Source: an uncultured Alphaproteobacteria bacterium (GTDB lineage: Bacteria > Pseudomonadota > Alphaproteobacteria > Rs-D84). From it: a stretch of DNA of 64,000 nt. Both the position numbers and the translations under genes were made by a program. The stretch is taken from assembly GCA_944389595.1 (NCBI GenBank), contig CALXMY010000002.1, positions 57,913 to 121,912 of the forward strand, written 5' to 3'. Below the pieces are notes generated by a model. It was not told the DNA's origin. It did not search any database and saw only the letters and a program-made list of their open reading frames with translations. Positions 1 through 64,000 of the stretch are shown here, one piece after another (within the stretch, counting starts at the first letter, position 1; each line of letters starts with the position of its first letter).

Positions 1-151
1 AGTATACCTTTTTTTATATTTTGTCAAATTATTTCATCATTTTTATATTTTTTGTTTTTTAAGAGTATGTTCCTAAGTATCTTGAAATGTGATTTTTTTA
101 CTGCTAGAATCCGGTTGGTTAGTTGTTAAGTTAAATTAAAGAGTTTTATGA

Positions 152-958
152 ATGTATCAAACGTTTAGAAAGATTTGGAAAGGATTTTGGGAACCTGTTT
201 TGGGACTGGCTGTGTTTCAATGGATTATTGCCGGTGCCATGGCTTTGGCGATTTGGTTTGTTTATTTTACATGTCGTAAAAAAATTACAAATTGGGATGT
301 TTTTAAAAAATATCGCAGAAAACCGGCCATATTTATATTTTGGCATGGGCGCAGTATGATGTTGTCACCAATTGTATGTTTGGGTGGAATGCGGGCATAT
401 GCGGTTGCGTCACGGCATAAAGACGGCCGGATGATGGCAAAATTACAGCGATTGTTCGGATTAAAATCAATTTATGGCAGTACGTCTGATGGTGGAATTT
501 CTGTCCTGCGCGAAGGGGTGCGCATTTTGCGGCGTGGTGATTATTCCATGTGTATGTCGCCGGATGGGCCGGGTGGGCCGTCTTTGCGTGTCCAGGATGG
601 CGCGTTATATTTTGCCAAAATGACCGGGGCACCAATTATTCCGGTGTGTTATTCATCTTCGCGTGCATGGTTTCAAAAACGTTGGGACAGGTATTTAGTC
701 GCATTACCTTTTTCAAAAATAACGTGTAAAGTTGGGGAACCGATATTTATTGATTCAAAAATAAGTGCCACTGATTTTGAGGCTGTGCGTAAAAAAATAG
801 AGGACATAATGGTACAACAGGTTCGTGAAATGGACGGTGAATTTAATTTGTTCCAGGTGGAACAGGATTTGACATCCAGCGAATTTAAGAATAATTTGCG
901 CGCAGAAAGGGAATTAAAAAGAAATCGGAAAAAAGCAGCGCGTAAGCAGGGGGCGTAA
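152..958 (+). CDS. lysophospholipid-acyltransferase-like (DUF374-type) membrane protein, cotranscribed with lpxK
   Basis: 268-aa ORF with an N-terminal TM helix and a conserved FWHGR segment typical of the DUF374 proteins found next to kdtA/lpxK. Stop is 2 nt before the lpxK start. Confidence 0.4.
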   Translation: MYQTFRKIWKGFWEPVLGLAVFQWIIAGAMALAIWFVYFTCRKKITNWDVFKKYRRKPAIFIFWHGRSMMLSPIVCLGGMRAYAVASRHKDGRMMAKLQRLFGLKSIYGSTSDGGISVLREGVRILRRGDYSMCMSPDGPGGPSLRVQDGALYFAKMTGAPIIPVCYSSSRAWFQKRWDRYLVALPFSKITCKVGEPIFIDSKISATDFEAVRKKIEDIMVQQVREMDGEFNLFQVEQDLTSSEFKNNLRAERELKRNRKKAARKQGA

Positions 959-959
959 T

Positions 960-1874
960 ATGAAAACTCCATGGTGGTTTTTACATAAAACGCCGTTGGC
1001 ATTTTTATTGTTGCCTGTGTCATGGATTTATTATCTGATGGGGCGGGTGGTTTATTTGTTTCGAAAAATTGGCGCATACAAATCACGTCGTGATGTAATT
1101 TGCATTGGTAATATAATGGCCGGTGGTGTTGGTAAAACACCGATTGTTCGTGAAATTGCGAAATTTTTTGATGCCCCCGTGGTAATGCGTGGATATAAAA
1201 AAAGCGCAAAAACAGGAAATATCGGGGACGAAGCAATGATGTTGGCCCGATATGGGTTACAGGTACATGTGGGCAACAGAAAAAGTAATATTATTTTACT
1301 TAATCGGCAATCAGATGACAATTCACCAATTGTTATGGATGATGGTTTGCAAAATCCGAAAATAAAAAAAGATATATCAATACTGGTTTTTGACCAGGGT
1401 TTGGGATATGGAAATGGATTTTTATTGCCGGCGGGGCCATTACGTGAACCGCGTCGTGCCATGCGTCGGGCAGATGCGATAATTATAATACGCAGTGCAC
1501 ATCCGCGGCGTAATTTTGTTTTGCCAAATAATGTGCCTGTGTTTTATGCAACAAATAAAACAACTGTGCCATATGGAAAAAATGAAAAATTATTTGCATT
1601 TGCGGGTATTGGGTATCCAAAAAAATTTTTTGCCACATTGAACAATTTGGTTGGAAAAAAATCATTTCCGGATCATTATCAGTATAATATTGATGATTTA
1701 AATAAATTGAAAAAACTGGCGGCGCGGCGTGGCGCAAAGTTAATTACCACAGAAAAAGATTGGGTGCGTTTACCACCGGAATTTCGTGATGAAATCAAAT
1801 ATGCAGATTTAGATACTATTATTGATGACGATTTTTGGCCGTGGATAAAGGAGAAAATTAAATGCCAACATTAA
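960..1874 (+). CDS. lpxK: tetraacyldisaccharide 4'-kinase
   Basis: 304 aa. P-loop GNIMAGGVGKTP and overall LpxK architecture. Overlaps the lpxC start. Confidence 0.85.
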   Translation: MKTPWWFLHKTPLAFLLLPVSWIYYLMGRVVYLFRKIGAYKSRRDVICIGNIMAGGVGKTPIVREIAKFFDAPVVMRGYKKSAKTGNIGDEAMMLARYGLQVHVGNRKSNIILLNRQSDDNSPIVMDDGLQNPKIKKDISILVFDQGLGYGNGFLLPAGPLREPRRAMRRADAIIIIRSAHPRRNFVLPNNVPVFYATNKTTVPYGKNEKLFAFAGIGYPKKFFATLNNLVGKKSFPDHYQYNIDDLNKLKKLAARRGAKLITTEKDWVRLPPEFRDEIKYADLDTIIDDDFWPWIKEKIKCQH

Positions 1875-2797
1875 AACAGGCGGTTGAATTTAAAGGCAAG
1901 GGTATTCATTCTGGGGCACCGGTGAATATGCGTATTATGCCGTCTGATGTGCGCGGAATTTTTTTTAATCGAACCGATATAGTGGGCAGTGCACCGATTT
2001 CCGCCATGTACAATAATGTTAGTGAAACAAAAATGCGCAATACAACAATTGGCGATGTTAATGGCGCGCATGTGCAAACGATTGAACATTTAATGGCGGC
2101 GTTGTTTATGGCCGGAATTGACAGTGCAATTATTAATATTGATGGTCCCGAGACCCCGATTTTAGACGGCAGTGCCGCGCAATTTTATAATGCACTGGTT
2201 ATGGCGGGGCGAACATCGGGCACAATGAAAAAAATTGTTGTGCGCAAACCTGTTATTGCGCGTGCCGCCGAATTGCGTCGCGGAATGCCAATATTTACAC
2301 GTATAAAATGGTGGTTGATAAATACCGTGTCTGGGCGTAAAAGTAATGGTTATGTTAAATTGGAACCAAATGATGCAAATGCGCTGGAAATAACGGCTAC
2401 ATTGATTTATCCGGAAAAAATAATTGGGCACCAGACGTATACATATTCATTTGATGGCACAAAAAAATCTGTTGATGATTTTGTGAAAAATATTGCACGG
2501 GCACGTACGTTTGGAAAATATTCCGAATGGGAATATTTAAAAGCACATGGAATGGCGCGTGGTGCCGATGAAACAAATGTTATTGCGTTGAATAATTCCG
2601 GAAATGGCACATTGAATAAAACAATATGGGGTGATGAATTTGTTCGGCACAAGATAATTGATGCAATTGGCGATATGTTTACATCTGGTGGATTTGTTGT
2701 TGGAAAATTAGAATCCTTTAAGGGCAGTCATGCGTTAAATAACCTGGTGTTGAAAAAATTGTTTAGTGATGCGTCAAATTATGATATAATAGATTAA
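1862..2797 (+). CDS. lpxC: UDP-3-O-acyl-N-acetylglucosamine deacetylase
   Basis: 311 aa. KGIHSG near the N-terminus and the RHKIIDAIGDMF zinc/catalytic motif characteristic of LpxC. Confidence 0.9.
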   Translation: MPTLKQAVEFKGKGIHSGAPVNMRIMPSDVRGIFFNRTDIVGSAPISAMYNNVSETKMRNTTIGDVNGAHVQTIEHLMAALFMAGIDSAIINIDGPETPILDGSAAQFYNALVMAGRTSGTMKKIVVRKPVIARAAELRRGMPIFTRIKWWLINTVSGRKSNGYVKLEPNDANALEITATLIYPEKIIGHQTYTYSFDGTKKSVDDFVKNIARARTFGKYSEWEYLKAHGMARGADETNVIALNNSGNGTLNKTIWGDEFVRHKIIDAIGDMFTSGGFVVGKLESFKGSHALNNLVLKKLFSDASNYDIID

Positions 2798-2814
2798 AAG
2801 TAATATAACACAGG

Positions 2815-3264
2815 ATGTTTGACATGAAAAAGACACTTGTTTTTTGTTCGTTGTTTCTGGCGTTGGTGGCGTGCGGGGGCATGATAAAAAATCAAAACGG
2901 CAGTCAGTATTTAACACAATTGGATGCCGAACCAATTGGATGCACTTTTTTATACAAAATTGAATCCGAGGTTTCGGTATACGATGTTGATGATGCGCGT
3001 GTTTATTTGGAAAACAGAATTGTTGACCAGGCGCGACCAGGAAACGCGTATTGGATTACCAGCCAACGTACGCGGCCGAATGAATGGGTAATATTTGGAC
3101 CGGAACGGACATTTGTTTTGGTGGCAAATGTTTATGATTGCCCACACCCGAACAGTGTTCGCACGGCCAAGGATGGTGGCAGCAGTATCGCCGCAACACC
3201 GGTGTTGGTGGAACATCAGATAAATTGTGTCGATAATATGTATGGCGGTATGGGCGGATGTTAA
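2815..3264 (+). CDS. hypothetical lipoprotein
   Basis: Signal peptide with lipobox LVACGG (likely start at MKKTL, codon 4). No recognisable domain. Confidence 0.5.
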   Translation: MFDMKKTLVFCSLFLALVACGGMIKNQNGSQYLTQLDAEPIGCTFLYKIESEVSVYDVDDARVYLENRIVDQARPGNAYWITSQRTRPNEWVIFGPERTFVLVANVYDCPHPNSVRTAKDGGSSIAATPVLVEHQINCVDNMYGGMGGC

Positions 3265-3287
3265 ATATAACACACGTTTGTGTTTTT

Positions 3288-3316
3288 CCCGTCACAAAAA
3301 TGTGACGGGTTTTTTG
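3288..3316 (+). terminator. rho-independent terminator after the lipoprotein gene
   Basis: Perfect hairpin CCCGTCACA-aaaa-TGTGACGGG followed by TTTTTTG. Confidence 0.7.
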
Positions 3317-3386
3317 TTTGCAATCTGTGTTTGCCAAAGACAATTATTTTATGTTATAATTACATAGTAACAGGTAGCGAGGGATT

Positions 3387-4649
3387 TTGTCTGGGCAATT
3401 TATTAATATTGACAGGAAAAAATATGCTGTTGGTTTGTTTTGGCAGCCAACGGGTGCGGGCTATGTTGCGCGGGCATATGCACGTGCATTGGCGCGCAGT
3501 GTTGATAGAAAATTAAACCTGTATACAGAATATCGTGCAATGGTTGGTTTGGGTTCCAAACGGTTTGGGCACCGTATCGGAATGGACAGTTGTGCCGCCG
3601 CGGTTACCGATGCATTGGGTGAATATTCTTCTTTTTTGGCGGTTTTTGCCGTGGACAAGGTTTTTTATCTGGTTGCGGTGCGTAATGGCGTTATTTTAGA
3701 AGATAAATTGTTCGAAAAAGAAGATGACGCGCGCAGCGAATATTTCAAGTTGTCCGAGATACCTGATTGGGGGGCTTTATTTGCGCCGGGCGCATGGGGT
3801 ATGCCGCGTGCCGTTGAACGTAATTTATCTGATTTGGTTTCGCGTGCGCCGCGCGCAACATTGCGTCCAATCAGTCGTGTTCGTGCGGGTATAATATCAT
3901 GTGTGATATTTATTATATTTGCCGCGGTAATGTTATGGTTTTTTCGTGAACCGTTGCATCAAATGTCTATGCCGCAACCCGAAAATTCACAGGTCAGTCC
4001 GGAAATCGCCGCGGAATATGCCCGTCAAATTGATGTGGTGAACAAGGAACTGGACGCAGAGTTTGAAATTGAACGTGCGCCACAACCGGAACCAATCGTT
4101 TTACCATATGAATATTTGCCGGATCCAACGCGTCGCGCCCAGGTTTGTTTCCAGGCAATTGCATTTTTAATGCAGCCAATTACCGGGTGGAACCAGGTTT
4201 CGGCAGAATGCGGGGAAACGCATGCCAGTGTTATATTTAATCGCAGTTTTGGAACTTTGGATGGTTTTTATTCGATTGCAACAAATTTAATGCCCGGCTC
4301 GTTTGTTCAACAGGAATCAGACAACAGTTTATATGTGCGTGCAACGTTGCCGGATGTACCGGTGCAGGCATCGTTGGATGAACGTGATGTTGAAACATTG
4401 GCGCGTGCCGTGTTAACCGCTTTTCAGGATGCAAATATGCCTGTTGATGTTCAAATGGTTACAGATACATTAACAAATGGTGTTGATACGATTAATCTGG
4501 ATATAGTAGAGGTTGGGGCACAATCTAAATTGGCACCGGAACAATTTATGAAGATTTTTGATGATTTTGGCGGGGTGTATATGACGCGTTGCGCGTGGGA
4601 TGCATCAACACGTAACTGGAACTATGAGGTGATAATCTATGCAAAATAA
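3387..4649 (+). CDS. bitopic assembly protein of a type IV filament system (GspL/BfpC/PilO-like: cytoplasmic domain, one TM helix, periplasmic domain)
   Basis: 420-aa ORF. A cytoplasmic N-terminal region of about 170 aa, a single TM segment IISCVIFIIFAAVMLWFF, then a periplasmic C-terminal region of about 230 aa. It is the first gene of a tightly overlapping operon with a GspE-type ATPase and a GspF-type platform. The start codon is uncertain: TTG at 3387 with GAGGGA just upstream. Confidence 0.35.
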   Translation: MSGQFINIDRKKYAVGLFWQPTGAGYVARAYARALARSVDRKLNLYTEYRAMVGLGSKRFGHRIGMDSCAAAVTDALGEYSSFLAVFAVDKVFYLVAVRNGVILEDKLFEKEDDARSEYFKLSEIPDWGALFAPGAWGMPRAVERNLSDLVSRAPRATLRPISRVRAGIISCVIFIIFAAVMLWFFREPLHQMSMPQPENSQVSPEIAAEYARQIDVVNKELDAEFEIERAPQPEPIVLPYEYLPDPTRRAQVCFQAIAFLMQPITGWNQVSAECGETHASVIFNRSFGTLDGFYSIATNLMPGSFVQQESDNSLYVRATLPDVPVQASLDERDVETLARAVLTAFQDANMPVDVQMVTDTLTNGVDTINLDIVEVGAQSKLAPEQFMKIFDDFGGVYMTRCAWDASTRNWNYEVIIYAK

Positions 4650-5346
4650 AATTAAATTTTTGCCGTTATATTTGTTTGCTGTATTGATGTTTTTACCCGC
4701 GGCATATGCGGCGGATGAATCTGTTCAAGCAGCGCAGATAACCGATGCGGATATTGCCGCCGAAATGGAAAGCGTGTCGGCGGATGCGGTGGCGGATTAT
4801 AATCCGGATGGTTCCGTGTTTCAGCAGATTACCGATTTGGAACAAGAAAAGGTTTTAATGGAATTGGAAAAAGAACGCGCGCAATTGGATTTAGAGTTAG
4901 ACAGATTGGCGGCCGAAAAAATAAAATTACACATGGAAATTGATGAATTGTCCGGGCGCGCCGAACAACAACAACAGGAATTGCAAAATGCCCAGGCTAA
5001 ATTAGAAACCGAGGCCGCGCGTTTGGAACGCGAAAAAGAAGCACTAGAGGCGCAAACCCAGGAATTGGCCGCACGCAGTGCCGCGTATGTTAATACAAAT
5101 GCGTCCGGCGATGATTCTGCTGGGGCCATGATTAATTTTAATTCGCAATACAGATTGGTTAATGTAATTGGTGCAGGTGCACAGTTACAGGCAACGATTG
5201 AAAATCTGGATACTGGACAAAACAGAAATATCAGTGTTGGCAAAGTAATTGATGGGTATACCGTGCAATCAATTTCGTTGGATGACGGGGTTGTGTTTAC
5301 CAATGGCGAAGACACACAGACATTGAATATTATCAGATCCATGTAG
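4639..5346 (+). CDS. periplasmic coiled-coil protein with N-terminal signal/anchor (GspM/PilP-like position)
   Basis: 235 aa. Hydrophobic N-terminus LPLYLFAVLMFLPAAYA followed by a long heptad-like Glu/Leu/Ala-rich stretch. Overlaps the upstream gene by 11 nt and precedes the ATPase by 10 nt. Confidence 0.3.
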   Translation: MQNKIKFLPLYLFAVLMFLPAAYAADESVQAAQITDADIAAEMESVSADAVADYNPDGSVFQQITDLEQEKVLMELEKERAQLDLELDRLAAEKIKLHMEIDELSGRAEQQQQELQNAQAKLETEAARLEREKEALEAQTQELAARSAAYVNTNASGDDSAGAMINFNSQYRLVNVIGAGAQLQATIENLDTGQNRNISVGKVIDGYTVQSISLDDGVVFTNGEDTQTLNIIRSM

Positions 5347-5356
5347 GGCATATGTC

Positions 5357-6994
5357 ATGAACGATGCGGAAAACAATATTTTAAATAATGTGCCAGTTGC
5401 ACAAAAAACATCAATACCGGCCGGATTGGAAACCGCCGATAACAAAGATATTGTGGATTATTTGTTTTCCAATGGAAATCGTTTATTAACAGCGACCGGT
5501 GCCGAACAAGAATTACCAAAAGATACCCAGGGATTAATAGCATATTTTTCCGGGGGGGAAATAATAATATCGCGAACACATCGGTATGATGGACGTGTGT
5601 TGGCTTTTATTGATTTGTTAAAAAAACGTGCGCGTCCAATGTGTATTCCGTTTTATTCTGATTTGGGTTTGGTGTCCAGCATATACAAGGCATATGAAAA
5701 TCGTTTGGGTGGAATCACACGTTCACGCCAGGATTACGACAACCAAATGCAAAAGGATTTTGTCGATATAATTGCCAAGGCGGCCGCACAAAAAGTATCT
5801 GATATTCATATAGAGGTTGCAGACCAAACAACCATTTATTTCCGTATTGATGGCAGTATGCAACCTGTGTTGGAATATAATTCCGGGTGGGGCGAATCAT
5901 TTGTGCGTGCGGCGTTTGCGTCGTCTGATATGTCGAATGCAAACTATGCGCAAAATGAATATCAATTTGCACAAAAAGATGGGCGCACACCATTGCGTGG
6001 AACCAAGGATTTATATCTGCCGCGTGGAATTTTAAGTATTCGTATGCAATTTAATCCGATTGCGTTTGGCAGTCGTTATGTTGTTATGCGTTTATTGTAT
6101 GATAACCCGTCCGAAGGTATAAAAACAGAACAGGAATTTGGTGAATACGAACAAAAATTATTAATGCGTTTGCGTTCTTTCCCAACGGGGTTGGTTATTG
6201 TTGCCGGTCCAACCAGTTCCGGAAAATCCACCACTTTGGTGCGTAATATGTCATTGATGTTAAAAGAGCATCATTATGAAATAAATATGATAACAGTAGA
6301 GGATCCGGTTGAGCAAAAAATATTCGGCGCACATCAAATGCCCGTGGTTAACACAATGAACGAAGAACAACGCGAAGCAAAATATACCGAGGCATTGGCC
6401 GCCGCATTGCGCAGTGACCCTGATACGTTGATGGTGGGTGAAATTCGTACATTGGCCGCGGCACAGTTAACTGTGCGTGGGGCATTGTCGGGGCATAATG
6501 TTTGGACCACGTTGCACGCCAATTCGGCAATGTCTGCGCTGACGCGATTGTTGGATTTGGGTATCGAAGCGTTCAAGTTAAAAGAAGAAACATTGATGCG
6601 TGGATTAATTTCTATGCGTTTGTTTAAAAGGTTATGTCCGCATTGTCGTGAACGTTTGATTGAACATCCTGAATCACCGGAATATGGCCGTGTTATGGAT
6701 GCATTTGGTGAATTGGGGCTGCGCCAGGTATATATTCGTGGTGCCGGATGCGAGGAGTGCAAAGGTACCGGTACATTGGGGCGTATCAAGGCGGGTGAAA
6801 TAATTATCACAAACAGCGAATTTTTACGCATGGCATTATCGGGCAATACCGATGGTGCATATAAATATTGGTTAGAGGATATGGACGGGCGTACATTAAA
6901 AGAAGCCGCCACATCACTGATGTTGCAGGGTATTATCGGTGTTGATGAATTAGAACGCTGGGTTGGATTGCTGGACAGACCGGGGGTGTATTGA
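5357..6994 (+). CDS. type II secretion / type IV pilus assembly ATPase (GspE/PilB/BfpD family)
   Basis: 545 aa. Walker A GPTSSGKST, Asp box, His box TTLHANSA and a C-terminal tetracysteine zinc motif CPHCRE...CEECKGTG. The zinc motif is typical of assembly ATPases rather than retraction ATPases. Confidence 0.8.
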   Translation: MNDAENNILNNVPVAQKTSIPAGLETADNKDIVDYLFSNGNRLLTATGAEQELPKDTQGLIAYFSGGEIIISRTHRYDGRVLAFIDLLKKRARPMCIPFYSDLGLVSSIYKAYENRLGGITRSRQDYDNQMQKDFVDIIAKAAAQKVSDIHIEVADQTTIYFRIDGSMQPVLEYNSGWGESFVRAAFASSDMSNANYAQNEYQFAQKDGRTPLRGTKDLYLPRGILSIRMQFNPIAFGSRYVVMRLLYDNPSEGIKTEQEFGEYEQKLLMRLRSFPTGLVIVAGPTSSGKSTTLVRNMSLMLKEHHYEINMITVEDPVEQKIFGAHQMPVVNTMNEEQREAKYTEALAAALRSDPDTLMVGEIRTLAAAQLTVRGALSGHNVWTTLHANSAMSALTRLLDLGIEAFKLKEETLMRGLISMRLFKRLCPHCRERLIEHPESPEYGRVMDAFGELGLRQVYIRGAGCEECKGTGTLGRIKAGEIIITNSEFLRMALSGNTDGAYKYWLEDMDGRTLKEAATSLMLQGIIGVDELERWVGLLDRPGVY

Positions 6995-8069
6995 TATGAC
7001 AACCAAAATGGATTTGTGGTATGCAAAACTGGTCTTTCGCATGGATACGGAAAAACGTATGGCCACGGCGCGGAAATTGGCATCGTTGTTGCGTAATGAT
7101 TTTACTTTGATGGATGCGTTGGGACGGCTGGAATCAATTGAATCGCATGGCGGAAAAAAGCCGAACGAGCCATTTGCAATTGTTATGCGCGAATGGCAAA
7201 AGAATCTGGAACGCGGAATGAGTTTTTCTGATGCAACGCGCGGATGGGTTCCACCCGAAGAAACATTGTTGGTAACATCGGGAAATTTGTCTGATTTGGT
7301 TGTTGCATTGGAAAATGTCAGTCGTGTTGTTGATGGTACAACGCGCATCAGACGCGCCATGACCAGCGCAATTGCATATCCACTGTTTTTGTTATTGTTA
7401 ACATTTGGCATAATTATGATGGTGGGAATTTATTTGGTGCCACCATTGGCCGATATTGCAGGGGACAATGTGATTTGGCGTGGAATGGCGGCATCGCTGA
7501 TATGGTTGTCCGAATTTTCAATAAAATACTGGTATGTAATATTGGGTGGGTTTGCTGCATTAATTGCAATTATTTGGTTCAGTTTGCCAAATTGGACGGG
7601 GCGCATGCGGACACTGTTTGATAAATTGCCGCCGTGGAATGTGTATAAAATTCAAATGTCGGTTGGATGGTTAATGAGTTTGTCGGCAATGGTTGCCGCC
7701 GGAATTACAATACCAGATGCAATGCGTATGTTGGCCGACAGTTCAAATAAATATTTGCGCAATATTTTGGAAGATACGTTGCATTATATTGCAAATGGTG
7801 CAAATTTGGGAAACGCATTGAATAATACGGGACGCGATTTCCCAAGTACTGAAATAATTGGTGATTTGGCAATATATGCCGATATGACGGGGTTTGATGA
7901 AAATTTGTCACGGGTGGCAAATGATTATTTAGAAGAATCTGTGCGTAAAATGGAATCTGTGTCAAATGTATTGAACAGTGCTGGTATTTTATTGGTGTCT
8001 GCGATAATTGCATGGGTGGTATTGGGAACCTTTCAGATGCAGGATCAAATTACATCAGCACTGACATAA
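6963..8069 (+). CDS. type IV filament inner-membrane platform protein (GspF/PilC family)
   Basis: 368 aa. Two T2SS-F-like repeats and three predicted TM helices. The likely true start is MTTKMDLW at about 6996, just after the ATPase stop. Confidence 0.6.
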   Translation: MDCWTDRGCIDMTTKMDLWYAKLVFRMDTEKRMATARKLASLLRNDFTLMDALGRLESIESHGGKKPNEPFAIVMREWQKNLERGMSFSDATRGWVPPEETLLVTSGNLSDLVVALENVSRVVDGTTRIRRAMTSAIAYPLFLLLLTFGIIMMVGIYLVPPLADIAGDNVIWRGMAASLIWLSEFSIKYWYVILGGFAALIAIIWFSLPNWTGRMRTLFDKLPPWNVYKIQMSVGWLMSLSAMVAAGITIPDAMRMLADSSNKYLRNILEDTLHYIANGANLGNALNNTGRDFPSTEIIGDLAIYADMTGFDENLSRVANDYLEESVRKMESVSNVLNSAGILLVSAIIAWVVLGTFQMQDQITSALT

Positions 8070-8094
8070 CGCTTATTCATTAGGTATAATTTAT

Positions 8095-8118
8095 GCGCGC
8101 CGGTTGGCGCGCTGTTTT
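8095..8118 (+). terminator. rho-independent terminator after the platform gene
   Basis: GCGCGCC-ggtt-GGCGCGC hairpin followed by TGTTTT. Confidence 0.65.
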
Positions 8119-8136
8119 ATAAATAACAGGTAACAA

Positions 8137-8706
8137 TTATACCATAAACGGCAGATTTTCCAATGTTCCTTCGGCAACACGGACATTTATGTCCAACATC
8201 ATAAATATTGTATCCGGTGTATGCAGCATATTTTGATTAAATATTTCTGTGGACAGCAAGTGACTGGTATTAACGGATAATCTTGTTATTAAATGATCGT
8301 CGTCCAGCAATGTATAAATTGGGCCAATATTGCGTGGTGTATTTTCACCAATTTCATGTTCGTTTTGTGGGCAACGCAATCCATCCAATATCGTTTTTAC
8401 CCGATTATCAATATCGCTGTGTGGCAGCCCCACAATTTCAGGATGCATCATTTGAATATCTATTTCTGCCAATAATTTTAAATTTGGGGTGATTATTGGG
8501 TTCCAATCGATACCACCAACATGACGCGTGGTAATTGGGCTTTTGGTTGCCGCGGGTAACATATACTGGGTCATGTTATTCCATGGCTGGTGTTCCAATA
8601 ATTTTTTTAATTGGGGGTGAAATTGCATACGGATATCAGATATATGTTGTGACCGTTTTTTTGGATTAATTAAAATTTCACCAAAATACAATAATTTAAA
8701 TTTCAT
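8137..8706 (-). CDS. hypothetical protein
   Basis: 189-aa ORF with no recognisable motif. Sits 4 nt downstream of the next minus-strand gene. Confidence 0.4.
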   Translation of the reverse strand: MKFKLLYFGEILINPKKRSQHISDIRMQFHPQLKKLLEHQPWNNMTQYMLPAATKSPITTRHVGGIDWNPIITPNLKLLAEIDIQMMHPEIVGLPHSDIDNRVKTILDGLRCPQNEHEIGENTPRNIGPIYTLLDDDHLITRLSVNTSHLLSTEIFNQNMLHTPDTIFMMLDINVRVAEGTLENLPFMV

Positions 8707-8710
8707 GGTA

Positions 8711-11671
<2,961 letters not shown>

Positions 11672-11689
11672 TGTAAATGGAAACAAAAT

Positions 11690-12358
11690 ATGGATACAGG
11701 GCGTTTTTCCGATGCAAGTTATTTGTTAAAGGCAAAAGCAAAACTTGCCGGTAAAATTATAAAAATTCCTGGAATTGATGCAGAAAATTTTCCTGTCAGG
11801 AACAGTCTTTTGGGGATTGTTCCACAGGGAAAGATTTTTTTATCTGATGAAGTGGCAGAATTTTTATTCGCTGTTGATGATGCAAGTAAAGAAGTGGGCT
11901 ATGAAATCCCGTTCCTGTTATTTGGTAAAAACCAAGGACAAAATGTTATTATAGATAATTATGTTTCGTCGGGTATAAGCGAAAGGACCGAAGCAAGATT
12001 TTCAGAGCTTAACTCTTATTTGCAAGATTTTATATCAAAATCAAAAAAGGATGGAACAGATGTCGTTGTACATGGGCATTCACATCCAAAAACAGGAAGT
12101 TATTATACGAATTTTTCCTTGGGTGATATGAAGACGTATATGCAGTTTCGTAAAGACAATCAGGTTTTTGATAATAATAATATTTGTTTGATTTCTTGCC
12201 TGGTTGCAGATGGTAATTTTAATTTTCTGTTTTATGATGGAAATGATTATTATAAATTTAACGATGTTTATGAACGAATGCCTTCGGGTGAAATTAAACG
12301 ATTAAAATGTTATCAAAGTCCAGATGTTATTATAAATCGTGGCAGGGAATATAGATAA
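11690..12358 (+). CDS. hypothetical protein with possible JAB/MPN (JAMM-like) metalloprotease motif
   Basis: 222 aa. VVHGHSHPKTGSYYTNFSLGD resembles the JAMM H-x-H-x(n)-S-x-x-D core seen in Rpn11, AMSH and RadC, with a slightly longer spacer. A candidate upstream Glu is in EVGYEIPF. Confidence 0.3.
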   Translation: MDTGRFSDASYLLKAKAKLAGKIIKIPGIDAENFPVRNSLLGIVPQGKIFLSDEVAEFLFAVDDASKEVGYEIPFLLFGKNQGQNVIIDNYVSSGISERTEARFSELNSYLQDFISKSKKDGTDVVVHGHSHPKTGSYYTNFSLGDMKTYMQFRKDNQVFDNNNICLISCLVADGNFNFLFYDGNDYYKFNDVYERMPSGEIKRLKCYQSPDVIINRGREYR

Positions 12359-12361
12359 AAT

Positions 12362-13030
12362 ATGTTTACGGCCGATTGGTTTTTTGATTTAGATTCTAGG
12401 TTGCGCGAAATGGGATTGGATTCCGATGCGCAATCGTTTGATGAAATACGCGAAAATTTATCACATCGGCGTGTGTTGGCCCCGGATGCGTTTGCGGAAA
12501 ATTGCGTATATGTAATTTTGGCGGGTGGATTTTCGCAAAAAACGGCCAAAAAAATTCATGCGCAAATTATGGATTTTTTGCGGGCGCATGGGGCTGATTT
12601 TGATGGTTTGTTTGCGATGTTTCATAATAAAAATAAAATTAATGCCGTGTGCAAAATCTGGGATAATCGTGCACAATTGCGGGATGAATATTATTTGTTG
12701 AATGATACGGATGCACGTGTAAATTTTCTGTCGCGTTTGCCGCATATTGGAAAAATTACTGCAAATCATTTGGCGCGAAACCTGGGTGAAAATGTTGTGA
12801 AATATGATATTTGGATTCAACGCCTGGGCGCGTTGTATGCAGGAAACCCGGCATTGATCGCGAAAATAGATAATAAAAAATTATGCCCGGAAATCAGGTG
12901 CGCATGTGATGCGATGTTTGATGATTTATGTGCACAAACTAAATTGCCACGTGGGTATATTGACGTGGTTTTGTGGAAAAGTTCACAAACGGGTTTAATA
13001 AAGGAATTAAAACATGAATGTGAAAATTGA
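12362..13030 (+). CDS. HhH-GPD-like DNA glycosylase family protein (Nth/MagIII-like, no Fe-S cluster)
   Basis: 222 aa. [12 protein letters not shown] matches the Nth/MutY helix-hairpin-helix LPGVGRKTANVV, and a downstream Asp (VKYDIW) sits at the expected distance. Lies immediately upstream of ung. Confidence 0.35.
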
Positions 13031-13676
13031 ACAATCATGGAAAGATGCGCTGGGCGCGGAATTTGATAAAGATTATTTTATTAAATTAACTGATTTTGTG
13101 CGTGGTGAATATTTGGCGGGGCATGCGGTTTATCCCGCATCGGCAAATATTTTTAATGCGTTTAATTTGTGCCCGTTGGATAATGTAAAGGTTGTGATTA
13201 TTGGTCAAGACCCGTATCATGAACCCGGTCAGGCGCATGGATTGTGTTTTTCGGTTTTGCCGCCGACACCAATTCCACCATCATTGGTTAATATTTACAA
13301 GGAAATTCAAAACGACCTGGGGCGGCCATCAAAAACACATGGTGATTTGACCAGTTGGGCCGAACAGGGGGTGTTATTATTAAATTCAACATTAACCGTT
13401 GCGGCACACAGGGCCGCATCGCACGTTGGGCGTGGGTGGGAACAATTTACTGATGCGGTAATACGCGTGGTTTCATCGCGGCCAAATATTGTTTATATGC
13501 TGTGGGGCAGTTATGCACAACGCAAGGCCGAATTTGTGAATCCGGAAAATAATTTAATTTTAAAAAGTGTGCATCCGTCACCATTATCGGCCAGTCGTGG
13601 ATTTTTTGGTAATCATCACTTTTCGCGTGCAAATGAATATTTAATTGCGCATGGCAAAACGCCAATTGAATGGTAG
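13014..13676 (+). CDS. ung: uracil-DNA glycosylase (family 1)
   Basis: 220 aa. [18 protein letters not shown] water-activating loop and C-terminal HPSPLSA motif. Confidence 0.9.
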
Positions 13677-13695
13677 GATTATTATTCGTAATTAA

Positions 13696-14256
13696 TTAAA
13701 AGTTATAAGTAAACCCGGCACCATAAAATGCATAGGAATGATTTTCTGGGGCAGTGTTGGCATTTGAAAAATGTTGTATAAATATTTCAATTGCCCATTT
13801 TTCGTTTATTTTATATCCGCCAATTAATTTGAATTGCAATAATAATTTTGCGCCCAAACGTTCGTTTTGTTGTGCCTGCAGACCGACACCAACACCGGTT
13901 GAAAAATACCAATTATCACCATGGGCCAGGGCAATATCTTCGGATAAAAATATCATTGGAATTGTATATTGATCCCAATCCCATCCATATTTTCGCCCAA
14001 ACCCCAATGTTTGCCCGATGTTTATTGATTGGCGTGCGGGTATTTTGAAAAAAGTTGTTGGTTGGGAATATTGAATATGCAGCAAATAAAATGGCACCAA
14101 TTGTGTTGGTGGCGGAATTAAAAAGCCACTGTTTACACCCTGGCCAATATTAAAGGCAATTTGATTTTTGTATTCGCCCATAAATGGATTTGTGTCCGCA
14201 TATGCGGCGCATGTGGCGAAAATCAATGTACACAAAGAAATTGCGATTTTTTTCAT
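13696..14256 (-). CDS. small outer-membrane beta-barrel protein, PagL-like lipid A deacylase candidate
   Basis: 186 aa. Signal peptide, alternating aromatic beta-strands, C-terminal ...YNF. HFSNA near the C-terminus resembles the PagL His/Ser catalytic region. Confidence 0.4.
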   Translation of the reverse strand: MKKIAISLCTLIFATCAAYADTNPFMGEYKNQIAFNIGQGVNSGFLIPPPTQLVPFYLLHIQYSQPTTFFKIPARQSINIGQTLGFGRKYGWDWDQYTIPMIFLSEDIALAHGDNWYFSTGVGVGLQAQQNERLGAKLLLQFKLIGGYKINEKWAIEIFIQHFSNANTAPENHSYAFYGAGFTYNF

Positions 14257-14366
14257 ACGCCAAATATATAATATATTATAAATATTTTCAACAAAAATTT
14301 ATTAAAAAATATAATTATTTTATTTGTGAATAAATTCCGTTAACAAATATTGGCGGATTGTTTTGC

Positions 14367-14394
14367 TTGCATTTAATAATTTCTTTGATATAAT
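14367..14394 (+). promoter_or_regulatory. sigma70-like promoter for the tRNA gene (TTGCAT-16-TATAAT)
   Basis: -35 TTGCAT at 14367-14372, 16-nt spacer, -10 TATAAT at 14389-14394, 10 nt before the tRNA 5' end. Confidence 0.5.
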
Positions 14395-14404
14395 GCGGGG
14401 CATT

Positions 14405-14481
14405 GGCGGGATAGCTCAGCTGGTTAGAGCAGTGGAATCATAATCCACGTGTCGGGGGTTCAAGTCCCTCTCCCGCTACCA
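14405..14481 (+). tRNA. tRNA with CAU anticodon (elongator tRNA-Met or tRNA-Ile2/lysidine)
   Basis: Cloverleaf: acceptor GGCGGGA/TCCCGCT, D-arm AGCTCAGCTGGTTAGAGC, anticodon loop AUCAUAA, T-arm GGGGG-TTCAAGT-CCCTC, encoded CCA. Confidence 0.8.
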
Positions 14482-14487
14482 AAAATT

Positions 14488-14510
14488 AAACCGGCGTATG
14501 CCGGTTTTTA
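14488..14510. terminator. bidirectional rho-independent terminator
   Basis: CCGGC-gtat-GCCGG hairpin flanked by A-run and T-run. Serves the tRNA on the plus strand and the ArsR gene on the minus strand. Confidence 0.65.
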
Positions 14511-14516
14511 TTATGA

Positions 14517-15185
14517 TTAAAAATTATTTCCATTTTTATCGAATCGTTTATGTATACATCCAATTGTTGTTTTATGTATTCCGGCGGTTATATCATAATA
14601 CACATGACGGCCATCGCGACGCGATTTTACAAAATCGTCATCAGACAATTTTTTTAAATATTGTGATACCTTGATTTGTGGTATGTTTGTTCCCAATACA
14701 ATTTCGGACACACATGATTCACCACGGTATGTCAGATATTCCAATATGCGCATTTTGTCGTAATGGGCAAATAATTTTATTCTGTTTGCGGCCATGGTGG
14801 TATAATCGGTCGGCAGAATTTCTTTGTACGTGGCGCGCATAAATTTTAATTGATCCGTCATATGGCCAAATAATTTGCGCAGGCATACAAATATACTGGC
14901 CGGGTATTCGCGACATATTTCATAATAAATAAATATGCCCCTGCGGTGTGTTTGTACCAATTCAGCATCGCGCATTTTGCGCAATGATTGCGATACAATC
15001 ATTTGTTCCACGCCAACACCATGTGCAATTGCCGATACCGATGACATGCCATGTACATCCAAAAATTCCAATATGCGTAATCGCAACGGATGCGCAATGT
15101 ATGTTAACCCACGGACCGCGCGTGTCATGATGGAATCAGGTAACATACATTTTATTTTTACATCCGGTAAAACTGTTTGGGGCAT
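14517..15185 (-). CDS. tandem (duplicated) ArsR/SmtB-family winged-helix transcriptional regulator
   Basis: 222 aa with two ArsR-like HTH units (HPLRLRILEFL... and ...MRILEYLTYRGESCVSEI). Confidence 0.5.
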   Translation of the reverse strand: MPQTVLPDVKIKCMLPDSIMTRAVRGLTYIAHPLRLRILEFLDVHGMSSVSAIAHGVGVEQMIVSQSLRKMRDAELVQTHRRGIFIYYEICREYPASIFVCLRKLFGHMTDQLKFMRATYKEILPTDYTTMAANRIKLFAHYDKMRILEYLTYRGESCVSEIVLGTNIPQIKVSQYLKKLSDDDFVKSRRDGRHVYYDITAGIHKTTIGCIHKRFDKNGNNF

Positions 15186-15254
15186 GTGTGTATCCTTTGT
15201 TAAATTAATATAGCATTATTTTTACAAATCGTAAATAAATTATTTGACTTTTTT

Positions 15255-15294
15255 ATATGTATCATAAATAATATGTATTGAAAAAGATATGTAT
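15255..15294. promoter_or_regulatory. three direct ATATGTAT repeats at 16-bp periodicity in the divergent promoter region (candidate operator)
   Basis: Copies at 15255, 15271 and 15287, between the ArsR-like gene and the membrane-protein gene. Confidence 0.4.
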
Positions 15295-15329
15295 TAAATA
15301 TTTAATATAATACAAAGGGGGAATTTTGA

Positions 15330-15842
15330 ATGACATCATCATTATTACGTAAATTTATTGCGTTTATTGCGATGTTAATGCCGGTGGCGGCGGTGGCGAA
15401 TCCGGCGTGTCCCATATGCACAATTGCAATTGGCGCGGGGGTTGGTGTTGCCGAATCGCTGGGGGTGCCGGTGGCAATTGTTGGATTGTGGGCCGGGGCT
15501 TTATTGACCCTTTTGGGGTATTGGATGGCAAAGTTCTGTGATGCACGTGGTTGGAAATTTTGGGGACGAAATGCGTTGTTAATTGGGCTGTCTGTTGCGA
15601 TGATTGGGTTTGCGTATTTGGGTGATATAAATTACACACCCGAATGGATTTTGGGCTTTATATATCTGGACCCGATTTTATTTGGCGCAATTGTTGGGAT
15701 GATTGTATTCATATTAACCGAAAAACTGTATGAATGGATGAAACGTAAAAATGGCGGGCATGCGCATTTTCCGTTTGAACGCGTGGTGTTGCCGGTGGTT
15801 GCGTTGGCGTTATTTAGTTTGCTGTTTTGGTTATGCATGTAA
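15330..15842 (+). CDS. hypothetical polytopic membrane protein with CPxC motif
   Basis: 170 aa, about 4 TM helices, NPACPICT motif near the N-terminus. Confidence 0.5.
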   Translation: MTSSLLRKFIAFIAMLMPVAAVANPACPICTIAIGAGVGVAESLGVPVAIVGLWAGALLTLLGYWMAKFCDARGWKFWGRNALLIGLSVAMIGFAYLGDINYTPEWILGFIYLDPILFGAIVGMIVFILTEKLYEWMKRKNGGHAHFPFERVVLPVVALALFSLLFWLCM

Positions 15843-15862
15843 AATGACAAAAGGGGGCAAGT

Positions 15863-16441
15863 ATGGAAAAAATTAAAAATGTACGCGAATTTGTTGAAAA
15901 ATTAGATGCCGCAAAAAAGGTTAATCCAAAAGATTTATCGTCTGACCAGGATTTAACCATTGGCATCATGAATCTGATATCAATCGAAGAGCATTTGATG
16001 TTTTCAGGTGCCAAAACCGGCAAGCATGAATTTTATGACTTAATCGACGAAGTTCGTGAACAGCGCAAGCAAATGATGCAAAAAATAATCCCATCGTACG
16101 AAGGCGAAGTGTGGTGTATATCAAAGCATTTATTGGCGGCATCCATGCGTTTGTTCGAGGTCGGCACCAAGGCATTGGCCGCCGGTGACAGGGCGGGTGC
16201 ATATGATTTGTTTGATCGGTCGTATGGATTGTATTGCATATTTTGGGGATTAAATATGGGCGGATTGGTTGGTGGCGCGGATGTTAAATGGGTTAAAACA
16301 CGTCCGTCAATATCAAACGTAAAAAAAAACGATAATGTCGCGCCGGTAATTGATGATTTGTCGGATTCAATGGCGGGCGACAGTAAAATCTCGCGTTTGA
16401 AACGTTGGGTAAAAAACGCGGTGAATTGCTGTATTGAATAA
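15863..16441 (+). CDS. hypothetical protein
   Basis: 192-aa ORF with an RBS-like AAGGGGG upstream. No recognisable domain. Confidence 0.45.
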   Translation: MEKIKNVREFVEKLDAAKKVNPKDLSSDQDLTIGIMNLISIEEHLMFSGAKTGKHEFYDLIDEVREQRKQMMQKIIPSYEGEVWCISKHLLAASMRLFEVGTKALAAGDRAGAYDLFDRSYGLYCIFWGLNMGGLVGGADVKWVKTRPSISNVKKNDNVAPVIDDLSDSMAGDSKISRLKRWVKNAVNCCIE

Positions 16442-16460
16442 TAAAAAATTCTGTTGAATA

Positions 16461-16487
16461 CACCCCGCATGCGCGGGGTGCTTTTTA
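16461..16487 (+). terminator. rho-independent terminator
   Basis: CACCCCGC-atgc-GCGGGGTG hairpin followed by CTTTTT. Confidence 0.7.
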
Positions 16488-16530
16488 TTCTTGATTTTTC
16501 GGGGCGGTTCCTTATAATGGCAAATACAGT

Positions 16531-16604
16531 GCCCTAATAGTCTAGTGGTAAAACACGTCCTTGGTAAGGACGAGTCGCAAGTCCGATTCTTGCTTAGGGC
16601 ACCA
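16531..16604 (+). tRNA. tRNA-Thr (GGU anticodon) with a non-canonical T-loop
   Basis: Acceptor GCCCTAA/TTAGGGC. Perfect anticodon arm CGTCC-UUGGUAA-GGACG. T-arm GCAAG-TCCGATT-CTTGC carries C at position 55 instead of U, and there is a D-stem mismatch. Encoded CCA. A TTGATT-16-TATAAT promoter lies at 16491-16518. Confidence 0.6.
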
Positions 16605-18138
16605 CTAAAGAATTCTCCCATGAAAAACTGTTAAATAGCCCGAAAATCGGGGATAAATTGATAGTCCCAAATTTTTGTTCTTTGTTGTAGGAAATTTTGT
16701 CCCTAAAGCACAAATTTAGGACTACTTGTTTGATGTTGTAATCTCCATTTTTCCATGCTTCAATGGGGCGTGAAATAAAATCAGATACATATCCGAAAGC
16801 TTCATCAAATGGCATTAATTCAGGGGTAAAGTTATCAACTTCTGATTGTAGTGATAATCTCTCTGATTCCAGCGCATTAATTTTTGCGTTAAGTGCCTTT
16901 TTCATAACATCGTTTGCGCTGATATATGCGTCAGTGATTAATGATTGTTCTTGTTCTATTGCAGATATGCGTTTCTTTTTTTCTTCGTTATTCGCACATG
17001 CAGCTTTATTGCGGTTTGAATATTCCCTTGTTGCTAATGCTCGTGCCAGCGCAATCAGATTCTCTTTTGGGGCAATTTTATTCAAAACCTCTGTTTCAAA
17101 TTCTTTATGCAAAATTTGCGGTGATACGTTGGCAAGTTTCTTTTTAGGGCAGTTCTTGTTTTGACACTGATAGTATGGATATTTGCCGCTTTTCGTCATA
17201 CTAGCAGTTAACGGGCGACCACACTCGGGACAGGTTATAAATCCCTTAAGTGGGAAGCGTTCATCATGTTTGTTGTATTTCTTGTGTCTAAGGCGGTTTC
17301 GTCCATGTAGGCGGTCTTGGATTAAATCAAATGTCGCAGTATCTATTAATGGTTCTATGTGCCATTTTTGGACTGGAATATCATATTTAGGATATGCGAA
17401 TATACCCGTATATTTGCGGTCGGTTAAGATGCGTTTCACAAAATCAAATATGTTTTTGGGGGTATGGAGACCGGCTAAGTGCATTCTTTCTGTTAAAAAG
17501 TTTGCTACATCGGTCTGAGATACTAATTTTGCGCTGGCGAATTGTTCTAGGGCTTCTTGTATTATCCCTGCCAATGGTTCATGTCGTTTTAATTCTTTGC
17601 GTGCGCCAATTTTTACGAATTGGTATCCCTTTGGTGGTTGCGTAATCCAATACCCATTTCTGGCGGCTTCACGCATACCGGCAATAGTTCTTTCTCTGTT
17701 CTGGTCTGCGAATAACTCTGCCTGTGCCGCTTCTATTGTTGCCATGAATTTCCCGACAGGGCTTGTTTCTAAAATTCCTTTGCATGTTGCCAATCTGTGC
17801 CCGCATCGTTCCATAGATTTGCGTAATTTAATGAAATCTCCTGCGTTGCGTGCTAATCGGCTTATGTCATAAAATAATACCAGACGAGGTTCTTTTATTT
17901 TTGATAGATAATCTATCATTTCTGCAAGTTGATCACGTCCTTCGGTTTTTGTTCCTGTTTTCGCTGCATCTATATAAAATTTTTCGATTTTGCAGTTATT
18001 CCGTTGCGCCCAAGATTCGCATGCCCATTGTTGTGTATCTAGGCCGTTGCCGTTATTGACCTGTTTATCGGTTGACACCCTATAATATGCAACCGCCTTT
18101 GTGATTTTATGATTTTCCATTGTGCAACACCTTGTCAA
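16594..18138 (-). CDS. large serine recombinase (phage-type serine integrase)
   Basis: N-terminal catalytic motif AYYRVSTDKQ, a recombinase domain and a C-terminal Cys zinc ribbon (CPECGRPL...CQNKNCP). The stop codon overlaps the last 11 nt of tRNA-Thr. The likely true start is MENHK at 18120. Confidence 0.85.
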   Translation of the reverse strand: MTRCCTMENHKITKAVAYYRVSTDKQVNNGNGLDTQQWACESWAQRNNCKIEKFYIDAAKTGTKTEGRDQLAEMIDYLSKIKEPRLVLFYDISRLARNAGDFIKLRKSMERCGHRLATCKGILETSPVGKFMATIEAAQAELFADQNRERTIAGMREAARNGYWITQPPKGYQFVKIGARKELKRHEPLAGIIQEALEQFASAKLVSQTDVANFLTERMHLAGLHTPKNIFDFVKRILTDRKYTGIFAYPKYDIPVQKWHIEPLIDTATFDLIQDRLHGRNRLRHKKYNKHDERFPLKGFITCPECGRPLTASMTKSGKYPYYQCQNKNCPKKKLANVSPQILHKEFETEVLNKIAPKENLIALARALATREYSNRNKAACANNEEKKKRISAIEQEQSLITDAYISANDVMKKALNAKINALESERLSLQSEVDNFTPELMPFDEAFGYVSDFISRPIEAWKNGDYNIKQVVLNLCFRDKISYNKEQKFGTINLSPIFGLFNSFSWENSLVVP

Positions 18139-18364
18139 AGATTGTGTTTATAATAATGATTAACTGGTCTCTATATTGCTCTATCTGTTTATCTGTTAAG
18201 TTTATATTGCCCAGATATTTACGACATTCTGCCACCGACATCGTCGCCATCGCGCCCACCAAAAGGTCTGCGTTTTGGCCTCGGTTTGTGCGTAAGCGAA
18301 AACAATGTTAAACAAATCCTTTATTACATCGGTTCGTGCGATATGTCGTAAAAAGGATTGATTT

Positions 18365-19105
18365 TTATATTTCATTCCATACCTCTGTCAGATTCAAAAT
18401 GAAATTTTTGTTAATCATTTTTTCTTGTGCCATTAATATAATATCGTCAATGCGTGCAATATTACACCGCCCGGCCATATCCATATACAGGTATATATCG
18501 TCTTTATTTTTTGTCTTGTCAAAACAAGTGTATGCAATTTCAAGCAGACTAAAATCTGTGCCTGGTAATTTTACCCGCAGGGATTCTTTCGTTTTTTGTA
18601 ATTTACGAACAGATACCCCAAAATCGCGACAGGCTTTTAATATATGAATATAAGCAATATCAATTTTTGAAAATGTATACCATTTTTCAATATTGCCGCG
18701 CTCGTCAATCAACAATTCTTGTTTGTGTGTCCAATCGTTTAAGCAGCGACTGCTGATAGGAATATCTTGTTTATGAAATTTTTTATCACGCAGGTCATTT
18801 AAGTATCGGGCTTCTGATAAGTTGTCAGAGCAGAACATAAACACATTCATAGATTCATTTGTTAAAACAACGTCGGCCAATCGGTAATCTTTTATCAAAA
18901 CTTGTGCCGGATATTCTTTATATGGGCGGCTGGATATTAGGGTGATGGCTTGTGTTAATTCCGTTGCCAGGTCGCGCAAATCCTGTCCCTTGAATTCAAT
19001 ATTGTGCTTTTTGCTTTTTATCCTCAGAATACCCGATTTTGCGTCAAAGTCTGTACCAGTTGGGTATTCCTTGGAATCGTAGATATGTTCTTGTTTTTTA
19101 TTCAT
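18365..19105 (-). CDS. hypothetical island protein
   Basis: 246-aa ORF. A possible HTH-like segment (SKIDIAYIHILKACRDFGVSVRKL). Preceded by a 20-bp perfect palindrome. Confidence 0.4.
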   Translation of the reverse strand: MNKKQEHIYDSKEYPTGTDFDAKSGILRIKSKKHNIEFKGQDLRDLATELTQAITLISSRPYKEYPAQVLIKDYRLADVVLTNESMNVFMFCSDNLSEARYLNDLRDKKFHKQDIPISSRCLNDWTHKQELLIDERGNIEKWYTFSKIDIAYIHILKACRDFGVSVRKLQKTKESLRVKLPGTDFSLLEIAYTCFDKTKNKDDIYLYMDMAGRCNIARIDDIILMAQEKMINKNFILNLTEVWNEI

Positions 19106-19118
19106 AGCACAACCTTAA

Positions 19119-19138
19119 ATATTACATATATGTAATAT
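19119..19138. promoter_or_regulatory. 20-bp perfect palindrome ATATTACATATATGTAATAT (candidate operator)
   Basis: Exact inverted repeat 14 bp upstream of the start codon of the 246-aa gene. Confidence 0.4.
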
Positions 19139-19374
19139 ATCAAATAAAAAGCCGTTGTAAAGCAATTTTTTTATAAAAAAATCAGCAAATACAATAATGT
19201 ATGCTTAAAATAGCATACATTGTATACCGTAAATTTAATTCGCGACACTTATTTTGATAAAAATCAGCGCTATGCCACGGAATACAAGGCGTTGCGCGGA
19301 AAATTCAAAAAGTCGTTAATATCGCGCATTTTTTATAATGCCCGGAAATCCGCCATTTTATGTCATAGTGTCGT

Positions 19375-19800
19375 CTAATGTGTTTTTATTTCCAGTTTAG
19401 GTCGCTCTTTGTCGGGGTTTTCTGAAAAATCTTTCGCACATTGAATTATTGCTATGTCTACTAAATGCTCGCGTGTTTCTGCAATATTAAATACATTTAC
19501 AATGTTGTGTTTAATCGCTTTATAGACTTGTTTTTCTCTCATAACGGTGTGCATATTGTCGACTACGCATTCACAGAGTTGGTGTGTCAATATGATATTG
19601 TCTAGTGTTGTGGTGCCTTTGGGAACATATTTATCAACGCAGACCGTTCTAACCTTTTCGTCATTCTTAAAAACATCTCTAAAATATTTGTTAACATACT
19701 TATTTCTGGATTCACACATTGCTAGATAATAGGTAATGCAAGATATGAGTGTTAAAGATATCAAACCAAGTGCAATATGAACTAGTATTTTTGTTTTCAT
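19375..19800 (-). CDS. hypothetical secreted/lipoprotein-like island protein
   Basis: 141 aa with an N-terminal signal sequence containing LISC. Confidence 0.4.
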   Translation of the reverse strand: MKTKILVHIALGLISLTLISCITYYLAMCESRNKYVNKYFRDVFKNDEKVRTVCVDKYVPKGTTTLDNIILTHQLCECVVDNMHTVMREKQVYKAIKHNIVNVFNIAETREHLVDIAIIQCAKDFSENPDKERPKLEIKTH

Positions 19801-19844
19801 AATTTATCTCTTTTTTTGGTTCGACAACCTTGTCGATTCAAAAT

Positions 19845-20231
19845 TTATTGACGCTTTTTATCAAAAATTGCCCAAATTATCGCAAACAGCCAAAGTAATA
19901 TCCCCGCCGGTCCCCATACAGAAAAGAATGTCAGCCAGTAAATACCCGTGCTATGTTTTCGATTAAGAAATGTCGCCAGACATACCGGAATCATACCCAT
20001 TGCAAATGCAATCAGTGCTGACAACAGAAAAACAAGACCGGAATCGTCAACCTGTAAATATGCATTCGACCACCCTAGCGCACCGGCGATAATTGCCCCT
20101 ATGCTAACCAACCACCACGCGCTTGCTGGAATTTTGGGTGTGTGCGGTATATTTGATTTTTCAGATTGTGTATTATTTATGCTAACTTTTTCAGACATTT
20201 TCTTACCCCTTTGATATAAAAAGACCGCCAA
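19845..20231 (-). CDS. hypothetical small membrane protein
   Basis: 128 aa with 3 predicted TM helices. Confidence 0.4.
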   Translation of the reverse strand: MAVFLYQRGKKMSEKVSINNTQSEKSNIPHTPKIPASAWWLVSIGAIIAGALGWSNAYLQVDDSGLVFLLSALIAFAMGMIPVCLATFLNRKHSTGIYWLTFFSVWGPAGILLWLFAIIWAIFDKKRQ

Positions 20232-20531
20232 AGGAATGACGGTCGGGTATTTTCAAAATCATAATTGCAATGACCCTGTGGATTTCGGCGAACCTGTTAT
20301 ATAGCCACAGACACCCGACCAAAAGGTCAGGCAAAACAGTGTAAAAAACACCATTATGCTGTCAAAAACGGATAACGATGTTTTCACACCGTGCAATTAT
20401 GGGTTTTGAACGACCCCGAACCCATATCCCTATGGATTCTTAAGCAAGTATTGCTACCGCCTCAATGTAAAATTATATTTTATAAAATATATTTATGCAA
20501 ACATAATTGTATATTTTATTGTTGGGAGTTA

Positions 20532-20981
20532 TTAAATTGTATCAAGTCTTTCTTTAAGATTGGCAATATCGTCTATAATTTTATTACATTTATTTATGTC
20601 TTGACGCCTAGAAGAGGTTTCAAAATTTTTGCCTGTTGTAAGTTCATATATATCATTAAATTGATTTCTAAAATCATAAATTTTTTTTCTAATAGAACTG
20701 AACTTATTGTGAAGATAATTCAAATTTGTTGCAATGTCTTTTTTGCATGATTTAATATTATTTTCTAGCATTAATTGATGTCCTGAAGGAAAAGATATTT
20801 TTCCCCAATACTCGCAACTAAGGGCTCTAAATTCGTCTAAAAGCCCTCTAATTAGAGATAGTCTATTTTCTTTTGCTCCCAATTTTAGTTGGTGCTTTGT
20901 TATAAAAAATGAAACTATTGCAATGCAAAGTTGTGCTATTATTCCAACAACTGTAATCCAATTATCTGTGGTCATGACCAT
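20532..20981 (-). CDS. small membrane-anchored coiled-coil protein (third gene of GHKL/STAS cassette)
   Basis: 149 aa. N-terminal TM helix VVGIIAQLCIAIVSFFI and a charged helical remainder. Lies 4 nt downstream of the STAS-like gene. The region is very AT-rich. Confidence 0.4.
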   Translation of the reverse strand: MVMTTDNWITVVGIIAQLCIAIVSFFITKHQLKLGAKENRLSLIRGLLDEFRALSCEYWGKISFPSGHQLMLENNIKSCKKDIATNLNYLHNKFSSIRKKIYDFRNQFNDIYELTTGKNFETSSRRQDINKCNKIIDDIANLKERLDTI

Positions 20982-20985
20982 TAAA

Positions 20986-21312
20986 TTATTCCTCTACAGA
21001 TTTTTTTATTATATGCCATATTGACGGTTCTAATGTTATGTCGTCATTACAAATAAAGCTTAATTTGCTTTTAATTGTTTCAAATGAAATATTATTTTCT
21101 CTTATAAGACCGCCAAAGGCTTCGTCCCAAAAAGATGCTCCAACACCATCTAAACCATCTAATATAATATTAATATGCTCTACTTTTTTATCATTAAATG
21201 CAGGAAGAATGAATTCTTCTCTGAAGCGTTGTCCAGAAAACTTACCATAACTTCTATACCTTCCAGCTGGTGCTTTATGAAAGTCTTTTGCGATATTAAT
21301 AGTTTTTATCAT
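20986..21312 (-). CDS. small STAS-like protein (DUF4325-like, anti-sigma-antagonist fold candidate)
   Basis: 108 aa. EHINIILDGLDGVGASFWDEAFGGL matches the strand-loop-helix signature of STAS-like/DUF4325 domains. Lies 9 nt downstream of the GHKL gene. Confidence 0.45.
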   Translation of the reverse strand: MIKTINIAKDFHKAPAGRYRSYGKFSGQRFREEFILPAFNDKKVEHINIILDGLDGVGASFWDEAFGGLIRENNISFETIKSKLSFICNDDITLEPSIWHIIKKSVEE

Positions 21313-21321
21313 TTTTTATCC

Positions 21322-22371
21322 TTATATGTTTACCTGCCACTCTATTAGAGTTCCATTTATGCTATGGATTTTGTCGTTTAACTGTTCTTGAATTCCATTT
21401 CCTCTGATATATTCACCTTTATCACTGATTATTCTTACAAATGCACTTTTTTTCAAAGATGTAACATAGTCGATTATTAGAGGCAAGCCATTTCCTCGGT
21501 TCTTTTGATTGGTTTGTGAAATTCCAGCATGTGTAGCCTCTCTAATTTTTGCCGCATCAGACATTCCTAATAGTTTTGTCAATAAGTTTGGCCTTGTTTT
21601 TGGTAATGATTTTGGAATGCCTATGCCTTGGTCAAAAAACATCACATTAAGAGTAGATGTGTTTCGGTTAATTGATGCAGACATCCACCACATTTTTTGT
21701 TTTAATGGGCTACTCATGATAAAATTATCAGGATAACCGTGACTTAACACGTTATCCATAGCTTCGTCAAGAGCGATTTTTAGTTTTTTCTTATTTGGCA
21801 ATACGTCAATAAGGTTACTCAAAGTATCACGAAAAGTTAGGACGTCATCGGGATTAACCAAATTTCCAGACATAAATTTTAAAAATATAACATCCTTTTT
21901 TCTTGGTTCTTTTCCAAATTCTGCAGGAATGTTTTGTATATTTAATAAATCAAACATCCCCATATCGTATAACAAGTATTTTATTTCTTCTTTCCAATTT
22001 TTGAAATCTACAACGTGCAATTTACCGTTTTTGCCTCTTATCCTACGTAATCTATCTAACTCCGAAGTAAAAACTAGCGCACAACCAGGGGTTATAAAAT
22101 CAATACCAGTAAAGTCTATTTTTAAAGAGCACAATGGATCATCTGCACATTGTCTAATATCATTTAGAAAAATTCTGGTTTCTTTATTTGTCAAATCAAG
22201 GCAGGTCGGGGCTTTTAATTTTTTTCTATACGGTGAATGTTTTGCAAGAAATTGACCTTTTTTACGAATTTGTGTTTTTCTTCTGTATAATTTTGCTCTT
22301 TTGCGCAAAAGAAACTGGCGATGTTTCCAGCGTCTTTCTTTGTTATTATTGTTATATTTTTTTATTACCAT
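21322..22371 (-). CDS. GHKL-family ATPase / RsbW-SpoIIAB-like serine kinase with N-terminal STAS-like domain
   Basis: 349 aa. Bergerat-fold motifs: N-box EAMDNVLSHG, G1 FFDQGIGIP (DxGxG) and G2 RGNGLPLI. The N-terminal ~100 aa include IDFTGIDFITPGCALVF, which resembles the STAS beta-strand/loop. Confidence 0.6.
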   Translation of the reverse strand: MVIKKYNNNNKERRWKHRQFLLRKRAKLYRRKTQIRKKGQFLAKHSPYRKKLKAPTCLDLTNKETRIFLNDIRQCADDPLCSLKIDFTGIDFITPGCALVFTSELDRLRRIRGKNGKLHVVDFKNWKEEIKYLLYDMGMFDLLNIQNIPAEFGKEPRKKDVIFLKFMSGNLVNPDDVLTFRDTLSNLIDVLPNKKKLKIALDEAMDNVLSHGYPDNFIMSSPLKQKMWWMSASINRNTSTLNVMFFDQGIGIPKSLPKTRPNLLTKLLGMSDAAKIREATHAGISQTNQKNRGNGLPLIIDYVTSLKKSAFVRIISDKGEYIRGNGIQEQLNDKIHSINGTLIEWQVNI

Positions 22372-22708
22372 TTTGTACTACATTGCATATATAGTATATA
22401 AATAGCTAAATATCAATATAAACAATGAAGAATACATAATGTGTATGTATTCCAATTCTATTTCGGTGTTTTATTGTTAAAATTATTGTTTTTTATAAAT
22501 CCGCCGTTTGCAACTTTACGATAATTCAAAATGCCACTTTCCTTAATAATCCTTGCATTTCGCATTATTTCATTATAAAATCTGTTCCAGTTGTCCCAAC
22601 TTTTATGTAGTAGGGGCACCAGAGTATTTATGAAGTCTTTTCCCGTTTTTAATTGTATTTTTACTATGCTTTTTTTATAATTAATCTGTAAATTACAGGG
22701 GTTATTTT

Positions 22709-23296
22709 ATGGCGGTGGAAGTAAATATCGGCGTTTTTGGTGCCAACGAGGGATTACAAGTCAGTCCTTGTTTTCAAAATAAAACTTATAGAAATACATT
22801 GGTGAATTTATATAACCCGAATGTTACGCATGGCGGGAAACAAATGTTTGTGTTCAAAACCCCGGAAAACGATGTTGTATACGCCATGACCATTGGCAGC
22901 GGCGGCCAAGACAAGTTGTTTTACGGTTTTAATGGCCGTCCGGGTTCTTTTGTTGGGGTTGCATTGGCGATAAAAAATGCGCAATTCAAAGATGTGAATC
23001 AGGCCATGGATATATTGGATTGGGCATATGAAAATAAAATCAAAGGCAATATCATAGAAAGCACAGGCGAAAATAAAAAGTTTGTCATAGACGGATACGA
23101 ATTTTCGGGCGACAAAATACAAAGTTTTATGGATTCTGCCATTGGGGACAGAATAACCCATGTTTGCCAACGTGGCGATTGGGGTACTTTTAAATATAAT
23201 GCCGATACGGATTCCAGGGTGGCAGTATACCGATTTCCATCGGAAAAATCTGATTTAGAAAACGCGATAAAAAAAAATCAAGGAAATGGGCTTTGA
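22709..23296 (+). CDS. hypothetical protein
   Basis: 195-aa ORF with host-like GC content. No recognisable domain. Confidence 0.4.
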   Translation: MAVEVNIGVFGANEGLQVSPCFQNKTYRNTLVNLYNPNVTHGGKQMFVFKTPENDVVYAMTIGSGGQDKLFYGFNGRPGSFVGVALAIKNAQFKDVNQAMDILDWAYENKIKGNIIESTGENKKFVIDGYEFSGDKIQSFMDSAIGDRITHVCQRGDWGTFKYNADTDSRVAVYRFPSEKSDLENAIKKNQGNGL

Positions 23297-23451
23297 CCCA
23301 CATGAAGTGGCCGAATATATTTTGAAAAAACAAAAAGATTTTTAATACTTGCAATTGTGATAATTGCATTATAGAATCCGATTCAGATGGTTCAAAATAT
23401 TATGTTTTGAACATCAGGGAAGATTTATCTTCTGTTCTTTTGTTTTTTTGT

Positions 23452-23477
23452 CCCCGGGGCATGCCCCGGGGTTTTTG
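23452..23477 (+). terminator. rho-independent terminator
   Basis: 20-nt perfect palindrome CCCCGGGGCATGCCCCGGGG followed by TTTTT. Confidence 0.6.
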
Positions 23478-23578
23478 TATAAAAGGGGATTTTATACCTT
23501 GCTTTTTTATTAGTTGTATGGCTATAATATTTTTATACCTGTTATTAATAATCGTAATCAGACCAAGAGGTATGCTAC

Positions 23579-25072
23579 ATGAAAAAATTTTTACCCATTA
23601 TTTTAGTTTTAACATTGGCCGCATGTGGCGGTGGTTCTGGTGGTGGTAATGTTGGCAATGGCGGTAATGCCGGGGTTCCGGGTGGCGGCGAAATATTTAA
23701 TCCGGATGATTTTGTTAAACCCGAATATAACGGCAATGTGTCACATGATGTTGTGGACAGTAATGCCGCTGTTTTAACAATGCATTCCAGTGTTTTTGAT
23801 GAAACGGCCAGAACACAGTATTTAATAGATGCATTTGGTGAAGAATATTATAATGCGTTAATTGCCGAATTGTCTGGCAAGGTAAATGATGCTGTGGTAG
23901 ACGCGGTGGAAAATCGCGTCGGGTCTGCACGTGATAACGGTGGTAAAAATTTTTGTAAATCGGAACGCGATTGTAATCAAATGATATTTGACCAAATGCG
24001 GGAAGTTTTGGACAATTTAGATAATCTGGATGATATGAATAATAAAGATATTCGTAATGCATTAATTGCCGCCGGATTTGGAAAGGAAATTTCAGGGCAT
24101 TGGGATGATATCAAAGATTATGTGAAAAATCATATGAATATTGATGATATTAAAAACCAGGGCGAAGAAATATACAATACACCGGGCAAGGGCAGTGGTG
24201 AATTCAATTTGAAAAATACAGATTTCAAGGCAATGTTAACCACGATACAAAATAATGTTGCTGATATCATGACATTACAGATTGATAATGATGGGCGTGT
24301 TATTGGTGTCGTGTTTAAAGATGTGGGATCTGGGTCAAGCAGAGAAAGTCCGGCAATATTATATTCGGGATTAAAGCGCAACGATGATACAAATCGTTTT
24401 GATTTTTCAGATCCAGATGGCGAAATGCCAACATCGGGCGAAATGGAAATGATATCATATGCCCAGGATTTAGGATTAAGATATTCTGATTTTGGCGTTT
24501 TGGTTGGTGCAGAAAATGCAAAAATTACGGTGACTGATGAAGATGGTAATGTCAGTGAACGTGATTTGTCGGGATATAAATTGCCATTTGCCGGTGGATA
24601 TGATGTAAAGCGTATTGATGATAAAAAACAAATTGCATCAAATGTGACTTTCTATGGTTTTGCAAATGGTACGGTTGAACCCGCAAATGCCAGTGGTGCC
24701 AAAGCGTTACCAATTGAAAGCAAAAATGCAACATTAACATTTAATGCCACCAATCGCGAAGAGCATTTAACCGCGAATTTTGATAATTGGTATAAATTAG
24801 ATGTCATAAAAAATGGTATGGGCCAAGTCATATGGGTAAATACCGATGATTGTGGGCGGCGTATTCCAACGGAATATGTGGTTAAAGATACACCATTGAC
24901 CGATGGTGTACAAAATGAATCCGTGTATTTTAATACCGAATTTTATGGCGATGACAATATCCCGGCCGAGGCCGTTGCATTATTTCAATATCAACAAAAG
25001 GTTATGGATACGCCCAAGGAAGGCGGCGGGAATTTGAATATATTCCTGGGGTTTGGGGGACGAACCAAATAA
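23579..25072 (+). CDS. hypothetical surface/periplasmic lipoprotein with Gly-rich linker
   Basis: 497 aa. Signal peptide and lipobox LAACGG, immediately followed by GGSGGGNVGNGGNAGVPGGG (a flexible linker as in neisserial-type surface lipoproteins). Confidence 0.55.
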   Translation: MKKFLPIILVLTLAACGGGSGGGNVGNGGNAGVPGGGEIFNPDDFVKPEYNGNVSHDVVDSNAAVLTMHSSVFDETARTQYLIDAFGEEYYNALIAELSGKVNDAVVDAVENRVGSARDNGGKNFCKSERDCNQMIFDQMREVLDNLDNLDDMNNKDIRNALIAAGFGKEISGHWDDIKDYVKNHMNIDDIKNQGEEIYNTPGKGSGEFNLKNTDFKAMLTTIQNNVADIMTLQIDNDGRVIGVVFKDVGSGSSRESPAILYSGLKRNDDTNRFDFSDPDGEMPTSGEMEMISYAQDLGLRYSDFGVLVGAENAKITVTDEDGNVSERDLSGYKLPFAGGYDVKRIDDKKQIASNVTFYGFANGTVEPANASGAKALPIESKNATLTFNATNREEHLTANFDNWYKLDVIKNGMGQVIWVNTDDCGRRIPTEYVVKDTPLTDGVQNESVYFNTEFYGDDNIPAEAVALFQYQQKVMDTPKEGGGNLNIFLGFGGRTK

Positions 25073-25083
25073 ATTAAAATGAT

Positions 25084-25114
25084 AATTCCGCCCATTTGGA
25101 CGGAATTATTTTTT
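25084..25114 (+). terminator. rho-independent terminator
   Basis: AATTCCGCCC-attt-GGACGGAATT hairpin followed by ATTTTTTAT. Confidence 0.6.
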
Positions 25115-25302
25115 ATATTACTTGCATTTTATATATTTGCGGTATAAAATTTTTGACTGGTAATATTTAAGGGTGCGGGAACGATGATGTGACTGACAAC
25201 CACGGAGTTCGCAAATCCCAATTCAAAGTGACAAATCAGGGTGGCACCGCGCAAAATAAAATTGCGCCCCTGAAACATTAAAAACGCGGGTGCCGTTTCC
25301 AA

Positions 25303-27114
25303 ATGTTTTTGATAATGGCATCCACAAATAAAAAAGGGACCAAAATGTTATCTTTGAAATCTAAATACAGAACACATACATGTGGCGAATTAAATAAATC
25401 AAATGTTGGGGAAACTGTTACGTTGTCTGGGTGGGTGCATCGCAAACGTGACCATGGTGCGTTATTGTTTGTTGACCTGCGCGATAATTATGGAATTACG
25501 CAATGTGTGTTCGATGGTGGTAATGCCGAAATGGAACGTGTACGTCCGGAATCTGTGATTCAAATAACGGGAACGGTTGTTGCGCGTGATGCAGCGGCGG
25601 TAAATGATAAAATTCCAACCGGTGAAATTGAAATTCAGGTGACCGATTGGCATGTTTTAACCAATGCAGATGTTTTGCCGTTCCAGGTGTTTGGCGATGA
25701 TGATACTGTTGCCGAAGATTTACGTTTGAAATACAGATATATTGATTTACGTCGTGAATCATTACATAACAATATTTTAATGCGTAATCGCATGATTAAA
25801 TTTATTCGTGACCGTATGTGGGAAATGGGCTTTTCTGAATTTCAAACACCAATTTTAACCGCGTCCAGTCCCGAAGGTGCGCGTGATTTTATTGTGCCGT
25901 CGCGTAATCATCATGGAATGTTTTATGCGCTGCCCCAGGCACCACAACAATTTAAACAACTGTTGCAGATTTCCGGATTTGACCGGTATTTCCAGATTGC
26001 GCCATGTTTCCGTGACGAAGATTTGCGTGCAGACAGATTGTTGGAATTTTACCAATTAGATTTGGAAATGTCGTTCGTTGATTTGCCGGATATTCAGGCC
26101 GTGGGCAACGAATTAATGCCAAAAATTATTCGCGAATTTGTGCCCGATGCAAAAATATGTCCCGATATTCCGCATATTCCATTTGACGAGGCAATGTTGA
26201 AATATGGGACTGATAAACCTGATTTGCGTAATCCGATTATAATTTCGGATGTAACGGAAATATTCCGCGGGTCTGATTTTGGTATTTTTGCCAATGCGAT
26301 TGAAAATGGTGGTATCGTTCGCGCCGTGCCGGCACCAAACAGTGCCGATAAGCCACGTTCGTGGTTTGATAAATTGGGCGATTATGCGGTCAAAGAATTG
26401 GGACTGGGCGGTTTGGGTTATATCGTTTTTGCAGACGATGCCAAAGGGCCCGTGGCAAAAAAACTGGATGCCGAACGCATTGCGAAATTACGCGAAATTG
26501 CGGGCGATAATTCATCATTGTTCTTTATCTGTGATGCGCCAGATGCCGCCGCCAAGGCCGCCGGTAAATTGCGTACAAAATTGGGTGAAGATTTGGGATT
26601 AATTGATGAAAAAGAATTTCGTCTGTGCTGGATCGAAGAGTTCCCATTCTTTGAGGTCGACCCTGAATCGCCCACAGGCATTGCGTTTACGCATAATCCA
26701 TTTTCATACCCAATGGCAACATTGGATGAATTAAAAACAAAAGATCCGCTGTTAATCAAGGCTGCGCAATTTGATATGGTGTTAAATGGTGCGGAAATTT
26801 GCAGTGGCGGATTACGTAATTTTAATCCGGAAATAATGTTGCGCTGTTTTGAAATCACCGGGTATGATGACGAAACGGTTAAGCAAAAGTTTGGTGGTAT
26901 GTACAACGCGTTTCAATACGGTGCGCCACCGCACGGTGGGTGTGCATTCGGTTTGGATCGATTGGTGCAAATTATGTTGGGCGAGGCAAATTTACGTTCG
27001 GTTGTTGCATTCCCAACCAACCAGCGTGGCCAGGATTTAATGATGGGGGCACCGGGGCCTGTTACAGAAAACCAACTGCGCGAAGATCATATCCAGGTTC
27101 GCAAAAAAGGTTAA
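25303..27114 (+). CDS. aspS: aspartyl-tRNA synthetase
   Basis: 603 aa. N-terminal OB anticodon-binding domain, class II motifs (FRDEDLRADR, GGLR...CAFGLDRL). The likely true start is MLSLKSKYRTHT at about 25345. Confidence 0.95.
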   Translation: MFLIMASTNKKGTKMLSLKSKYRTHTCGELNKSNVGETVTLSGWVHRKRDHGALLFVDLRDNYGITQCVFDGGNAEMERVRPESVIQITGTVVARDAAAVNDKIPTGEIEIQVTDWHVLTNADVLPFQVFGDDDTVAEDLRLKYRYIDLRRESLHNNILMRNRMIKFIRDRMWEMGFSEFQTPILTASSPEGARDFIVPSRNHHGMFYALPQAPQQFKQLLQISGFDRYFQIAPCFRDEDLRADRLLEFYQLDLEMSFVDLPDIQAVGNELMPKIIREFVPDAKICPDIPHIPFDEAMLKYGTDKPDLRNPIIISDVTEIFRGSDFGIFANAIENGGIVRAVPAPNSADKPRSWFDKLGDYAVKELGLGGLGYIVFADDAKGPVAKKLDAERIAKLREIAGDNSSLFFICDAPDAAAKAAGKLRTKLGEDLGLIDEKEFRLCWIEEFPFFEVDPESPTGIAFTHNPFSYPMATLDELKTKDPLLIKAAQFDMVLNGAEICSGGLRNFNPEIMLRCFEITGYDDETVKQKFGGMYNAFQYGAPPHGGCAFGLDRLVQIMLGEANLRSVVAFPTNQRGQDLMMGAPGPVTENQLREDHIQVRKKG

Positions 27115-27119
27115 TAAAA

Positions 27120-27148
27120 AAGAATCCGATTTTTTCGGATTCTTTTTT
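27120..27148. terminator. bidirectional rho-independent terminator between aspS and the convergent AsmA-like gene
   Basis: GAATCCG-attttttc-CGGATTC hairpin flanked by A- and T-runs. Confidence 0.7.
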
Positions 27149-29621
27149 AGAATTTTTTATGTGTACTGATGAAATCGCGCATAAACGTTGGGTCAAAATT
27201 CATCATGATTTCCGATAGTGAATATTCACGTGAATTATTCGGATTTATTTTTAAATCAATTGGCGATGGCAATGGTGATGTGCCACGCAATACAAGATTC
27301 ATGTTCGCATACATTTGACCGGATTTTATTTCAAATTCGCCCGTTGCATCGGTGTGACGCAGACGTAATATAACTGGTTGTGTGGTTACAAAATCACCGT
27401 TATCATATTTGCCAATTATGCGCATTGTTTTAATTGCAGATTCACCGCCATCCAACGCATACGATAATGCATATTCCGCATTAAATGTATTAATTTGATT
27501 GGCAGATGCAAAGAAATCATCAACGCCCAATCCGATAAAAAACCCGCCTTCGATGGTTAAATCTATGTCGCCATTTAAATTGTATTCTAAATCATGTGCA
27601 ATGTTACCAAATGTATTCATATCTATTTCCGCAGTAATTAATGCATCGCGAATATTCAGTGGCATTGTATTTGACAATAACATCCCGTTTATTAAAAATT
27701 TATTTAATTGCGCGGTTATGCTGTAACGGTTGCCATCGCGTGATAATGTTGCCAACATGTTTCCACGATCGCTGTCTGTGATGGAAAAAGTTTGAATGTT
27801 TGGTTTTAATGAATACAGGAAATTTTTGAATATATTGCCATCATATATCAATGCATCTGCCGATAATGATATGTTTATATTCAAATCAAATGGTATTGTT
27901 ATTGGTGACGTGGTAAAGAATGATAATTCTTCGTAATTATTTAAATACCCAGAATTAATGAACGCACCCAAATCCAATATATCCGTGCGCAATGTTAAAT
28001 TGTTTCCGCTTAATGTTCCGGTAAATGTATGTTCAGCGATTTTTATTTCCAGATTTGATACTGTGTTTCCATTGTATGTGCCGGAAATTGTATATGGTAA
28101 ACTGTTAAATGCCTGCATATCAATGCCGGGGAACCAATCTTTGGCATTTTTACCAGATATATAAAAATATGTATCTGTTAAGTATAATTCCCACCGCCCA
28201 GAATTTGGTACGAAATGCATCATATTATCATTCCACGAAAAATCACCAACCGCATTGCGCATGAAGTTGGGTATTTCGGTTAAACCCGGGTCCAACCATT
28301 GTAATGTTTTATTATGTGCAAAACGGTACGATGGTGTTATTGTGTCGCCATCGATTTCGTATGTTCCGGCAATGTCGGCAAATTCAAAATCTATGTGACC
28401 GCGTGGGGCAAATTCCAACAGTCGTTTAATGGCATCGTCACGATCGGGCGAGGGCAATTCTGAATATACCAATAAATCGAATTTATCAGGACTGATTGAT
28501 ACTGCGCCAACAAAATCACCGTATAAAAAGCGTTCGCATTTCCATTCTTCGGGGGTGCCATAAAAATTACATGTTGCCGGTATTCCGTAATACGGCATTG
28601 TTATCATTAAATTATGTGCGCCATTTTCGTCAATCATGCCGCCGTTAACCGCAATATCATCCGCAATTATTGATTCAATTTGAAATTCGTCACGTGTGCC
28701 GATGGCGTTTACTTTGATATGTTTGAAATTACGTGCGCCAAATTTCATGTCGCCCGTGAAATCCAAATCAAAATTTGTTTGTGAAAATATTCGTGATGGT
28801 TGGGTTAAAAATGATAAATCATAAACTATGTCATGACCGCGCAATTTAACAATTTTATCGCCATTTGGCATTATTGTTATATCGCCACTGATTTTATCCA
28901 TTTTAATATCTTTGAATGCCCAGCCGCGGTCGCCATCCCAATCGAACAGCATGCTTAAATTTATTGTTTTATCAATTTTAGGTTCCGAAAATCCGAACCA
29001 TCGATTTATATCGTTTGTTTCCATTGATATTTTACCACGCACGGAACCATCGGTAAAAATCTTGCCCGTTATGTTCATTTTGTCGTTTTGATTGCGAATG
29101 GAAATTTCATCGCCATTAAAATCAATGTCGTATTTATGTTTTTCTGTTCGAACAACGCCAACCAAATGGCCATTCCGCAGTTCTGCATCAATGATTTCCA
29201 ATTCACGATTTTTAAATGTTAATTTTGAATTATGTATCTCAACCGGATGATTAAAGTTTTTGGGCACCAGGTTATTTATCACGATATTACCATCGTATAC
29301 GTCAATTTCGCCGGTTAGTGGTGCATTTTCAATATTAAATATATGTGTAAATGGAATAAAAAACATTAATGCGCCAATTTCGCCGTTTGGTATTTCAACA
29401 TCGTGGGCCACAATTGTGGCGTGTCCCAATAAACTGAAATGTATATCGCCATTTATTTTGGCGGCAACGCCAGTTTGGTCGACGATAACCTGTTCTATTT
29501 TAGGTTTCAGGTTATTTAAATTTATCATTGGTGGCACCAAAACAATTGCCATTACCAGCATGCCGATAATAGCGATTATCGTCCATAAAATACGACGTTT
29601 ATATCGGGGTTTTAATGCCAT
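27147..29621 (-). CDS. AsmA-family outer-membrane biogenesis protein
   Basis: 824 aa. A single N-terminal TM anchor followed by AsmA-like N-terminal region (LNNLKPKIEQVIVDQTGVAAKINGDIHFSL), then a long beta-rich periplasmic domain. Confidence 0.55.
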   Translation of the reverse strand: MALKPRYKRRILWTIIAIIGMLVMAIVLVPPMINLNNLKPKIEQVIVDQTGVAAKINGDIHFSLLGHATIVAHDVEIPNGEIGALMFFIPFTHIFNIENAPLTGEIDVYDGNIVINNLVPKNFNHPVEIHNSKLTFKNRELEIIDAELRNGHLVGVVRTEKHKYDIDFNGDEISIRNQNDKMNITGKIFTDGSVRGKISMETNDINRWFGFSEPKIDKTINLSMLFDWDGDRGWAFKDIKMDKISGDITIMPNGDKIVKLRGHDIVYDLSFLTQPSRIFSQTNFDLDFTGDMKFGARNFKHIKVNAIGTRDEFQIESIIADDIAVNGGMIDENGAHNLMITMPYYGIPATCNFYGTPEEWKCERFLYGDFVGAVSISPDKFDLLVYSELPSPDRDDAIKRLLEFAPRGHIDFEFADIAGTYEIDGDTITPSYRFAHNKTLQWLDPGLTEIPNFMRNAVGDFSWNDNMMHFVPNSGRWELYLTDTYFYISGKNAKDWFPGIDMQAFNSLPYTISGTYNGNTVSNLEIKIAEHTFTGTLSGNNLTLRTDILDLGAFINSGYLNNYEELSFFTTSPITIPFDLNINISLSADALIYDGNIFKNFLYSLKPNIQTFSITDSDRGNMLATLSRDGNRYSITAQLNKFLINGMLLSNTMPLNIRDALITAEIDMNTFGNIAHDLEYNLNGDIDLTIEGGFFIGLGVDDFFASANQINTFNAEYALSYALDGGESAIKTMRIIGKYDNGDFVTTQPVILRLRHTDATGEFEIKSGQMYANMNLVLRGTSPLPSPIDLKINPNNSREYSLSEIMMNFDPTFMRDFISTHKKF

Positions 29622-29668
29622 TCCTCTATTCCCTTGTATTTTGATTATAATGGATTATATTAGGTTTT

Positions 29669-31657
29669 GTGAATAAAAAAATATTTAATCTTCAAAGTGA
29701 TTATAAACCCATGGGTGACCAGCCCCAGGCGATTTCTGAATTGGTCGAAGGTGTGCGGGATGGCCGGCGCAGCCAGGTGTTATTAGGGGTGACAGGTTCG
29801 GGTAAAACCTTTACCATGGCAAACGTAATTGCCGAACTGGGGCGGCCTGCAATGATTATGGCACCAAATAAAATTTTGGCGGCCCAGTTGTATACAGAAA
29901 TGAAATCTTTTTTTCCAAATAATCATGTTGAATATTTTGTGTCGTATTATGATTATTATCAGCCTGAGGCATATTTACCCACAACAGATACATATATAGA
30001 TAAAGACGCATCAATAAATGAACAACTGGATCGTATGCGTCACAGTGCAACCCGCGCCATGTTAGAGGAACGCGATGTTGTTGTTGTTTCGTCTGTATCA
30101 TCGATTTATGGTATGGGGTCGCCCGAACAATATTCTGGGATGAAGGTTGTTTTACATGTTGGTGATAAAACGGGTATTAACGATGTAATTCATGAATTGG
30201 TGAATATTCAATATAAACGAAATGATGTTGCATTTGAACGCGGTGATTTTCGGGTGCGTGGTGATACATTGGATGTATTCCCATCTCATTCCCAGGATCG
30301 TGGGTGGAAATTGTCTTTTTGGGGTGATGAAATCGAAGAAATTTGGGAATTTGATACATTGACCGGTGCAAAATTACAAAAATTGGACAGGGTTGCGGTG
30401 TATCCAAATACACACTATGCAACACCGATGCCATCGATACTGCAGGCCATCGGGCAAATTCGCGCGGATTTGGATGAACGTTTGAAATATTTCCACGATA
30501 ATATGAAATATATCGAAGAACAGCGTTTGCGTGAACGGGTAAATTTTGATATTGAAATGATGGAATCAACCGGAACATGTCGTGGTATTGAAAATTATTC
30601 GCGATATTTGTCGGGGCGCGCACCGGGACAGCCACCGCCAACATTATTTGAATATTTACCACGCGATGCAATTTTGTTTATTGATGAAAGTCATGTAACT
30701 GTGCCGCAAATTTCCGCAATGTCACGGGGGGACCGTGCGCGCAAAGAAACACTGTCACAGTATGGGTTTCGTTTGCCGGCATGTATTGATAATCGGCCAT
30801 TGACATTCGAGGAATGGGATGCACTGCGCCCCCAGACCATATTTGTATCGGCAACGCCCGCCGAATGGGAATTAAATCAATCCGGTGGGATTGTATCGGA
30901 ACAGGTTATTCGACCAACAGGATTATTAGACCCAGAATGTCAGGTGCGCCCAACTGCACATCAGGTTGATGATTTATTGGATACTGTTAAAAATGTGCGT
31001 GGGCGTGTATTGGTTACGACGCTGACCAAAAAAATGGCAGAACAGTTAACGGATTATTTTGTTGAAAATGGTGTACGTGCAAAATATTTGCACAGCGATA
31101 TTGAAACATTGGAACGTATTGAATTATTGCGCGATTTACGATTGGGTAAATTTGATGTTTTGGTCGGAATAAATTTATTGCGCGAAGGGCTGGATGTTCC
31201 AGAATGCGAACTGGTTGCCATTATGGATGCGGACAAGGAAGGATTTTTGCGTTCCACGCGCAGCTTGATTCAAACAATTGGTCGGGCGGCACGTAATGCA
31301 AATGGGCGGGTGATATTATATGCCGATACTGTAACCGATTCTATGCGTGCGGCATTGGATGAAACATCGCGCCGGCGTGAAAAACAAATGGCGTATAACC
31401 GCGAACATAATATCACCCCAAAAACTGTTACCAAGGCCGTATTTGCCGAGGTTGGCGATAAAGATGAAAAAACAGATAAAAAACGCAGATTTGTTTATAC
31501 TCGCGATGGTGTTATGGATGCAGATACGTTACGACGTGAAATTAAAAAATTAAACAAACAAATGCGTGATGCGGCGGAAAATTTGGAATTTGAACGGGCG
31601 GCCGAATTACGCGACGCAATTCATAAAATGGAAGATGATTTGTTATTATTGGAGTAA
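29669..31657 (+). CDS. uvrB: excinuclease ABC subunit B
   Basis: 662 aa. Walker A GVTGSGKT, helicase motifs, and a C-terminal UVR domain ([15 protein letters not shown]). Confidence 0.95.
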
Positions 31658-31660
31658 GAT

Positions 31661-31906
31661 ATGAATATAAATCGTGATGAAATTTTAAGTGTAAATGGAT
31701 TATATATATCCCAGTTATATAAACATTGGTATGCCGCAGAATGCATTGCTGTGCGTAATGGGCGTTTGTGTAAAATCAGATATCCGTATAAAACACCAAA
31801 TGATGCAATTAATATGTTGTCTTTTTTGAACGGTAAACGCGACAGTTTTCCAAAACCTGATTATCGGATACAGGTATATATTATGAACAATGGGTATGTC
31901 AGATGA
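31661..31906 (+). CDS. hypothetical small protein
   Basis: 81-aa ORF between uvrB and tsaE, overlapping the tsaE start. Confidence 0.3.
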   Translation: MNINRDEILSVNGLYISQLYKHWYAAECIAVRNGRLCKIRYPYKTPNDAINMLSFLNGKRDSFPKPDYRIQVYIMNNGYVR

Positions 31907-32301
31907 AAACATATGAATTAAAAAATATTAATGAAACGCATGAATTTGCGCGTGAATTTGCCAAAACATTGCACGCGCCGGTATGTGTCGCGTTGCATGG
32001 TGATTTGGGAATGGGTAAATCGGAAATTGCACGTACGATAATTCAAACACTGCGCGGGGCGGATACCGTGGTGCCCAGTCCGACTTTTACAATTGTGCAA
32101 AATTACGATGGGATATCGCATTTTGATTTATACAGAATAAATGATAAATCTGAATTGGTGGAAATCGGATTGCCATACGCATTACAGAATGATATTACAT
32201 TAATTGAATGGCCCGAAATTGCCGCGGATATTTTGCCGCCTGATACAATACACATATATATTACCGGTGACGGTGATGCGCGAAATATTACAATAAAATA
32301 A
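31903..32301 (+). CDS. tsaE: tRNA threonylcarbamoyladenosine biosynthesis protein TsaE
   Basis: 132 aa. P-loop-like GDLGMGKSEIAR and the TsaE/YjeE size and layout. Confidence 0.7.
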   Translation: MKTYELKNINETHEFAREFAKTLHAPVCVALHGDLGMGKSEIARTIIQTLRGADTVVPSPTFTIVQNYDGISHFDLYRINDKSELVEIGLPYALQNDITLIEWPEIAADILPPDTIHIYITGDGDARNITIK

Positions 32302-32304
32302 AAA

Positions 32305-34083
32305 TTATTTTTCCGCACGTTTTAACAGACTTTGCACCGCCAATGGAAAATCAGTGCTGTTTGCCAGATATGATCCGCTGACAATCAAATCCGCCCCGGC
32401 GGCCCAACATTTTTGTGCGGTATCCGCATTTATTCCGCCGTCGACAGATATTAAATATTTTAATCCATATTTTTTTCGTGTTGCGGCCAATACCGAAATT
32501 TTATGCAGACATTTTGAATCAAATTGTTGTCCCGCGGCACCCGGTGTGACCGCCATAATCATTATTTCATCAATTTCGCGCAAAATTGGTTTTAATATTT
32601 CGATTGATGAATCGGGGTTTAATGCCACACCGGCACGTCGGCCCGCACCACGGATTAATCGCAATGCATTGCGAACACCGGATGTATTTGTTGAAACAAT
32701 AATTGTATTTGCCCCGGCGGCAACGGCATCAGCCGCCCATACATCGGGACTTTCGGTCATCAGATGAACATGTAAATGTGCGCGCGTGTGTGCGCGGATG
32801 TATTTTAATTCTGCGATGCTGCCACGTATGTTTTCAACATATAATCCATCCATTATATCAACATGTATCATTGATATTCCGCCCGCGCGAAACATTGAAT
32901 ATGTAATTGGACTTTTCATATCAAAACACAGCGTGCTGGGCAAAACAGGAATAAAACTGATTTGTTTTTTGGGATGCGGATGAAAAACCGCAGTTATACG
33001 ATTGTATATATTGCGTATGCGTGCATGTCGCGCGGTGTATGCATTGCGATGTGTTAATTCGGCATCCCATATATATGTGGACAGTGCCTGAATTGATGCG
33101 GTTGCATGTGCGTTGTGCACGGGAATGCCAAACAGATTTTCAATAAAATCAGATATAAATTCGATTTCCGCCCCACCACCGGAAATAATAATTTTATTGG
33201 GTGTTCGATGTTTAAATGGGGTGGTACAGGCATCCTTTATCTGGGCACACAGGTCAACCATATTTGGAACAATTATATTATTAACATCGGCACGTGAAAA
33301 ATCATATGCGGTATCAGCCGGGGTAAAACGATCCATTTCACGCGGCATCATGGCGGAAACATTACGCTTTATTCGTTCGGCATCATCAAAATTTATGTTT
33401 AATTTTTCCGATATGTCATGCGTTATATCCGTGCCACCAAATGGTATCTTTTGAAAAAAGACCGGGCCATTATCCAACCACATTGAAATACTGGTAAACC
33501 CGGCACCAAAATCTATGTATAATTCCGCGCCTTTTTTGGTATGCATCATTGCGTTTTGTAAAAAATGTGGGTCATAAAAAGAATATGGCTGAATATGCGC
33601 CGCGTGTAATTTTGTTGTTAATTCACTGATTGCATCATTTGAATAAAATATTACGCCGAATATGGCCGTTAATCCGAAATCAGTGTATCCAATTGGGCTG
33701 TATAATTTTTTTACATTTGGTGTTTCATATCGCAACGGAATTATGTGCATTGGAAAAAATTCATCCGGCGGTGTTATTTGGGAAATCATTGAACTGATAT
33801 CAGATTGTGTAATTTTATGTTCGCCCCGCCAATTTTTGGATTTTGGATTTATTTTAAATATCGCGGGGCCAAAATTTCCGGTAATATATGCGTCATCAAA
33901 ATGGTCGCCAATTTGGCGTTCCAATTCATCAATAACAGATTTTATGGCGAAAACAGTATCAAAACTGTCCACTGTGTGCACGGATGATTTTATAATGTGG
34001 CCGGCACGCACACGGTGCGCAATGCCGCGAACGCCACTGGTGCCAATATCAAGACATAAAAAAGATGAATCAGATAAATTCAT
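32305..34083 (-). CDS. ftsA-rpe: in-frame fusion: cell-division protein FtsA (N-terminal ~345 aa) + ribulose-phosphate 3-epimerase (C-terminal ~225 aa)
   Basis: N-terminus LCLDIGTSGVRGIA, KIPFGGTDITHDISEKL...AERIKRNV and IIISGGGAEIEFISDFIENLFGIPV match the FtsA actin fold. The C-terminus carries Rpe metal and catalytic motifs HVDIMDG, HLMT, MAVTPGAAGQQF and ISVDGGIN. The 592-aa reading frame has no stop between the two parts. Confidence 0.7.
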   Translation of the reverse strand: MNLSDSSFLCLDIGTSGVRGIAHRVRAGHIIKSSVHTVDSFDTVFAIKSVIDELERQIGDHFDDAYITGNFGPAIFKINPKSKNWRGEHKITQSDISSMISQITPPDEFFPMHIIPLRYETPNVKKLYSPIGYTDFGLTAIFGVIFYSNDAISELTTKLHAAHIQPYSFYDPHFLQNAMMHTKKGAELYIDFGAGFTSISMWLDNGPVFFQKIPFGGTDITHDISEKLNINFDDAERIKRNVSAMMPREMDRFTPADTAYDFSRADVNNIIVPNMVDLCAQIKDACTTPFKHRTPNKIIISGGGAEIEFISDFIENLFGIPVHNAHATASIQALSTYIWDAELTHRNAYTARHARIRNIYNRITAVFHPHPKKQISFIPVLPSTLCFDMKSPITYSMFRAGGISMIHVDIMDGLYVENIRGSIAELKYIRAHTRAHLHVHLMTESPDVWAADAVAAGANTIIVSTNTSGVRNALRLIRGAGRRAGVALNPDSSIEILKPILREIDEIMIMAVTPGAAGQQFDSKCLHKISVLAATRKKYGLKYLISVDGGINADTAQKCWAAGADLIVSGSYLANSTDFPLAVQSLLKRAEK

Positions 34084-34094
34084 TTTCGATAATC

Positions 34095-34865
34095 TTATTT
34101 TATCAAAATTCTGGCATCGTCACGCATATCAATAATATCAATGTCGCGTGATAAAATATTATGATTTTGATTCAAAACCATTAAACTGGCAATTGCGGAT
34201 TCCGGATTTTTTTCCGGCAACATTATTGTTATTCCGTCCACGGTATGTAAATTCCAACGTCGATTTTCGATGAATTCCAAATAATCCAAATTGCTGGCAA
34301 TTATATTTGATGCATCAATTATTCCAGATATATCATTTGGAACATTGCCACGAAAAACAATTGTGTTTGGACTGCGCGTTGTGGTGGGGCGGTTTACAAT
34401 TGTGCCATCCACAGATAATGGGTAAAATTGTTCGCCATCAGTCCATTGGGCAACAGCCTGGTACAATTGAACATGTATTGATAAATTTCCGTCCGCTGTG
34501 CGACGTACGGCACTGTGCCGCACCCCAGGTGATGCAATTATACGCGCGTTTATTTCATTTAATGTCTGTTTTGTTGGCCGGGTCCCGGGTGCAACCGCCG
34601 CAGCCGCCGCGACGGGGGTTAAATCCTTGCCCGGGGCATCGGCGGAAACAGACATGCTGCGCACATACGACAGTTTGCCATGTCCGGTATTAATCATAAT
34701 AATTCGTGTTGCGAAATAAATCGCCAAAATTATTGATATTGCAAAATACAGCCAAAACCAAATTGAACGTTTCATGTCCAAAATTATATCATAAAAACAC
34801 GATGTTGAAAAGCCCGCAGCAATTTTTAATTTGCACGCAATAAATAACCACGTCGGAACATACAC
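34095..34865 (-). CDS. ftsQ: cell-division protein FtsQ
   Basis: Short cytoplasmic N-terminus, TM helix IWFWLYFAISIILAIYF and a POTRA-like periplasmic domain. Immediately upstream of ftsA. The likely start is MKRSIW at about 34775. Confidence 0.6.
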   Translation of the reverse strand: MYVPTWLFIACKLKIAAGFSTSCFYDIILDMKRSIWFWLYFAISIILAIYFATRIIMINTGHGKLSYVRSMSVSADAPGKDLTPVAAAAAVAPGTRPTKQTLNEINARIIASPGVRHSAVRRTADGNLSIHVQLYQAVAQWTDGEQFYPLSVDGTIVNRPTTTRSPNTIVFRGNVPNDISGIIDASNIIASNLDYLEFIENRRWNLHTVDGITIMLPEKNPESAIASLMVLNQNHNILSRDIDIIDMRDDARILIK

Positions 34866-35206
34866 TTGCGATATGAACCAACAGATTTTGATGTCGTATT
34901 ACGTGGCACAGACAATAATGCACGTTGCCCAACATCGCGATATTCATTTGATTGAAATGTTACCCACAATCCATCCCAATCGGGCATTATGCCACTTTGA
35001 TTCGGGGCCAATAATTTGGAAATACGCGAACGCGGCATATATGACGGTTTGTTTATCCCCAGGCATGCCTTGTGATCACGGACAAATTGTTCCATTGTTA
35101 CGGATTCATTTTCCCAATTTAATATGGTTGCGTCATCAATACTGCCGCGATTGACGGATGCGCAGGCCGACAAAATCAATGCAAATGCAATGTATTTAAT
35201 TCTCAT
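34826..35206 (-). CDS. hypothetical lipoprotein
   Basis: 126 aa. Signal peptide with lipobox LSACAS. Occupies the position where ddl usually precedes ftsQ. Confidence 0.4.
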   Translation of the reverse strand: MRIKYIAFALILSACASVNRGSIDDATILNWENESVTMEQFVRDHKACLGINKPSYMPRSRISKLLAPNQSGIMPDWDGLWVTFQSNEYRDVGQRALLSVPRNTTSKSVGSYRKCMFRRGYLLRAN

Positions 35207-35281
35207 ATTTTACATTATAATTTAATTGCCTTTGGGGGGCAATAGTTTTTATAATGGGAAAAGAGAATATAGGAAACGCAT

Positions 35282-35605
35282 ATGGCAATAACTGTTCAGA
35301 ATTTTATAAAATTGGCAAATTTATATAATCAAATTGCAATGATTATGTCGGCAATTTGCGTGCAAAAGGGCGGAATTGATATCGAAAATTATGCGGGCCG
35401 TTTCTTTGCCGCGGATGTTTTGGAATATGTGTATGAATATGGTCGGCGTTTAATGGATGCAAATAAAAATTTGCCGGGGGATGTTGTGGATGTTATAAAT
35501 CGATTTGGCCAGCAATATGAACGGGTCAAGGGATTAACCACGCCAACACAAAAACCATTGTATGAAATGACATTGGATGAATTTGAAAGGGTTATGAATA
35601 TTTGA
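35282..35605 (+). CDS. hypothetical protein
   Basis: 107-aa ORF with no motif. Confidence 0.3.
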   Translation: MAITVQNFIKLANLYNQIAMIMSAICVQKGGIDIENYAGRFFAADVLEYVYEYGRRLMDANKNLPGDVVDVINRFGQQYERVKGLTTPTQKPLYEMTLDEFERVMNI

Positions 35606-35635
35606 TATCATTGTTATAAAAGACAGGGTGACAAT

Positions 35636-36982
35636 ATGAAAACAACCAAATATTTATGCAAAATTTTAATTTTGGCTGTTTGGGCGGGACTGGTGTCTGG
35701 TTGCGCACAGCGGCAACAGGAAAATGTGCCACAATATGATACGATAAATGTCGTTGAAAATTTTGTTATTGATGAAAATTCGGTGCCTATTTTCCCGAAA
35801 AAGGCCGCGTTGACAACCGATACCGCACAACGTTTTTCAATTGAATTGCCAAAACGGTGTACTGTTGATTGGGATAATCAGACGGTTGTATCCGTTGTCC
35901 CCGAAGAGCCGATTGAAATGGTGCGTTTGGGAATGGGCGATCAATTACCAGATTTAAAGGTTACAGATTACGAGTTTCGACAGTTAAAGGTCAAAGAGGC
36001 ATTAGATAAACTGTTAGAGGGAACAGAAATTTCAGTAATAGAAGATGGCGAATTGACGGAAACTATATCTGGAACGATTTCATCGGGTAATTTGGCCGAC
36101 AGTGTTGAATTAATGGCGAAAATGGGGCGGTCGTATTATTCGTATGACGCGGTAAATGCCGAAATTCATTTGGATAATCGGGCCAAATGGATGATAAAAA
36201 TGCCAAAAAACGAAACTATAATAATGGCGTTATTGGATGCCATGCATGGGGCGGATGTTCGCAATTTGTTGGTAAACTGGCAGGATAAAACATTGGTGTT
36301 CGAGGGTAATTATCAAACAGAACGCGAGGTTTCAAAAATTATTGCCGATATTGCATCAAAAAAATATATGATTGCATGGGATGTCGATGTATACCGCGTT
36401 TATCCACGTACTGATAATCCGATTATATGGATGAATTTGTTGCCGGCATTCGGTGATAATAATATAAAAATGTCTATTCCCGGTGTGGTGGGGCGTGCGT
36501 TGGTTGTCAGTCCGGAAATAAATACAAAAACATTACAGGAATTTTTATCACAACAGGCAAATGTGGTGCTGATTTCCCAGGGACAATTTTCAATTCCAAA
36601 TGGCTGGCAATCCAGATTTGATATTGGCCAATGCAGCAAAGAGGATCGTTTGGAAACTGATTTGGTAATTGGGGCAACGGGCGTATATGGTGATTATGGC
36701 GGTTATGATAAACTGGATGCGAAAATAGTTCTGCGCACCAGTAACGGTGAATTGGCATCGTTTAATATACCGTCTGATATTGGTGATAATTATGTAATTA
36801 TTGGTATTCCGACACATTCATTTGTAACAACGCCGGAAACGTTAATCAGTCCGTTTGCGGAATTAGTTGTATTTATGTCGCCACGAATAATATCGATTGT
36901 TGATGCAAAAACATTGCCGGTTGGTGCGAATGTGCCTTTGTCAGGGGATGCGTTGCGCGAATTTTTAGGTAATGATTTATAG
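35636..36982 (+). CDS. hypothetical lipoprotein upstream of lolC
   Basis: 448 aa. Signal peptide with lipobox LVSGCAQ. No recognisable domain. Confidence 0.5.
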   Translation: MKTTKYLCKILILAVWAGLVSGCAQRQQENVPQYDTINVVENFVIDENSVPIFPKKAALTTDTAQRFSIELPKRCTVDWDNQTVVSVVPEEPIEMVRLGMGDQLPDLKVTDYEFRQLKVKEALDKLLEGTEISVIEDGELTETISGTISSGNLADSVELMAKMGRSYYSYDAVNAEIHLDNRAKWMIKMPKNETIIMALLDAMHGADVRNLLVNWQDKTLVFEGNYQTEREVSKIIADIASKKYMIAWDVDVYRVYPRTDNPIIWMNLLPAFGDNNIKMSIPGVVGRALVVSPEINTKTLQEFLSQQANVVLISQGQFSIPNGWQSRFDIGQCSKEDRLETDLVIGATGVYGDYGGYDKLDAKIVLRTSNGELASFNIPSDIGDNYVIIGIPTHSFVTTPETLISPFAELVVFMSPRIISIVDAKTLPVGANVPLSGDALREFLGNDL

Positions 36983-36991
36983 GGGTTTTAA

Positions 36992-38245
36992 ATGTTTTCA
37001 AAATTAGAACGCAAGGTTGCATTCAGATATTTAGGCGCGCGCCGCCGCGGATTTGGTTCGGTTATTTCATGGGTGTCACTGATTGGAATAATGTTGGGTG
37101 TGGCAACATTAATTGTTGTTATGTCTGTTATGGGCGGGTTCCATGATACGTTATTGTCGCGAATTGTTGGGATGAATGGTCATGTTGTTGTGTATTACCA
37201 GGACGGCGCAATTCATGATTATGATTTTTTAATCGATAAAATGAAACAGAACAAAATTGTTTCTGAAAATGCGATTGGTATTGTCCCCATTGCCGAGGGC
37301 CAGGTTATGGCAACCGCAAACGGCAACAATACAGGCGCAATGGTGCGGGGAATTCGTATGTCTGATTTGGCGGTCAAAACAGCCACTGGGACAAAAATTT
37401 ATGGAAAGGCATTAGATAAAATTTCCGATGGCGAATTGGTTGCGGGCGCGTCGTTGACACGGGCATTGGGCGTTACAATGGGGGACCAAATTTCATTGGT
37501 TTCGGCAAATAATGCAACACCAACGCCATTTGGTTCAATGCCGCGAATTATGTCGTATCCGGTAATGTCGTCGTTTTTTATGGGAATGTATGAATATGAT
37601 TCTGGGTATATTTTTATGCCATTGGAAACCGCGCAAAAATATTTAAATATTCCGGGTGGGGTGACTCATATTGATTTATTCCTGCGTGACCCCGAGGATA
37701 CAACAGATGTTGCACGTGCATTAACAGATTTATTGCCCGATGGTTTTGTTGTGCGCGATTGGCGTGATTTAAATCGCGGATTTGTTGGTGCGTTACAGGT
37801 GGAATCAAATGTTATGTTTTTGATATTGATGCTGATAATAATTGTTGCGGCATTTAATATTGTGTCCAGTTTGGTCATGTTGGTCAAAGATAAATCAAAA
37901 GATATTGCCGTTTTGCGTACGTTTGGTGTATCGCGGCGTTCCATGATGAAAATATTTATTTTGTCTGGCACCAGTATTGGTATTTTGGGTGCGGCGTTTG
38001 GAACGGTGCTGGGGGTGGTGATTGCGATTTATATTGAACCAATACGTCAATTTTTCCAATGGGCAACGGGACGCGATTTATTCCCGGCCGAATTGTATTA
38101 TTTGTCTGAATTACCGTCAAAGTTAGTGTTGGGTGATGTTGTTGGAATTGCGTTGATTGCGGTGTTGTTAGCATTTTTGGCAACGTTGTATCCAGCATGG
38201 AAGGCCGCCAGTACCGACCCGGTCGAGGTTTTAAGAAATGAATAA
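36992..38245 (+). CDS. lolC: lipoprotein-releasing system transmembrane permease (LolC/LolE, FtsX family)
   Basis: 417 aa. N-terminal TM, a large periplasmic MacB-like domain, and a C-terminal FtsX 3-TM bundle. Ends ...VEVLRNE. Confidence 0.8.
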   Translation: MFSKLERKVAFRYLGARRRGFGSVISWVSLIGIMLGVATLIVVMSVMGGFHDTLLSRIVGMNGHVVVYYQDGAIHDYDFLIDKMKQNKIVSENAIGIVPIAEGQVMATANGNNTGAMVRGIRMSDLAVKTATGTKIYGKALDKISDGELVAGASLTRALGVTMGDQISLVSANNATPTPFGSMPRIMSYPVMSSFFMGMYEYDSGYIFMPLETAQKYLNIPGGVTHIDLFLRDPEDTTDVARALTDLLPDGFVVRDWRDLNRGFVGALQVESNVMFLILMLIIIVAAFNIVSSLVMLVKDKSKDIAVLRTFGVSRRSMMKIFILSGTSIGILGAAFGTVLGVVIAIYIEPIRQFFQWATGRDLFPAELYYLSELPSKLVLGDVVGIALIAVLLAFLATLYPAWKAASTDPVEVLRNE

Positions 38246-38996
38246 AAAACTGGAATTAGTTTTAAGAACGTTGGTATATGACACCGTTGTCCCCGGTGGT
38301 CATTGGTCATCCAGTGCCAAAGATTATCAGGATTTTTTAACGGCACAGGGAATCAAATTACCAATAAAATTATTCCATGAATATAAATATCCAAATAATG
38401 TAACGCCACAGAAATTCGAAGAACAAGTGCGGACATTGTTTTTCTTTTATACGTTCGATGTTGAGCGTATAACCAATCCCCGCGGGTATGCGGAATCTAT
38501 GATAGCCGGGATGGAACGGATGGCGCGGGAAGATAAAAATATTGTGCCATTGACGGAAGAAGAAAAGTTGAATCTGATTAATAAAATGCGTGGTCCGGTT
38601 AAAAATTTGTCTGATGCAGACAAAAATCAATTGGTGGATTATATTCAACAACAACGCAGTACTGTGGTGGCGCAGGTTGCTGATTTATTGTCACAGACGA
38701 TTGAATTAAATCCAGAATTGTTGGATATAAATTGGGAAAATAAAAATCTGCAAGATTTTTTTGAAATTTTGGACGGTGTCAGTTATGGATACGCGCCCAT
38801 GGATATAAAATATTATATCGACAATAAACACGATTTGGCGCGGATAAGAAAAGAACAACGTGAAGAAGAATTTATAAATTTAATTGGTGATGGGCCGCAT
38901 CTGGTTATTCACCCAGACAGAATAAGAATTATGCTGGACGAAATTAAAAAACAAAAAAATTTACAACGTAATATTGAAAGAGGAATGGATTTATAA
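38238..38996 (+). CDS. hypothetical protein inserted between lolC and lolD
   Basis: 252-aa ORF. The start overlaps the lolC stop (ATGAATAA) and its stop abuts the lolD start. No recognisable domain. Confidence 0.45.
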   Translation: MNKKLELVLRTLVYDTVVPGGHWSSSAKDYQDFLTAQGIKLPIKLFHEYKYPNNVTPQKFEEQVRTLFFFYTFDVERITNPRGYAESMIAGMERMAREDKNIVPLTEEEKLNLINKMRGPVKNLSDADKNQLVDYIQQQRSTVVAQVADLLSQTIELNPELLDINWENKNLQDFFEILDGVSYGYAPMDIKYYIDNKHDLARIRKEQREEEFINLIGDGPHLVIHPDRIRIMLDEIKKQKNLQRNIERGMDL

Positions 38997-39712
38997 TGGC
39001 CGGGATATTAAATTCTTTGTCAAAAATAAAGCAGGGCGATGTCGTATTGTCTGTGCGTGATATAAAAAAGACTTTTATCGAAGGCGGTCAACCATTGCAT
39101 ATTTTGCGCGGGGGAGGTTTCGATTTGCGCAGGGGTGAAATTGTTGCGCTGGTTGGTCCATCGGGCAGTGGGAAATCGACATTATTACAATGTGTTGGTT
39201 TGCTGGACAAACCCACCAGTGGCAGTATTTTGTTGTCTGATATACCCGTGCAGAAAATGGATGACGAAATGCGCACATCAATGCGGCGGCGTAAAATTGG
39301 GTTTGTGTATCAGCGGCATAATTTGTTGGCTGATTTTACCGCGTTGGAAAATGTGATGTTGCCTATGTTGGCAAATGGTGTTGATGAACGCGTTGCCAAT
39401 GCACGGGCGTTAAAATTATTGCGGGCGGCAAATGTTGCGCATCGTGCATCACATTTACCGGGCGAAATGTCGGGCGGCGAACAACAACGTACCGCCGTGG
39501 CGCGGGCATTGGCAAATGACCCCGAAATTTTATTGGCCGACGAACCAACGGGCAGTTTGGATCCCGCGCATGCGGCATCTGTGTTTGATTTATTGTTGGA
39601 TTTGGCCCGAAATAAAAAAATGGCTATGTTGTTTGTGACGCATGATATGAATTTGGCTGCACGTGCAGACAGAAAAATAACAATTACAAACGGCATAGTG
39701 GAATCTGTTTAA
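38996..39712 (+). CDS. lolD: lipoprotein-releasing system ATP-binding protein LolD
   Basis: 238 aa. Walker A GPSGSGKST, ABC signature LSGGEQQRTAVARAL, Walker B ILLADEPT, and the LolD-type D-loop. Confidence 0.9.
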   Translation: MAGILNSLSKIKQGDVVLSVRDIKKTFIEGGQPLHILRGGGFDLRRGEIVALVGPSGSGKSTLLQCVGLLDKPTSGSILLSDIPVQKMDDEMRTSMRRRKIGFVYQRHNLLADFTALENVMLPMLANGVDERVANARALKLLRAANVAHRASHLPGEMSGGEQQRTAVARALANDPEILLADEPTGSLDPAHAASVFDLLLDLARNKKMAMLFVTHDMNLAARADRKITITNGIVESV

Positions 39713-39751
39713 AAAAAATAGTATAATATAACTAACCATGGGGGGAGTTTT

Positions 39752-40465
39752 ATGAAAAAAGCAGTTAAAAAAACAAAAGTTGCGCAAAAAGGCGTTAATA
39801 CAAATGGGGTAACAAATTGTTGCAGTCGTTCGCACAGAATATGGGGCGCGGTTGCGTTGGCCGGTTTGTTTGCGTGCGGGCTGATTTTGGGATTGTCATA
39901 TTCTGGGCCAAAAACAACGGAAAATATTGCATTGGATGTTGAACAATGCGATTCAATTGCAAATGAAATTATAAGTATTACGCAACGTGGCGCAAGCGCA
40001 GAAGATGTCGAAACGTTAAAGGAATTAAATACCGCATATACAAATGGTTGTGCGGGGCGTTTGGTTATTATTGAACGCGAATCAATCGCGCCAGTCGCAC
40101 CGAAGCCGGAAATAATGTCAACATGTGCGCGAATTGAACAATTATTAAAACAACGCCTGCGCCCAGAGGATAGTACAGAATATTTTGCACATTTAAGCAA
40201 TGCTGATACGTACAGCACGTTGGCGGACAAGGGGTGTGCAGATAATGCCGATATGTATAAAACATTGGCATTGCGCGAATTGGAAATTGCAACTGCGCTG
40301 CAGCCAACCGAAAATATGGGAATGAATGATGCTGAAATTGTAATTGATACGTTTAAAAAACTGGACATGCAACGCGAGGCACAGGAATTTTTAAATAAAA
40401 TTGAACAATTGATAGATCCGGCAACGGATTTTATCCTGAAAATGGAACAGGTTATAAATGGTTAA
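39752..40465 (+). CDS. membrane-anchored repeat protein, paralogue family A (YGC..N motif)
   Basis: 237 aa. N-terminal TM followed by two repeats of about 60 aa (C..IE...TY..L..GC..N). Clearly paralogous to the ORF at 41392. Confidence 0.5.
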   Translation: MKKAVKKTKVAQKGVNTNGVTNCCSRSHRIWGAVALAGLFACGLILGLSYSGPKTTENIALDVEQCDSIANEIISITQRGASAEDVETLKELNTAYTNGCAGRLVIIERESIAPVAPKPEIMSTCARIEQLLKQRLRPEDSTEYFAHLSNADTYSTLADKGCADNADMYKTLALRELEIATALQPTENMGMNDAEIVIDTFKKLDMQREAQEFLNKIEQLIDPATDFILKMEQVING

Positions 40466-41132
40466 ACTGATATCAAAAATATTATTTGCGATTATAATTT
40501 GCACGCCGGCCATGGCGGCGGATTCGTCTGTTTCCGAACGCCAGGATTGCGATACAATGCAATCGCGAATAAGTGAATTGGCCGCAATTGAATCGCCAAC
40601 GGATGCGCAATCTGACGAGTTGGCAAAATTGCAGGCACAATATCGCACTAATTGTTCGAAGTCTGCGGGTGGGCGGCGTGCCACAACCACCAGCAGAATT
40701 TCCATGGCGACAATGGCGGCCGCCGCCGCAACGCCGGTTGCGGCCCCCACAACGACCAAGGAAACAGTTGTTGTAAATGTTGGCAGTGTTTTAAAAGATT
40801 ATTTGGCCGATTTACAAAAATTGTGTGATGATTTATCCAGCGATATTGAAATGTTGGCGGATAACGGAACATCAGAGGGTGAATTAAAACCATTGCAAAA
40901 CCAATATAATGCCAATTGTAAAGAAATTGATAAATCAAAAACGGCGGAATTAGATGTGGAAACAATCACCAAAAATGTAAATGCCGGCCTGTGCGAGGAT
41001 GGCAGTAAACCAAACAAATTTGGTTGCTGTGGCGATGAAATATTTACCGATATGGGTAATTTGGTGTTTGCCTGTTGTCCGGAAAGTGGCGGCGAATGTC
41101 ATCCACCATTAAATGATGGAAATGCGTTATGA
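40458..41132 (+). CDS. secreted protein with C-terminal 6-Cys motif, paralogue family B
   Basis: 224 aa. Signal peptide and the C-terminal motif FGCCGDEIFTDMGNLVFACCPESGGECHPP. Confidence 0.5.
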   Translation: MVKLISKILFAIIICTPAMAADSSVSERQDCDTMQSRISELAAIESPTDAQSDELAKLQAQYRTNCSKSAGGRRATTTSRISMATMAAAAATPVAAPTTTKETVVVNVGSVLKDYLADLQKLCDDLSSDIEMLADNGTSEGELKPLQNQYNANCKEIDKSKTAELDVETITKNVNAGLCEDGSKPNKFGCCGDEIFTDMGNLVFACCPESGGECHPPLNDGNAL

Positions 41133-41377
41133 AAATAAATTGGAAATTAGTTTTCATCGGCGTTGCATGTTTTATAATTGGTGCCGTTGCGGGATATGGA
41201 ATTGCTGTATATGCCGGAAACAGTGTATATAGCGCAGATTTGGAAATTACGTGTCCGGATAATGGTGTGCCCGATGAAAACGGATGTTGTGCGGGGGAAA
41301 CTTATACAGATATGGGTGGATACGGTTTTAATTGTTGTCCTGATGGCGACGGACCATGTTTCCCGCCAATTAAATAA
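41129..41377 (+). CDS. small membrane-anchored protein with the same 6-Cys motif (family B, short paralogue)
   Basis: 82 aa. N-terminal TM and NGCCAGETYTDMGGYGFNCCPDGDGPCFPP, which aligns with the preceding ORF's C-terminus. Confidence 0.45.
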   Translation: MKINWKLVFIGVACFIIGAVAGYGIAVYAGNSVYSADLEITCPDNGVPDENGCCAGETYTDMGGYGFNCCPDGDGPCFPPIK

Positions 41378-41391
41378 ACAAGGAGAAAAGT

Positions 41392-42213
41392 ATGAGAGAG
41401 AAAAAAACAGGTGTAAATACACAAAGCAAACGCCGTGGTCGTGTGTGGCTGTGGTTATTTATCGTTATTTTGGTAATTTGTGGTGCCGCGACATGGGTGT
41501 TGTATGACGGCGGGGTTATTGGACGTAATGGCGCAATAAATGGCGGCTTTGTTGCGGAAACGGTTGCGGTTGTGCCGGTGGATACAGAAAATGTTGTGGT
41601 GGCGGACGAAACGCATGAAATTAAACCTGCATGTGTTATCATAGAAGAAAGTTTGTTGGGAAATATTGTTAATGACACACACATGGATTACGCGCGTCAA
41701 TACGATGCTGCGCGTACATATTCCGTTTTGGCGCAATATGGTTGTCCCGAAAATGCCCAGTTCTTTACCGATATGGCCATGCGCAGACAGACGATTGCCC
41801 AGGGTTTAGAGGCCGCATATGGCAACAACACAATGACATCGATTGAATACCTGTATTCTGATGAAAAAATTTGTGAAACAATTGAAAAACGTGTGCTGAA
41901 AAACATAGATACCGATGCGGATACTTATGATGAATTTTTACATAATGCGAATACATATGCGGTGTTGTATGAATATGGTTGCCGTGGAAACAAGGCTGCA
42001 TATATGCGCGCAGCGATTCGTGAATTGGGCGTGGCGGTGGCATTAATGCCAACCGATAAAATGAATCGTGATGAAATTGTAACCGTGGTTGAAATTTGCA
42101 AAAATCTGGGGGTGGCCGAGGCAGCACACCTGATGTTGCAACGGTTAAAGGCCCGTGGGTATGATATGGGATTTCTGTTGGAAATGGAAGATATTATACA
42201 CGGAATCCGCTAG
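41392..42213 (+). CDS. membrane-anchored repeat protein, paralogue family A'
   Basis: 273 aa. N-terminal TM, with repeats AARTYSVLAQYGCPENAQFFTDMAMRRQ and NANTYAVLYEYGCRGNKAAYMRAAIRELGVAVALMP that align with the ORF at 39752. Confidence 0.5.
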   Translation: MREKKTGVNTQSKRRGRVWLWLFIVILVICGAATWVLYDGGVIGRNGAINGGFVAETVAVVPVDTENVVVADETHEIKPACVIIEESLLGNIVNDTHMDYARQYDAARTYSVLAQYGCPENAQFFTDMAMRRQTIAQGLEAAYGNNTMTSIEYLYSDEKICETIEKRVLKNIDTDADTYDEFLHNANTYAVLYEYGCRGNKAAYMRAAIRELGVAVALMPTDKMNRDEIVTVVEICKNLGVAEAAHLMLQRLKARGYDMGFLLEMEDIIHGIR

Positions 42214-42289
42214 AAATAAAATTTGGCCCTGTGAAAAATACTTGCGTTTAGGTAAATTTAGTATATAATCACAGGGCTTTGAATTTGTT

Positions 42290-42364
42290 GCGGGCATAGT
42301 ACAAAGGCTAGTATGCAAGCCTTCCAAGCTTGAAATGCGGGTTCGATTCCCGCTGCCCGCACCA
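42290..42364 (+). tRNA. tRNA-Gly (UCC anticodon)
   Basis: Acceptor GCGGGCA/TGCCCGC, D-arm GTAC...GTAT, anticodon arm CAAGC-CUUCCAA-GCUUG, T-arm GCGGG-TTCGATT-CCCGC, encoded CCA. A TTGCGT-16-TATAAT promoter lies at 42242-42269. Confidence 0.85.
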
Positions 42365-42461
42365 AGAGAGCAGGTTAGGTGTAGTTGAGTTGGGTAACCT
42401 TGCGATGCAAACATCAACTCGTTGCTAATAACGCAACTCGTTGTGTTTTTATACGCGCGGT

Positions 42462-42479
42462 TTCCCGCTGCCCGCACCA
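42462..42479 (+). repeat. 18-bp exact direct repeat of the tRNA-Gly 3' end (TTCCCGCTGCCCGCACCA)
   Basis: Identical to 42347-42364 and located 97 bp downstream of the tRNA. Looks like a truncated T-arm/acceptor copy. Confidence 0.85.
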
Positions 42480-42593
42480 AAAATTGTGAAAAATGGAATC
42501 TGCTTGATTTTGATTCCGGTCATGTACGCTTTGTACACTCGCCTGCATCAAAATCATCGCATCTTCCGATTTTTGACAATTTTTAACAAGATT

Positions 42594-42680
42594 GGGCGTG
42601 CGCCGGAGTTGGAGAGCCGGGGCAGACTGTAAATCTGTTGGCTTAAGCCTGAGGTGGTTCGAATCCACCCACTCCCACCA
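42594..42680 (+). tRNA. tRNA-Tyr (GUA anticodon, class II long variable arm)
   Basis: Acceptor GGGCGTG/CACTCCC with one mismatch, D-stem CCGG/CCGG, anticodon arm GCAGA-CUGUAAA-UCUGU, variable arm GGCTT-AAGCC, T-arm GGTGG-TTCGAAT-CCACC, encoded CCA. Confidence 0.8.
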
Positions 42681-42685
42681 AAATA

Positions 42686-42722
42686 TAAATACCCGCCAAA
42701 TGGCGGGTATTTATATTTTGAG
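42686..42722 (+). terminator. rho-independent terminator after tRNA-Tyr
   Basis: TACCCGCC-aaat-GGCGGGTA hairpin followed by TTTATATTTT. Confidence 0.65.
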
Positions 42723-42830
42723 TTGTGGTATATGGATTAGGCCATACAATCGCCAGATTGTTTGGTTCGGAACAAGCGCATTAGCGCGCAGTGAAAGGGG
42801 CCCGCCGCAATTTATTGCGGTGGGAATTAC

Positions 42831-42849
42831 AATCCACCCACTCCCACCA
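42831..42849 (+). repeat. 19-bp exact direct repeat of the tRNA-Tyr 3' end (AATCCACCCACTCCCACCA)
   Basis: Identical to 42662-42680 and located 150 bp downstream. Preceded by a degenerate T-arm-like GGTGGGAATTACAAT. A terminator hairpin CCGACC-ggat-GGTCGG plus T-run follows at 42859-42879. Confidence 0.85.
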
Positions 42850-43198
42850 AAACACAAACCGACCGGATGGTCGGTTTTTGTTTTGTGTTGGGACAAAAAT
42901 CTTTTATTTTTTTGTGTGTTTTTGGTACAATTATGGGTGAATCCAGTGGGGACACTGGTTCGGTGCTTTTACATGCCCGCCAAATCCGGTGCAACATGGC
43001 AAGCCGTCGGGAATATGATGTGCTTTCTGTGAAATGCGTCGTTATTTATCACTGACTTGTAAAAGTCGGGGGCTGTTGGTTATACAATACGGGTTCCCCG
43101 AGAGACCAATGGAATCAACGATTTGGTGATTTGTGAACCATCGACCGCCTGATGTCTTTGCTGGGCGGTTTTATAAATGACTATGGGGGTAAAATAAC

Positions 43199-43756
43199 TT
43201 GGTACGGAATTTTTATTTTTTTCGGCATGGACAAACAAACGAAAATGCCGAAGGCGCAAAAGAGGGTAATCGTACAGATGCATTTCTGACATCGGATGGT
43301 GTTTTACAGGCCAAGCAATTGGCCGAATTTTTGCGCGATAAAAAAATAGACGCGTTTTATTCTTCGCCATTGCCGCGGGCGGTGCGTACGGCTGAAATTG
43401 TGGCAGAATATCATCCTGCGACACCAATTATTATCGAAGATGATTTTATTGAGACAGCATTCGGATTTTGGTACAACGATGATGCGGATGCGCAACGTCG
43501 CATAGACAATAATTTTAACCGCATCAGTGGTGCGTTGGGGCGTATTGTTGCGCAACGTGAATTATTGGATGTTGCTGTATCGTCGCATGGCGGTGTGACG
43601 CGTGCGTTGTGTTGGGCGGCGGGGATGCGTGTTGGGAATATTAAAAATTGTCAATGTTTTCATTTTGTTTTGGATGATACTGGTTGGCATTTTGTGGAAA
43701 GTTTTGATACAGGAATCGAAGTTGTAAATAAATCTGATATCCCCCAGGATGAATAA
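43199..43756 (+). CDS. histidine phosphatase family protein (phosphoglycerate mutase-like, SixA/GpmB-type)
   Basis: 185 aa. The N-terminal catalytic RHGQT motif preceded by hydrophobic FYFF. A TTG start is likely. Confidence 0.6.
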   Translation: MVRNFYFFRHGQTNENAEGAKEGNRTDAFLTSDGVLQAKQLAEFLRDKKIDAFYSSPLPRAVRTAEIVAEYHPATPIIIEDDFIETAFGFWYNDDADAQRRIDNNFNRISGALGRIVAQRELLDVAVSSHGGVTRALCWAAGMRVGNIKNCQCFHFVLDDTGWHFVESFDTGIEVVNKSDIPQDE

Positions 43757-43805
43757 TCCTAAAAATTTTTGCGTTGAATGTTTTATATGCTAAAATCCCA
43801 TTCAT

Positions 43806-45170
43806 ATGAAATGGTATGGGTGTCTTTTAATTGTTGTTTTAATGGTACTGGGGGTGCCGTGTTCTGTATTGGCAGAAACCGAATCTGGGGCCCGGAAAAC
43901 CGATGATACACACGAATTTACTATGACTGCGGTCCAGGCAATGCAATTGGCCGGGGCGATGGTTGAACGTGGTGATATTGAAAATGCGGAACAAATTTTA
44001 ACCAAAACGCCGCCAATGAATAACGCGGCGTTGGAAATAGAACGTTGGTTTTTATTGGCACAAATTGCCACCAGACGTGGCGACATAGACAGCGCGATAG
44101 AAATATATCGTACCATATTAGATGCCCAGCCTGATTTGGCGCGCATTCGTTTCGAATTAGCAGTATGTTATATGCATCAAAAAAAATGGTCGCGTGCCGA
44201 TTATCATATGCGTCTGGCGATGGCTGGTGATGATTTGCCCGAAAATGTGCGTGGTTTAATGAATTATTACAGGTATATCATTCGTCAAAATAAAAATTGG
44301 AATGTGTGGTTTAATTTCAGTGCCGCGCCCGATAATAATATAAATAATGCGGTTGGTGGCCAGGAATGCGTTTATGGTGTTTTTTGTCGTGATTTGCCGG
44401 ATCCTGTATCTGCGATGGGGTATAATTTAACATTGGGCGGAAATTACGAATTTAAATTATCGGATCAATGGCGATGGAAATCTGATGCCAGTGTGTATAG
44501 TAATATTTACGATTTACATGATTATGATGACTTGTTGTTATATGTTAGCACCGGGCCACGGTTTATTTGGTCGCGTGGGGATGTATGGTTGGGGGCACTG
44601 GCAACGCGGCGTTGGTATGGTTGGCGTGGTTATAATTGGGCCGCAGGTGTTCGAATAAATGCTGGTTATGATTTTACGCGTAAATTATCTGGTGGGTTGT
44701 CTTTGCAATATGTGTCGAATCAATATGATGATTATGGCGATTTTTTAAACGGTGGCACATATTCAACAAATATTCATATGGTTTATTCAATTACCCCCAG
44801 TATTTATACTGTTATGCGTGGCGGTATTGCACGTGAGAAAACAATTGCATCCGAATATTCATATTTGATGCCGAATATCAGTATTGGTATTGGGGCCGAA
44901 TTACCGTATGGATTTGGGGTGTATTTTGAACCGAATTTTTATTGGCAGTTATATGATGCGCCACAATGGGTTGTATACGATAATGTATTTGCCCAAATAA
45001 CCGAACATGATTTTACCCAGCGTTATTCAATTTCGATATCAAATAATAAACTGGATGTATGGGGTTTTGTTCCAACTGTTGTTTTCAGCTATACGCGGCG
45101 TGATTCAAATATGTGGCAACGTGAATATGACCGATGGGCAATTGAGTTCACAATGCAGCAACGTTTTTAA
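43806..45170 (+). CDS. outer-membrane protein with N-terminal TPR-like region and C-terminal beta-barrel (DUF560/Slam-like architecture)
   Basis: 454 aa. Signal peptide, helical TPR-like repeats at about aa 40-160, then aromatic-rich alternating strands ending ...FTMQQRF (C-terminal Phe). Confidence 0.4.
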   Translation: MKWYGCLLIVVLMVLGVPCSVLAETESGARKTDDTHEFTMTAVQAMQLAGAMVERGDIENAEQILTKTPPMNNAALEIERWFLLAQIATRRGDIDSAIEIYRTILDAQPDLARIRFELAVCYMHQKKWSRADYHMRLAMAGDDLPENVRGLMNYYRYIIRQNKNWNVWFNFSAAPDNNINNAVGGQECVYGVFCRDLPDPVSAMGYNLTLGGNYEFKLSDQWRWKSDASVYSNIYDLHDYDDLLLYVSTGPRFIWSRGDVWLGALATRRWYGWRGYNWAAGVRINAGYDFTRKLSGGLSLQYVSNQYDDYGDFLNGGTYSTNIHMVYSITPSIYTVMRGGIAREKTIASEYSYLMPNISIGIGAELPYGFGVYFEPNFYWQLYDAPQWVVYDNVFAQITEHDFTQRYSISISNNKLDVWGFVPTVVFSYTRRDSNMWQREYDRWAIEFTMQQRF

Positions 45171-45181
45171 GCATGTGTTAA

Positions 45182-46807
45182 CTATTCTTCGATTTCCACA
45201 CTGTCGATATATGTACGATTAACAGATTCCAAATTTACCGGTTGAAAATCAGGCGATGAAATAATCGGATCCCGGTCATCTTCGGGTAAAATGATTATCG
45301 TATCGGTCGATGTGGTTGGCGTGCTGTGTGTGATGTGGGTGCCATATGTATCAGATTTGTATTTGTCGCGCAGGCGCACAGGGATACTGATAAAATCATC
45401 CGGATTTACCCCGGGGGTTTCCAAATCCATTTCACGTGCAGGTTTGATTTTTTGTTGTTCCAAACTGTACACAGGGGTTAAGAAATTTTGTACGGCATTG
45501 TGTGTAATGCGCGAATTACCATCGCCCGCCAGTTGCATAATTTGTAATGCACGTTCGTTTTCACCGTTGGGCTTTAAACGGTACAAGCCGGAAACACCGG
45601 CATAACCACTGGGGTCCAATAAATATGCCGCGTCTGATTTATATGAATATATCATGCCCATTGCCATGTTTGCGGCATCATATCCAAATGCCGCCAAATG
45701 GTTTGGTAATGTATTTGTTGCACGTTCGTATAAATTTGAAAACGATGGTGTTATATCAGGCAGTGCAGTATATTTTGCGCCAATCATGGTTATATCATCC
45801 ACTATATCGGAACCGGCCCATAATGATGTGCCGTAAAAGCGCGCCTCGTTCGCGCCAACGCCGTAATAGCGCATGAATGATGCCAGACTTTCTGTATCAT
45901 TACCGTCGCCCAAAAACAGAACTGCATCATATGGTAATTTGCCGATAACTTCCAGTTTAGACATGCGTTCCAGTTGAATGTTTAATGACGATTCTTCCAG
46001 TACGGTTAATCGTTCATTTGTTAATATGTCTGATAAAATTTCACGTGCACGTGTGTTTGCCGTGCTGCGTGCGGTATTCATTGATGCGGCCAATGTTGCA
46101 GATTTAATTGATTCGGAATTTTTTTCGGTATAATAAAATATTCCATTTACCGGTATGTTATATATTTCGGCCGCCGCATATGCCGCGCCCGCCATCAGTT
46201 TTCCTGAATCTGTATCTGGGGCCATGATGATAAAGCCGGTTACACCATCGGCGGCCATTTCGCTGACAATTGCCTCGGTATTATTGGTGGGCATTAATGC
46301 CATTGTCATAACGCCGTCGCCCAATGCGGTTGCATCAGATGTAAAAGATAAAACAGGCAACGATTCCGGTTTGGCATTGCGCAGGGCGCGGGCATCGTTT
46401 GCAAATACCGGCCCAATTACAATTTCGGGATTTGTGGCCAATACATCGTTAATTGTTGTGGGTAAATCGGCCGCGGTATCATAAAATGCAACCGATAAGT
46501 TTTGTGGCGCAGATTGTAAAACAGCCAATTCAATTGCATCGCGTATAGTGCGTCCGGTATCCGCCGCGTCGCCGGTTAATGGCAACATAACCGCCATGCG
46601 GTGCACAGTGGCCCCCAATAAATTATCAGACGGCGTTCCCGGTTGCATATCGGGTGACCCATATTGCATTATAATTGGTGTACCCGTTTCTAAGGTACCG
46701 TATTCGCCGTACCAATCAGTTCGCGATGCATAATCGCCGGCACAGCCCGCCATTAATAAAACCGCCAAAAATCCAAAAAATTTATTCATATGCATTGAAA
46801 AATCCAT
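45182..46807 (-). CDS. lipoprotein with periplasmic-binding-protein type I-like domain (LpoA/LppC-like)
   Basis: 541 aa. Lipobox LLMAGCAG and a PBP-I-like core beginning RMAVMLPLTGDAA. Divergent from rsmI, as in the enterobacterial yraM(lpoA)-yraL(rsmI) arrangement. Has an acidic C-terminal extension. Confidence 0.4.
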   Translation of the reverse strand: MDFSMHMNKFFGFLAVLLMAGCAGDYASRTDWYGEYGTLETGTPIIMQYGSPDMQPGTPSDNLLGATVHRMAVMLPLTGDAADTGRTIRDAIELAVLQSAPQNLSVAFYDTAADLPTTINDVLATNPEIVIGPVFANDARALRNAKPESLPVLSFTSDATALGDGVMTMALMPTNNTEAIVSEMAADGVTGFIIMAPDTDSGKLMAGAAYAAAEIYNIPVNGIFYYTEKNSESIKSATLAASMNTARSTANTRAREILSDILTNERLTVLEESSLNIQLERMSKLEVIGKLPYDAVLFLGDGNDTESLASFMRYYGVGANEARFYGTSLWAGSDIVDDITMIGAKYTALPDITPSFSNLYERATNTLPNHLAAFGYDAANMAMGMIYSYKSDAAYLLDPSGYAGVSGLYRLKPNGENERALQIMQLAGDGNSRITHNAVQNFLTPVYSLEQQKIKPAREMDLETPGVNPDDFISIPVRLRDKYKSDTYGTHITHSTPTTSTDTIIILPEDDRDPIISSPDFQPVNLESVNRTYIDSVEIEE

Positions 46808-46813
46808 TTATTT

Positions 46814-47644
46814 TTGTATCATTTTACTATAAAAGGATTTGTAATGCAATCTGGGCTTTATATTGTTGGAACACCAATTGGAAATTTGGGCGATATGTCG
46901 CCCCGGGCGATTGATGTTTTGCGCAATGTCGATTTAATTGCGGCCGAAGATACACGGGTTTTTGGAAAATTGGCCACGCATTTTGATATTCATGTGCCAC
47001 GTGTTTCATGTCACGAGCATAATGAACGCGATGTTATTCCCGGATTAATTGAAAAATTGCAATCTGGGGCATCAATTGCGGCGGTGTCTGATGCCGGTAT
47101 GCCGGGAATAAGTGATCCGGGTTTTCGATTGGTGCGTGCGGCACGTGCAGCAAATATTCCGGTGTTTGTTGTGCCCGGGCCTGTTGCGGCAATATCGGCA
47201 CTGGTGTTGTCGGGTTTCCCAACCGACAGGTTTACTTTTTGTGGATTTTTTGATGAAAAGAAATTGCGTGATGATAATAAAATTCGTCATACGATAATTT
47301 ATTATGAAAGCCCGAATCGTATAATGACAACCATTGCGGCATTGGCACGCGTAATGCCTGAACGTCAAATTGCCATTGTTCGCGAAATAACCAAATTGCA
47401 CGAGGATGCAATTATTGGCTATCCGGCGGATTTAATGCACATAGAGCCACCACGTGGTGAAATAGTAATTGTGGTTGCGCCGGCACCGGAACATAAAATG
47501 TCAGATGCGGAAATTTCGGAAATTATAAATGATGTTGCGGCCACCACGACAAAATCTGCGGCGGCGGATTTAGCACGGCGTACGGGTATTTCAAAAAAAG
47601 AAGCGTATCGGCGGATGCTGGACAAAGGGGGCACAAATGATTAA
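46814..47644 (+). CDS. rsmI: 16S rRNA (cytidine1402-2'-O)-methyltransferase
   Basis: LYIVGTPIGNLGDMSPRAIDVLRNVDLIAAEDTR tetrapyrrole-methylase fold. The likely true start is MQSGLY at about 46844. Confidence 0.85.
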   Translation: MYHFTIKGFVMQSGLYIVGTPIGNLGDMSPRAIDVLRNVDLIAAEDTRVFGKLATHFDIHVPRVSCHEHNERDVIPGLIEKLQSGASIAAVSDAGMPGISDPGFRLVRAARAANIPVFVVPGPVAAISALVLSGFPTDRFTFCGFFDEKKLRDDNKIRHTIIYYESPNRIMTTIAALARVMPERQIAIVREITKLHEDAIIGYPADLMHIEPPRGEIVIVVAPAPEHKMSDAEISEIINDVAATTTKSAAADLARRTGISKKEAYRRMLDKGGTND

Positions 47645-48191
47645 ATTTGTTGGTGCATTTGATACGGTGGCCGCGTTACCAAATACGCAATTCCCGGAAT
47701 ATGCATTTGTTGGGCGCAGTAATGTTGGAAAATCTTCGTTGATTAATGCCGTTGTTGGGCAAAATGTTGCGCGCACTTCGAACACGCCGGGGCGAACACA
47801 AACACTGAATTTATTTAATATAAATGATCGTGTAATGATTGTTGATTTGCCGGGATATGGGTATGCGCGCGTGTCACGCATGGATGCACTGCGTTGGTTA
47901 AAAAGGCTGGAGGAATATTTAATCACCCGGCGGCAATTACGTCGGTTATTCGTTTTGATTGATTCGCGTATTGGGGCACGTGAATCTGATTTGGATTTAA
48001 TGGATTTTTGTGATGCACACGGAATATCGTACCAGGTTGTTTATACTAAACGTGATAAACGTATACGCGATAAAAACCAGCATATAATAAATCATGAAAG
48101 TCATCCGGCAATGTTGCCGCAAATTTTGGAAACATCTGCTGAAAAGAAAACTGGTATTGAACCAATCAGGATAATAATTGGAATCAAATAA
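47637..48191 (+). CDS. engB: ribosome biogenesis GTP-binding protein EngB (YihA/YsxC)
   Basis: 184 aa. G1 GRSNVGKSSLINA, G3 DLPGYG, G4 TKRD. Confidence 0.85.
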   Translation: MIKFVGAFDTVAALPNTQFPEYAFVGRSNVGKSSLINAVVGQNVARTSNTPGRTQTLNLFNINDRVMIVDLPGYGYARVSRMDALRWLKRLEEYLITRRQLRRLFVLIDSRIGARESDLDLMDFCDAHGISYQVVYTKRDKRIRDKNQHIINHESHPAMLPQILETSAEKKTGIEPIRIIIGIK

Positions 48192-50694
48192 AAATATTTT
48201 TTATGCAACAAATCCGGCGCGTATGATGGATGCGTTGGCGCATGTGTTGGATGCGTCGGGGGCTAATTTGGCGGATGTGTTGATTTTCCTGCCCAGCAGA
48301 CGCGCCGTGCGCAGTGTGGAAAAATATTTGGTTCAACGGGCAGGGCATGCGATTATTTTGCCGCATTTGGTCGCATTGGGCGAAGCACCCGATGATTCAG
48401 ATACAGATGATGATATTTCGGTGAATGGGGCAATTTCCGATATGCAGCGTGTGGTTGTTGCGGCCAAGTTATTGGCATGTGATGAAAATATCGGGAATAT
48501 TGCATCTGCGTTACCAATTGCACATGATTTAATTCGTATGCAAAATTATTTGGAAAACGAAGGGGTGGATGCCACTTCGATTGATTGGGACGCGCTGGTT
48601 GATGAAAAATATGCAACGCATTTTCGGCGCAAGGCCGCTATTTTGAATATATTATCACGGGTCCAGGATGAAATAAATGACGCACGTCCGACTGTTACAC
48701 AGGTGCGTAATTCGGGTATACGTGAATGGATAAAATGTTTGGATAAATATAAATTGGTTGTTGTATGTGCGTCTACGGCCAGTGTGCCGGCCACGGCGGA
48801 TTTAATGGCATCAATTGCGGCGCGTGAAAATGGACGGATTATATTATCGGGGCATATATCGGGAAATGTGGATGATTTTGAATTACCAACAAATCCGTAT
48901 AATGCAGAATATCGATTTTTATCGCGTATCGGGATACAGGCGACCGATTTAATTCCAATTGATGTTGGAATATCACCAATTGAATTTTTTAATCATGCAT
49001 TTGGTAATAATCCGTCACATCCGAATAATGGCGACATGGTGCAACATTGTCATTTGGTGGTTTGTGACCGCGAAAGCGAAGAGGCCGCCGCAGTTGCGGA
49101 AATTGCGGCGCGTGCAATAAATGCAAATAAAACAGTGTTGGTTATAACTCCTGATGCTGCGGGGAATCAACGTATTGCATCTGCGTTCGATTTGCGTGGA
49201 TTACAGGCCGATTTTTCGGGCGGGATTCCGGGTACAATGACCGCCGCGGGGCGTGCGTTGTTAAATTTATTTGATACATGGATTGAAAATAATGATGCAT
49301 CGGTATTCGACCGATTGTATACAGAATGTGAATTTAATTTAATTGATACAATTATAAAAATCGTTGATGAATGTGAATTTGATTTTGTGCCAAAATTTGA
49401 TGTGACGGGTGCGGAATCTGTTCAAATATTTAATGCAATTAATCAATTATCTGAATGTTTGGACGCGGCAAATATACGTTTAGGATTGGCGGATGCGCGC
49501 GCATTGCTGGCCGATGTAATTGGTGGTGTGCAAATTCGGGGGCAAATGGATGATGCCGCCGAAATAGTTGTTTTGGGTACAATTGAATCACGTATGCAAA
49601 CGGCGGATGTTGTGATATTGACGGGATTAAACGATGGTATGTTTCCGGCGCGTGGATATGAAAATGCGTGGTTGCCACGTGATGTGGCCGATAAAATTGG
49701 TTTGCCATCCCCGGACAGAAAGGTATCATTGCAATCATTGGATTTTATGAATTTGTCATGTGGGGCGGATGTTTATTGGACGCGCAGTGGCGTATCCGGT
49801 GGTGTTAAAACAACTGAATCACGATTTTTATCACGCGTGGCGGTGCGTGGCGGGCAATATGATATATCCTGTGCCACAGATATATTGCGCGCGGTTCGTG
49901 GTCGGGACAATGTGGTGGCGCAACCATTGGATTATTCCGCACCATGCGTTTCGGATGATTGGGGCGACATATATGTAACAGATTTGGAATATTTGATACA
50001 TAATCCGTATTCGTTCTATGTACGGCATATGTTGCGTTTGCGCGTGATGAATGATTATTGGGCCGCGCCTGATGCGCGTGATTTTGGTAATTTGGTGCAT
50101 TCTGTAATCGAAGAAAATCGTTATTCCAACATGGATGCAATGGTACGCGAAATGGATGCGCGTGCGCTGGGGGTGTTGGGTACGGGCAGCGTAATGTTCC
50201 ATTTTTGGCATAAACGATTTGTTGAAATCGCCCCTGTTGTTATACAGGTTATGTCTGAATTACCGCCATTTGCGGTTGAAATTGGTGGGCACATGAATAT
50301 TGATGGTCATGTGATTCGTGCGCGTGCGGATTGTGTGTGGGATGGTGGGGTTATGGATATAAAAACCGGCACTGCACCAAATGCGGCGCAATTAAAACAG
50401 GGAAATATGCCACAGTTACCGTTGGAAGCGTATATGTTAAAAACCGGCGGATTTCCAATGCGTGTAACACAAAAATCATCCATGCCCCAGATGATGTTTT
50501 TACAATTAAAAAATAATGATGCGCGTGCAATAACATATGATTATACGATAACCCAGCAAATGATAAATGCCGCCGTGGACAAGGCAAAGCAGATGATAGA
50601 CATTTATTTGGTTGGGCGCGCGCCATATGAATATCATCAGACAAATGACATAAAATATCATGCATATGATGATTTGGCGCGCACGAACGATTAA
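48178..50694 (+). CDS. AddB-like PD-(D/E)XK helicase-nuclease family protein (no adjacent addA)
   Basis: 838 aa. A degenerate N-terminal helicase-like region and a C-terminal RecB-family nuclease motif (RADCVWDGGVMDIKTG) as in AddB. Confidence 0.45.
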   Translation: MESNKNIFYATNPARMMDALAHVLDASGANLADVLIFLPSRRAVRSVEKYLVQRAGHAIILPHLVALGEAPDDSDTDDDISVNGAISDMQRVVVAAKLLACDENIGNIASALPIAHDLIRMQNYLENEGVDATSIDWDALVDEKYATHFRRKAAILNILSRVQDEINDARPTVTQVRNSGIREWIKCLDKYKLVVVCASTASVPATADLMASIAARENGRIILSGHISGNVDDFELPTNPYNAEYRFLSRIGIQATDLIPIDVGISPIEFFNHAFGNNPSHPNNGDMVQHCHLVVCDRESEEAAAVAEIAARAINANKTVLVITPDAAGNQRIASAFDLRGLQADFSGGIPGTMTAAGRALLNLFDTWIENNDASVFDRLYTECEFNLIDTIIKIVDECEFDFVPKFDVTGAESVQIFNAINQLSECLDAANIRLGLADARALLADVIGGVQIRGQMDDAAEIVVLGTIESRMQTADVVILTGLNDGMFPARGYENAWLPRDVADKIGLPSPDRKVSLQSLDFMNLSCGADVYWTRSGVSGGVKTTESRFLSRVAVRGGQYDISCATDILRAVRGRDNVVAQPLDYSAPCVSDDWGDIYVTDLEYLIHNPYSFYVRHMLRLRVMNDYWAAPDARDFGNLVHSVIEENRYSNMDAMVREMDARALGVLGTGSVMFHFWHKRFVEIAPVVIQVMSELPPFAVEIGGHMNIDGHVIRARADCVWDGGVMDIKTGTAPNAAQLKQGNMPQLPLEAYMLKTGGFPMRVTQKSSMPQMMFLQLKNNDARAITYDYTITQQMINAAVDKAKQMIDIYLVGRAPYEYHQTNDIKYHAYDDLARTND

Positions 50695-50709
50695 TCAATA
50701 AATATAATT

Positions 50710-52047
50710 TTAATTAAATGTTCCGTCGGACCCGCGCATTGGGGCACTGGTTTCTGCGCGATTACCGGTATTTTTTTCGCCGTTCAGTGCGCATCTGGAC
50801 CATTTGCGGGCATTACATGTTTTTGTCCCAAGCCGGCCGTCTGATGTTACACAGGATACCGTTTTCCCATTTTCACATGTGTCGAAAACACAGGCCTGAA
50901 AATCCGATGCGTTCGAATTTGGAAAACAGTTATACATTTTTGTTCGTGATATAGCAGTTTTTTTAAGGCATAAACCGTTGCTGTAATATTCTGTATTATC
51001 GCATGTTATACATTCGTCGCGCGTTGGATGTTTATACGAGCCTTCGGGGCATGGTACGCACTTGCCCGATTCGTCATGGACATATTCGTCGATACAATCG
51101 GTGCAGTCACCCGTTTGCGAGTTAAACATAGTTGTCGGATCGGTGCATTCGGTGCATAAATCGGTGGTGCAGTTTGGGCCGTCAAAGCCCGGCATGCACA
51201 GTGTTTTTGTGGTATAGCCGCCTTTGTTATCGGTTACCTGCAGGTTTACCTGGGCATTGCTGTAATAATATTTTTGATTTTCCATGTATGTATAATCATC
51301 TTCTGACCATGCGCCATAGACACTGTGTGCAGTGACTGTTGCGGGCGATGCGATTATGCCATGGCCATTTTCCAGATATGATTTTGCGGCCAGAATCACG
51401 TCGTGTTCGCATCTTTTGCTGTAACATGATTTGCTATGTTGGAAAAAACCAAGTGTATTACGCATTGATTCTTCTATGCTGGAATTATCGTTGCCGCCAC
51501 TTTCGTTATATGTAATAAATTGTTTTAAATAATCCGGGGTTAAATTTATGTATACGCATGAATCCGGGGATGTTGCGCGGCCCAGGTTGCATCCGTCGCC
51601 GCTGTATCCGGGTTCGCATAACCAAAAACATGTTTTGCCCATATCGCCATCAGGTAATTGATATTGTGTCCATGTGTCGTTATATTGTGTGCCTTTGTTT
51701 TCATTTCTGGCGCGAATCTGGGTTGCACAAAAATATCCGCCATGTTCAACAATGATTCTGGCGGAATAGACGACGACAACGGCCTCTTTGTCATCATTGG
51801 CGGGCTTGTGTTTCGGCAATAGCCAAAAATCCATATCTGGTAACAGGGTAACAGGATCAATGGACATACCGTTTGACCATGTGTTTTCTAGTATGACCGG
51901 ATTGTTCCATGCGTCGTTTATAGCAGCCAAATCTTCATAATATTCTTTTATACGTTGCATCCATTCCGCAATTACATCTGTTGCGTTTTTTGCCATCGCA
52001 GAGTTACAATACAATGCCGAAAATAAACCACCGTTTGGATTAGGCAC
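50710..52047 (-). CDS. cysteine-rich protein with eukaryote-like EGF and ephrin-receptor/TNFR-like repeats
   Basis: 445 aa. EGF signatures CEPGYSGDGC and CMPGFDGPNC. C-x-x-C-P-x-G-S-Y repeats (CVPCPEGSYK...CITCDNTEYY). No obvious signal peptide. Confidence 0.5.
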   Translation of the reverse strand: MPNPNGGLFSALYCNSAMAKNATDVIAEWMQRIKEYYEDLAAINDAWNNPVILENTWSNGMSIDPVTLLPDMDFWLLPKHKPANDDKEAVVVVYSARIIVEHGGYFCATQIRARNENKGTQYNDTWTQYQLPDGDMGKTCFWLCEPGYSGDGCNLGRATSPDSCVYINLTPDYLKQFITYNESGGNDNSSIEESMRNTLGFFQHSKSCYSKRCEHDVILAAKSYLENGHGIIASPATVTAHSVYGAWSEDDYTYMENQKYYYSNAQVNLQVTDNKGGYTTKTLCMPGFDGPNCTTDLCTECTDPTTMFNSQTGDCTDCIDEYVHDESGKCVPCPEGSYKHPTRDECITCDNTEYYSNGLCLKKTAISRTKMYNCFPNSNASDFQACVFDTCENGKTVSCVTSDGRLGTKTCNARKWSRCALNGEKNTGNRAETSAPMRGSDGTFN

Positions 52048-52183
52048 AGACAGGAGGAGTAAAACATGCAGATTTCCGAGCTTTTTAATAAAATAAAAAC
52101 CACGCTTTTAATCGGTGGTTTATTTTCGGCACGGTTCTGTATGAATGTTATGTTATATTTGTTATTGAATCAAGTTGTTTTTT

Positions 52184-53038
52184 TTAATCCATTTTTAACA
52201 TCAAACCACAATGATCGGTTGGCTTTGCCGCCAGGCGTGGTGATATATCAATTTCACAATGTTTTATTGATGTCATTGCCGCGGGATTGGCCAAAAAATA
52301 ATCCAAACGTAATCCCTGGTTATTGCCAACAGTATCGCGGCCACGATAACCATACCACGTGTACCCAATTTCATCACCGTGCATTTTGCGCCATACGTCC
52401 GTCCAACCGCTGTCCAGCCATGATTGCATAATTTCGCGCGCGGCCGGGGCGGCGATTGCGATGCCAACATAATTTGCAGGTTTCCACACATCGGCATCAG
52501 TTAACGCCACGTTAAAATCACCGCCAATTATTACCTGTTCGGGTGAATTAACATATTGCGATATATAATCAGTAAATGCGCGCATCCATTCCAATTTATA
52601 TGGGAATTTTGGTGAATCAACTGTATCACCATTTGGCATATATACATTTATTACGCGTATATGTCCATTAATGACGCATTCAATAAAACGCGCATTTATA
52701 TCCGGATATGTTGGCAGTCCCATTGTTACATCTTCGATGGAATATTTTGAAAATACAGCAACCCCATTCCAACTTTTTTGACCATATACCTTGATATTAT
52801 AACCGTATTCATCAAACAAGTTGTGTGGGAAATTTGCCGTTTCTACCTTTAATTCCTGAACCAAAATGGTGTCGTATTCGCCACCACGCAGCAGGTCTAT
52901 GAAACTTTCCGCATGTGCGCGGATTGAATTGATATTTAATGTCAGTATTTTCATAATTGCAATCTTTTCCTTGGTTGATATAATAAGGGTTGTCCAATAT
53001 AAAAACAACAAGGAATTTTTATTATGAATATGTATCAA
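52184..53038 (-). CDS. xth: exodeoxyribonuclease III
   Basis: MKILTLNINSIRAH... EEP-fold ExoIII, with catalytic motifs (QELK, GDFN, C-terminal DHCGL). The likely true start is at about 52954. Confidence 0.85.
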   Translation of the reverse strand: MIHIHNKNSLLFLYWTTLIISTKEKIAIMKILTLNINSIRAHAESFIDLLRGGEYDTILVQELKVETANFPHNLFDEYGYNIKVYGQKSWNGVAVFSKYSIEDVTMGLPTYPDINARFIECVINGHIRVINVYMPNGDTVDSPKFPYKLEWMRAFTDYISQYVNSPEQVIIGGDFNVALTDADVWKPANYVGIAIAAPAAREIMQSWLDSGWTDVWRKMHGDEIGYTWYGYRGRDTVGNNQGLRLDYFLANPAAMTSIKHCEIDISPRLAAKPTDHCGLMLKMD

Positions 53039-54604
53039 TTGCTGGAACGTACCACCCAGGCGTGGCCGGACAATTTATTTTTGGTGCGCGAAAATGTTAC
53101 GTTCAAGGAATTCATAGATTTGGTCCGTGCGCGTGCAACATCATTGCATGCCGCGGGGGTAAAACGTGGCGATGTTGTCGGGGTTTTGGCGCATAATATA
53201 CCGGAATTTCCAACTACGCTGTTTGCAATATGGTATTTGGGGGCGACGGCATTATTGCTGGATACCAATTTAACGCCGTTTGAATATGATAATATGACCG
53301 AAACAACCAATTGTCATCTGGTGTGTGCGGAATCATCATTTTTCTATAAAACAAAAAAATTTAAATTTTATGATATAACCACACCAGATGAAAAAATAGA
53401 CGCACGGTTGAAACCGGCACCTGTGGAATCAACGGATACGGCAACATTGTCGTTTACATCGGGTTCAACTGGTACGCCAAAGGTTGTGCCATTAACGCAC
53501 TTTAATTTGGTGGAATGCGCAAATTCATTGGAAGATATGCATAAATGGATCAAGCCCGGGTTTGTGATGTATGGATTTTTGCCGATGTATCATATTTTCG
53601 GGTTTGCGGTTGAAATATTGGCAACCCTGCATTATGGGGCGGGGGTTTTATTACAACCCAGCATTAATCCAAAGGAAATCATGGCGGATTTCAAAGAATA
53701 TCGCCCGCATGTAATTCCGGCTGTCCCCAGATTGTGGGAGGTTTTACGCAACCGCATCATTGAAAATATCAAGGCGCAACACAAATGGTGGTTGGCATCG
53801 TTTGTTTTAAAATACGGTAAATTATTGAATAAAATTGGGTTGGGTGGATTGGTAAGAAAGGTCCAAGAACCTGTATTGGCCGTGTTTGGCGGTCGGGCAA
53901 AGTTATTAATTGCCGGCGGTGCCGCCACCAAGCCAGAGGTAGAAACATTCTATGAACGGTTGGGATTAACATTTATCCAGGGATATGGATTAACCGAAAC
54001 GGTTGGACCAATCTGTATTTCCAAACCAACAAAAAAACGTTTCCCGTTTGCTTTTGGTGGGCCGACCACAAACAACGAATGCGAAATTCGTGACAAGAAC
54101 GAGGATGGGGTCGGTGTTTTATGGGTGCGCGGACACCAGGTGTTTGGCGGATATATGAATAATCCGGCCGTAAACAGCGAAGTGTTCGACGAACGTGGAT
54201 TTTTTAACACTGGTGATATGGTGACCATGGATAAAAATGGTGAATTACATTTTGCCGGCCGGAAAAAACAGGTGATTGTTTTGGATTCTGGTAAAAATGT
54301 ATATCCTGACGAGTTAGAGGGCATGTTCATTGAAATTCCGGGGGTTAAAAATGTCGCCGTGTTCGAGCATAAGGTCAAAGGCAAAACCGTGACATATGGG
54401 GTGTTTAGTGTGGAACCCGATATGACAATGGAAAAATTATCTGCAGCAATTGCCCAGGCAAATAAAAAAGTCGCATCATATAAATGGGTGACGCATTTTG
54501 CCATGACCAAGGACGATTTACCCACCACCAGCACGCAAAAGGTTAAACACCATGTCGTGCGCCAGAATTTGATAGAGGGTAAATATCCTGACAGACATGA
54601 ATAA
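53024..54604 (+). CDS. AMP-dependent synthetase/ligase (acyl-CoA synthetase family)
   Basis: 526 aa. AMP-binding motif FTSGSTGTPKVV and the YGLTE core. Confidence 0.75.
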   Translation: MNMYQLLERTTQAWPDNLFLVRENVTFKEFIDLVRARATSLHAAGVKRGDVVGVLAHNIPEFPTTLFAIWYLGATALLLDTNLTPFEYDNMTETTNCHLVCAESSFFYKTKKFKFYDITTPDEKIDARLKPAPVESTDTATLSFTSGSTGTPKVVPLTHFNLVECANSLEDMHKWIKPGFVMYGFLPMYHIFGFAVEILATLHYGAGVLLQPSINPKEIMADFKEYRPHVIPAVPRLWEVLRNRIIENIKAQHKWWLASFVLKYGKLLNKIGLGGLVRKVQEPVLAVFGGRAKLLIAGGAATKPEVETFYERLGLTFIQGYGLTETVGPICISKPTKKRFPFAFGGPTTNNECEIRDKNEDGVGVLWVRGHQVFGGYMNNPAVNSEVFDERGFFNTGDMVTMDKNGELHFAGRKKQVIVLDSGKNVYPDELEGMFIEIPGVKNVAVFEHKVKGKTVTYGVFSVEPDMTMEKLSAAIAQANKKVASYKWVTHFAMTKDDLPTTSTQKVKHHVVRQNLIEGKYPDRHE

Positions 54605-54705
54605 ACAAAACGGGGCGGGGCCCCGTTTTAGTTACTGGTAACTGGTTACTCGTGTTCCCGCCCAGGGGGGGGTGGACATTTGTACGAACGACGCGATGGA
54701 TTAAT

Positions 54706-54736
54706 AAAAAATCGGCATATTATTGCCGATTTTTTA
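54706..54736 (+). terminator. rho-independent terminator
   Basis: ATCGGCA-tattat-TGCCGAT hairpin followed by TTTTT. A second, weaker GC hairpin (AAACGGGGC-ggg-GCCCCGTTT) lies at 54608-54628, directly after the stop. Confidence 0.6.
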
Positions 54737-55166
54737 AAGTTAAAGTATTTTGATAACTTTATAAAAATATATGTAATTTCATGTTGATATTTTTTATATT
54801 TAATAAATTAATTTTATGGTAAAACTGTTTTAATTTATATTTTGTATCAAATAAATTTAATCCTGGTGGGGTTGTTTTTATTATTAATGAAAGAATGTTT
54901 TACTTAAATTTTCCAATATGATAAAATACCAGTGATGGTACGGATTGTGCCATTGGGGTGTCAGAACCCGTTAAGCATGGTGTCTGCTGTATATTCGGCG
55001 GACAGGTTACTCCAATCAATATTTGGTTGGAGGGTGGCGGAATGTATAAATACGTCACACTATTTTCTATGCTTAATAGTTCTGAACCTCCAACCACCTG
55101 AAATTTATGGTGGTTTTTTGTTACGGCATGTGACAAAGGAGATGTAAACTGCTGTATTATTTTTTT

Positions 55167-56126
55167 GTGTTTTTGTTTTGTTTGATATGTATGGTGCCCG
55201 CGTTTGGTGATGTTACTTGTGCGTCCGGTTATGCTTTAAATGATGATGGGCAATGTGTTGCGCATTGTTTGGCTGGATGGTATGTTGCCGATGCGGGACA
55301 ACCATGCATAGAAATTAGACGTGGCAGTCCATATTATTCTGCGGAACATGATGTTGTATATGGCGATACATCGGGTGATAATTATAAAAAATGTCCGGAT
55401 CCTGATCCGAATACCCCCGGCGGATATGTATTTATAAATACTGCTGGGGTGGATTATAACAGACAAACGGATATCAGGCATTGTTTCCGCGTGGATGTGC
55501 CCGTACGATATTTTGAAAATGTTAACATACGAACATGCGACGGTAATGGGAATTGTATACATCAAATGACAACGCATGGTGTGGTAAATAATCCGTGCCC
55601 GTACCAGTATGGTGATGATGGTACCGCTGTTTACGGCGAAGGGGATGAATATCTTTGCTATGGCGGTTCCACAAATATGAAATCATGTGATGCAGGGTTT
55701 TATGCGCAAAAAACAAAAACGGGGTATTCCGGACGGTATTTTCCGTGTTCGCCCGTTGGCACCGAATATTATTCGCCGGATGGTGATTTGGCGCGGTATC
55801 CGTGCCCAACCGGTACGATGACATGCGGGTATGGTGATTGTGCGGATAGTATTGATGATTGCGTACCATATAAGATATTGCATATTGATGATTTAGCCAT
55901 ACGTGTTGCGGCATCAAAATATACCGTGCCCGCATTAAATATAAAAATGCCAGATGGCAATGTTTTTTATGGTTATACTGTGGTTGGTGATTTTTCACCG
56001 GCATTAAAATTTCGTGCGCCCAGTGGCAGTGTGTACAGTGTGATAAATCCGCTGGATGAATTTGAACGCGTTTTGATTCCGGCATATCATGTATGGCCGG
56101 CATATACCGAAATTGTTATACCGTGA
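55167..56126 (+). CDS. secreted cysteine-rich protein with ephrin-receptor/EGF-like repeats
   Basis: 319 aa. Signal peptide. CASGYALNDDGQCVAHC and CDAGFYAQ...CSPVGTEYYSPDGDLARYPCPTGTMTCGYGDC follow the C..G(F/Y)Y...C..CP.GT pattern. Confidence 0.5.
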   Translation: MFLFCLICMVPAFGDVTCASGYALNDDGQCVAHCLAGWYVADAGQPCIEIRRGSPYYSAEHDVVYGDTSGDNYKKCPDPDPNTPGGYVFINTAGVDYNRQTDIRHCFRVDVPVRYFENVNIRTCDGNGNCIHQMTTHGVVNNPCPYQYGDDGTAVYGEGDEYLCYGGSTNMKSCDAGFYAQKTKTGYSGRYFPCSPVGTEYYSPDGDLARYPCPTGTMTCGYGDCADSIDDCVPYKILHIDDLAIRVAASKYTVPALNIKMPDGNVFYGYTVVGDFSPALKFRAPSGSVYSVINPLDEFERVLIPAYHVWPAYTEIVIP

Positions 56127-57437
56127 TTATTTCCCTAAACATAATTGTGAAAATGTTGCGTCCAGCACTTCGGTGGCCGTGATTGTGCCCAATATTTTGC
56201 CAATTGCATCCGCCGCGCGACGGGTATGTTCGGCAAAGATATCATAATTTTCGGTGCCCGCGGTCAGGGCGTTTTTTAATTCGTTTGTGGCATCAGTTAA
56301 TAATTCGCGTGTGCGTGCATTGACCGCGACACCGGATTCGGCCGTCATTGCAATTCGTGCAATTTTTTTATTTATTGCCGCAATTAATTTTTTTATTCCG
56401 TTGCCTGTTTTGGCCGATACGTATATTGCGCCGTGTATTGGTGCTTTTTTACCGATGTCTGATTTATTTACAACGTATATTTCGTTTGTGGCGGGGCGTG
56501 CCGGAATTTTGATTTGATTCGTTGCGCTTTGCACATGAATTACAATATCTGCGTTTTCGATTTCAGATTTTGTACGTTCAATTCCAATTTTTTCAACCGC
56601 GTCCGTGGCGCGTCGTATTCCGGCCGTGTCCGATAAATTCACCATATATCCGCCCATATCAATTGTGGCGGATACCACGTCGCGCGTGGTGCCGGGGGTG
56701 TCGGATACTATGGCACGATTTGCGCCCAAAATCGCGTTAAACAGTGACGATTTTCCAACGTTTGTTTTTCCAATCAATGCCACGTTAAAACCGCCGCGTA
56801 TAGCGCGAACCGCCGCATAGCGCGAAATTGCAGTATTAATTTCATCGTATAATTTTTTTGTCTTGATGCGGATTGTTTCCCCAATATTTGCGGGTAATTC
56901 GTCATCCGCATAATCCAATATTGCCGCGGCATATGCGGAAATTTCAATCATTTGTCCGCGCCAATTGTTATAAATTTCACTGTCGCCACCCAACATTGAT
57001 GCCAGTGCCGATTTTCGTTGGGCATCAGTTTGTGCATCCAGCAATGCCGCCAGACCATCAATATCCGCCAAATCCATTTTGTTATTATAAAATGCGCGGC
57101 GCGAAAATTCGCCGGGTACCGCCATGCGACCGCCCATTTCGCGCAAATATTCAAATATTTTATCAACAACCGCCGGCGCGCCATGTGAATGTATTTCAAT
57201 TATATCTGTGCCGGTAAAAGAGTGTGGGGCGGCAAAATATACGGCAATAACCTGGTCAATCAAATCGCCCGCGTTGTCGTGAAAGTTTGCGAAATACGCA
57301 TGGCGGCTGTCCGCAGATTTACGATTTATAATTTTTAAAAATAAATCATATAAATCATCGCCCGATACACGTATGACTGCGACACCGGATTTTCCATGAC
57401 CCGACGACAGCGCAAAAATAGTTTCATTATTATTCAT
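56127..57437 (-). CDS. mnmE: tRNA modification GTPase MnmE (TrmE)
   Basis: 436 aa. N-terminal IFALSSGHGKSGVAVIRVSG, G-domain GKTNVGKSSL and DTAG, C-terminal CLGK. Confidence 0.9.
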   Translation of the reverse strand: MNNNETIFALSSGHGKSGVAVIRVSGDDLYDLFLKIINRKSADSRHAYFANFHDNAGDLIDQVIAVYFAAPHSFTGTDIIEIHSHGAPAVVDKIFEYLREMGGRMAVPGEFSRRAFYNNKMDLADIDGLAALLDAQTDAQRKSALASMLGGDSEIYNNWRGQMIEISAYAAAILDYADDELPANIGETIRIKTKKLYDEINTAISRYAAVRAIRGGFNVALIGKTNVGKSSLFNAILGANRAIVSDTPGTTRDVVSATIDMGGYMVNLSDTAGIRRATDAVEKIGIERTKSEIENADIVIHVQSATNQIKIPARPATNEIYVVNKSDIGKKAPIHGAIYVSAKTGNGIKKLIAAINKKIARIAMTAESGVAVNARTRELLTDATNELKNALTAGTENYDIFAEHTRRAADAIGKILGTITATEVLDATFSQLCLGK

Positions 57438-57440
57438 TTT

Positions 57441-58019
57441 TTATTTATTCCCGCTGATTTGTTTTAATGCCATTGGTACCAGTTTTGATACATCGGCATC
57501 CGGATTGGCGGCAACCAATTTTTGTGCCATGTCCACAATATCTAACCGCCGATACCCCAATGATTCCAGTGCAGCCAGCAAATCGGGCAGTGCGCCCGAC
57601 GCGCCATTTGTATTTGATATATCAAATGATGCACCGCCAACACGTGCCTTTAATTCGACTATGATTTTTTCGGCGACCTTTTTCCCAACACCCGGCGCGG
57701 CGGTAATTGTTTTTGCATCGCCCGTGGCGATTGCTGATAATAATGTATCAATTTTTATTGCGCCCATAATTGCCAACGCCAGTTTTGGCCCAACGCCCGA
57801 CACGGCTGTTAATTGATTAAACAAATTTTGTGCGGCCAGGGTTGAAAAACCAAACAGACGAATTGAATCCTCGCGTACAACTGTTTCAATCCACAGTGAA
57901 ACCACAGATTTTTGTGTCAGGTATTCTGGGGTAAAAACTTTGTATCCCACATCTGCCACCATCAAGATGATAAAACCGTCGCCAATATAATCAACTATTC
58001 CTTGCAATTTTCCAATCAT
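57441..58019 (-). CDS. ruvA: Holliday junction DNA helicase subunit RuvA
   Basis: 192 aa. MIGKLQG start and HhH motifs (LTAVSGVGPKLALAI). Confidence 0.85.
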   Translation of the reverse strand: MIGKLQGIVDYIGDGFIILMVADVGYKVFTPEYLTQKSVVSLWIETVVREDSIRLFGFSTLAAQNLFNQLTAVSGVGPKLALAIMGAIKIDTLLSAIATGDAKTITAAPGVGKKVAEKIIVELKARVGGASFDISNTNGASGALPDLLAALESLGYRRLDIVDMAQKLVAANPDADVSKLVPMALKQISGNK

Positions 58020-58071
58020 TTGGTATCCTTTTGCCAGTAATTTTAATTCAATATATATAAAAGGTCAAATT

Positions 58072-58788
58072 ATGAGTGGACACAGCAAATGGCATAATAT
58101 TCAGCACAAAAAGGGTGCTGTTGATGCGGCGCGCAGTGGTTTATTTACTAAATTGGCGCGTGAAATAACAATGGCGGCAAAATTGGGTGATAAAAATCCG
58201 GATAACAATCCGCGTCTGCGTTTGGCGATTTTGAATGCACGTAAAAATTCCATGCCGAATGATAATATCAAACGTGCTATTGACAAGGCATCGGGTGCAA
58301 ATACCGAAAATTATGTTGCGGTTCGGTACGAAGGATATGGCCCGGGTGCCGTCCCCGTTATTGTCGAGGCACTGACCGATAACCCGCGTCGCACTGTGCC
58401 GGAAATACGCAATATTTTTGCCAAAAATGGTGGTAATATGGGCGAAGAGGGCAGTGTCGTTTTCATGTTTACGCGTGCGGGACAAATTTTTTACCCTGCA
58501 TCAATCGGTAAAAGTGAAGACGAGATGATGGAAATTATTATGGATGTGAATGCGGATAATCTGGAATCGGACGAGGAAGGATTTATCATCACAACCAAAC
58601 CAGATGATTTTATCACCGTGCAAAAGACATTGGCCGATAAACTGGGTGAACCGGAAAAGGCCGAATTAACATGGATTCCAAATATGCCAATGGATTTAGA
58701 TGACGAGGCATACGCAAAACTGGAAAAATTGGTTGATGCGTTGGATGATAATGATGATGTGCAAAAGGTCTTTACCGCGGCAGCATAA
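58072..58788 (+). CDS. yebC: YebC/PmpR family transcriptional regulator
   Basis: MSGHSKWHNIQHKKGAVDAARSGLFTKLAREI, the canonical YebC N-terminus. 238 aa. Confidence 0.9.
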   Translation: MSGHSKWHNIQHKKGAVDAARSGLFTKLAREITMAAKLGDKNPDNNPRLRLAILNARKNSMPNDNIKRAIDKASGANTENYVAVRYEGYGPGAVPVIVEALTDNPRRTVPEIRNIFAKNGGNMGEEGSVVFMFTRAGQIFYPASIGKSEDEMMEIIMDVNADNLESDEEGFIITTKPDDFITVQKTLADKLGEPEKAELTWIPNMPMDLDDEAYAKLEKLVDALDDNDDVQKVFTAAA

Positions 58789-58820
58789 GTCAAGAGAGTA
58801 AAATTTTTATATATAGTATT

Positions 58821-58847
58821 ATCCGCGCGTGTGCGCGGATTTTTATT
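58821..58847 (+). terminator. rho-independent terminator after yebC
   Basis: ATCCGCGC-gtgt-GCGCGGAT hairpin followed by TTTTATT. Confidence 0.7.
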
Positions 58848-58929
58848 GTTGTCTGAATATGACTTTTGTCTTTTATGTCACTATTTTTTATGGTATAATT
58901 TACTGTCAGGTTTGTAAGAGGGCTAAATA

Positions 58930-59907
58930 ATGAAATTTCTGATTGTTGCGTTAATGGGTGTAACGTTTGTGACCGGCGCGTATGCGGCCGATGTTGCGGC
59001 GTTGGACGTTTCAATTGCGGCTGTGCGCGCGGCGTGTAATGGTTTGTCCGGTCAAATGGGCGAATTAAAACGCATGGCTGGAATTAATACCGCGGTAACG
59101 GGCGCGGGCACATTGGCCAGTGGTGGTGCAACCGCGGCGGGCATAGTTAAATCATCTGTTGATAAACAAGCCGACGAAATCGAAAATTGGCTGAACCAAT
59201 ACATGACGCAACCGACCAATATATCAGGTAACCCAAAAATTAATTTGGCAAATATAAACAGGGAAGAGTTTGCCATAACTGTCGGTGATTCCGGCGTTGT
59301 GGGGGCGGTTATAGGCGGAACAACAAATTCAGAAATTATTGCGAAACAACGCGAATTAGATGAAAAAAAACAGCAGTCAAAAACATTGGGTAATGTTCGT
59401 ACAGGATTATTGGCCACCGGAACAGTTGCAAATATTGCGGGCGCGGTAATTTCAGGGAAAAATCGTACCCAGGGTGGATTAGGGGCACAAATAAATGATT
59501 GTATTGATGCGGTGCGTGCGTTAGAAACTGCAAAGATGCAGGCGCATGTTGCGGGAACCGCCACGTCTGATAAAATTGTGCTTGCTGATAATATTATTTC
59601 TGCGTGTGGTGGATATAAAACTGCTGATTTATCGGTTGTTGATAATCGGGCCAAGGGGGCAACTATTTCCAGTGGAATTGGGGCGGCAACTGGGTTAATT
59701 GGAACAATTACATCGGGGGTTGCAAATTCAAAACCAATACGTGATGGTGATCAACAGCGTGAAAAAAATTTAAATACCGCATCAAATGTTTTAAGCGGTG
59801 CAACAACGGCGGCATCGTTGACGGCGACTATATTTAATGCAACACAAATAAATGCGGTTAAAAATTTGGTTCAAATAGCAGATCAATGCGAGGGAGCATT
59901 AAGATGA
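58930..59907 (+). CDS. hypothetical secreted Gly/Ala/Thr-rich protein
   Basis: 325 aa. Signal peptide ...GAYAADVA, with low-complexity G/A/T-rich segments. Confidence 0.45.
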   Translation: MKFLIVALMGVTFVTGAYAADVAALDVSIAAVRAACNGLSGQMGELKRMAGINTAVTGAGTLASGGATAAGIVKSSVDKQADEIENWLNQYMTQPTNISGNPKINLANINREEFAITVGDSGVVGAVIGGTTNSEIIAKQRELDEKKQQSKTLGNVRTGLLATGTVANIAGAVISGKNRTQGGLGAQINDCIDAVRALETAKMQAHVAGTATSDKIVLADNIISACGGYKTADLSVVDNRAKGATISSGIGAATGLIGTITSGVANSKPIRDGDQQREKNLNTASNVLSGATTAASLTATIFNATQINAVKNLVQIADQCEGALR

Positions 59908-60737
59908 AAAAATTATTTGTGATGTTTTTAGTGGCGGTTATGTTTATTTCACCCGCTGTATCCGCGGATGATAGTGAATTTACCATGGATACGCGTGTGG
60001 TGTTAAGTTACGATGATTTTGCAAATACAGAATTTTTCACATCACATGAAAATGGGTTTATGTGTTTTATGCTCTTTATGCAATGGATGGATTTATATTG
60101 GAATACCAAATATTTTGACGAGTCTGTAAATGGATATAATATTTCAATGTCAGAATTGTATAAATTATCAGATTTTGTTTTGCAAAATGTTTCCCATGAT
60201 AGAATACCAGAAGACATAATCAATTTTGAAAAAGAAAGTGATACAAATTCATGCAAATTTTTGCAGGCGGCATTACCAAATTCAATTTTACCAAACAGCA
60301 ATAAGCGCATCAGTGAGATAAGTACGGAGTTGGTTTTTGATGTTTTTTCTAATGCGGCGGATAAACAATCGAATAAATTATCAACAGAAACGAACACAAA
60401 TCATCAAACGCAAAATGTTACGGCAGATCCGGCACGCATTGATGCAAATATGAATGGCGACCCTGATGATATTTATGATATTGTTATTCAATATACAGAT
60501 ATGGATGCATCGAGTGTAAGAAGTCGTATGTTTTTAAAAATTCAGACATACATAATAAACAGATATTGCGCTACGGATAATGTGATGTTTAGTTGTGTGC
60601 CGGAACCTCGTTTGAATTGTGATTTATTACCAAACACAACATATTTGGAACGTGATCTGGATTTATTGTGTAATAATCGTAATTGGGGGGATTATGTCAT
60701 AGATGATGGGGTTTATGAATTAAGATTGGAACGTTAG
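59886..60737 (+). CDS. hypothetical secreted protein
   Basis: 283 aa. Signal peptide MKKLFVMFLVAVMFISPAVSA, with a likely start at 59904. Confidence 0.45.
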   Translation: MRGSIKMKKLFVMFLVAVMFISPAVSADDSEFTMDTRVVLSYDDFANTEFFTSHENGFMCFMLFMQWMDLYWNTKYFDESVNGYNISMSELYKLSDFVLQNVSHDRIPEDIINFEKESDTNSCKFLQAALPNSILPNSNKRISEISTELVFDVFSNAADKQSNKLSTETNTNHQTQNVTADPARIDANMNGDPDDIYDIVIQYTDMDASSVRSRMFLKIQTYIINRYCATDNVMFSCVPEPRLNCDLLPNTTYLERDLDLLCNNRNWGDYVIDDGVYELRLER

Positions 60738-60789
60738 TTCATTTGTTGGGTATCCCATGTTGAAAAACGTAATGTAAAAAGGAATTTTT

Positions 60790-61266
60790 ATGCGGATTTT
60801 GGGAATTGACCCAGGGTTGTTGCATACGGGGTGGGCCGTTATAGATGTTAAGGCGGCGGCATATCACTATGTTGCCAGTGGTGTTATTTTGCCAAAAACG
60901 TCGTTGCCGTTGTCTGAACGTTTGGCGACCATATTTCGCGGGGTTAATGATTTATGCGAAAATTTTTCACCTGATGTGTGCAGTATTGAAATTACGTTTG
61001 TAAACCAAAATCCAAAAACTACACTTGTTTTGGGGCATGCGCGTGCGGCGGCAATTGTGGCCGTGGCGAATCGCGATATTCCAATTTTTGAATATGAACC
61101 AAATAAGATTAAAAAGGCCCTGACATCAGCCGGGCATGCGGGCAAGGAACAAATTTATAAAATGGTGCGGATGTTGTTGCCGGCGGCAAATCCAAAAACG
61201 CCGGATGAAAGTGATGCAATTGCAATTGCATTGACGCATGCGAATATAAGCAGATTCAAATTTTAA
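60790..61266 (+). CDS. ruvC: crossover junction endodeoxyribonuclease RuvC
   Basis: MRILGIDPGLLHTGWAVID with catalytic Asp, 158 aa. Confidence 0.9.
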   Translation: MRILGIDPGLLHTGWAVIDVKAAAYHYVASGVILPKTSLPLSERLATIFRGVNDLCENFSPDVCSIEITFVNQNPKTTLVLGHARAAAIVAVANRDIPIFEYEPNKIKKALTSAGHAGKEQIYKMVRMLLPAANPKTPDESDAIAIALTHANISRFKF

Positions 61267-61307
61267 TATTTATATGTATATGATATAATATTTATGAATG
61301 GGGGGGC

Positions 61308-61601
61308 ATGATGCAAAAAGATTTTTATAAAAAACAGAATGTAAAATTATTAATGCGGCAACGTATATTATTACGGGCGTTTTTTGTAAATACTGTTTTA
61401 GTTTTGTTGGTATGGGGATTGACGTTTATACCGGCATTGATGTATTTTGGCGTTTTGATAACCGGACTGGCCGCACCGATGTTTTATGTTTATACAATTG
61501 GTACGTTGGCATTATGGGGATTGGGTGGCGTGATGTTTTTCCTGGTTCCGGGAATTGCCGTATGGTGGGAAAGGGTCGTTCTGATTCGTCATCACGCGTA
61601 A
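61308..61601 (+). CDS. hypothetical small membrane protein
   Basis: 97 aa with 2-3 TM helices. Confidence 0.35.
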   Translation: MMQKDFYKKQNVKLLMRQRILLRAFFVNTVLVLLVWGLTFIPALMYFGVLITGLAAPMFYVYTIGTLALWGLGGVMFFLVPGIAVWWERVVLIRHHA

Positions 61602-61934
61602 TCATTTACGGAAACTGATTTTAGCCACCGCGTCACGGCCAAAATATTTATTAATTTTATTTTTTATTTCATCCGACATATATGATAATTGTAATGTGAA
61701 TGCCGGATTTGCCGGGCGCAGTGTTATATTAAAACGTCCATCATGCATTTTTTTTATTGCAACCAATTTTGCCACATTTGCAATATCGGGGCCCATTATT
61801 TTATCCCATCGGGCGGCCAAATCAGCATCAGATGCACGGATTCCAAATATTTGCAATAATTCACCCATTGCGCTGGCGATTGTGCCGGGCCGTGCACTGC
61901 GTTTTGTGAATTTTTTATCTAGTTGGTTTGACAT
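61602..61934 (-). CDS. DUF721 (DciA-like) domain protein
   Basis: 110 aa. W..IMG..IA....LV...........ITL.P.NPAFTLQL......I..KIN..FG...V..I.F matches the DUF721 consensus as recalled. Downstream of mltA. Confidence 0.4.
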   Translation of the reverse strand: MSNQLDKKFTKRSARPGTIASAMGELLQIFGIRASDADLAARWDKIMGPDIANVAKLVAIKKMHDGRFNITLRPANPAFTLQLSYMSDEIKNKINKYFGRDAVAKISFRK

Positions 61935-63036
61935 ATGTATATTCTTTTGGCATCAAGATGTACATTTTTCCCATTGCATGCTGGCCATGGGCGAATTGAT
62001 ATGCCTCGTCCCCTTTGCCGAAAAATATGTCTGCACGAATCCAACCACGTATTGCACTGCCGGTATCCTGGGCAATCATCAGGCGGCGGAATGCGCGCCC
62101 GTCGGACAGGTTTGTTGCAACATATACCGGTAATCCCAATGTATAAATATCGTCGTCCATTGCAATTGAACGTATTTTTGACAGTGGTGTTCCCAGTTTC
62201 CCGATTACATCCGGTGGAACAGATTCATAAAAATATACATATCGCGGATTATTATAAATTACTTCGCGGGCCAATGTTGGATTTTGTTTTAAATATGTCC
62301 ATACTGCATCCGCAGAATAGCCGTTTGGTGGGCGAATGCCACGGCTGCGTAATTGTTCGCCAATTGATTTGAATGGCATATCATTTACGGCGGCAAAATT
62401 TAATTTTACCATTGTTCCGTCGTCCAATTGTAACATTCCGCTGCCCTGGATTTGAATGTTTTGAACATCAACGATGTTTGCCCAATACAAAACGCGCCCG
62501 ATTTGTTGTTCGACAATTTGTTTTTTTGCAACACCCTTGTAATTACGGCCATCGGTTGGTACGCCCATTAATGGTTCGTTGCATTGTGCGGTGCGCGTAC
62601 GGCACGCAGGAATTATTGGTGAATAATAACCGGTATATAATCCGCGGTCGCCACCATTGTCATCAAACACCTGGTACGGTTGAAAGTTTGATTCAAACCA
62701 TGCGCGGATTGTTGCCACGTCCGCCGACGCGGATGGTAACATGCGGCATTTTTCCGCAAACAGTTCGCGATCCGGAATAACACGACCGGTGTATTGTATT
62801 TTTGCCCGGCATGAATTGCGAAACGCCTGCAGTGCATAGCGCACGTCATCATCACGCCAGCCGGGTAAATCATTATATGAAACCATACGCAGATTTGACG
62901 GAATAACGGAATTATCGCCATGATGGGTTGGGGTTGACAAATCGCATGATGTTAATGTTGCCACGCACATTGCCGCCGCCATGCATCGGAATATAATTCT
63001 TTTTAACAAATCCGCCATTTTTATTATTCCCCCCAC
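61915..63036 (-). CDS. mltA: membrane-bound lytic murein transglycosylase A-like lipoprotein
   Basis: 373 aa. Signal peptide with lipobox LTSCDL. MltA-like domain organisation with a 3D-like C-terminus. Confidence 0.6.
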   Translation of the reverse strand: MGGIIKMADLLKRIIFRCMAAAMCVATLTSCDLSTPTHHGDNSVIPSNLRMVSYNDLPGWRDDDVRYALQAFRNSCRAKIQYTGRVIPDRELFAEKCRMLPSASADVATIRAWFESNFQPYQVFDDNGGDRGLYTGYYSPIIPACRTRTAQCNEPLMGVPTDGRNYKGVAKKQIVEQQIGRVLYWANIVDVQNIQIQGSGMLQLDDGTMVKLNFAAVNDMPFKSIGEQLRSRGIRPPNGYSADAVWTYLKQNPTLAREVIYNNPRYVYFYESVPPDVIGKLGTPLSKIRSIAMDDDIYTLGLPVYVATNLSDGRAFRRLMIAQDTGSAIRGWIRADIFFGKGDEAYQFAHGQHAMGKMYILMPKEYTYVKPTR

Positions 63037-63100
63037 TTGTAAAATATATTTATAATGTTATATTATCATAAAATGATGCGTAAAAAAAGGAGTAAACGCA

Positions 63101-63553
63101 ATGGCTAAATTTAATATCATAACCCAATTTTTAAAAGATTTTTCATTTGAAAGCCCGAATATGCCTGAATTATTGTTTAAAAATGACAACGGCCAGGCAA
63201 AATTAGAAATAAATATTGATATTCAAATCAAGGGCGCAGAAAATAATTTATTTATGGTGGATTTGGTTACAAAAGTGCATTCAAAATTGGAAAAAGATGA
63301 AAAATCTATATTCCTGATTGAATCAACATATTCAGGTTTGGTTCAAATGGAGGAGGAAAAAGACGAAGAGGTTAAAAAACGCACTTTATTAATCAATGTT
63401 CCGACGTTGTTATTCCCGGCGGTGCGTGCGTTGATTACGCGTATGACATCGGAATCTGGGTTCCAGCCATTGGCATTACAACCGGTTGATTTTGCAAAAC
63501 TGTACGAAGACAGACAAAAACAGGCACAGTCTGCGCCGGCAAATAATAAATAA
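63101..63553 (+). CDS. secB: protein-export chaperone SecB
   Basis: 150 aa. N-terminus ...ITQFLKDFSFESPN and an acidic C-terminal tail. Confidence 0.85.
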   Translation: MAKFNIITQFLKDFSFESPNMPELLFKNDNGQAKLEINIDIQIKGAENNLFMVDLVTKVHSKLEKDEKSIFLIESTYSGLVQMEEEKDEEVKKRTLLINVPTLLFPAVRALITRMTSESGFQPLALQPVDFAKLYEDRQKQAQSAPANNK

Positions 63554-63578
63554 TGTGTTGGTATTTTAATGAATTTAT

Positions 63579-63607
63579 GCGTGTCGAAATCGGCGCGCAT
63601 ATTTTTT
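63579..63607 (+). terminator. rho-independent terminator after secB
   Basis: GCGUGUCG-aaau-CGGCGCGC hairpin (two G-U pairs) followed by ATATTTTTTAT. Confidence 0.6.
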
Positions 63608-63662
63608 ATTTGTAACGAGTGGCTGGCGGCCAAGCAATTTTTATGGTATAATGTAACCCACT

Positions 63663-64000
63663 ATGGCACGGGATAAATATCTTTATGTGAAAAATGGCGT
63701 TAGCGGTTTTTCGTTCGCAAATTTGGGGTTGTTTACCGGGTTTGCGGACGGTATTTATAATGCCGTGTATTCATTGGTTTTAATGGAAATTTTTGCAAAT
63801 TCCGCAATTGTTGGTGTGTATGTCGCGATTTATGCGGCGTTTTGTATGGGGGTTGGGTTATTTGCAAATGAAATTTTGCGCCGCTTTTCCAAAGTGCGCG
63901 TGTTTTATTTTGTTATGCTGATGTTGGCCGTATGTTATGCGATGATGAGTTTTTCAATCCGGCCCAGTACATTTGTTATATTGGATTATACCACGGGTAT
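63663..64000 (+). CDS. polytopic membrane protein (possible transporter), 5' partial in window
   Basis: Open to the window end. Strongly hydrophobic multi-TM N-terminus. A TATAAT lies at about 63645. Confidence 0.4.
   Translation, partial: MARDKYLYVKNGVSGFSFANLGLFTGFADGIYNAVYSLVLMEIFANSAIVGVYVAIYAAFCMGVGLFANEILRRFSKVRVFYFVMLMLAVCYAMMSFSIRPSTFVILDYTTG

Follow-up and report, generated by a model that had tools for sequence, protein, structure and literature searches.

Why does the gene of a large serine recombinase (LSR) end within a tRNA gene, and is the DNA beyond it mobile? The window (the whole stretch of 64,000 nucleotides analysed, GCA_944389595.1 CALXMY010000002.1:57913-121912) contains a tRNA-Thr(GGU) at 16531-16604 on the plus strand, identified by ARAGORN and Rfam, and a convergent LSR gene that overlaps its 3' end. 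A preliminary description of the locus had proposed an integrated island at this tRNA, bounded by the recombinase, with a degenerate copy of the tRNA 3' end as a candidate distal attachment (att) site.

Empty and occupied sites at tRNA-Thr(GGU)

The empty tRNA-Thr site that the preliminary description suggested looking for in related genomes was found in six metagenome contigs of the same species (L001, L003, L004, L005, L006 and L009). Here the gene order is f192 - tRNA-Thr - f195 homologue - f497 - aspS, with no intervening genes, and the flanking protein f192 is identical between empty and occupied contigs. Virtual deletion of 16605-22621 gave a match of 96.7-99.1% to the empty contigs over 2.5-3 kb, with the 20 nt on either side of the junction identical in five of the six. 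This segment of 6,017 bp has a GC content of 0.350, compared with 0.39-0.40 in its flanks. Occupied contigs number at least 10, against the six empty ones; attL and attR were read directly on contigs with base-exact junctions, and attB-type contigs are present in the same sample series as the island. Judged from these contigs, the insertion is both precise and polymorphic. The proposed island is thus borne out by the six empty sites: 16605-22621 is an integrative element that the LSR placed at the extreme 3' end of tRNA-Thr(GGU) in an uncultured alphaproteobacterium of the gut ('Candidatus Enterousia').

The attL core GGGCACCA (16597-16604, plus strand) consists of the final acceptor-stem bases, the discriminator A and CCA of the tRNA. 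It recurs as the attR core (22614-22621, plus strand), which has the P arm of the island on its left and the original tRNA trailer (GAGTATTTATG...) on its right. Identity common to attL and attR amounts to these 8 bp alone, to which, on comparison of the junctions, the crossover must be confined; alignment with the cores of related elements reduces the att core to GCACCA. The reconstructed attB is the 11-nt 3' end of tRNA-Thr, TTAGGGCACCA, joined to GAGTATTT, and the attP junction of the rebuilt circle is GAATTCTTTAGTGGTGCCCCTACTACAT. The degenerate repeat TAGGGGCACCA is present at 22611-22621, as had been claimed. However, the window contains seven copies of GGGCACCA where 2.05 would be expected, and a distal repeat is therefore by itself no evidence of an att site; it is the comparison with the empty-site contigs that identifies the candidate as the true attR. 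Because the element brings an identical 8 bp, the tRNA is left unchanged, and all 74 of its 74 nt are the same at occupied and empty sites. LSR att sites typically extend for approximately 25 bp per arm. In attP of the window type, dyad symmetry around a CA central dinucleotide covers 15-16 of 32 positions, against approximately 8 expected, and this symmetry is weak in attP of other lineages.

The integrated form of the recombinase

The recombinase had been described as a protein of 514 aa with an AYYRVSTDKQ-type motif, a zinc ribbon and a stop codon inside the last 11 nt of the tRNA. The motif and the zinc ribbon stand, as does an ORF of this length (16594-18138, minus strand) if translation begins at a TTG, but homologues and gene callers place the start at the ATG at 18120. 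The integrated, truncated form is thus a protein of 508 aa (16594-18120, minus strand). The position of the stop was correctly given: read on the opposite strand, 16594-16596 forms the TAA, which, like the C-terminal residues of the LSR, comes from the antisense of tRNA-Thr.

The catalytic domain was matched to PF00239 (Resolvase; 2.1e-30, aa 15-163), with S16 of the motif YYRVSTDKQ at the position of the serine nucleophile. The Recombinase domain PF07508 scored 25.1 bits against a cut-off of 21.1, Zn_ribbon_recom (PF13408) was detected at 3.7e-10 and a PHROG integrase match was also obtained. In an alignment of 25 sequences, residues Y12, R14, V15, S16, Q20, R62, R88 and R91 are invariant, as are zinc-ribbon cysteines C297, C300, C319 and C324. 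The AF2 model (pLDDT 83.5) contains long helices at 353-399 and 404-429 (pLDDT 80-94), predicted to form the coiled-coil insertion in the zinc-ribbon domain, which in such enzymes is the directionality element. Its top Foldseek matches, Bxb1 and PhiC31 among them, are serine integrases of full length. As modelled, the enzyme is a complete large serine integrase, with catalytic and recombinase domains, zinc ribbon and coiled coil. Its identity to any LSR in phage or plasmid collections is at most 29%.

Indications of mobility

The island is 100% identical over its 6,017 bp in five other contigs, the flanks of which differ by 0-4%, with the exception of one short left flank (85% only). Other species of 'Candidatus Enterousia', in which f192 is only 77-83% identical, carry an LSR of 97-98% identity at this tRNA. 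In contig L002 the same tRNA-Thr site is taken by a different island, with unrelated cargo and an LSR of 39% identity, and contig L034 contains a tandem array.

It might be argued that the island is a fixed, immobile remnant, and that its presence or absence reflects an ancient insertion with homologous exchange of flanks or deletions rather than ongoing LSR activity. Such a reading would accommodate the failure to detect a circular form, since the attP junction was absent from 15 contigs reaching the island end and was not found in JGI metagenomes or IMG/VR. It would also fit the decayed relative in L045, a hybrid whose LSR is N-terminally truncated and whose core is mutated to TGGTGTC. We nevertheless consider it highly improbable: the LSR ORF is intact with every catalytic and zinc-binding residue in place, the empty sites are base-exact, the island is invariant in several samples despite the variation in its flanks and a near-identical LSR is found in species whose neighbouring proteins have diverged to 77-83%.

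A probable attP inside the integrase gene

The overlap between the LSR stop and the tRNA does not appear to be incidental. The LSR ORF runs through the att core, apparently because its real 3' end lies on the far side of the island. Nearly all of 36 inspected homologues, down to 26% identity, read without a stop of their own into antisense tRNA, while the terminal sequence of two of the 36 was not recognised. Examples of these C-terminal ends are ...VP and ...VVGLEPTT, each followed by a stop, and MAE..GFEP.., and the overlap was confirmed on DNA for tRNA-Thr GGT and TGT, tRNA-Ser and tRNA-Ala. In rebuilt circles, the LSR ORF gains 35-59 codons in frame in the window element and in L029-32, L034A, L035 and L038; in-frame extension across the rebuilt attP is also seen in L037 and L002. 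The detached 3' segment of the window island (22458-22621, minus strand) comprises approximately 50 codons at the end away from the LSR, and once the circle is rebuilt the LSR frame reads on as ...VVP-LLHKSWDNWNRFYNEIMRNARIIKESGILNYRKVANGGFIKNNNFNNKTPK before reaching a stop.

This tail carries a motif, W..FY.EII.NARIIKESGI..RVANGGF, that is conserved in at least six lineages at LSR identities as low as 39%. Linkers from the conserved SPIF motif to the core vary in length from approximately 15 to 75 aa, yet the frame is preserved. The tail motif was further recovered in 20 database peptides, all of which start at the att core with unrelated flank sequence preceding it. Given an LSR with no stop of its own and a conserved in-frame tail in the rebuilt circle, attP therefore appears to lie inside the integrase gene. 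From the reconstructed reading frame, we strongly infer that attP is located approximately 50 codons upstream of the true stop and that the LSR encoded on the circle would be a protein of approximately 558 aa. The final part of this full-length protein is strongly suggested to be a flexible linker and a conserved helix (SWDNWNRFYNEIMRNARIIKESGI...RVANGGF), a helix that AF2 places at low confidence (pLDDT 50-67).

Alternatively, the LSR might be complete at 508 aa and its read-through into the tRNA incidental, the segment at the far end being either a gene for a micro-protein of approximately 50 aa or conserved DNA, composed of an attP arm and an inward promoter of the cargo operon. All recognised LSR domains are indeed retained without the tail, and every database copy of the tail is a short separate ORF of 45-118 aa. 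No protein combining an LSR body with the tail was present among the matches of the database searches, in which clusters represented by a short form could hide some. The tail also contains a promoter-like, sigma-70-like site (TTGGGA-16-TATAAT, 22599-22572, minus strand), and part of its conservation could be exerted at the DNA level, because the start of the tail overlaps both this site and the P arm of attP. However, the conserved block reaches from approximately 32 to 130 nt from the core, well past the 25 bp or so of an LSR att arm. Differences between the window and L034A tails fall 5/7/17 by codon position, with the third position richest (11 synonymous against 9 non-synonymous codon changes), a bias that points to coding constraint in the exact LSR frame to approximately 130 nt from the core. 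Moreover, an independent tail gene would need a start inside the att core and a ribosome-binding site in unrelated host flanks. A complete 508-aa LSR would also leave unexplained both the family-wide lack of a stop ahead of the core and the retention of frame in six or more lineages with linkers of varying length. We thus regard this alternative as unlikely and favour an integrase gene divided at attP. Because the full-length protein was not found, we claim only the split-gene architecture and not a regulatory consequence.

Cargo of the island

The genes up to approximately 22.4 kb had been described as co-oriented and biased towards membrane or secreted products. Co-orientation was upheld, with all seven ORFs between 16594 and 22371 on the minus strand; one encodes the LSR, one its conserved MerR-like neighbour and the other five are unexplained cargo. 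The proposed bias holds for three of six proteins. These are p141 (19375-19800, minus strand; a signal/lipobox-like N-terminus, LISC, and no family match), p128 (19845-20231, minus strand; 117 aa if from an ATG; three hydrophobic segments and no significant family match) and p149 (20532-20981, minus strand; one N-terminal TM segment and a coiled-coil-like C-terminal part). No signal, lipobox or hydrophobic/TM segment was found in p246, p108 or p349.

The MerR-like p246 (18365-19105, minus strand) has a MerR-type HTH at approximately aa 118-172 and in related elements always lies immediately upstream of the LSR, making it a candidate regulator or directionality factor; its fold model is of poor confidence (pLDDT 54.6). 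The remaining two proteins are p108 (20986-21312, minus strand), a DUF4325 (STAS-like) protein, and p349 (21322-22371, minus strand), whose GHKL/HATPase_c_2 match is weak (17.8 bits against a Pfam cut-off of 27.4). The cargo thus appears to consist of a phage-associated pair, weakly GHKL-like and STAS-like, together with three small membrane proteins. A distant relative, in contig L041, has a TraG-type coupling protein.

The element could also be a phage satellite or mobilisable islet devoted mainly to anti-phage defence or superinfection exclusion. Effector functions would then fall to the GHKL-like/STAS-like pair and to the membrane proteins, while transfer would depend on a helper phage or conjugative element. 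As a proposal on cargo and transfer, this does not conflict with the integration mechanism. Consistent with it, p349 falls into the phage-protein family phrog_3364 (1e-40) and p108 into phrog_5816 (2e-12), and cargo differs among islands with a common LSR and MerR-like module, sister islands carrying KAP NTPase, PIN and methyltransferase genes. On the other hand, the HATPase match of p349 falls below threshold and PADLOC returned no matches among nine proteins tested, those of the island included. Searches of the seven ORFs with Pfam, PHROGs and NCBIfam detected no capsid, terminase, replication/primase, relaxase, oriT-like or type IV secretion features. We hold this reading of cargo and transfer to be rather doubtful. 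Lacking genes for replication, packaging or conjugation, the element would have to depend on something else for its cell-to-cell transfer.

A possible role for the proposed split gene

Taken as a whole, it is quite probable that the 6,017-bp element was inserted by an LSR with attP inside its own gene and that integration splits off the tail. Integration would shift approximately 50 LSR codons 6 kb away, to the opposite end of the island, and leave a 508-aa ORF closed by a TAA on the antisense strand of the tRNA acceptor stem; excision would return the conserved residues to the protein. The 508-aa and approximately 558-aa isoforms would be expected to differ in activity, stability or directionality. 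Full-length LSR, made by the free circle, would be geared to attP x attB recombination, and the truncated chromosomal LSR, perhaps in concert with p246, would stay dormant or take part in excision. More tentatively, such enzymes may represent a clade of tRNA-targeting LSRs with attP in their own gene, in which the two isoforms report the state of the element and the tailed form drives integration. If true, this would be a directionality switch built into gene structure, one that might act in place of, or alongside, a separate directionality factor.

Comparison with known systems

The integrases of PhiC31, Bxb1 and A118/LI share the domain architecture of the present LSR (serine catalytic domain, recombinase domain, and zinc ribbon with coiled coil) and apparently also its short att identity, and in structural alignments the present LSR is 15-20% identical to characterised large serine integrases. 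Their attP sites lie outside the integrase gene and their targets are mostly protein-coding genes. Directionality factors are known for these integrases, whereas the present LSR has only the candidate p246.

The Myxococcus phage Mx8 inserts in a tRNA gene. Its attP is located inside the integrase coding sequence (IntP/IntX), such that integration gives the int gene a new 3' end and the enzyme altered properties, according to the published accounts (Tojo 1996 and Magrini 1999, as recounted in PMC6070905 and PMC4383910). As there described, Mx8 provides a tyrosine-integrase analogue of the present system; however, its Int is of an unrelated family and mechanism and, unlike the present element, Mx8 is a complete phage. 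The 'suicidal' SSV-type integrases of archaeal viruses and plasmids are likewise tyrosine recombinases and are described as being split into two inactive pseudogene halves (PMC8371274), whereas here only approximately 9% of a serine-type protein would be lost and the recognised domains all remain intact.

That serine integrases are less common than tyrosine integrases at tRNA genes, as the preliminary description remarked, agrees with the TIGER survey, where serine-integrase islands at t(m)RNA genes number 14/297 (4.9%) against 44.5% for tyrosine integrases (PMC7192596). Similarly, 27 of 937 tycheposon-type elements are reported to use an LSR (Hackl et al., bioRxiv 10.1101/2020.12.28.424599). 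The elements in these surveys resemble the present island in being small, cargo-carrying and located at tRNA genes. Many tycheposons carry replication genes, unlike the present island (bioRxiv 10.1101/2020.12.28.424599). Both data sets are at survey level, the TIGER authors stating that experimental proof would be needed (PMC7192596), and a split integrase is not mentioned in the relevant parts of either report (bioRxiv 10.1101/2020.12.28.424599, PMC7192596).

A further likeness is to the ssrA-specific islands of Dehalococcoides, in which DsiB, a serine integrase of approximately 540 aa, lies at the attL edge (McMurdie et al. 2011, PMC3146451). Like the present elements, they are small cargo islands that target the 3' terminus of a tRNA-like gene and can form tandem arrays (PMC3146451). 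The DsiB islands differ in their target and host (ssrA, a tmRNA gene, in Chloroflexi, as opposed to tRNA-Thr in Alphaproteobacteria) and in having an integration module of six genes that includes a second small serine recombinase, where the present island has the MerR-like partner only (PMC3146451). The DsiB authors suggested, as speculation, that only circularisation or a neighbouring island would make the gene complete, and the account of this missing 3' part describes no conserved tail (PMC3146451). What is new here is that the probable missing 3' part of a serine integrase gene has been identified, and that it is conserved in frame.

An island inserted at tRNA-Thr

The tRNA-Thr(GGT) gene was placed at 16531-16604 on the plus strand by both ARAGORN and Rfam. 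Converging upon it is the minus-strand ORF of a large serine recombinase (LSR), which extends from a TTG at 18138 or an ATG at 18120 to 16594, its TAA stop being the reverse complement of 16594-16596, within the last 11 nt of the tRNA (TTAGGGCACCA). Homologues and gene callers alike support the ATG start, giving a protein of 508 aa; since gene callers take this start, the exact 514-aa form has no database record while the 508-aa form is present. Pfam detects Resolvase (2e-30), Recombinase and Zn_ribbon_recom domains in the protein, which also matches phrog_95 (6e-75), a PHROG integrase family. Six further ORFs, likewise on the minus strand throughout, extend to 22371, and the distal repeat TAGGGGCACCA lies at 22611-22621. 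The preliminary description was accurate with respect to the tRNA, the overlapping stop, the co-oriented ORFs and the repeat. GC content dips to 0.32-0.34 over 19-23 kb of the window, and is 0.350 for the element against 0.39-0.40 for its flanks. The 8-mer GGGCACCA occurs seven times in the window, where about two copies are expected, and is therefore uninformative alone; the att repeat was rejected as evidence by itself.

Public assemblies were queried with f192, the 192-aa flanking protein encoded at 15863-16441, returning same-species contigs in three states. Six contigs (L001, L003, L004, L005, L006 and L009) are empty, reading f192, tRNA-Thr, a homologue of the flanking protein f195, the flanking protein f497 and aspS. 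In L007, L008, L010 and further contigs the window's island sits between tRNA-Thr and the f195 homologue, and in L002 the same tRNA is occupied by a different island, with a 559-aa LSR and other cargo. The junctions were read directly (the slash marks the boundary): the uninserted host site, attB, is ...CTTGCTTAGGGCACCA / GAGTATTTATGAAG..., the left end, attL, is ...CTTGCTTAGGGCACCA / CTAAAGAATTCTCCC..., and the right end, attR, is ...TTATGTAGTAGGGGCACCA / GAGTATTTATGAAG.... The sole sequence common to them is GGGCACCA, which spans the last acceptor-stem bases, the discriminator and CCA.

An integrated island at this tRNA had been proposed, along with a comparison against empty sites. That comparison, with its six empty contigs, bore the proposal out: virtual deletion of 16605-22621 (6,017 bp) reproduces all six, matching them at 96.7-99.1% identity (2.5-3 kb), with the tRNA identical in every one and the 20 nt either side of the junction identical in five. 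Five other contigs carry the island at 100% identity, with flanks that diverge by 0-4% except in one case, a short left flank at only 85% identity. There is thus very little doubt that the island is an insertion at tRNA-Thr. A larger island including f195 and f497 was rejected; both lie outside, since both occur at empty sites.

Other features were also observed. The region of tRNA-Met (14405-14481), between the genes at 13696-14256 and 14517-15185, is a second variable spot, carrying two small inserted ORFs in L003, a glycosyltransferase/UDP-sugar cluster of ~7.5 kb beside a 121-aa Resolvase fragment in L004, and a DpnII-type restriction-modification system in L006. No family match was obtained for the genes at 22709-23296 and 23579-25072, which separate the island from aspS; they were undetected in sister species and vary in length among strains (195/211/223 aa and 444/491/497 aa, respectively). 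In a 592-aa ORF at 32305-34083 on the minus strand, which gene prediction treats as a single gene in several contigs, an FtsA/PilM-like actin-fold region is joined to a ribulose-phosphate 3-epimerase domain.

Distribution of related islands

Scanning one genome per species with a 12-sequence LSR alignment as query located the LSR in MAGs whose titles read uncultured Alphaproteobacteria or 'Candidatus Enterousia', one of them from horse faeces. At nine of 11 loci it converges on and overlaps tRNA-Thr (eight GGT, one TGT), and at four of these loci it is 97-98% identical to that of the window. At the three of these four whose flank allowed comparison, f192 is only 77-83% and aspS 89-92% identical. 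This disparity indicates that the LSR has spread horizontally, and recently. The related islands whose far ends were located (L029-L032, L034 and L035) measure 5.8-7.8 kb. Only the LSR and a homologue of the window's 246-aa protein (p246), 30-60% identical and directly upstream, recur across islands; other cargo differs. The nearest LSRs in collections of cultured phages and plasmids reach 29% identity at most, and none is a close relative.

Several loci depart from this pattern. L034 5537-11611 is a tandem array in which the inner element's LSR abuts the right end of another element and reads through the core into it, gaining a divergent tail (LVPQMISQEDHMTRFYNLVMDM...) to form a 537-aa ORF; no tRNA occurs within the next 10 kb. 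At L045 2528-7640 a decayed hybrid island occupies the same site, with the last 186 aa of an L002-type LSR beside the tRNA, a window-type right end with a mutated core (TGGTGTC), and a KAP NTPase and autotransporter as cargo. The ~9.8-kb island of L002 (10732-20579), whose LSR is 39% identical to that of the window, carries an f497 paralogue (49% identical), a TPR_Slam/SlipAM protein, a small Resolvase and a KAP NTPase, and its far end holds an in-frame tail of the kind described below. More distant LSR relatives (~28% identity) overlap tRNA-Ser(GCT) by 50 nt at L041 10001-11627 and tRNA-Ala(GGC) by 65 nt at L042 10001-11574. The tRNA-Ser element encodes a TraG/TrwB-type coupling protein; the integrase clade therefore also serves conjugative or mobilisable elements.

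The integrase gene and its attachment site

Up to a conserved ...SPIF near residue 500, the L002 and window LSRs share 39% identity; they diverge from there on, yet each terminates in ...VP*, since each is translated into the antisense strand of the tRNA gene. The C-terminus is a translated antisense tRNA 3' end in nearly all of 36 homologues (identity as low as 26%), taking forms such as ...S(L/Y)(V/M/L)VP*, ...VPVVGLEPTT(L/Y)*, MAERVGFEPT... and VVDRAGLEPATF...; DNA confirmed the overlap for the two distant members at tRNA-Ser(GCT) (50 nt) and tRNA-Ala(GGC) (65 nt). None of the 36 homologues inspected possesses its own stop codon ahead of the core.

Circles were rebuilt by joining the right end of each island to its left end, the junction for the window's island (attP) reading ...GGGAGAATTCTTTAGTGGTGCCCCTACTACATAAAAGTTGGG.... 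In the rebuilt circles of the window, L029-L032, L034A, L035 and L038 the LSR ORF gains 35-59 in-frame codons, and the circles of L037 and L002, whose far ends were located by tail profile, also extend the LSR in frame. In the window the additional codons occupy 22458-22621 on the minus strand. The tail consensus, SW(D/E)..W..(F/V)Y.EI(I/M)..A.IIKESGI....RV(A/T)NGGF, is kept down to 39% LSR identity, conservation having been assessed for lineages at or above approximately this value; in L041 and L042 the far end lies outside the 10 kb examined. The frame between LSR and tail is preserved despite a SPIF-to-core linker ranging from ~15 to ~75 residues. Pairwise differences between tails cluster at third codon positions (5/7/17 by position for window versus L034A, with 11 synonymous and 9 non-synonymous codon changes). 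The conserved block extends from ~32 to ~130 nt out from the core, while a typical LSR att site spans only ~25 bp per arm. Of 21 database proteins matching the tail motif, the 20 inspected were all short ORFs in which the motif begins at the att core, after unrelated flank-derived residues.

The simplest reading of these comparative data is that attP would lie inside the integrase gene, ~50 codons ahead of its stop, such that integration would separate the last ~50 codons from the remainder. This split-gene architecture is strongly supported by the comparative evidence and we consider it probable. That the state of the element switches the activity or direction of the integrase is a hypothesis that we put forward tentatively, as a possibility on the doubtful side.

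The shared att cores are GGGCACCA (window type), GGGCACCAGA (L002) and GCACCAGA (L037), placing the putative crossover within GCACCA if its position is conserved across the family. In the window-type attP, inverted repeats TAGGGG/CCACTA and CAGTT/AACTG centre on the CA of GGG-CA-CCA, with dyad symmetry at 15-16 of 32 positions against ~8 expected; an adjacent centre scores alike and the symmetry is weak in other lineages. The CA is only a candidate for the crossover dinucleotide.

Searches for the circular form

The right end of the island is reached by 15 contigs, every one of which carries attR there, and none attP. Two degenerate junction/P-arm patterns run against JGI metagenomes and IMG/VR likewise retrieved no attP, the sole match being an attR in L040. 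The circular-form protein, used as a homologue query, returned relatives of integrated length only. No protein uniting LSR body and tail was found among word-indexed tail-profile or exhaustive HMMER matches (1.84 billion representatives), in which, these being cluster representatives, long forms could sit in clusters represented by short ones. The matches were short ORFs with one long exception, P0101, which was rejected as a full-length LSR since it is not recombinase-like. P0070 and P0078, with LSR-like N-termini, were rejected as attR ORFs entering from the chromosomal flank.

Predicted structure of the circular-form integrase

An AlphaFold2 model of the circular-form LSR (mean pLDDT 83.5) comprises a high-confidence N-terminal catalytic domain, a long helix E (residues 121-154), a recombinase domain, a zinc ribbon with coiled coil (353-429) and a small C-terminal subdomain to ~500. 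Full-length serine integrases, Bxb1 and PhiC31 among them, are the structures that match it best. A linker at residues 501-514 (pLDDT below 50) is followed by a helix at 514-534 (pLDDT 50-67), and residues 539-559 are disordered; on this prediction the tail looks like a tethered helix.

Island cargo

A MerR-type helix-turn-helix (PF13411) was matched in eight of 14 members of the p246 family (best 2.5e-5), and the homologue from an independent island has the same precomputed Pfam match. The AlphaFold2 model of p246 (pLDDT 54.6) was too poor for use and a PDB profile search gave nothing meaningful. As p246 is always beside the LSR, we infer that it is a candidate regulator or directionality factor. 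The proteins p349 and p108 match phage-protein families without assigned function (phrog_3364, 1e-40, and phrog_5816, 2e-12, respectively); p349 has a sub-threshold GHKL ATPase match only, and p108 is a STAS-like DUF4325 protein, for which the literature offered nothing informative on function. Hydrophobic segments occur in p141, p117/128 and p149. PADLOC gave no matches for the cargo, and Pfam and PHROGs revealed no replication, packaging or conjugation genes in the island.

A 39-nt promoter-like motif, TTGCAT-N17-TATAAAAT, is present in three copies of 72-74% identity: at 22543-22581, on the plus strand inside the right end of the island and facing f195, and at 23339-23377 and 25112-25150, upstream of f497 and aspS. 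The sequence TTGGGA-16-TATAAT (22599-22572, minus strand) is directed into the cargo operon.

Significance and relation to known systems

LSRs are leading tools for large-DNA insertion, and what decides whether they integrate or excise is an active topic of structural research. A C-terminus lost on integration and regained on excision would offer a natural, testable case of state-dependent directionality control. The target comprises the last few tRNA bases including CCA and, if widely conserved, could offer a landing site for DNA in bacteria difficult to engineer. For annotation, such integrases would carry a false C-terminus from antisense tRNA, their real 3' ends being labelled as orphan 'hypothetical proteins' of ~50 aa.

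In kind, the island is an ordinary LSR-borne island. In one survey, serine-integrase islands located at t(m)RNA genes accounted for 14 of 297, in agreement with the preliminary description's remark that serine integrases are rarer than tyrosine integrases at tRNA; its authors, writing in 2020, described such integrases as previously unreported to their knowledge and as requiring experimental proof (PMC7192596). The exact empty sites described here, together with the several lineages and several tRNAs involved, constitute solid comparative evidence for them. Among tycheposon-type elements, 27 of 937 are reported to use an LSR (bioRxiv 10.1101/2020.12.28.424599).

The closest precedent among the accounts consulted is DsiB of Dehalococcoides, at ssrA, whose gene is reported always to overlap attL, to lack its own stop and, its authors suggest, perhaps to become whole only in the circular state or beside another island; the account consulted mentions no conserved tail, whereas the window-type LSR has one (PMC3146451). 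Among tyrosine enzymes, attP-spanning integrase genes are already established: int of Mx8 is described as acquiring a new 3' end, and the enzyme as being altered, on integration (PMC6070905, PMC4383910), and SSV-type integrase genes are split in two (PMC8371274). What appears new here, and is well supported by sequence comparison, is an attP-spanning integrase of the serine family with a conserved, detachable tail common to a tRNA-targeting clade, making the window-type LSR the serine-family counterpart of Mx8 IntP/IntX.

Follow-up and report, generated by a model that had tools for sequence, protein, structure and literature searches.

A mobile three-gene cassette encoding a predicted GHKL-type serine kinase, a STAS protein and a membrane protein, and its relation to VapKSC and CapKS

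In the 64,000-nucleotide stretch of DNA analysed here (the window), three minus-strand genes at positions 20532-22371 bring together a protein of the anti-sigma kinase type, a small STAS-like protein and a membrane protein, and the whole lies close to a serine recombinase. The combination recalls the partner switches of sigma factors, and the question that the locus raises is what such a switch would control on a mobile element. A preliminary description of the same DNA had likened the triad to RsbW/RsbV and had suspected defence cargo. In this paper, the composition, conservation and genomic setting of the cassette are described in turn, and the possible functions are then weighed.

The cassette and its three products

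The open reading frames agree with the three tightly spaced genes first described, here called g1 (or K), g2 (or S) and g3 (Table 1), which follow one another in the ORF list with gaps of 9 nt (g1/g2) and 4 nt (g2/g3). The SD-like sequences AAGGA and GAGGA of the g2 and g3 starts lie inside the 3′ end of the gene before. A promoter candidate and a terminator-like hairpin frame the operon, and such consensus sites are no more numerous in the region than in shuffles. The cassette has a GC content of 31.0%, whereas the mean of the window is 40.8%, with an sd of 2.9% between 1840-nt windows. No other stretch of about 1.8 kb in the 64 kb is poorer in GC, and only 0.3% of such windows are equally low.

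Table 1. Features of the cassette and its carrier island (positions in the window)
Feature	Position	Strand	Basis or remarks
Large serine recombinase of carrier island	16594-18138	-	Resolvase E 2.1e-30, Recombinase, Zn_ribbon_recom; phrog_95 integrase E 5.6e-75
Terminator-like hairpin, about 140 nt 3′ of g3	20375..20392	-	Consensus scan; weak
g3	20532-20981	-	ORF, 149 aa; membrane-anchored helical, putative effector
g3 N-terminal transmembrane helix, about residues 8-28	20898..20960	-	Kyte-Doolittle 19-residue window >=1.6 at 5-23; AF2 helix 6-34, low confidence
g2 (S)	20986-21312	-	ORF, 108 aa; DUF4325 STAS-like
g1 (K)	21322-22371	-	ORF, 349 aa; STAS + GHKL (RsbW/SpoIIAB-like), serine-kinase-type
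g1 GHKL ATP-binding/kinase domain, residues ~174-348	21328..21852	-	N-box E203/N207/H211, G1 D247xG249, G2 R292-G293-x-G295
g1 STAS-like domain, residues ~48-170	21862..22230	-	
g1 very basic N-terminal helix, residues 1-55	22207..22371	-	Composition: 22 K/R, 1 D/E
Sigma-70-like promoter candidate 5′ of g1, TTGGGA-16-TATAAT	22572..22599	-	Consensus scan, 10/12; weak

The product of g1 had been assigned to the anti-sigma branch of Bergerat-fold GHKL proteins, with a STAS-like N-terminal part. The motifs quoted for it are indeed present in the translation (EAMDNVLSHG at residues 203-212, DQGIG at 247-251 and GNGL at 293-296), and the N-box, G1 and G2 residues are invariant across 23 family members. 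The predicted structure contains a STAS domain, to which residues 85-101 (IDFTGIDFITPGCALVF) belong, and its best structural matches are SpoIIAB and RsbW. Since the Pfam match of g1 to HATPase_c_2 (PF13581) is sub-threshold (17.8 bits against the Pfam threshold of 27.4), the fold is assigned from the structure, which supports GHKL. That is to say, g1 can be regarded as a STAS domain joined to an anti-sigma-type GHKL domain, and as a predicted kinase with intact catalytic residues. No HTH is found on it. Residues 9-44 form a single long helix in the structure model, and this basic N-terminus, which most members of the g1 family retain, may serve in contact with nucleic acid or with the membrane.

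The second protein, g2, is a STAS domain alone, without a wHTH. It matches DUF4325 (PF14213) at E 1.9e-10, above the Pfam threshold, in agreement with its first reading as a second, small STAS-like protein. Residues 48-69 of g2 read NIILDGLDGVGASFWDEAFGGL. Within this segment, S60 is invariant, being found in each of 57 cluster representatives; it belongs to a G[S/R/A/T]SF motif and lies where the predicted second helix begins.

The single-pass nature ascribed to g3 is borne out by its one N-terminal hydrophobic helix, and a similar Kyte-Doolittle segment is kept in 45 of 51 family representatives. Beyond this helix, the protein is modelled as all-helical, at low confidence (AF2, shallow alignment, pLDDT 51.7). 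The third proteins are homologous between loci (one BLAST cluster holds 42 of 45 unique sequences), with the conserved motifs [YF]W and TGxxFE. No Pfam family was found in 38 members, and g3 gave no match to a PIN domain. Its sole PADLOC match, to a DRT TM model, is non-significant (E 0.018), a PHROG holin matches its TM region weakly (E 0.003), and beyond such weak TM-region matches no similarity to known pore-formers or holins is detectable. In this cassette, g3 is the putative effector.

Distribution and genomic setting

The family of K comprises 3402 representatives (50% identity, E<=1e-3). When g1 homologues were clustered at 85% identity, 51 of the 58 loci carried HMM matches to all three genes in the order g1, g2, g3, so that the co-conservation at issue in the first description is seen across non-redundant loci; among the remaining seven, three are cut by contig ends and four have a divergent third ORF. 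The genes overlap or are separated by gaps of <=20 nt in nearly all loci. Among the 58 clusters, there is no locus with g1 and g3 but without g2, none with g3 but without g2, and none with PIN or another alternative third gene.

The serine integrase reported near the cassette is confirmed by its Pfam domains as a large serine recombinase, and a tRNA-Thr gene (16531-16604) abuts it; an att search for a direct repeat joining the tRNA-Thr or the recombinase end to the far side of the island found none. Positions 20532-22369 of the window correspond to positions 10004-11840 of another locus (L090) with 79.5% DNA identity, and the similarity stops at the cassette borders. L090, likewise a serine-recombinase island, is distinct from that of the window and occupies another site in the chromosome, and the flanks of the two share no similarity. 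Because the similarity is confined to the cassette between unrelated flanks, the cassette itself is the unit of exchange. The AT-richness and separate horizontal origin first suggested for it are thus upheld by the GC minimum of the window and by this confined homology.

The homologous loci lie on serine- and tyrosine-integrase islands, plasmids, restriction-modification (R-M) islands and prophages, and the genes past g3 are unrelated between loci. Known defence genes are near the triad in a minority of loci only. For example, in L007 the triad stands directly after a DpnII R-M system and before Mrr; in another locus, Mrr_cat_2 and a helicase-nuclease adjoin it in an integrase/Fic/IS110 element; and in a serine-recombinase island, AAA_15/AAA_21, SNF2, ResIII-RE and methyltransferase genes stand beside it. 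On plasmids, the triad is found beside MazEF and HigBA-type TA loci.

Among the prophages, the gpA-gpQ region of P2, known as a defence hotspot (PMC9122126), harbours the triad in L024, L029 and L034, and in one prophage the triad comes after tail gene J. In six loci (L020, L037, L047, L050, L053 and L064), a cI-like repressor lies directly upstream in the same orientation, and the same co-oriented placement downstream of cI is seen for AS1_41-39 of Marinobacter phage AS1 and Fhv_0046-48 of Francisella phage KIRK. A version of the cassette is also present in the Pasteurella multocida PF1 plasmid-prophage. In λ, the position directly downstream of cI is occupied by rexAB. The g1 of the window had no tblastn match among cultured phages, and phage AS1 was reached from a distant member of the g1 family; the cassettes of the P2 hotspot gave no match by megablast or blastn against E. 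coli genomes and phages.

Neither a sigma factor nor a PP2C phosphatase gene was present in eight distinct homologous contexts with Pfam lists, and neither occurred among the top 25 families per batch for 294 neighbours, a list that single occurrences could escape. The first observation, that no sigma-factor gene is nearby, extends to these homologous contexts, in which mobile elements and defence genes stand in place of a sigma regulon.

Relation to characterised kinase–STAS systems

The closest characterised relative is VapKSC, in which VapK phosphorylates VapS and the PIN toxin VapC is thereby freed (Chambers et al., EMBO J 2026, PMC13373217). This release by phosphorylation was established by genetics and structures, the VapS2VapC2 crystal structure showed that the toxin is bound by VapS rather than by VapK, and VapKSC acts as a TA system and protects against phage Bas42 (PMC13373217). 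The phosphorylation-gated control of an effector that the preliminary description had proposed is thus the mechanism demonstrated by experiment for this homologous K-S module. In the same work, CapK and CapS are DNA-damage-responsive regulators of immune operons, 20% of them downstream of R-M systems, and anti-sigma-type GHKL kinases are dedicated kinases of their own STAS partner (PMC13373217).

Like VapKSC, the cassette is a three-gene operon with matching gene order. In both, K consists of a STAS domain and an anti-sigma-type GHKL domain without an HTH, and the invariant N-box, G1 and G2 residues of g1 are also those of VapK; S is a DUF4325 STAS protein of about 110 aa encoded right after K (PF14213 E 2.7e-17 for VapS and 1.9e-10 for g2); and mobility and an association with defence islands are common to both systems. 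However, there are several differences between them. The third gene here encodes a membrane-anchored helical protein, whereas VapC is a PIN nuclease, and the N-terminal helix of g1, with a charge of +21, is absent in VapK. The aromatic residue on which ssDNA stacks (VapK F54, CapK W68) is not kept throughout the g1 family: the VapK F54 column holds F92 in the g1 of the window and F, N, S, T, K or Q across the family. VapS S48 aligns opposite position 59 of g2, a position occupied by Ala in the window and by S, R, A or T in the family, and because the invariant Ser thus stands one residue off this column, S60 is taken as a candidate acceptor only. In addition, VapS has a long C-terminal helix (94-116), extending to the active site of VapC, that is missing from g2.

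With the VapK and VapS sequences taken from the supplement of PMC13373217, BLASTP of g1 against VapK gave E 0.16, hhalign of A6 against VapK aligned only the C-terminal GHKL part (E 1.8e-5, probability 78%), and hhalign of g2 against VapS gave a probability of 6%. These pairwise scores are marginal, and therefore the homology rests on the shared Pfam family, the fold and the motifs.

CapK/CapS resembles the cassette in that its GHKL kinase contains a STAS domain, in that the next gene downstream encodes the STAS substrate and, in some loci, in its placement just after an R-M system. It differs in the N-terminal HTH of CapK and the C-terminal wHTH of CapS, neither of which is found on g1 or g2; in the CBASS, Bub or Thoeris operon downstream, in whose place g3 follows here; and in its output, which is transcription for CapKS and a cassette-encoded protein here. 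SpoIIAB-SpoIIAA and RsbW-RsbV share the anti-sigma-branch GHKL fold and the STAS antagonist, whereas the cassette has no sigma factor or PP2C gene nearby, a kinase fused to its own STAS domain, a mobile-element location and a membrane-protein output. λ RexAB pairs a cytoplasmic sensor with a small membrane protein, as the cassette does, and in several lambdoid prophages the triad likewise lies directly downstream of cI and co-oriented with it. Here three components with a kinase/STAS switch are involved, and since neither sequence nor fold showed any similarity, the resemblance to RexAB is one of position and logic only.

The preliminary description had recognised no named system in the triad. 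In agreement with this, PADLOC-DB v2.0.0 has no match for g1 or g2, and 23 g1 family members gave 0 PADLOC matches (E<=0.01); but the triad is a variant of VapKSC/CapKS, so that the absence of a name does not extend to an absence of relatives. A PDB sequence search (phmmer with g1 and g2, and the g2 profile) gave the STAS protein 3t6o as its best result (E 0.13), with no match in the local copy to the VapS/CapS entries 9Z7O and 9Z71-73. As for a named STAS/GHKL/TM defence system, the literature yielded only the CapKS/VapKSC paper (PMC13373217), which is silent on the membrane-protein variant in both its text and its Dataset EV3, and a 2026 survey of P2/P4 hotspots does not mention STAS, GHKL or DUF4325. 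This relative of VapKSC/CapKS with a putative membrane effector is previously undescribed.

Proposed mechanism and alternative explanations

In summary, all elements of the preliminary reading that could be checked were upheld, and the cassette is probably a self-contained module that moves between genomes and works as a kinase switch like VapKSC and CapKS, with phage exclusion or abortive infection as its most likely role. The identities of the domains, the intact catalytic motifs, the co-conservation of the three genes, the mobility of the cassette as a module and its placement in prophages and defence islands come directly from the sequences; kinase activity, a g2–g3 complex, toxicity of g3, the trigger and anti-phage protection are inferences. 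In the proposed mechanism, g1 would be a Ser kinase of the anti-sigma type that carries a STAS domain and, at its N-terminus, a highly basic helix, g2 its small STAS (DUF4325) substrate and partner, and g3 would stand in for the PIN toxin VapC. In the resting cell, g3 would be kept inactive by g2. An infection-linked signal, by analogy a nucleic acid such as ssDNA, would activate g1, possibly being sensed through its basic tail or the STAS/GHKL groove. Then g1 would phosphorylate the invariant Ser with which helix 2 of g2 begins, g3 would be released from g2, and the released g3 would damage or depolarise the inner membrane, so that the infected cell stops growing.

The wiring could also be reversed. 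SpoIIAB and RsbW bind their output protein directly, and the STAS antagonist (SpoIIAA or RsbV) displaces them; by this logic, g1 would sequester the cytoplasmic domain of g3, unphosphorylated g2 would displace g1 and free g3, and phosphorylation of g2 would reset the switch. The best structural matches of g1 are these very proteins, and the strict co-occurrence of the g1 type with the g3 family fits a direct contact between kinase and effector. Nevertheless, it is the STAS protein that binds the toxin in VapKSC, and no PP2C gene that could regenerate unphosphorylated g2 was seen in the annotated contexts, so this arrangement is considered rather unlikely.

It is distinctly unlikely that the cassette is a TA-like addiction module that stabilises islands, plasmids and prophages with no dedicated anti-phage role. 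Its constant location on mobile elements, including plasmids beside TA loci, would suit such a module, as would its TA-like gene logic, no locus having shown g3 without g2, and the TA-like behaviour of VapKSC itself. On the other hand, the gpA-gpQ and cI-downstream positions are typical of exclusion genes expressed in lysogens, and a three-component, kinase-gated design exceeds the needs of stabilisation. The addiction and exclusion roles are mutually compatible.

As an alternative to release of a membrane toxin, g3 might be a mere anchor or sensor, with g1 as an effector that broadly phosphorylates host or phage proteins, as in Stk2-type systems. The lack of a recognisable toxic domain in g3 and the intact catalytic residues of g1 are consistent with this, and a membrane site would suit the sensing of DNA injection. 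It is nonetheless very improbable, given that anti-sigma-type GHKL kinases are dedicated to their STAS partner, that the homologous VapK works via VapS, and that small single-TM proteins are common terminal effectors of defence systems (PMC9122126).

CapKS-like transcriptional control of neighbouring genes, or an ordinary RsbW/RsbV sigma regulon, is hardly credible. CapK/CapS is the same kind of K-S pair, in 20% of cases downstream of R-M systems, and the L007 triad follows one directly; but the small g3, never an immune operon, always comes next, and the flanks are unrelated between loci. Control of the CapKS type was rejected, g1 having no HTH and g2 no wHTH, and so was a sigma-factor regulon, no sigma factor being present in the annotated contexts. 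Least of all is a phage lysis-timing device to be expected, with holin-like g3 under kinase control: the weak holin match and the many prophage loci speak for it, but it was rejected, as the triad also occurs on plasmids and on islands of non-phage type that have no lysis genes, and in phages it stands beside cI, gpA-gpQ or tail genes, outside the lysis cassette, with the AS1 lysozyme on the other arm.

Beyond the kinase-switch reading itself, a wider proposal is put forward tentatively. The cassette may be the first example of a widespread, unnamed abortive-infection or exclusion system in which a switch made of an anti-sigma-type Ser kinase and a STAS protein gates a small membrane-damaging protein, where other systems gate a nuclease or a transcription factor. 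The signal would not be the ssDNA of VapK/CapK, and the basic helix of g1 might be what reads it. Prophages of many phyla would carry the system as a plug-in cassette in rexAB-like and P2-hotspot positions.

If this is confirmed, a membrane effector would join the transcription factor CapS and the nuclease toxin VapC among the outputs of the recently discovered kinase-STAS immune switch, in support of the view that the K-S sensor pair serves bacterial immunity in general as a modular input stage. Members of the K family sit in those exclusion loci of temperate phages that are best known, but none of the family's genes has a functional annotation or a PADLOC model. Marinobacter phage AS1, Francisella phage KIRK and a Pasteurella phage-plasmid are tractable models in which the sensing by the kinase and the membrane protein of about 150 aa can be studied. 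For uncultured gut Alphaproteobacteria, confirmation would add a candidate system to their defence repertoire.

Gene organization and predicted products

As listed in the table, the cassette consists of three tightly spaced minus-strand genes, g1, g2 and g3, with spacers of 9 and 4 nt; these ORFs are exactly as described in the preliminary description, and every peptide motif quoted there was found in the translations. The three genes look translationally coupled, as SD-like motifs (AAGGA and GAGGA) are located within the 3′ ends of g1 and g2. The G+C content of the cassette is 31.0%, against a window mean of 40.8% (sd 2.9%, windows of equal length), which is the minimum among equal-length stretches across the 64 kb and agrees with the AT-richness reported earlier.

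Features of the cassette and the neighbouring DNA (window positions in nt; g1 domains in residues of the AlphaFold2 model)
Feature	Position	Strand	Description
g1	21322–22371	−	ORF, 349 aa
g1 long N-terminal helix	residues 9–44
g1 alpha/beta domain	residues ~48–170
g1 GHKL domain	residues ~174–348
g2	20986–21312	−	ORF, 108 aa
g3	20532–20981	−	ORF, 149 aa
Cargo gene	within 18365–20231		246-aa protein, no family
Cargo gene	within 18365–20231		141-aa protein, lipoprotein-like signal (MKTKILVHIALGLISLTLISC)
Cargo gene	within 18365–20231		128-aa multi-TM protein, weak PHROG "immunity to superinfection" match (E 0.0048)
Large serine recombinase	16594–18138		Resolvase, Recombinase and Zn_ribbon_recom domains
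tRNA-Thr(ggt)	16531–16604	opposite to recombinase	11-nt overlap with recombinase gene 3′ end
Double-HTH_5 gene	14517–15185	−	222-aa protein, tandem pair of ArsR-type HTH_5 domains
tRNA-Met	14405–14481		adjoins double-HTH_5 gene

The g1 model (18 homologues as input; pLDDT 79.4, pTM 0.78) has four SpoIIAB structures as its top Foldseek matches, and g1 therefore combines a STAS domain with an anti-sigma-type Ser-kinase domain. The HATPase_c_2 profile, proposed earlier as a check, matches g1 only below threshold (17.8 vs 27.4 bits). In 23 family members, the N-box E203/N207/H211, G1 D247/G249 and G2 R292/G293/G295 are invariant. Residues 1–55 of g1 contain 22 Lys/Arg and one acidic residue.

The proposed DUF4325 ("STAS-like") identity of g2 was confirmed by PF14213 (E 1.9e-10, over the Pfam threshold). 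The invariant Ser of g2, S60, lies in the motif G[S/R/A/T]SF (57/57). Three independent alignments pair position 59, which is Ala in the window, with S48 of VapS (i.e., the STAS protein of the published VapKSC system) and with the first Ser of canonical STAS proteins. The phospho-acceptor is probably S60, although the register may differ from that of VapS. In addition, the match of g2 to the 441-aa phage protein family phrog_5816 is confined to the C-terminal 100 positions of the latter, which indicates that phages have fused proteins with a DUF4325 tail.

The putative effector g3 has a single hydrophobic helix at its N-terminus; a basic stretch and roughly 100 helical residues come after it. 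No Pfam family was found in 38 g3 members, and the sole PADLOC and PHROG matches of g3 are non-significant and fall on the TM region. One BLAST cluster holds 42 of the 45 unique third proteins, with [YF]W and TGxxFE motifs common to them, and a strong hydrophobic segment is present in 45/51 third proteins. An extra C-terminal TM helix occurs in the homologues of seven loci (L057, L060, L062 and L064–L067), some of which have extended tails. In two near-identical metagenome variants, g3 is 125 aa (L016, 9384–9761) or 150 aa (L018, 9384–9836) long; the shorter form of the putative effector is truncated at its C-terminus.

Conservation, mobility and genomic positions

Relatives of g1 were gathered from metagenome assemblies, plasmids, IMG/VR, GTDB genomes and one cultured phage (46 loci from IMG/VR viral contigs and 22 from GTDB genomes), and they form 58 clusters at 85% identity. 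When HMMs of the three genes were run on all ORFs of the collected loci, all three were matched in the same order and strand in 51/58 clusters, which establishes their co-occurrence across genomes; of the rest, 3 are cut by contig ends, and in 4 the small third ORF has diverged too far to be matched by the HMM. In nearly all loci, the overlaps or gaps between the genes do not exceed about 20 nt, and no collected locus has g1 and g3 without g2. A profile search of 1.84 billion representatives with the g1 family gave 3402 matches at E ≤ 1e-3 (827 at E ≤ 1e-30), the weaker tail of which may in part be other kinases of this type. The hosts of the closest relatives are uncultured gut and rumen Alphaproteobacteria/Rhodospirillales, and further hosts include Desulfarculus, Phycisphaerae, Magnetococcales, Pseudomonadales and Nitrospinales. 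In an Alphaproteobacteria MAG (L074, 7869–11846), g1 is truncated (302 aa), g2 and g3 lie 2.3 kb further on and a 307-aa opposite-strand ORF lies between them, so this cassette looks split by insertion.

The integrase mentioned in the preliminary description is a large serine recombinase, and the island cargo between it and the cassette comprises three genes. No att-like direct repeat that could mark the island borders was found between positions 16400 and 25300 of the window. The identical cassette with the same flanks occurs in at least 22 metagenome contigs. In a related bacterium (L090), an 83%-identical cassette is carried by another serine-recombinase island, which lies elsewhere in the chromosome, and the remaining cargo of the two islands differs. 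The DNA similarity (window 20532–22369 to L090 10004–11840, 79.5% identity) has the g3 stop and the g1 start as its exact limits; therefore, the three genes are the unit of exchange. L090 and another related gut alphaproteobacterium (L010) carry the cassette in a shared chromosomal setting (Peptidase_U32 ... Colicin_V/Glutaredoxin/Sod_Fe/Spermine_synth), in one case within a tyrosine-integrase island and in the other within a serine-recombinase island, and this setting may be an integration hotspot.

Other copies have a DpnII R-M system on one side and an Mrr nuclease on the other, or are located in a tyrosine-integrase island, in a prophage directly behind tail gene J, in an integrase/Fic/IS110 element that also carries Mrr_cat_2 and a helicase-nuclease, in a serine-recombinase island that also carries AAA_15/AAA_21, SNF2, ResIII-RE and a methyltransferase, and on plasmids adjoining MazEF or HigBA loci. 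Phage portal, S24 repressor peptidase, terminase, integrase and P2 gpA are the most frequent Pfam families among 294 flanking proteins; few loci have known PADLOC components nearby, and those present are mainly R-M. As stated earlier, no sigma-factor gene is nearby, and the fully annotated contexts hold neither a sigma factor nor a PP2C phosphatase.

In six loci (L020, L037, L047, L050, L053 and L064), a co-oriented cI-like XRE/S24 repressor gene lies 14–133 nt upstream of g1, and all such repressor genes found (18/18) share the strand of the triad. The same cI-triad layout is seen in Marinobacter phage AS1, where AS1_42 is followed by AS1_41/40/39 and cro is divergently oriented. It recurs in Francisella phage KIRK, where CI precedes a hypothetical protein of 293 aa, a DUF4325 protein of 112 aa and a TM protein of 125 aa (PMC7924643). 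In lambda, the slot downstream of the cI repressor is that of rexAB. Three loci (L024, L029 and L034) carry the triad between P2 gpA and the portal gene gpQ, an interval that was defined as the P2 defence hotspot, with old and tin in it (Rousset et al., PMC9122126).

Relation to known kinase–STAS systems and possible mechanism

In a full-text literature search, a single study bore directly on the cassette (Chambers et al., EMBO J 2026, PMC13373217). It reported that CapK, an ssDNA-activated HTH-STAS-GHKL kinase, and CapS, a STAS-wHTH repressor, control immune operons, and that VapK (STAS-GHKL) phosphorylates VapS at S48, releasing the PIN toxin VapC, and that VapKSC defends E. coli from phage Bas42. 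A VapC clade "coupled to DUF4325" had already been noted in a 2017 PIN survey (PMC5499597). Comparison with the VapK and VapS sequences (supplement of PMC13373217) gave marginal pairwise scores; however, VapS also belongs to DUF4325 (E 2.7e-17), and the invariant catalytic positions of g1 and its STAS "IDF" strand are all common to VapK. The window cassette thus has the VapKSC kinase–STAS front end with a different third component, i.e., a membrane protein instead of a nuclease. Moreover, the C-terminal helix that VapS extends to the active site of VapC is missing in g2, and the N-terminal helix of g1, charged +21, is missing in VapK and replaced by an HTH in CapK. The ssDNA-stacking VapK F54 and CapK W68 align with g1 F92, a column that is variable in the g1 family; the trigger need not be ssDNA.

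The interpretation given in the preliminary description holds up, and the finding is real. In the resting cell, g2 would be bound to the cytoplasmic domain of g3 and keep it inactive; a signal produced by infection would activate g1, which would phosphorylate g2 and release it from g3, and g3 would then perturb the inner membrane and arrest the infected cell. A mechanism of this overall kind is considered fairly probable, and its details less so. Alternatively, the partner switching could be reversed, with g3 held by g1, the role could be that of a purely addictive TA module, or the kinase could itself be the effector with g3 as its anchor. There is little support for transcriptional or sigma control or for lysis timing, since g2 carries no DNA-binding domain, different loci have unrelated flanks and the cassette is also carried on non-phage elements.

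The membrane variant is mentioned neither in the text nor in Dataset EV3 of PMC13373217, and STAS, GHKL and DUF4325 domains go unmentioned in a 2026 survey of P2/P4 hotspots. The earlier remark that the triad was not recognised as any named defence system stands insofar as none of 23 family members has a PADLOC v2 model, but the kinase–STAS switch itself was characterised in 2026, and hence the cassette is not categorically new. Judged by the searchable literature and PADLOC, the triad with its putative membrane effector is an undescribed, widespread variant placed in textbook phage-exclusion loci, with a putative exclusion function, for which Marinobacter phage AS1, Francisella phage KIRK and a Pasteurella phage-plasmid are suitable cultured models.

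What the first reader, a model, noticed from the sequence alone, without database searches (positions are those of the whole stretch)
32305..34865. FtsA fused in-frame to ribulose-phosphate 3-epimerase, and no ftsZ downstream of ftsA
- A single 592-aa reading frame carries an FtsA actin-like ATPase (through the GGGAEIEF...GIPV segment) followed by a complete-looking Rpe catalytic core (HVDIMDG, HLMT, MAVTPGAAGQQF, VDGGIN). There is no intervening stop.
- FtsA lacks its usual C-terminal amphipathic membrane-targeting helix.
- Upstream is ftsQ, preceded by a small lipoprotein gene rather than ddl.
- Downstream of the fusion is tsaE on the other strand rather than ftsZ.
- This is either a genuine gene fusion and dcw-cluster breakpoint (as seen in reduced genomes) or an assembly or frameshift artefact.
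Basis: seen in the sequence. Interest (0 to 1): 0.6.

Follow-up and report, generated by a model that had tools for sequence, protein, structure and literature searches.

The report
Conserved FtsA–ribulose-phosphate epimerase fusion protein
In a whole clade of tiny-genome gut Alphaproteobacteria (Candidatus Enterousia, order Rs-D84), the cell-division protein FtsA and the sugar-phosphate enzyme Rpe are made as one conserved 590-residue protein, which databases label only as the enzyme and no searchable paper describes.

Summary
Window 32305-34083 (-) is one 592-codon ORF. Its N-terminal part has an FtsA fold (residues 1-342). Its C-terminal part is a complete ribulose-phosphate 3-epimerase barrel (379-592).

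It is not an assembly or frameshift artefact:
- All 81 orthologues examined are single ORFs of 588-598 aa.
- At least 290 GTDB species genomes encode it, including a circular long-read MAG of 958 kb.
- The architecture persists in lineages whose FtsA half is only about 30% identical.
- Both halves are under strong purifying selection (dN/dS about 0.05).
- Rpe catalytic residues are invariant in Enterousia.

The ftsQ -> ftsA::rpe pair is invariant. No ftsZ lies next to it in any of 83 related loci, nor within about 84 kb here.

One sub-claim needs correcting. The FtsA membrane-targeting helix is not lost. An amphipathic, strongly basic segment sits between the two domains, and it matches the C-terminal tails of 108 canonical FtsA proteins.

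The most likely reading is an ancient end-to-start fusion of two complete genes, giving a bifunctional, membrane-tethered protein. Two divergent lineages keep a catalytically dead Rpe domain, which hints at a structural role.

Whether the genome has ftsZ, or a second ftsA or rpe, elsewhere could not be tested.

The parts
32305..34083 (-). Whole ftsA::rpe fusion ORF, 592 aa plus stop
   Evidence: Single ORF. Both Pfam domains are present. 81/81 orthologues are uninterrupted at 588-598 aa. AF2 model has mean pLDDT 90.8.
33058..34083 (-). FtsA domain (residues 1-342): actin-like ATPase with the SHS2/1C subdomain. Nucleotide motifs are DIGTSG (12-17), DFGAGFT (191-197) and SGGGA (301-305).
   Evidence: The top 19 Foldseek PDB hits are all FtsA (TM 0.69-0.74 normalised to target), against PilM at 0.54. 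Pfam FtsA and NCBIfam ftsA hits. PF02491 SHS2_FTSA is precomputed on deep-branch homologues. dN/dS is 0.055.
32950..33057 (-). Interdomain segment (residues 343-378). It has a long helix (343-365) whose distal part, RIRNIYNRITAVF (353-365), is amphipathic, followed by a basic, disordered connector (366-378). This is the candidate internal membrane-targeting sequence.
   Evidence: DSSP helix 343-365, with pLDDT below 50 at 370-375. Peak hydrophobic moment has a median of 0.66 in 81 orthologues, against 0.63 for the C-terminal tails of 108 canonical FtsA proteins and 0.50 for internal background. Net charge is +5 to +13. dN/dS is about 0.10.
32305..32949 (-). Rpe domain (residues 379-592) plus stop: a complete (beta/alpha)8 barrel from strand beta1 (IPVLPSTL). 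It carries H407, D409, H440, D548 and the PGAAGQ loop.
   Evidence: phmmer against PDB 2FLI gives E=2.3e-36, residues 379-586 against 5-214 of 220. Foldseek against 2FLI gives TM 0.92, rmsd 1.5 A. The catalytic columns are invariant in 81/81 orthologues. dN/dS is 0.045.
34095..34865 (-). ftsQ, immediately upstream and 11 nt from the fusion start. The likely true start is the ATG at 34775, which precedes the transmembrane helix.
   Evidence: Pfam FtsQ_DivIB_C E=4.8e-9. Adjacent to the fusion in 79/80 related loci and in two deep-branch loci, with an unannotated 207-aa gene in the same position in the third.
34826..35206 (-). Small conserved lipoprotein gene (126 aa, lipobox ILSAC) upstream of ftsQ, where ddl usually sits
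   Evidence: Sequence. No Pfam family. 76-97% identical in 59/80 loci, which is more conserved than FtsQ or FtsA.
31903..32301 (+). tsaE, convergent with the fusion (stop codons 3 nt apart), in the position where ftsZ would be expected
   Evidence: Pfam TsaE E=2e-32 and NCBIfam TIGR00150. Found in 60/80 related loci, in most of them immediately downstream of the fusion as here.

Best explanation
This is a genuine, ancient, clade-wide translational fusion of two complete genes, ftsA and rpe. It occurs in gut Alphaproteobacteria with genomes of about 0.75-1.0 Mb (Candidatus Enterousia, GTDB order Rs-D84, and deeper uncultured relatives).

**Shown.** One ORF encodes three parts:
1. A full FtsA core with the 1C/SHS2 subdomain and intact nucleotide-binding motifs.
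2. A helix plus polybasic segment with the properties of FtsA's C-terminal membrane-targeting sequence.
3. After a disordered connector of about 12 residues, a complete Rpe barrel with every catalytic and metal-binding residue.

Both halves are under strong purifying selection.

**Inferred origin.** A rearrangement separated ftsA from ftsZ and placed rpe directly 3' of ftsA. Loss of the ftsA stop codon then joined the end of FtsA (after its membrane-targeting helix) to the start of Rpe. The fusion was fixed before this clade radiated.

**Inferred function.** The protein is bifunctional. The FtsA part, co-transcribed with ftsQ, works at the membrane in the divisome. It is anchored by the helix, which is now internal. 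The Rpe part interconverts ribulose-5-P and xylulose-5-P in the lineage's non-oxidative pentose-phosphate pathway while held at the membrane with FtsA. On this reading the fusion enforces 1:1 co-expression and co-localisation, and no direct functional coupling is required.
For: - **ORF and domains:**
- **Conservation of the fusion:**
  - More than 120 listed protein clusters, all about 590 aa, carry both domains at 100-59% identity.
  - 290 hits in GTDB species genomes, including the circular metaFlye MAG OZ007020.1 of 958,618 bp.
  - 81/81 orthologues are uninterrupted ORFs with invariant Rpe catalytic residues.
  - Fused-length homologues reach down to about 26-30% identity in the FtsA half, before any unfused FtsA appears.
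  - Deep-branch loci still show ftsQ -> ftsA::rpe with tsaE nearby.
- **Selection:** median dN/dS is 0.055 (FtsA), 0.10 (linker) and 0.045 (Rpe) over 16 close pairs.
- **Structure:** the AF2 model has pLDDT 90.8. FtsA crystal structures are the top 19 Foldseek hits, and Rpe 2FLI matches at TM 0.92 and rmsd 1.5 A. The Rpe half aligns with 2FLI over residues 5-214 of 220, including beta1.
- **Linker as membrane-targeting sequence:** amphipathicity and charge match the C-terminal tails of 108 canonical FtsA proteins.
- **Motif table across the clade:**
- **Lineage context:** genomes under 1 Mb, with the non-oxidative pentose-phosphate pathway present apart from transaldolase (PMC12306168, read).
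Against: - No experiment shows either activity, and membrane binding by the linker is only inferred.
- The FtsA half is very divergent. It is about 16-17% identical to solved FtsA structures and scores 78 bits against the 176-bit TIGR01174 cutoff.
- Its nucleotide motifs degenerate in several deep branches, so its role may have drifted from that of canonical FtsA.
- The deepest branch (the P0146 group) has a short linker with no clear amphipathic helix.
- ftsZ was not found anywhere I could look, so FtsA's partner is unconfirmed in this lineage.
- A second canonical ftsA or rpe elsewhere in the genome cannot be excluded with these tools.
- Two lineages (P0131 and the P0134 cluster) keep the Rpe domain with a destroyed active site. 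Two independent activities alone do not explain that.
Confidence: 0.78

Rival explanations
1. The fusion is adaptive. The Rpe barrel has become a structural or regulatory module of FtsA. For example, its dimer or hexamer interface could cluster FtsA at the membrane, or binding of pentose phosphates could tune division. That would hard-wire central carbon metabolism to the divisome.
For: - Two divergent lineages retain a full-length Rpe domain whose catalytic residues are destroyed. These are P0131 and the P0134 cluster, the latter with 14 members on contigs up to 198 kb. That implies a non-catalytic reason to keep the domain.
- The fusion has been stable over very deep divergence, and no reversion to separate genes was seen in any relative.
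- The connector after the helix is short, about 12 residues, so the barrel sits close to the FtsA membrane face.
- From my own knowledge, not tested here: metabolic enzymes that modulate FtsZ are known (UgtP, OpgH, GdhZ, KidO), and Rpe enzymes are oligomers.
Against: - In Enterousia and nearly all other members the Rpe active site is invariant. Ordinary catalysis therefore explains why the domain is kept.
- pTM of 0.65 with high per-domain pLDDT suggests no fixed interdomain interface.
- In the P0134 lineage the FtsA motifs are degenerate too, so that protein may simply be decaying or have changed function as a whole.
- Fixation of neutral fusions is common in reduced genomes.
Confidence: 0.17
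2. The N-terminal domain is not the divisome FtsA. It could be a PilM-like or other actin-fold paralogue, or a sugar-kinase-like ASKHA domain working with Rpe. The real ftsA-ftsZ pair would then lie elsewhere in the genome.
For: - The scores are below the FtsA equivalog cutoffs.
- There are weak PilM and MreB Pfam hits.
- One NCBI record names a homologue 'pilus assembly protein PilM'.
- The window contains type IV pilus-like genes at 3387-8069.
- No ftsZ is adjacent to the fusion.
Against: - The gene always follows ftsQ, which is the canonical ftsQ-ftsA order.
- FtsA structures are the best structural matches, at TM 0.69-0.74 against 0.54 for PilM.
- The FtsA-specific SHS2 insert (PF02491) is detected on deep-branch members.
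- An FtsA-like membrane-targeting segment follows the core.
- The pilus-like genes are 26 kb away and are not linked to the fusion in relatives.
- No sugar-kinase family matches.
Confidence: 0.07
3. The ORF is fused at the DNA level, but the cell makes two proteins. Either translation starts internally ahead of the Rpe domain, or the disordered basic linker is cleaved.
For: - The connector (residues 366-378) is disordered and rich in Lys and Arg, so it is a plausible protease site.
- Nothing here tests the protein products.
Against: - In the aligned members no Met is conserved between the FtsA core and Rpe strand beta1.
- The first Met of the Rpe region in the window protein (M389) lies after beta1, so starting there would truncate the barrel.
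- The reading frame and linker length are conserved (588-598 aa in 81/81), and the linker is under purifying selection at dN/dS of about 0.10.
Confidence: 0.08
4. The apparent fusion is an assembly chimera or a frameshift or sequencing error that removed a stop codon at the junction.
For: None was found.
Against: - The same single ORF occurs in 81/81 loci from independent assemblies and hosts. They include a circular long-read MAG.
- It is also seen in hundreds of protein clusters from NCBI, ENA, JGI and Logan.
- Both halves and the linker are under purifying selection.
Confidence: 0.01

Closest known systems
Canonical FtsA (for example T. maritima 1E4G/4A2A, S. aureus 3WQT, E. coli 7Q6D)
   Same: - Actin-like fold with the 1C/SHS2 subdomain.
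- Phosphate-1, phosphate-2 and adenosine motifs present in the window protein.
- The gene lies directly after ftsQ.
- An amphipathic, basic segment follows the core.
   Different: - Only about 16-17% identical to solved FtsA structures, and below the NCBIfam equivalog cutoffs.
- The membrane-targeting-like helix is internal and, in the model, continuous with the last core helix rather than sitting at the end of a flexible tail.
- A 214-residue enzyme domain follows it.
- No ftsZ lies downstream.
Canonical ribulose-phosphate 3-epimerase (for example S. pyogenes 2FLI)
   Same: - Complete (beta/alpha)8 barrel.
- His/Asp/His/Asp metal and catalytic residues and the PGxxGQ phosphate loop.
- 34% identity, TM 0.92, rmsd 1.5 A.
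   Different: - It is not a free-standing protein of about 220 aa. It is fused at its N-terminus to FtsA through a basic linker.
- It scores below the TIGR01163 equivalog cutoff (155 against 213 bits), though above the NF004076 subfamily cutoff.
Other Rpe fusions seen among the hits: RpiB-Rpe (PF02502+PF00834, P0382) and transketolase-Rpe (P0385, Thaumarchaeota)
   Same: Rpe is joined in one polypeptide with another protein.
   Different: Those partners are enzymes of the same pathway, as in classic 'Rosetta-stone' fusions. Here the partner is a cytoskeletal cell-division protein from an unrelated process.
Metabolic enzymes that moonlight as division regulators (UgtP, OpgH, GdhZ, KidO); from my own knowledge, not tested here
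   Same: A central-metabolism enzyme is physically associated with the division machinery.
   Different: Those are separate proteins that act on FtsZ and respond to nutrients. Here the link is covalent, it is to FtsA, and no regulatory effect has been shown.

Membership tests
FtsA (cell-division actin homologue) | Actin-like ATPase fold with the 1C (SHS2) subdomain in place of 1B | tested here: met
   The AF2 model (pLDDT 90.8) has FtsA crystal structures as its best Foldseek PDB hits (TM 0.69-0.74), against 0.54 for PilM. PF02491 SHS2_FTSA is precomputed on deep-branch homologues.
FtsA (cell-division actin homologue) | Nucleotide-binding motifs (phosphate-1 DxG, phosphate-2 DxG, adenosine GGG) | tested here: met
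   The window protein has DIGTSG, DFGAGFT and SGGGA. G193, G302 and G303 are invariant in 81 orthologues. The motifs degenerate in some deep branches.
FtsA (cell-division actin homologue) | Gene located in the dcw context, immediately after ftsQ | tested here: met
   ftsQ is adjacent in the window and in 79/80 relatives. Two deep-branch loci have a Pfam-annotated ftsQ and the third has an unannotated 207-aa gene in the same position.
FtsA (cell-division actin homologue) | ftsZ immediately downstream, and binding of the FtsZ C-terminal peptide | tested here: not met
   The adjacency part was tested and fails. No ftsZ lies next to the fusion in the window or in 83 related loci, nor within about 84 kb here. 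Peptide binding and genome-wide presence of ftsZ cannot be tested with these tools.
FtsA (cell-division actin homologue) | C-terminal amphipathic membrane-targeting helix | tested here: inconclusive
   The helix is not C-terminal. An internal segment (about 353-378) matches the amphipathicity of 108 canonical FtsA tails (0.66 against 0.63; background 0.50) and is strongly basic. Membrane binding has not been shown, and the deepest branch lacks the segment.
FtsA (cell-division actin homologue) | Score above curated family cutoffs | tested here: inconclusive
   Pfam PF14450 scores 52.4 bits, above its 31.8-bit cutoff. NCBIfam TIGR01174 scores 78.2, below its 175.85 cutoff, and PRK09472 scores 21, below 409.
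Ribulose-phosphate 3-epimerase (Rpe) | Complete (beta/alpha)8 barrel of the Rpe family | tested here: met
   phmmer against 2FLI gives E=2.3e-36, covering residues 5-214 of 220. Foldseek gives TM 0.92, rmsd 1.5 A.
Ribulose-phosphate 3-epimerase (Rpe) | Metal and catalytic residues (His, Asp, His, Asp) and the phosphate-binding loop | tested here: met
   H407, D409, H440, D548 and G515 are invariant in 81/81 orthologues, with P514 in 80/81. They are retained across the clade except in P0131 and the P0134 cluster.
Ribulose-phosphate 3-epimerase (Rpe) | Score above curated family cutoffs | tested here: met
   Pfam PF00834 scores 150.8, above 21.1. NCBIfam subfamily NF004076 scores 170.5, above 165. 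The TIGR01163 equivalog scores 155.4, below 212.6.
Ribulose-phosphate 3-epimerase (Rpe) | Epimerase activity on ribulose-5-P and xylulose-5-P | not testable with these tools
   This needs an enzyme assay or complementation of an rpe mutant.

The most novel reading that the evidence does not exclude
The Rpe barrel is more than a passenger. It would be an integral, possibly oligomerising or metabolite-sensing, module of a remodelled FtsA. That would give these minimal-genome gut bacteria a covalent link between pentose-phosphate metabolism and cell division. The retention of a catalytically dead Rpe domain in two lineages supports this. The link might operate with an unusual FtsZ relationship, or none, since ftsZ was not found anywhere I could look.
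Probability: 0.15. Interest if true: 0.8.

Novelty: new variant of a known kind. Interest (0 to 1): 0.55.

Why it matters
- **An exception to FtsA's known form.** As far as I know, FtsA ends in a free membrane-targeting helix in every system studied so far. Here it has carried a 24-kDa enzyme right after that helix, stably across a clade that diverged to about 30% identity. That bears on how much load and geometry the membrane face of FtsA can tolerate, and whether the targeting helix still works when it is internal.
- **Annotation.** NCBI and JGI name these proteins 'ribulose-phosphate 3-epimerase', 'hypothetical protein' or 'PilM'. An automated survey would therefore score this lineage as lacking FtsA.
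- **A possible metabolism-division link.** If the fusion is adaptive, it would be a hard-wired link between carbon metabolism and cell division.
- **A clade marker.** If the fusion is neutral, it is still a clean synapomorphy for a widespread, uncultured group of gut bacteria. It would also be a clear example of gene fusion during genome reduction.

Tried and rejected
1. **Artefact hypothesis.** Rejected on conservation across assemblies.
2. **Search for ftsZ, a second rpe and a second ftsA.** All of these came back negative:
   - tblastn of E. coli queries against the window and, for ftsZ only, against the 80 related loci.
   - Pfam-annotated ±10 kb around three deep-branch homologues.
   - ±10 kb beyond both window ends.

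   A genome-wide answer was out of reach.
3. **Literature.** A search for 'FtsA' with 'ribulose-phosphate 3-epimerase' and 'fusion' returned 0 papers. The Enterousia and Rs-D84 papers do not mention the fusion or ftsZ. No supplements are held. Begmatov 2023 is not held.
4. **Alternative flanks.** I checked whether the different flanks in about 20 Enterousia loci preserve an older dcw arrangement. They do not. The two loci scanned carry gyrB, UDG, carD, fic and mreB.
5. **Hydrophobic moment alone.** On its own it did not single out the linker within the window protein, where it ranked 28th. It became informative only with canonical FtsA tails as a positive control and size-matched background.
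6. **Sugar-kinase (ASKHA) reading of the N-terminal domain.** Rejected, because no such family hits and the fold matches FtsA.
7. **Origin of the Rpe half.** The best PDB match is the S. pyogenes (Firmicutes) enzyme, not a proteobacterial one. This is only a lead, and I did not pursue it.
Full report
**1. Observation**

The window has a single 592-codon ORF on the minus strand at 32305..34083 (sequence read). Domain hits on it are:

| Library | Family | Residues | Score |
|---|---|---|---|
| Pfam | FtsA, PF14450 | 189-327 | 52 bits |
| Pfam | Ribul_P_3_epim, PF00834 | 398-573 | 151 bits |
| NCBIfam | ftsA, TIGR01174 | 42-341 | 78 bits, cutoff 176 |
| NCBIfam | rpe subfamily, NF004076 | 383-589 | 170.5 bits, cutoff 165 |

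Eleven nucleotides upstream lies an ORF with an FtsQ_DivIB_C domain (34095..34865, -). Before that is a 126-aa ORF with a lipoprotein signal (ILSAC). Downstream, tsaE (31903..32301, +) converges on the fusion, and only 3 nt separate the two stop codons.

The rest of the window holds no dcw genes:
- tblastn with E. coli FtsZ, Rpe and FtsA finds no ftsZ and no second rpe or ftsA in the 64 kb.
- Pfam scans of the larger ORFs find no ddl, mur or ftsW genes.

**2. Not an artefact**

- A search of 5.8 billion proteins returned, as its best 120 hits, only proteins of about 590 aa carrying both domains, from 100% down to 59% identity. One is named for Candidatus Enterousia intestinigallinarum and sits on a 1.04-Mb contig.
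- A scan of one genome per GTDB species found 290 genomes that encode a relative. The 80 fetched are almost all labelled Ca. Enterousia or uncultured Alphaproteobacteria or Rickettsiales from animal and human guts. They include a circular metaFlye (long-read) MAG of 958,618 bp.
- In all 81 sequences (the window plus 80 loci) the gene is one uninterrupted ORF of 588-598 aa.
- The lineage is GTDB order Rs-D84. A 2025 paper describes it as having genomes under 1 Mb, few biosynthetic pathways, and a non-oxidative pentose-phosphate pathway that lacks only transaldolase (PMC12306168).

**3. Depth of the fusion**

I ran an exhaustive phmmer search with the FtsA half alone against 1.84 billion cluster representatives. 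Full-length hits down to about 26-30% identity are almost all of fused length (552-623 aa). Ordinary FtsA proteins of about 400-440 aa appear only below that, at E of about 1e-17 and roughly 25% identity.

The divergent fused proteins come from uncultured Alphaproteobacteria or 'Rickettsiales' MAGs. Three of these deep-branch loci, seen with Pfam-annotated ±10 kb flanks, still show a gene in the ftsQ position (Pfam-annotated as FtsQ in two) followed by ftsA::rpe. tsaE and DUF374-lpxK-lpxC lie nearby, and there is no Tubulin/FtsZ gene. So both the fusion and the loss of ftsA-ftsZ adjacency predate the radiation of the clade.

**4. Synteny**

- ftsQ precedes the fusion in 79/80 loci. The exception is at a contig end.
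- tsaE is present in 60/80, mostly in the same convergent position directly downstream of the fusion.
- About 20 loci have different outer flanks. In the two scanned, those carry unrelated genes: gyrB, UDG, carD, fic and mreB.

ftsQ-ftsA::rpe therefore behaves as an isolated two-gene module. Looking ±10 kb beyond both window ends on a 119-kb ENA scaffold of the same species again showed no ftsZ.

**5. Both halves look functional**

- **Selection.** Nei-Gojobori dN/dS over 16 independent close pairs has medians of 0.055 (FtsA, residues 1-342), 0.10 (linker, 343-385) and 0.045 (Rpe, 386-592).
- **Rpe active site.** H407, D409, H440, M442, G515, Q519, D548, G549 and G550 are invariant in 81/81. 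The domain aligns with S. pyogenes Rpe 2FLI over residues 5-214 of 220, including strand beta1.
- **Model.** An AlphaFold2 model built on a 23-sequence alignment has mean pLDDT 90.8 and pTM 0.65.
- **Fold matches.** The best Foldseek PDB matches are 19 FtsA chains (TM 0.69-0.74 normalised to target). Rpe structures follow (2FLI TM 0.92, rmsd 1.5 A). PilM scores only 0.54.
- **FtsA motifs.** The window protein keeps the FtsA nucleotide motifs DIGTSG, DFGAGFT and SGGGA.

**6.

The model has a long helix at 343-365. A disordered basic stretch follows (pLDDT below 50 at 370-375), and Rpe strand beta1 starts at about residue 379.

The consensus of 81 orthologues is HRnaYiARheRWanrtnrItkiFkRK-pKk-kprFIPILPSTLCFDM. 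As a positive control I used the last 30 residues of 108 unfused canonical FtsA proteins.

| Segment | Median peak 12-mer hydrophobic moment | Internal-segment background |
|---|---|---|
| Canonical FtsA C-terminal tails (n=108) | 0.63 | 0.48 |
| Fused-protein linker (n=81) | 0.66 | 0.50 |

For the linker against its background, Mann-Whitney p is about 3e-20. The sequences are related, so this is not an independent-sample probability. The linker carries a net charge of +5 to +13 and a similar mix of W/F and basic residues.

The membrane-targeting-like element is therefore retained between the domains, not lost. This also fits an end-to-start fusion of two complete genes through loss of the ftsA stop codon.

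Two caveats apply. Membrane binding is inferred only. And the deepest branch (P0146, P0154, P0158, P0177) has a shorter linker with no clear amphipathic helix.

**7. Variation across the clade**

Rpe motifs are intact in all fused members examined except two lineages:
- **P0131:** NxD, NLM, the PG..GQ loop deleted, and YDIY in place of VDGG.
- **The P0134 cluster:** YTT, SG..IE and VCGD. It has 14 members on contigs up to 198 kb.

In these two lineages the active site is destroyed but the domain and the protein length are retained. In P0134 the FtsA motifs are degenerate as well.

FtsA nucleotide motifs are more plastic in general. DIG becomes YxG in P0141, P0145 and P0148. GGGA becomes GAG, GHN, GLA or GRG in several members of the deepest group.

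**8. Interpretation**

The best-supported reading is a genuine, ancient, bifunctional fusion with three parts:
- an FtsA that is co-transcribed with ftsQ;
- an anchoring element that is now internal;
- an active Rpe held at the membrane with it.

The shown steps are the single ORF, its conservation, the folds, the catalytic residues, the selection and the synteny. The inferred steps are membrane binding by the linker, divisome function of the divergent FtsA half, epimerase activity, and the stop-loss origin.

The main rival is that the barrel has a structural or regulatory role for FtsA. The two 'dead-Rpe' lineages and the absence of any reversion support that rival. The invariant active site everywhere else weakens it.

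Other readings are less likely, for the reasons given under rival explanations: a PilM-like or paralogous identity for the N-terminal half, separation into two proteins after translation, and an artefact.

**9. Novelty and limits**

The sequences are public, but they are annotated as 'ribulose-phosphate 3-epimerase', 'hypothetical protein' or 'PilM'. A full-text search of 8 million papers found none that combine FtsA, ribulose-phosphate 3-epimerase and fusion. The Enterousia and Rs-D84 papers do not mention the fusion.

I rate it a new variant of a known kind: a new, clade-defining domain architecture of FtsA.

The main gap is genome-wide. I could not establish whether these genomes encode ftsZ, or a second ftsA or rpe, elsewhere. 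Only about 84 kb of this genome and ±6-10 kb around the fusion in 83 relatives could be viewed.

Noticed in passing
P0131 and the P0134 cluster (homologues of window 32305-32949): Two divergent fused lineages keep a full-length Rpe domain whose catalytic residues are destroyed. P0134 also has degenerate FtsA ATP motifs. The cluster has 14 members at 90% identity or more, on contigs up to 198 kb. This may mean the barrel has a non-catalytic role.
   Followed up: partly
window 16594-24000: There is a low-GC island (GC 0.33-0.36, against about 0.41 elsewhere) next to a large serine recombinase (16594-18138; Resolvase plus Zn_ribbon_recom). A 119-kb ENA scaffold of the same species spans DUF374..SecB in 52.6 kb, against 63.4 kb in the window. 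The window therefore carries about 10.8 kb extra, plausibly this mobile element.
   Followed up: partly
window 34826-35206 (-): The small lipoprotein gene upstream of ftsQ has no Pfam family but is 76-97% identical across Enterousia. That is far more conserved than the adjacent FtsQ (44-72%) or the FtsA half (51-79%). It sits where ddl normally lies, and its function is unknown.
   Followed up: no
window 152-8069, and L081-L085: DUF374-lpxK-lpxC is followed by type IV pilus or T2SS-like genes (a PilO-like gene, the T2SSE ATPase and the T2SSF platform). VirB3 and VirB4 type IV secretion genes lie just outside the window start. In deep-branch relatives, DUF374-lpxK-lpxC sits within a few kb of ftsQ-ftsA::rpe. 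lpxC normally follows ftsZ in Alphaproteobacteria (my own knowledge), so this could be a remnant of the old cluster.
   Followed up: partly
window 43806-45170 (+): A Slam (surface lipoprotein assembly modifier, PF04575) homologue with TPR repeats occurs in a genome of about 0.9 Mb. Several neighbouring ORFs have no family (39752-42213).
   Followed up: no
L051 (CAVGNU010000015.1): A contig labelled 'Bacteroides fragilis ... cleanbin' carries the fusion with full Enterousia synteny (AsmA, UvrB, TsaE, FtsQ, LolC). It is almost certainly a mis-binned Rs-D84 contig in a public genome.
   Followed up: no
hits P0382, P0385-P0387, P0389, P0390: Other Rpe fusions exist in public data: RpiB-Rpe, and transketolase-Rpe in Thaumarchaeota. 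These join Rpe to enzymes of its own pathway, unlike the FtsA fusion.
   Followed up: no
window 31661-31906 (+): An 81-aa ORF between uvrB and tsaE has detectable homologues in only 10 of 80 related loci, at 33-72% identity. It is either a variable small gene or a spurious ORF.
   Followed up: no

Follow-up and report, generated by a model that had tools for sequence, protein, structure and literature searches.

Four consecutive genes directly downstream of lolD in Candidatus Enterousia encode proteins built from three kinds of module, a short helical hairpin, a long helical repeat and a six-cysteine module. Sequence comparisons suggest that all three lie outside known families and are specific to the order Rs-D84. 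The ancestral unit is one A-type protein and one module-bearing protein, whose genes follow lolCE-lolD immediately and on the same strand, separated by short gaps or overlapping. The host is a gut alphaproteobacterium with a genome of about 1 Mb. We refer to the four genes as A, B, B' and A', and to the whole 64-kb stretch of DNA analyzed as the window.

None of the four proteins matched an entry in Pfam, NCBIfam or PHROGs, and no sequence relatives were found in the PDB. A literature search returned nothing on these proteins, and a single genomic description of Rs-D84. This agrees with the initial annotation, which had proposed an undescribed cysteine-rich protein family; the proteins are extracytoplasmic by prediction. 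The features of the locus are as follows.

35282..36982, + strand: two genes of the same putative operon, for proteins of 107 aa and 448 aa, the latter a lipoprotein (lipobox LVSG↓C)
36992..38245, + strand: lolCE/lolF-type permease (TIGR02212, Pfam MacB_PCD and FtsX), same putative operon
38996..39712, + strand: lolD ATPase, best NCBIfam match TIGR02211, ending 39 nt 5' of A
39752..40465, + strand: gene A, 237 aa, predicted type-II bitopic protein
39947..40051, + strand: short (S) hairpin of A, C66...C100, helix-turn-helix with a conserved Cys at both ends (profile-profile match to the B hairpins)
40124..40462, + strand: long (L) repeat of A (C125...C162 and the next helix) and C-terminal helical cap (BLASTP and hhalign against A')
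40458..41132, + strand: gene B, 224 aa, predicted Sec-exported soluble periplasmic protein; its first 8 nt are shared with A
40986..41111, + strand: B-type six-cysteine module, with invariant C179, C190, C191, C206, C207 and C214
41129..41377, + strand: gene B', 82 aa, TM anchor at about 6-28, short linker and B'-type module, with a start codon overlapping the B stop (ATGA)
41252-41359, + strand: B'-type six-cysteine module, C42...C77 (pattern search and BLASTP against B)
41392..42213, + strand: gene A', 273 aa, basic N-terminus, TM helix, linker, two L repeats and cap

The order A-B-B'-A' straight downstream of lolD had been noted before, and both the four + strand open reading frames and the profile matches of LolCE and LolD agree with it. 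The permease aligned with TIGR02212 over its full length at 418.9 bits, above the cutoff of 362.45, and is a member of the LolCE family. The ATPase scored 246.2 bits against TIGR02211 (LolD), which is below the curated cutoff of 307.75 for membership. It is named LolD because TIGR02211 is its best match and because of its position after lolCE.

The junctions lolD-A, A-B, B-B' and B'-A' measure 39, -8, -4 and 14 nt. A Shine-Dalgarno-like GGGGGAG is located upstream of A, and a promoter-like site at 35226-35255. A terminator scan revealed no strong intrinsic terminator within the cluster, up to beyond the tRNAs. A few weak terminator-like sites are found inside operon genes (e.g. 39849 and 41432), and the strongest site, a 9-bp bidirectional stem, is located at 42856-42877.

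The 107-aa and 448-aa proteins encoded upstream have no family match in Pfam or NCBIfam. Their genes are present in 31 and 32 of the 34 related loci, that is, in every locus extending so far, with median identities of 76% and 84%. The C-terminus of the lipoprotein (...AELVVFMSPRII) appears secretin-like by eye. Profile and BLASTP searches gave no support for it being a secretin or a VirB9 relative.

Helical repeats and the six-cysteine module

A and A' are paralogues, as had been proposed (BLASTP E=5e-15, 32% identity over 113 aa), and both indeed start with a basic N-terminus followed by a hydrophobic helix. These N-terminal anchors and the positive-inside pattern predict that both are inner-membrane proteins with an N-in/C-out topology. 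In A, a CC motif (C23, C24) lies in the basic cytoplasmic N-terminus, which is followed by the TM helix at about 30-50 and a predicted periplasmic domain. In A', the TM helix comprises residues 17-39, a variable linker residues 41-77 and the C-terminal cap residues 226-273. The AF2 model of A' is helical, and its helix 17-39 matches the hydrophobic N-terminal segment. Two internal repeats had been claimed for both proteins. They are present in A' (self-comparison E=1e-8), as L repeat 1 (78-145, C81/C118) and L repeat 2 (158-225, C161/C197). A contains one such repeat, which matches both A' repeats with an hhalign probability of 99%, and one shorter hairpin of another type. The L repeat and cap form the best-conserved part of the A family, whose 81 homologues share identity down to 32% and include none with a name. 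The L repeat is predicted to be a three-helix unit that, capped by helices, would form a TPR-like alpha-solenoid, with one repeat in A and two in A'.

Helicobacter cysteine-rich proteins (Hcp) are disulfide-stapled helical-repeat proteins of the TPR/Sel1-like kind. Scanning A and A' with Pfam yielded no TPR or Sel1 match at E<=1, and in the same scan a Slam protein matched many TPR models, indicating that the scan was working. In TPR/Sel1 proteins including Hcp the unit measures 34-44 residues, whereas the repeat in A and A' measures about 68-80, contains three helices and a C-x35-36-C spacing, and follows an N-terminal TM anchor.

B starts with a signal peptide (1-20, AMA↓AD), followed by S hairpin 1 (C31-C66), a linker rich in Ala, Thr and Pro, S hairpin 2 (C122-C154) and the six-cysteine module. 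The two hairpins are related to each other (E=3e-5) and are modeled by AF2 with pLDDT of 80-95. An SPase I site, AxA↓[DE], is found in all 74 members of the B family, suggesting that B is a soluble protein exported to the periplasm by Sec. We also considered B as a lipoprotein and Lol substrate. This was rejected, as the 74 members contain no consistent lipobox of the form [LVI][ASTVI][GAS]C and conserve the SPase I site instead; a Cys in the h-region is found in only 47 of them, in varied contexts, and in the window B it is part of a non-canonical IIIC. B' is predicted to carry its module on a membrane anchor with a positive-inside pattern.

The module is about 40 residues long, has the framework C-x10-CC-x14-CC-x6-C-[FY]PP and is located at or near the C-terminus, once in B and once in B'. 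That these two proteins share a C-terminal six-Cys motif was already recognized, and BLASTP bears it out (E=9e-13, 48% over 40 aa). The B-type pattern reads GLCxDGSKPNKFGCCGDExFxDMGNxVFACCPxxGGxC[FY]PP[IL]. All six Cys positions are invariant across the 74 B-family members, and no region of B is more conserved than the module, where the commonest residue has a mean frequency of 0.84. In the AF2 model of B it forms a small beta-hairpin with pLDDT of only about 70-76. A structure search, in which the query was the full-length, mostly helical model with the module at this pLDDT, returned no match to the module.

Granulin-like stacks and knottins are small disulfide-rich domains with paired Cys, and knottins have the framework C-C-CC-C-C. 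The module resembles them in its size of about 36-40 residues, its six Cys including two CC doublets, and the beta-hairpin predicted between the doublets. Its C-CC-CC-C order differs from both the knottin framework and the full granulin pattern, and neither the full-length-model search nor the PDB sequence search gave a match. Unlike knottin and granulin domains, the module is bacterial, predicted to be periplasmic and restricted to one order.

The initial annotation had also joined the A-type and B-type proteins through a GC-x(4,5)-F-TDM core. We compared the proteins by BLASTP, by hhalign with whole-family and with cleaned sub-profiles, and by an HMM search of the window; all indicated a chance likeness of a few residues. 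Neither A nor A' resembles B in BLASTP (E>=0.67). Aligning the profiles of the B module and A' repeat 1 gave a probability of 4.4% over 16 columns. Among 1151 six-frame segments of the window, the module HMM matched B and B' only, not A'. The AF2 models place the GC..FTDM motif in different structures, a helix of A' (H119-143) but a beta-hairpin of B (E195-198). The element truly common to A and B is, by reciprocal HMM matches, the short Cys-x33-35-Cys helical hairpin, present once in A and twice in B. The A hairpin matches B hairpin 1 with a probability of 91% (E=1e-6) and B hairpin 2 with 78%, and when an HMM made only of A-family sequences was run over the window, the two B hairpins were its sole matches. 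Two further profile matches were artefacts that disappeared after cleaning. That of A hairpin 1 to A' repeat 1 came from an alignment containing A itself, and that of B hairpin 2 to the module from relatives with an internal module in those columns. The similarities that remain are not confined to low-complexity sequence, and the four frames are conserved across the 34 related loci, so the two outcomes named in advance as grounds for discarding the family did not occur.

Distribution of the cluster and of the module

The order lolCE-(252-aa ORF)-lolD-A(1-3 copies)-B-(B')-A' is found in 32 of 32 related loci reaching back to lolCE. The cluster had been described as a tandem duplication of a two-gene module, which its distribution contradicts. 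Of 34 related loci, 21 carry B' (41-65% identity) and 13 lack it, and A' is missing from more distant lineages. In these, lolD-A is followed by B or by a TM+module protein; such proteins, of 80-94 aa, occupy the position of B'. Because distant relatives retain only lolD-A and a module protein, this pair is taken to be ancestral. B' and A' are later additions in the Enterousia clade. The four genes have median identities of 69, 50, 55 and 61%, compared to 89 and 88% for lolCE and lolD, and the divergence is located in the linkers.

The module is not limited to this locus. It is present in 207 of 224 retrieved family proteins, in one to three copies, the last of which almost always ends within 13 residues of the C-terminus. 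In relatives it forms the C-terminal tip of VirB10/TrbI homologues. Three module-bearing proteins, P0367, P0373 and P0375, scored 53.6-59.5 bits against TrbI PF03743 (cutoff 35) and are VirB10/TrbI members; P0372, which bears the module and is N-terminally truncated, scored only 27.2 bits. The gene for P0367 follows genes for VirB8 and CagX/VirB9, forming a VirB8-VirB9-VirB10 operon. The module also ends bitopic proteins of 635-852 aa with Pro/Ala-rich periplasmic linkers. Module proteins, including VirB10 and the long bitopic proteins, are also encoded far from lol. No copy was found in viral contigs (IMG/VR). By these comparisons the module is a mobile, conserved domain.

Predicted location and possible roles

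A surface or secreted product, such as an adhesin or bacteriocin, had been suggested for the cluster. A periplasmic location fits better because of the anchors on A, A' and B', the Sec/SPase I signal of B without a lipobox, the conserved module, and the tethering of the module to inner-membrane VirB10. From architecture and gene order we tentatively favor, at somewhat short of even confidence, an inner-membrane-anchored periplasmic scaffold that is co-transcribed with Lol and whose module docks on a conserved envelope partner. The partner would be located near the outer membrane and could be a protein, peptidoglycan or LPS. The helical-repeat domains of the A-type proteins would hold B through its hairpins, and conserved Cys pairs would most simply be disulfide staples. 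Together, A, B, B' and A' would form a scaffold or tether, expressed with the Lol machinery, that serves envelope assembly or integrity.

Small disulfide-rich domains are typically found in extracellular proteins. CagY, which is VirB10-like, has surface-exposed parts, and in E. coli a cysteine-rich enterotoxin leaves the cell through MacB-type ABC transporters, relatives of LolCDE. All three would fit an alternative in which the four proteins are secreted or surface proteins (adhesins, toxin- or bacteriocin-like, or for contact with partner cells or host) and the module is an extracellular binding domain. So would the module at the end of VirB10 homologues, the faster divergence of the four genes relative to their housekeeping neighbors and their variable copy number (one to three A genes, B' present or absent). 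Rs-D84 bacteria are also predicted to be obligate symbionts or parasites in contact with other cells (PMC12306168). We consider this alternative unlikely. It is at odds with the inner-membrane anchors on A, A' and B', and with B having a Sec signal only, with no lipobox or outer-membrane targeting feature. The module is the part of B that diversifies least, and is absent from the viral contigs searched. LolCE clearly belongs to TIGR02212 and is no peptide exporter, and Pfam and NCBIfam searches of the neighboring genes revealed no double-glycine leader, peptidase or immunity gene. A class II bacteriocin with a dedicated ABC exporter can be set aside, since the B signal is Sec-type and the adjoining ABC system is LolCE/LolD.

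Alternatively, the adjacency to lolCDE could be incidental, with unrelated lineage-specific envelope proteins kept there as small genomes rarely rearrange. The region from ftsA to past the cluster is syntenic across the order, so lying next to lol says less about functional coupling than it would in a larger, more rearranged genome; the module proteins encoded far from lol point the same way. However, the downstream boundary varies (acetyltransferase, recombinase island, LppC or VirD4), whereas lolD and A are never separated, even at 32% identity. The genes also share one strand, are divided by short gaps or overlap, and have no strong terminator between them. Incidental adjacency seems rather improbable.

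The Cys could instead be metal or redox ligands in periplasmic metal handling or a thiol-redox relay. The module contains invariant CC doublets with conserved Asp/Glu near them, and no dsb gene was found within the 64-kb window. Rs-D84 is reported to be strictly fermentative, with genomes that lack respiratory chains (PMC12306168). The classical DsbA/DsbB pathway, including DsbB-type oxidation, may thus be missing, and the Cys could bind metal instead. Against this, the Cys pairs of the hairpins and repeats are exactly at the ends of helical hairpins (C-x33-36-C), which is the geometry of a staple, and every module has an even number of Cys. His or Met ligand motifs are absent, metal-binding families in Pfam and NCBIfam gave no match, and on VirB10 a structural role for the module is more plausible. 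We regard ligand Cys as quite unlikely.

MacA, EnvC and LolA are periplasmic partners of MacB-fold transporters (type VII: MacB/FtsX/LolC-type), being encoded together with the transporter or acting on its periplasmic domain; the first two employ alpha-helical hairpins or coiled coils. A and B also contain helical hairpins, A is membrane-anchored like MacA, and both are encoded with LolCE, although contact with it is hypothetical. Unlike these proteins, A and B have no lipoyl/beta-barrel, LytM or LolA beta-barrel domain, and they did not match the HlyD/MFP, EnvC/peptidase M23 or LolA families in Pfam or NCBIfam. They are thus outside the membrane fusion proteins (MacA/HlyD), in which HlyD/biotin-lipoyl/beta-barrel domains flank the alpha-hairpin. 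They are also distinct from LolA/LolB carriers, whose unclosed beta-barrel is covered by a helical lid; A' is predicted to be helical and B helical with a tiny beta module. A more specific version would make A and B, with B' and A', dedicated periplasmic partners of the lineage's single LolCE/LolD type VII ABC transporter. Their Cys-stapled hairpins would engage its periplasmic domain, as in EnvC-FtsEX or MacA-MacB, the module would dock at the outer membrane, and the type IV secretion system would have co-opted the module. We think this version very unlikely. To our knowledge, Alphaproteobacteria lack LolB. If true, it would mean an undescribed route of trans-envelope lipoprotein delivery or outer-membrane tethering in Alphaproteobacteria.

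Brucella EipB and TtpA form a periplasmic envelope-integrity pair (bioRxiv 10.1101/551135). They are alphaproteobacterial, lineage-restricted and periplasmic, as A and B are by prediction, and a TPR-containing protein works with a disulfide-containing partner; A and B may be an accessory envelope system of the same kind. The EipB authors discuss a possible link to lipoprotein trafficking. The two pairs share no homology: EipB is a 14-stranded beta-spiral (DUF1849), whereas B is predicted to have helical hairpins and a small Cys-rich domain, and TtpA is a canonical TPR protein, unlike A and A'. Neither Brucella gene is known to lie beside lolCDE.

Significance for Rs-D84

The gut Alphaproteobacteria of Rs-D84 are uncultured and genome-reduced, probably depend on a partner, and have hardly any characterized membrane proteins. 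The six-cysteine module is clean, strongly conserved and mobile, and so is a promising candidate for both a new family entry and a structure. Its reuse in Lol-adjacent proteins, VirB10 and long bitopic proteins marks the envelope of this order. If the coupling to Lol is functional, the cluster would be relevant to the delivery or anchoring of outer-membrane components in Alphaproteobacteria lacking LolB. Even without such a link, these would still be well-delimited new modules with a conserved pairing, an A-type protein and a module protein, that is directly testable.

Gene order and conservation 3' of lolD

Four plus-strand genes, A, B, B' and A', lie 3' of lolD and lolCE.

Genes of the region; percentages are median identities to the window among 34 related loci.
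35282-35605, +, 107-aa protein, conserved, without a family match
35636-36982, +, 448-aa lipoprotein (lipobox LVSG↓C), conserved, without a family match, 84%
36992-38245, +, lolCE (TIGR02212, 418.9 bits; cutoff 362.45), 89%
38238-38996, +, 252-aa ORF between lolCE and lolD, without a family match
38996-39712, +, lolD (best LolD match, 246 bits, under the 307.75 LolD cutoff), 88%
39752-40465, +, A, 237-aa ORF, 69%
40458-41132, +, B, 224-aa ORF, 50%
41129-41377, +, B', 82-aa ORF, 55%
41392-42213, +, A', 273-aa ORF, 61%

The junctions are tight: 39 nt between lolD and A, -8 nt between A and B, -4 nt between B and B', and 14 nt between B' and A'. A promoter/terminator scan placed a promoter-like site 5' of the 107-aa gene at 35282. 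Terminator-like sites within the genes are few and weak, and the strongest, a 9-bp bidirectional stem (42856-42877), is located 3' of tRNA-Gly and tRNA-Tyr. The simplest reading is that all nine genes, from the 107-aa gene to A', would form a single transcript. The 252-aa ORF overlaps lolCE by 8 nt and lolD by 1 nt and contains no TM segment. It is present in just 7 of 32 related loci (identity 59-92%), indicating that it is a variable insertion within the lol operon. The 107-aa and 448-aa genes are directly 5' of lolCE in every related locus reaching that far. The C-terminus of the 448-aa lipoprotein (...AELVVFMSPRII) is secretin-like by eye; no support was found in profile, PDB or BLASTP comparisons. 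An antisense ORF of 219 aa (39709-40368, minus strand) overlaps A. It is likely a shadow ORF, since A is conserved on the plus strand.

Among species-representative genomes, 30 loci were detected, every one in uncultured gut Alphaproteobacteria, several of them named Candidatus Enterousia. One is on a 958,618-bp record, by its title a circularised ('circ') chromosome assembly. Enterousia, in the order Rs-D84, are animal-gut bacteria with genomes <1 Mb; the order is described as strictly fermentative, without respiratory chains and with a predicted dependence on partner cells (PMC12306168). Among 34 related loci, the order lolCE-(252-aa ORF)-lolD-A-B-(B')-A' is kept in all 32 that extend back to lolCE, and the remaining two, on short contigs, show A-B-A'. 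Each locus has one to three A copies, and 21 have B'. Divergence is mostly in linkers. Conservation is strong in the six-cysteine module of B (mean commonest-residue frequency 0.84) and in A' repeat 2 with its cap (0.80-0.86).

The order lolCE-lolD-A-B is also kept in more distant relatives, which lack A' at loci L035/L036 and L043 and have an additional 80-aa TM+module protein at one locus, L037. The most distant A homologue found (L041, 32% identity) follows lolD and precedes a 94-aa TM+module protein. The pairing of an A-type and a module-bearing protein directly 3' of lolD is deeply conserved. Because distant relatives keep this pair, it represents the ancestral unit; B' and A' joined it later, and further A copies were gained in some genomes. 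This history differs from the tandem duplication of a two-gene module in one step, as put forward in the initial annotation. In L043, a VirD4/TraG-type coupling protein gene (9264-11459, minus strand) is directly 3' of lolD-A-B on the opposite strand.

Several other features are found in the window. A type IVb-pilus-like set (3387-8069, plus strand) encodes a PAP_PilO-family protein (R64 PilO type), a 235-aa ORF without assignment, a T2SSE ATPase and a T2SSF platform protein; pili go unmentioned in the published account of the order Rs-D84 (PMC12306168). A serine recombinase gene (16594-18138, minus strand) abuts tRNA-Thr (16531-16604). The stretch that follows it in window coordinates is low in GC (32-34% versus about 42%) and includes a gap at 19.1-21.3 kb without ORFs of >=150 aa, flanked on both sides by ORFs without a family match. 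From its sequence features, 16531-23300 is probably an integrated mobile element. A 592-aa fusion of an FtsA/PilM-like domain and a C-terminal ribulose-phosphate 3-epimerase domain (32305-34083, minus strand) is kept across related loci. A Slam gene (surface lipoprotein assembly modifier, PF04575, 113.9 bits; 43806-45170, plus strand) is flanked by the genes for a histidine phosphatase and LppC. Its neighbours include no obvious substrate lipoprotein gene, and related loci have other genes or none at its position.

Three new modules in the A-B-B'-A' proteins

A and A' are paralogues (BLASTP E=5e-15 across the C-terminal 113 residues; second segment E=4e-10), and B and B' have a common C-terminal cysteine motif (E=9e-13, 19/40 identical), as initially annotated. 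Two internal repeats had been assigned to both A and A'. They are present in A' (E=1e-8), but the units in A are unlike: the second Cys..Cys unit matches both A' repeats, and the first has no match to the second. Sub-profiles relate this first unit (C66-C100) to both B units (C31-C66 and C122-C154), with hhalign probabilities of 91% (E=1e-6) and 78%. In the window, the only matches of an HMM from A-family sequences alone are the two B hairpins (full-sequence E=4.5e-6). Reciprocally, an HMM of B hairpin 2 matches the A hairpin (E=1.3e-3). These matches join the A and B hairpins and define an anatomy of three new modules: S, a short hairpin (one in A, two in B); L, a long repeat with a cap (one in A, two in A'); and the six-cysteine module (one each in B and B'). 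Two other first-pass profile matches were spurious, arising from contaminated alignments, and were removed.

The 'GC-x(4,5)-F-TDM' core proposed to link the A and B types is not supported. BLASTP gave E>=0.67, and the B-module profile aligned with that of A' repeat 1 over 16 columns at 4.4% probability. The module HMM matched only B and B' among 1151 six-frame window segments (E<=10). In the AF2 models, these residues belong to a long helix of A' and to a beta-hairpin of B. The initial annotation was right on the paralogies, joined the two types by the wrong motif and misdescribed the duplication.

The A' model (mean pLDDT 78; >90 for most of residues 80-270, with a dip to 58-64 at 141-160) has eleven helices in total, with a TM helix at 17-39 and a disordered linker. 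In the B model (mean pLDDT 67), the hairpins score 80-95 and the module, with a short beta-hairpin, about 70-76. All four proteins carry extracytoplasmic targeting signals. In A, A' and B', a basic N-terminus precedes a single hydrophobic helix, indicating an N-in/C-out topology. In B, the signal-peptidase I site AxA↓[DE] is conserved. Its h-region cysteine occurs in only 47/74 relatives and in no consistent lipobox, ruling out a lipoprotein. Just before the TM helix, A residues C23-C24 (window 39818-39823) belong to a cytoplasmic juxtamembrane cysteine cluster. The cluster, C-x3-C-CS..HK[IV]WG, is conserved in Enterousia-clade A-family proteins (alignment A3) and may bind metal or be acylated.

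No relatives of the four proteins were found in Pfam, NCBIfam, PHROGs or PDB sequences, and no sequence-based membership test assigned the set to a known system. The nearest systems are analogues, not relatives: the Brucella EipB/TtpA envelope pair (bioRxiv 10.1101/551135), TPR/Sel1-like repeat proteins, among them the disulfide-stapled Hcp of Helicobacter, helical-hairpin partners of MacB-fold transporters, and small disulfide-rich folds.

Distribution of the six-cysteine module

An exhaustive profile search of 1.84 billion representative proteins gave 282 matches at E<=1e-3. The pattern C-x6-14-CC-x12-16-CC-x4-9-C is present in 207 of 224 retrieved family proteins, 24 of which contain two or three copies. 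In almost all, the last copy has its final cysteine 4-13 residues short of the C-terminus, with [FY]PP[ILM] after it. There are two subtypes, the B-type (KPNKFGCC...F.DMGN.VFACC) and the B'-type (PD.NGCC.GE.YTDMG..GFNCC). Inner-membrane-anchored trans-envelope proteins, VirB10 among them, reuse the module at their periplasmic end. The B'-type is C-terminal in proteins with a Pfam TrbI/VirB10 domain, one of them encoded 3' of VirB8 and CagX/VirB9 genes. It also ends proteins of 635-852 aa that combine a cytoplasmic domain with a single TM helix and a long linker rich in Pro and Ala. On two metagenome contigs (L039, 5448-7874; L040, 561-2987), the gene for an 808-aa bitopic protein ending in the module is immediately 3' of a GcrA-family gene, with a prepilin peptidase (Peptidase_A24) gene nearby. 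The window has only two copies, and none was found in viral contigs. By its distribution, the module is a mobile domain.

Possible roles of the A-B-B'-A' set

The set is real, conserved and previously undescribed. A conserved partner close to the outer membrane may be the docking site of the six-cysteine module, and B may be bound by the helical-repeat domains of the A-type proteins; the set would then act as a periplasmic scaffold, anchored in the inner membrane and expressed along with Lol. Taken jointly, these steps are a tentative proposal, with a little under an even chance of being correct. Some of the alternatives can hold together with it. The set might instead serve a surface or secreted interaction role, which we regard as unlikely. 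It is equally improbable that the adjacency to lol is incidental in a small, seldom-rearranged genome. In place of disulfides, the cysteines could provide metal or redox ligands; this is quite unlikely, and the reported lack of respiratory chains in Rs-D84 makes it more plausible (PMC12306168).

By analogy with EnvC-FtsEX or MacA-MacB, A and B might be direct partners of the LolCE/LolD mechanotransducer, a very doubtful reading. To our knowledge, the class Alphaproteobacteria is without LolB, and such partners would provide it with a new trans-envelope route. All these roles are putative; what the analysis provides is a new, clean domain family from a lineage that has hardly been studied, and its genomic association is suggestive.
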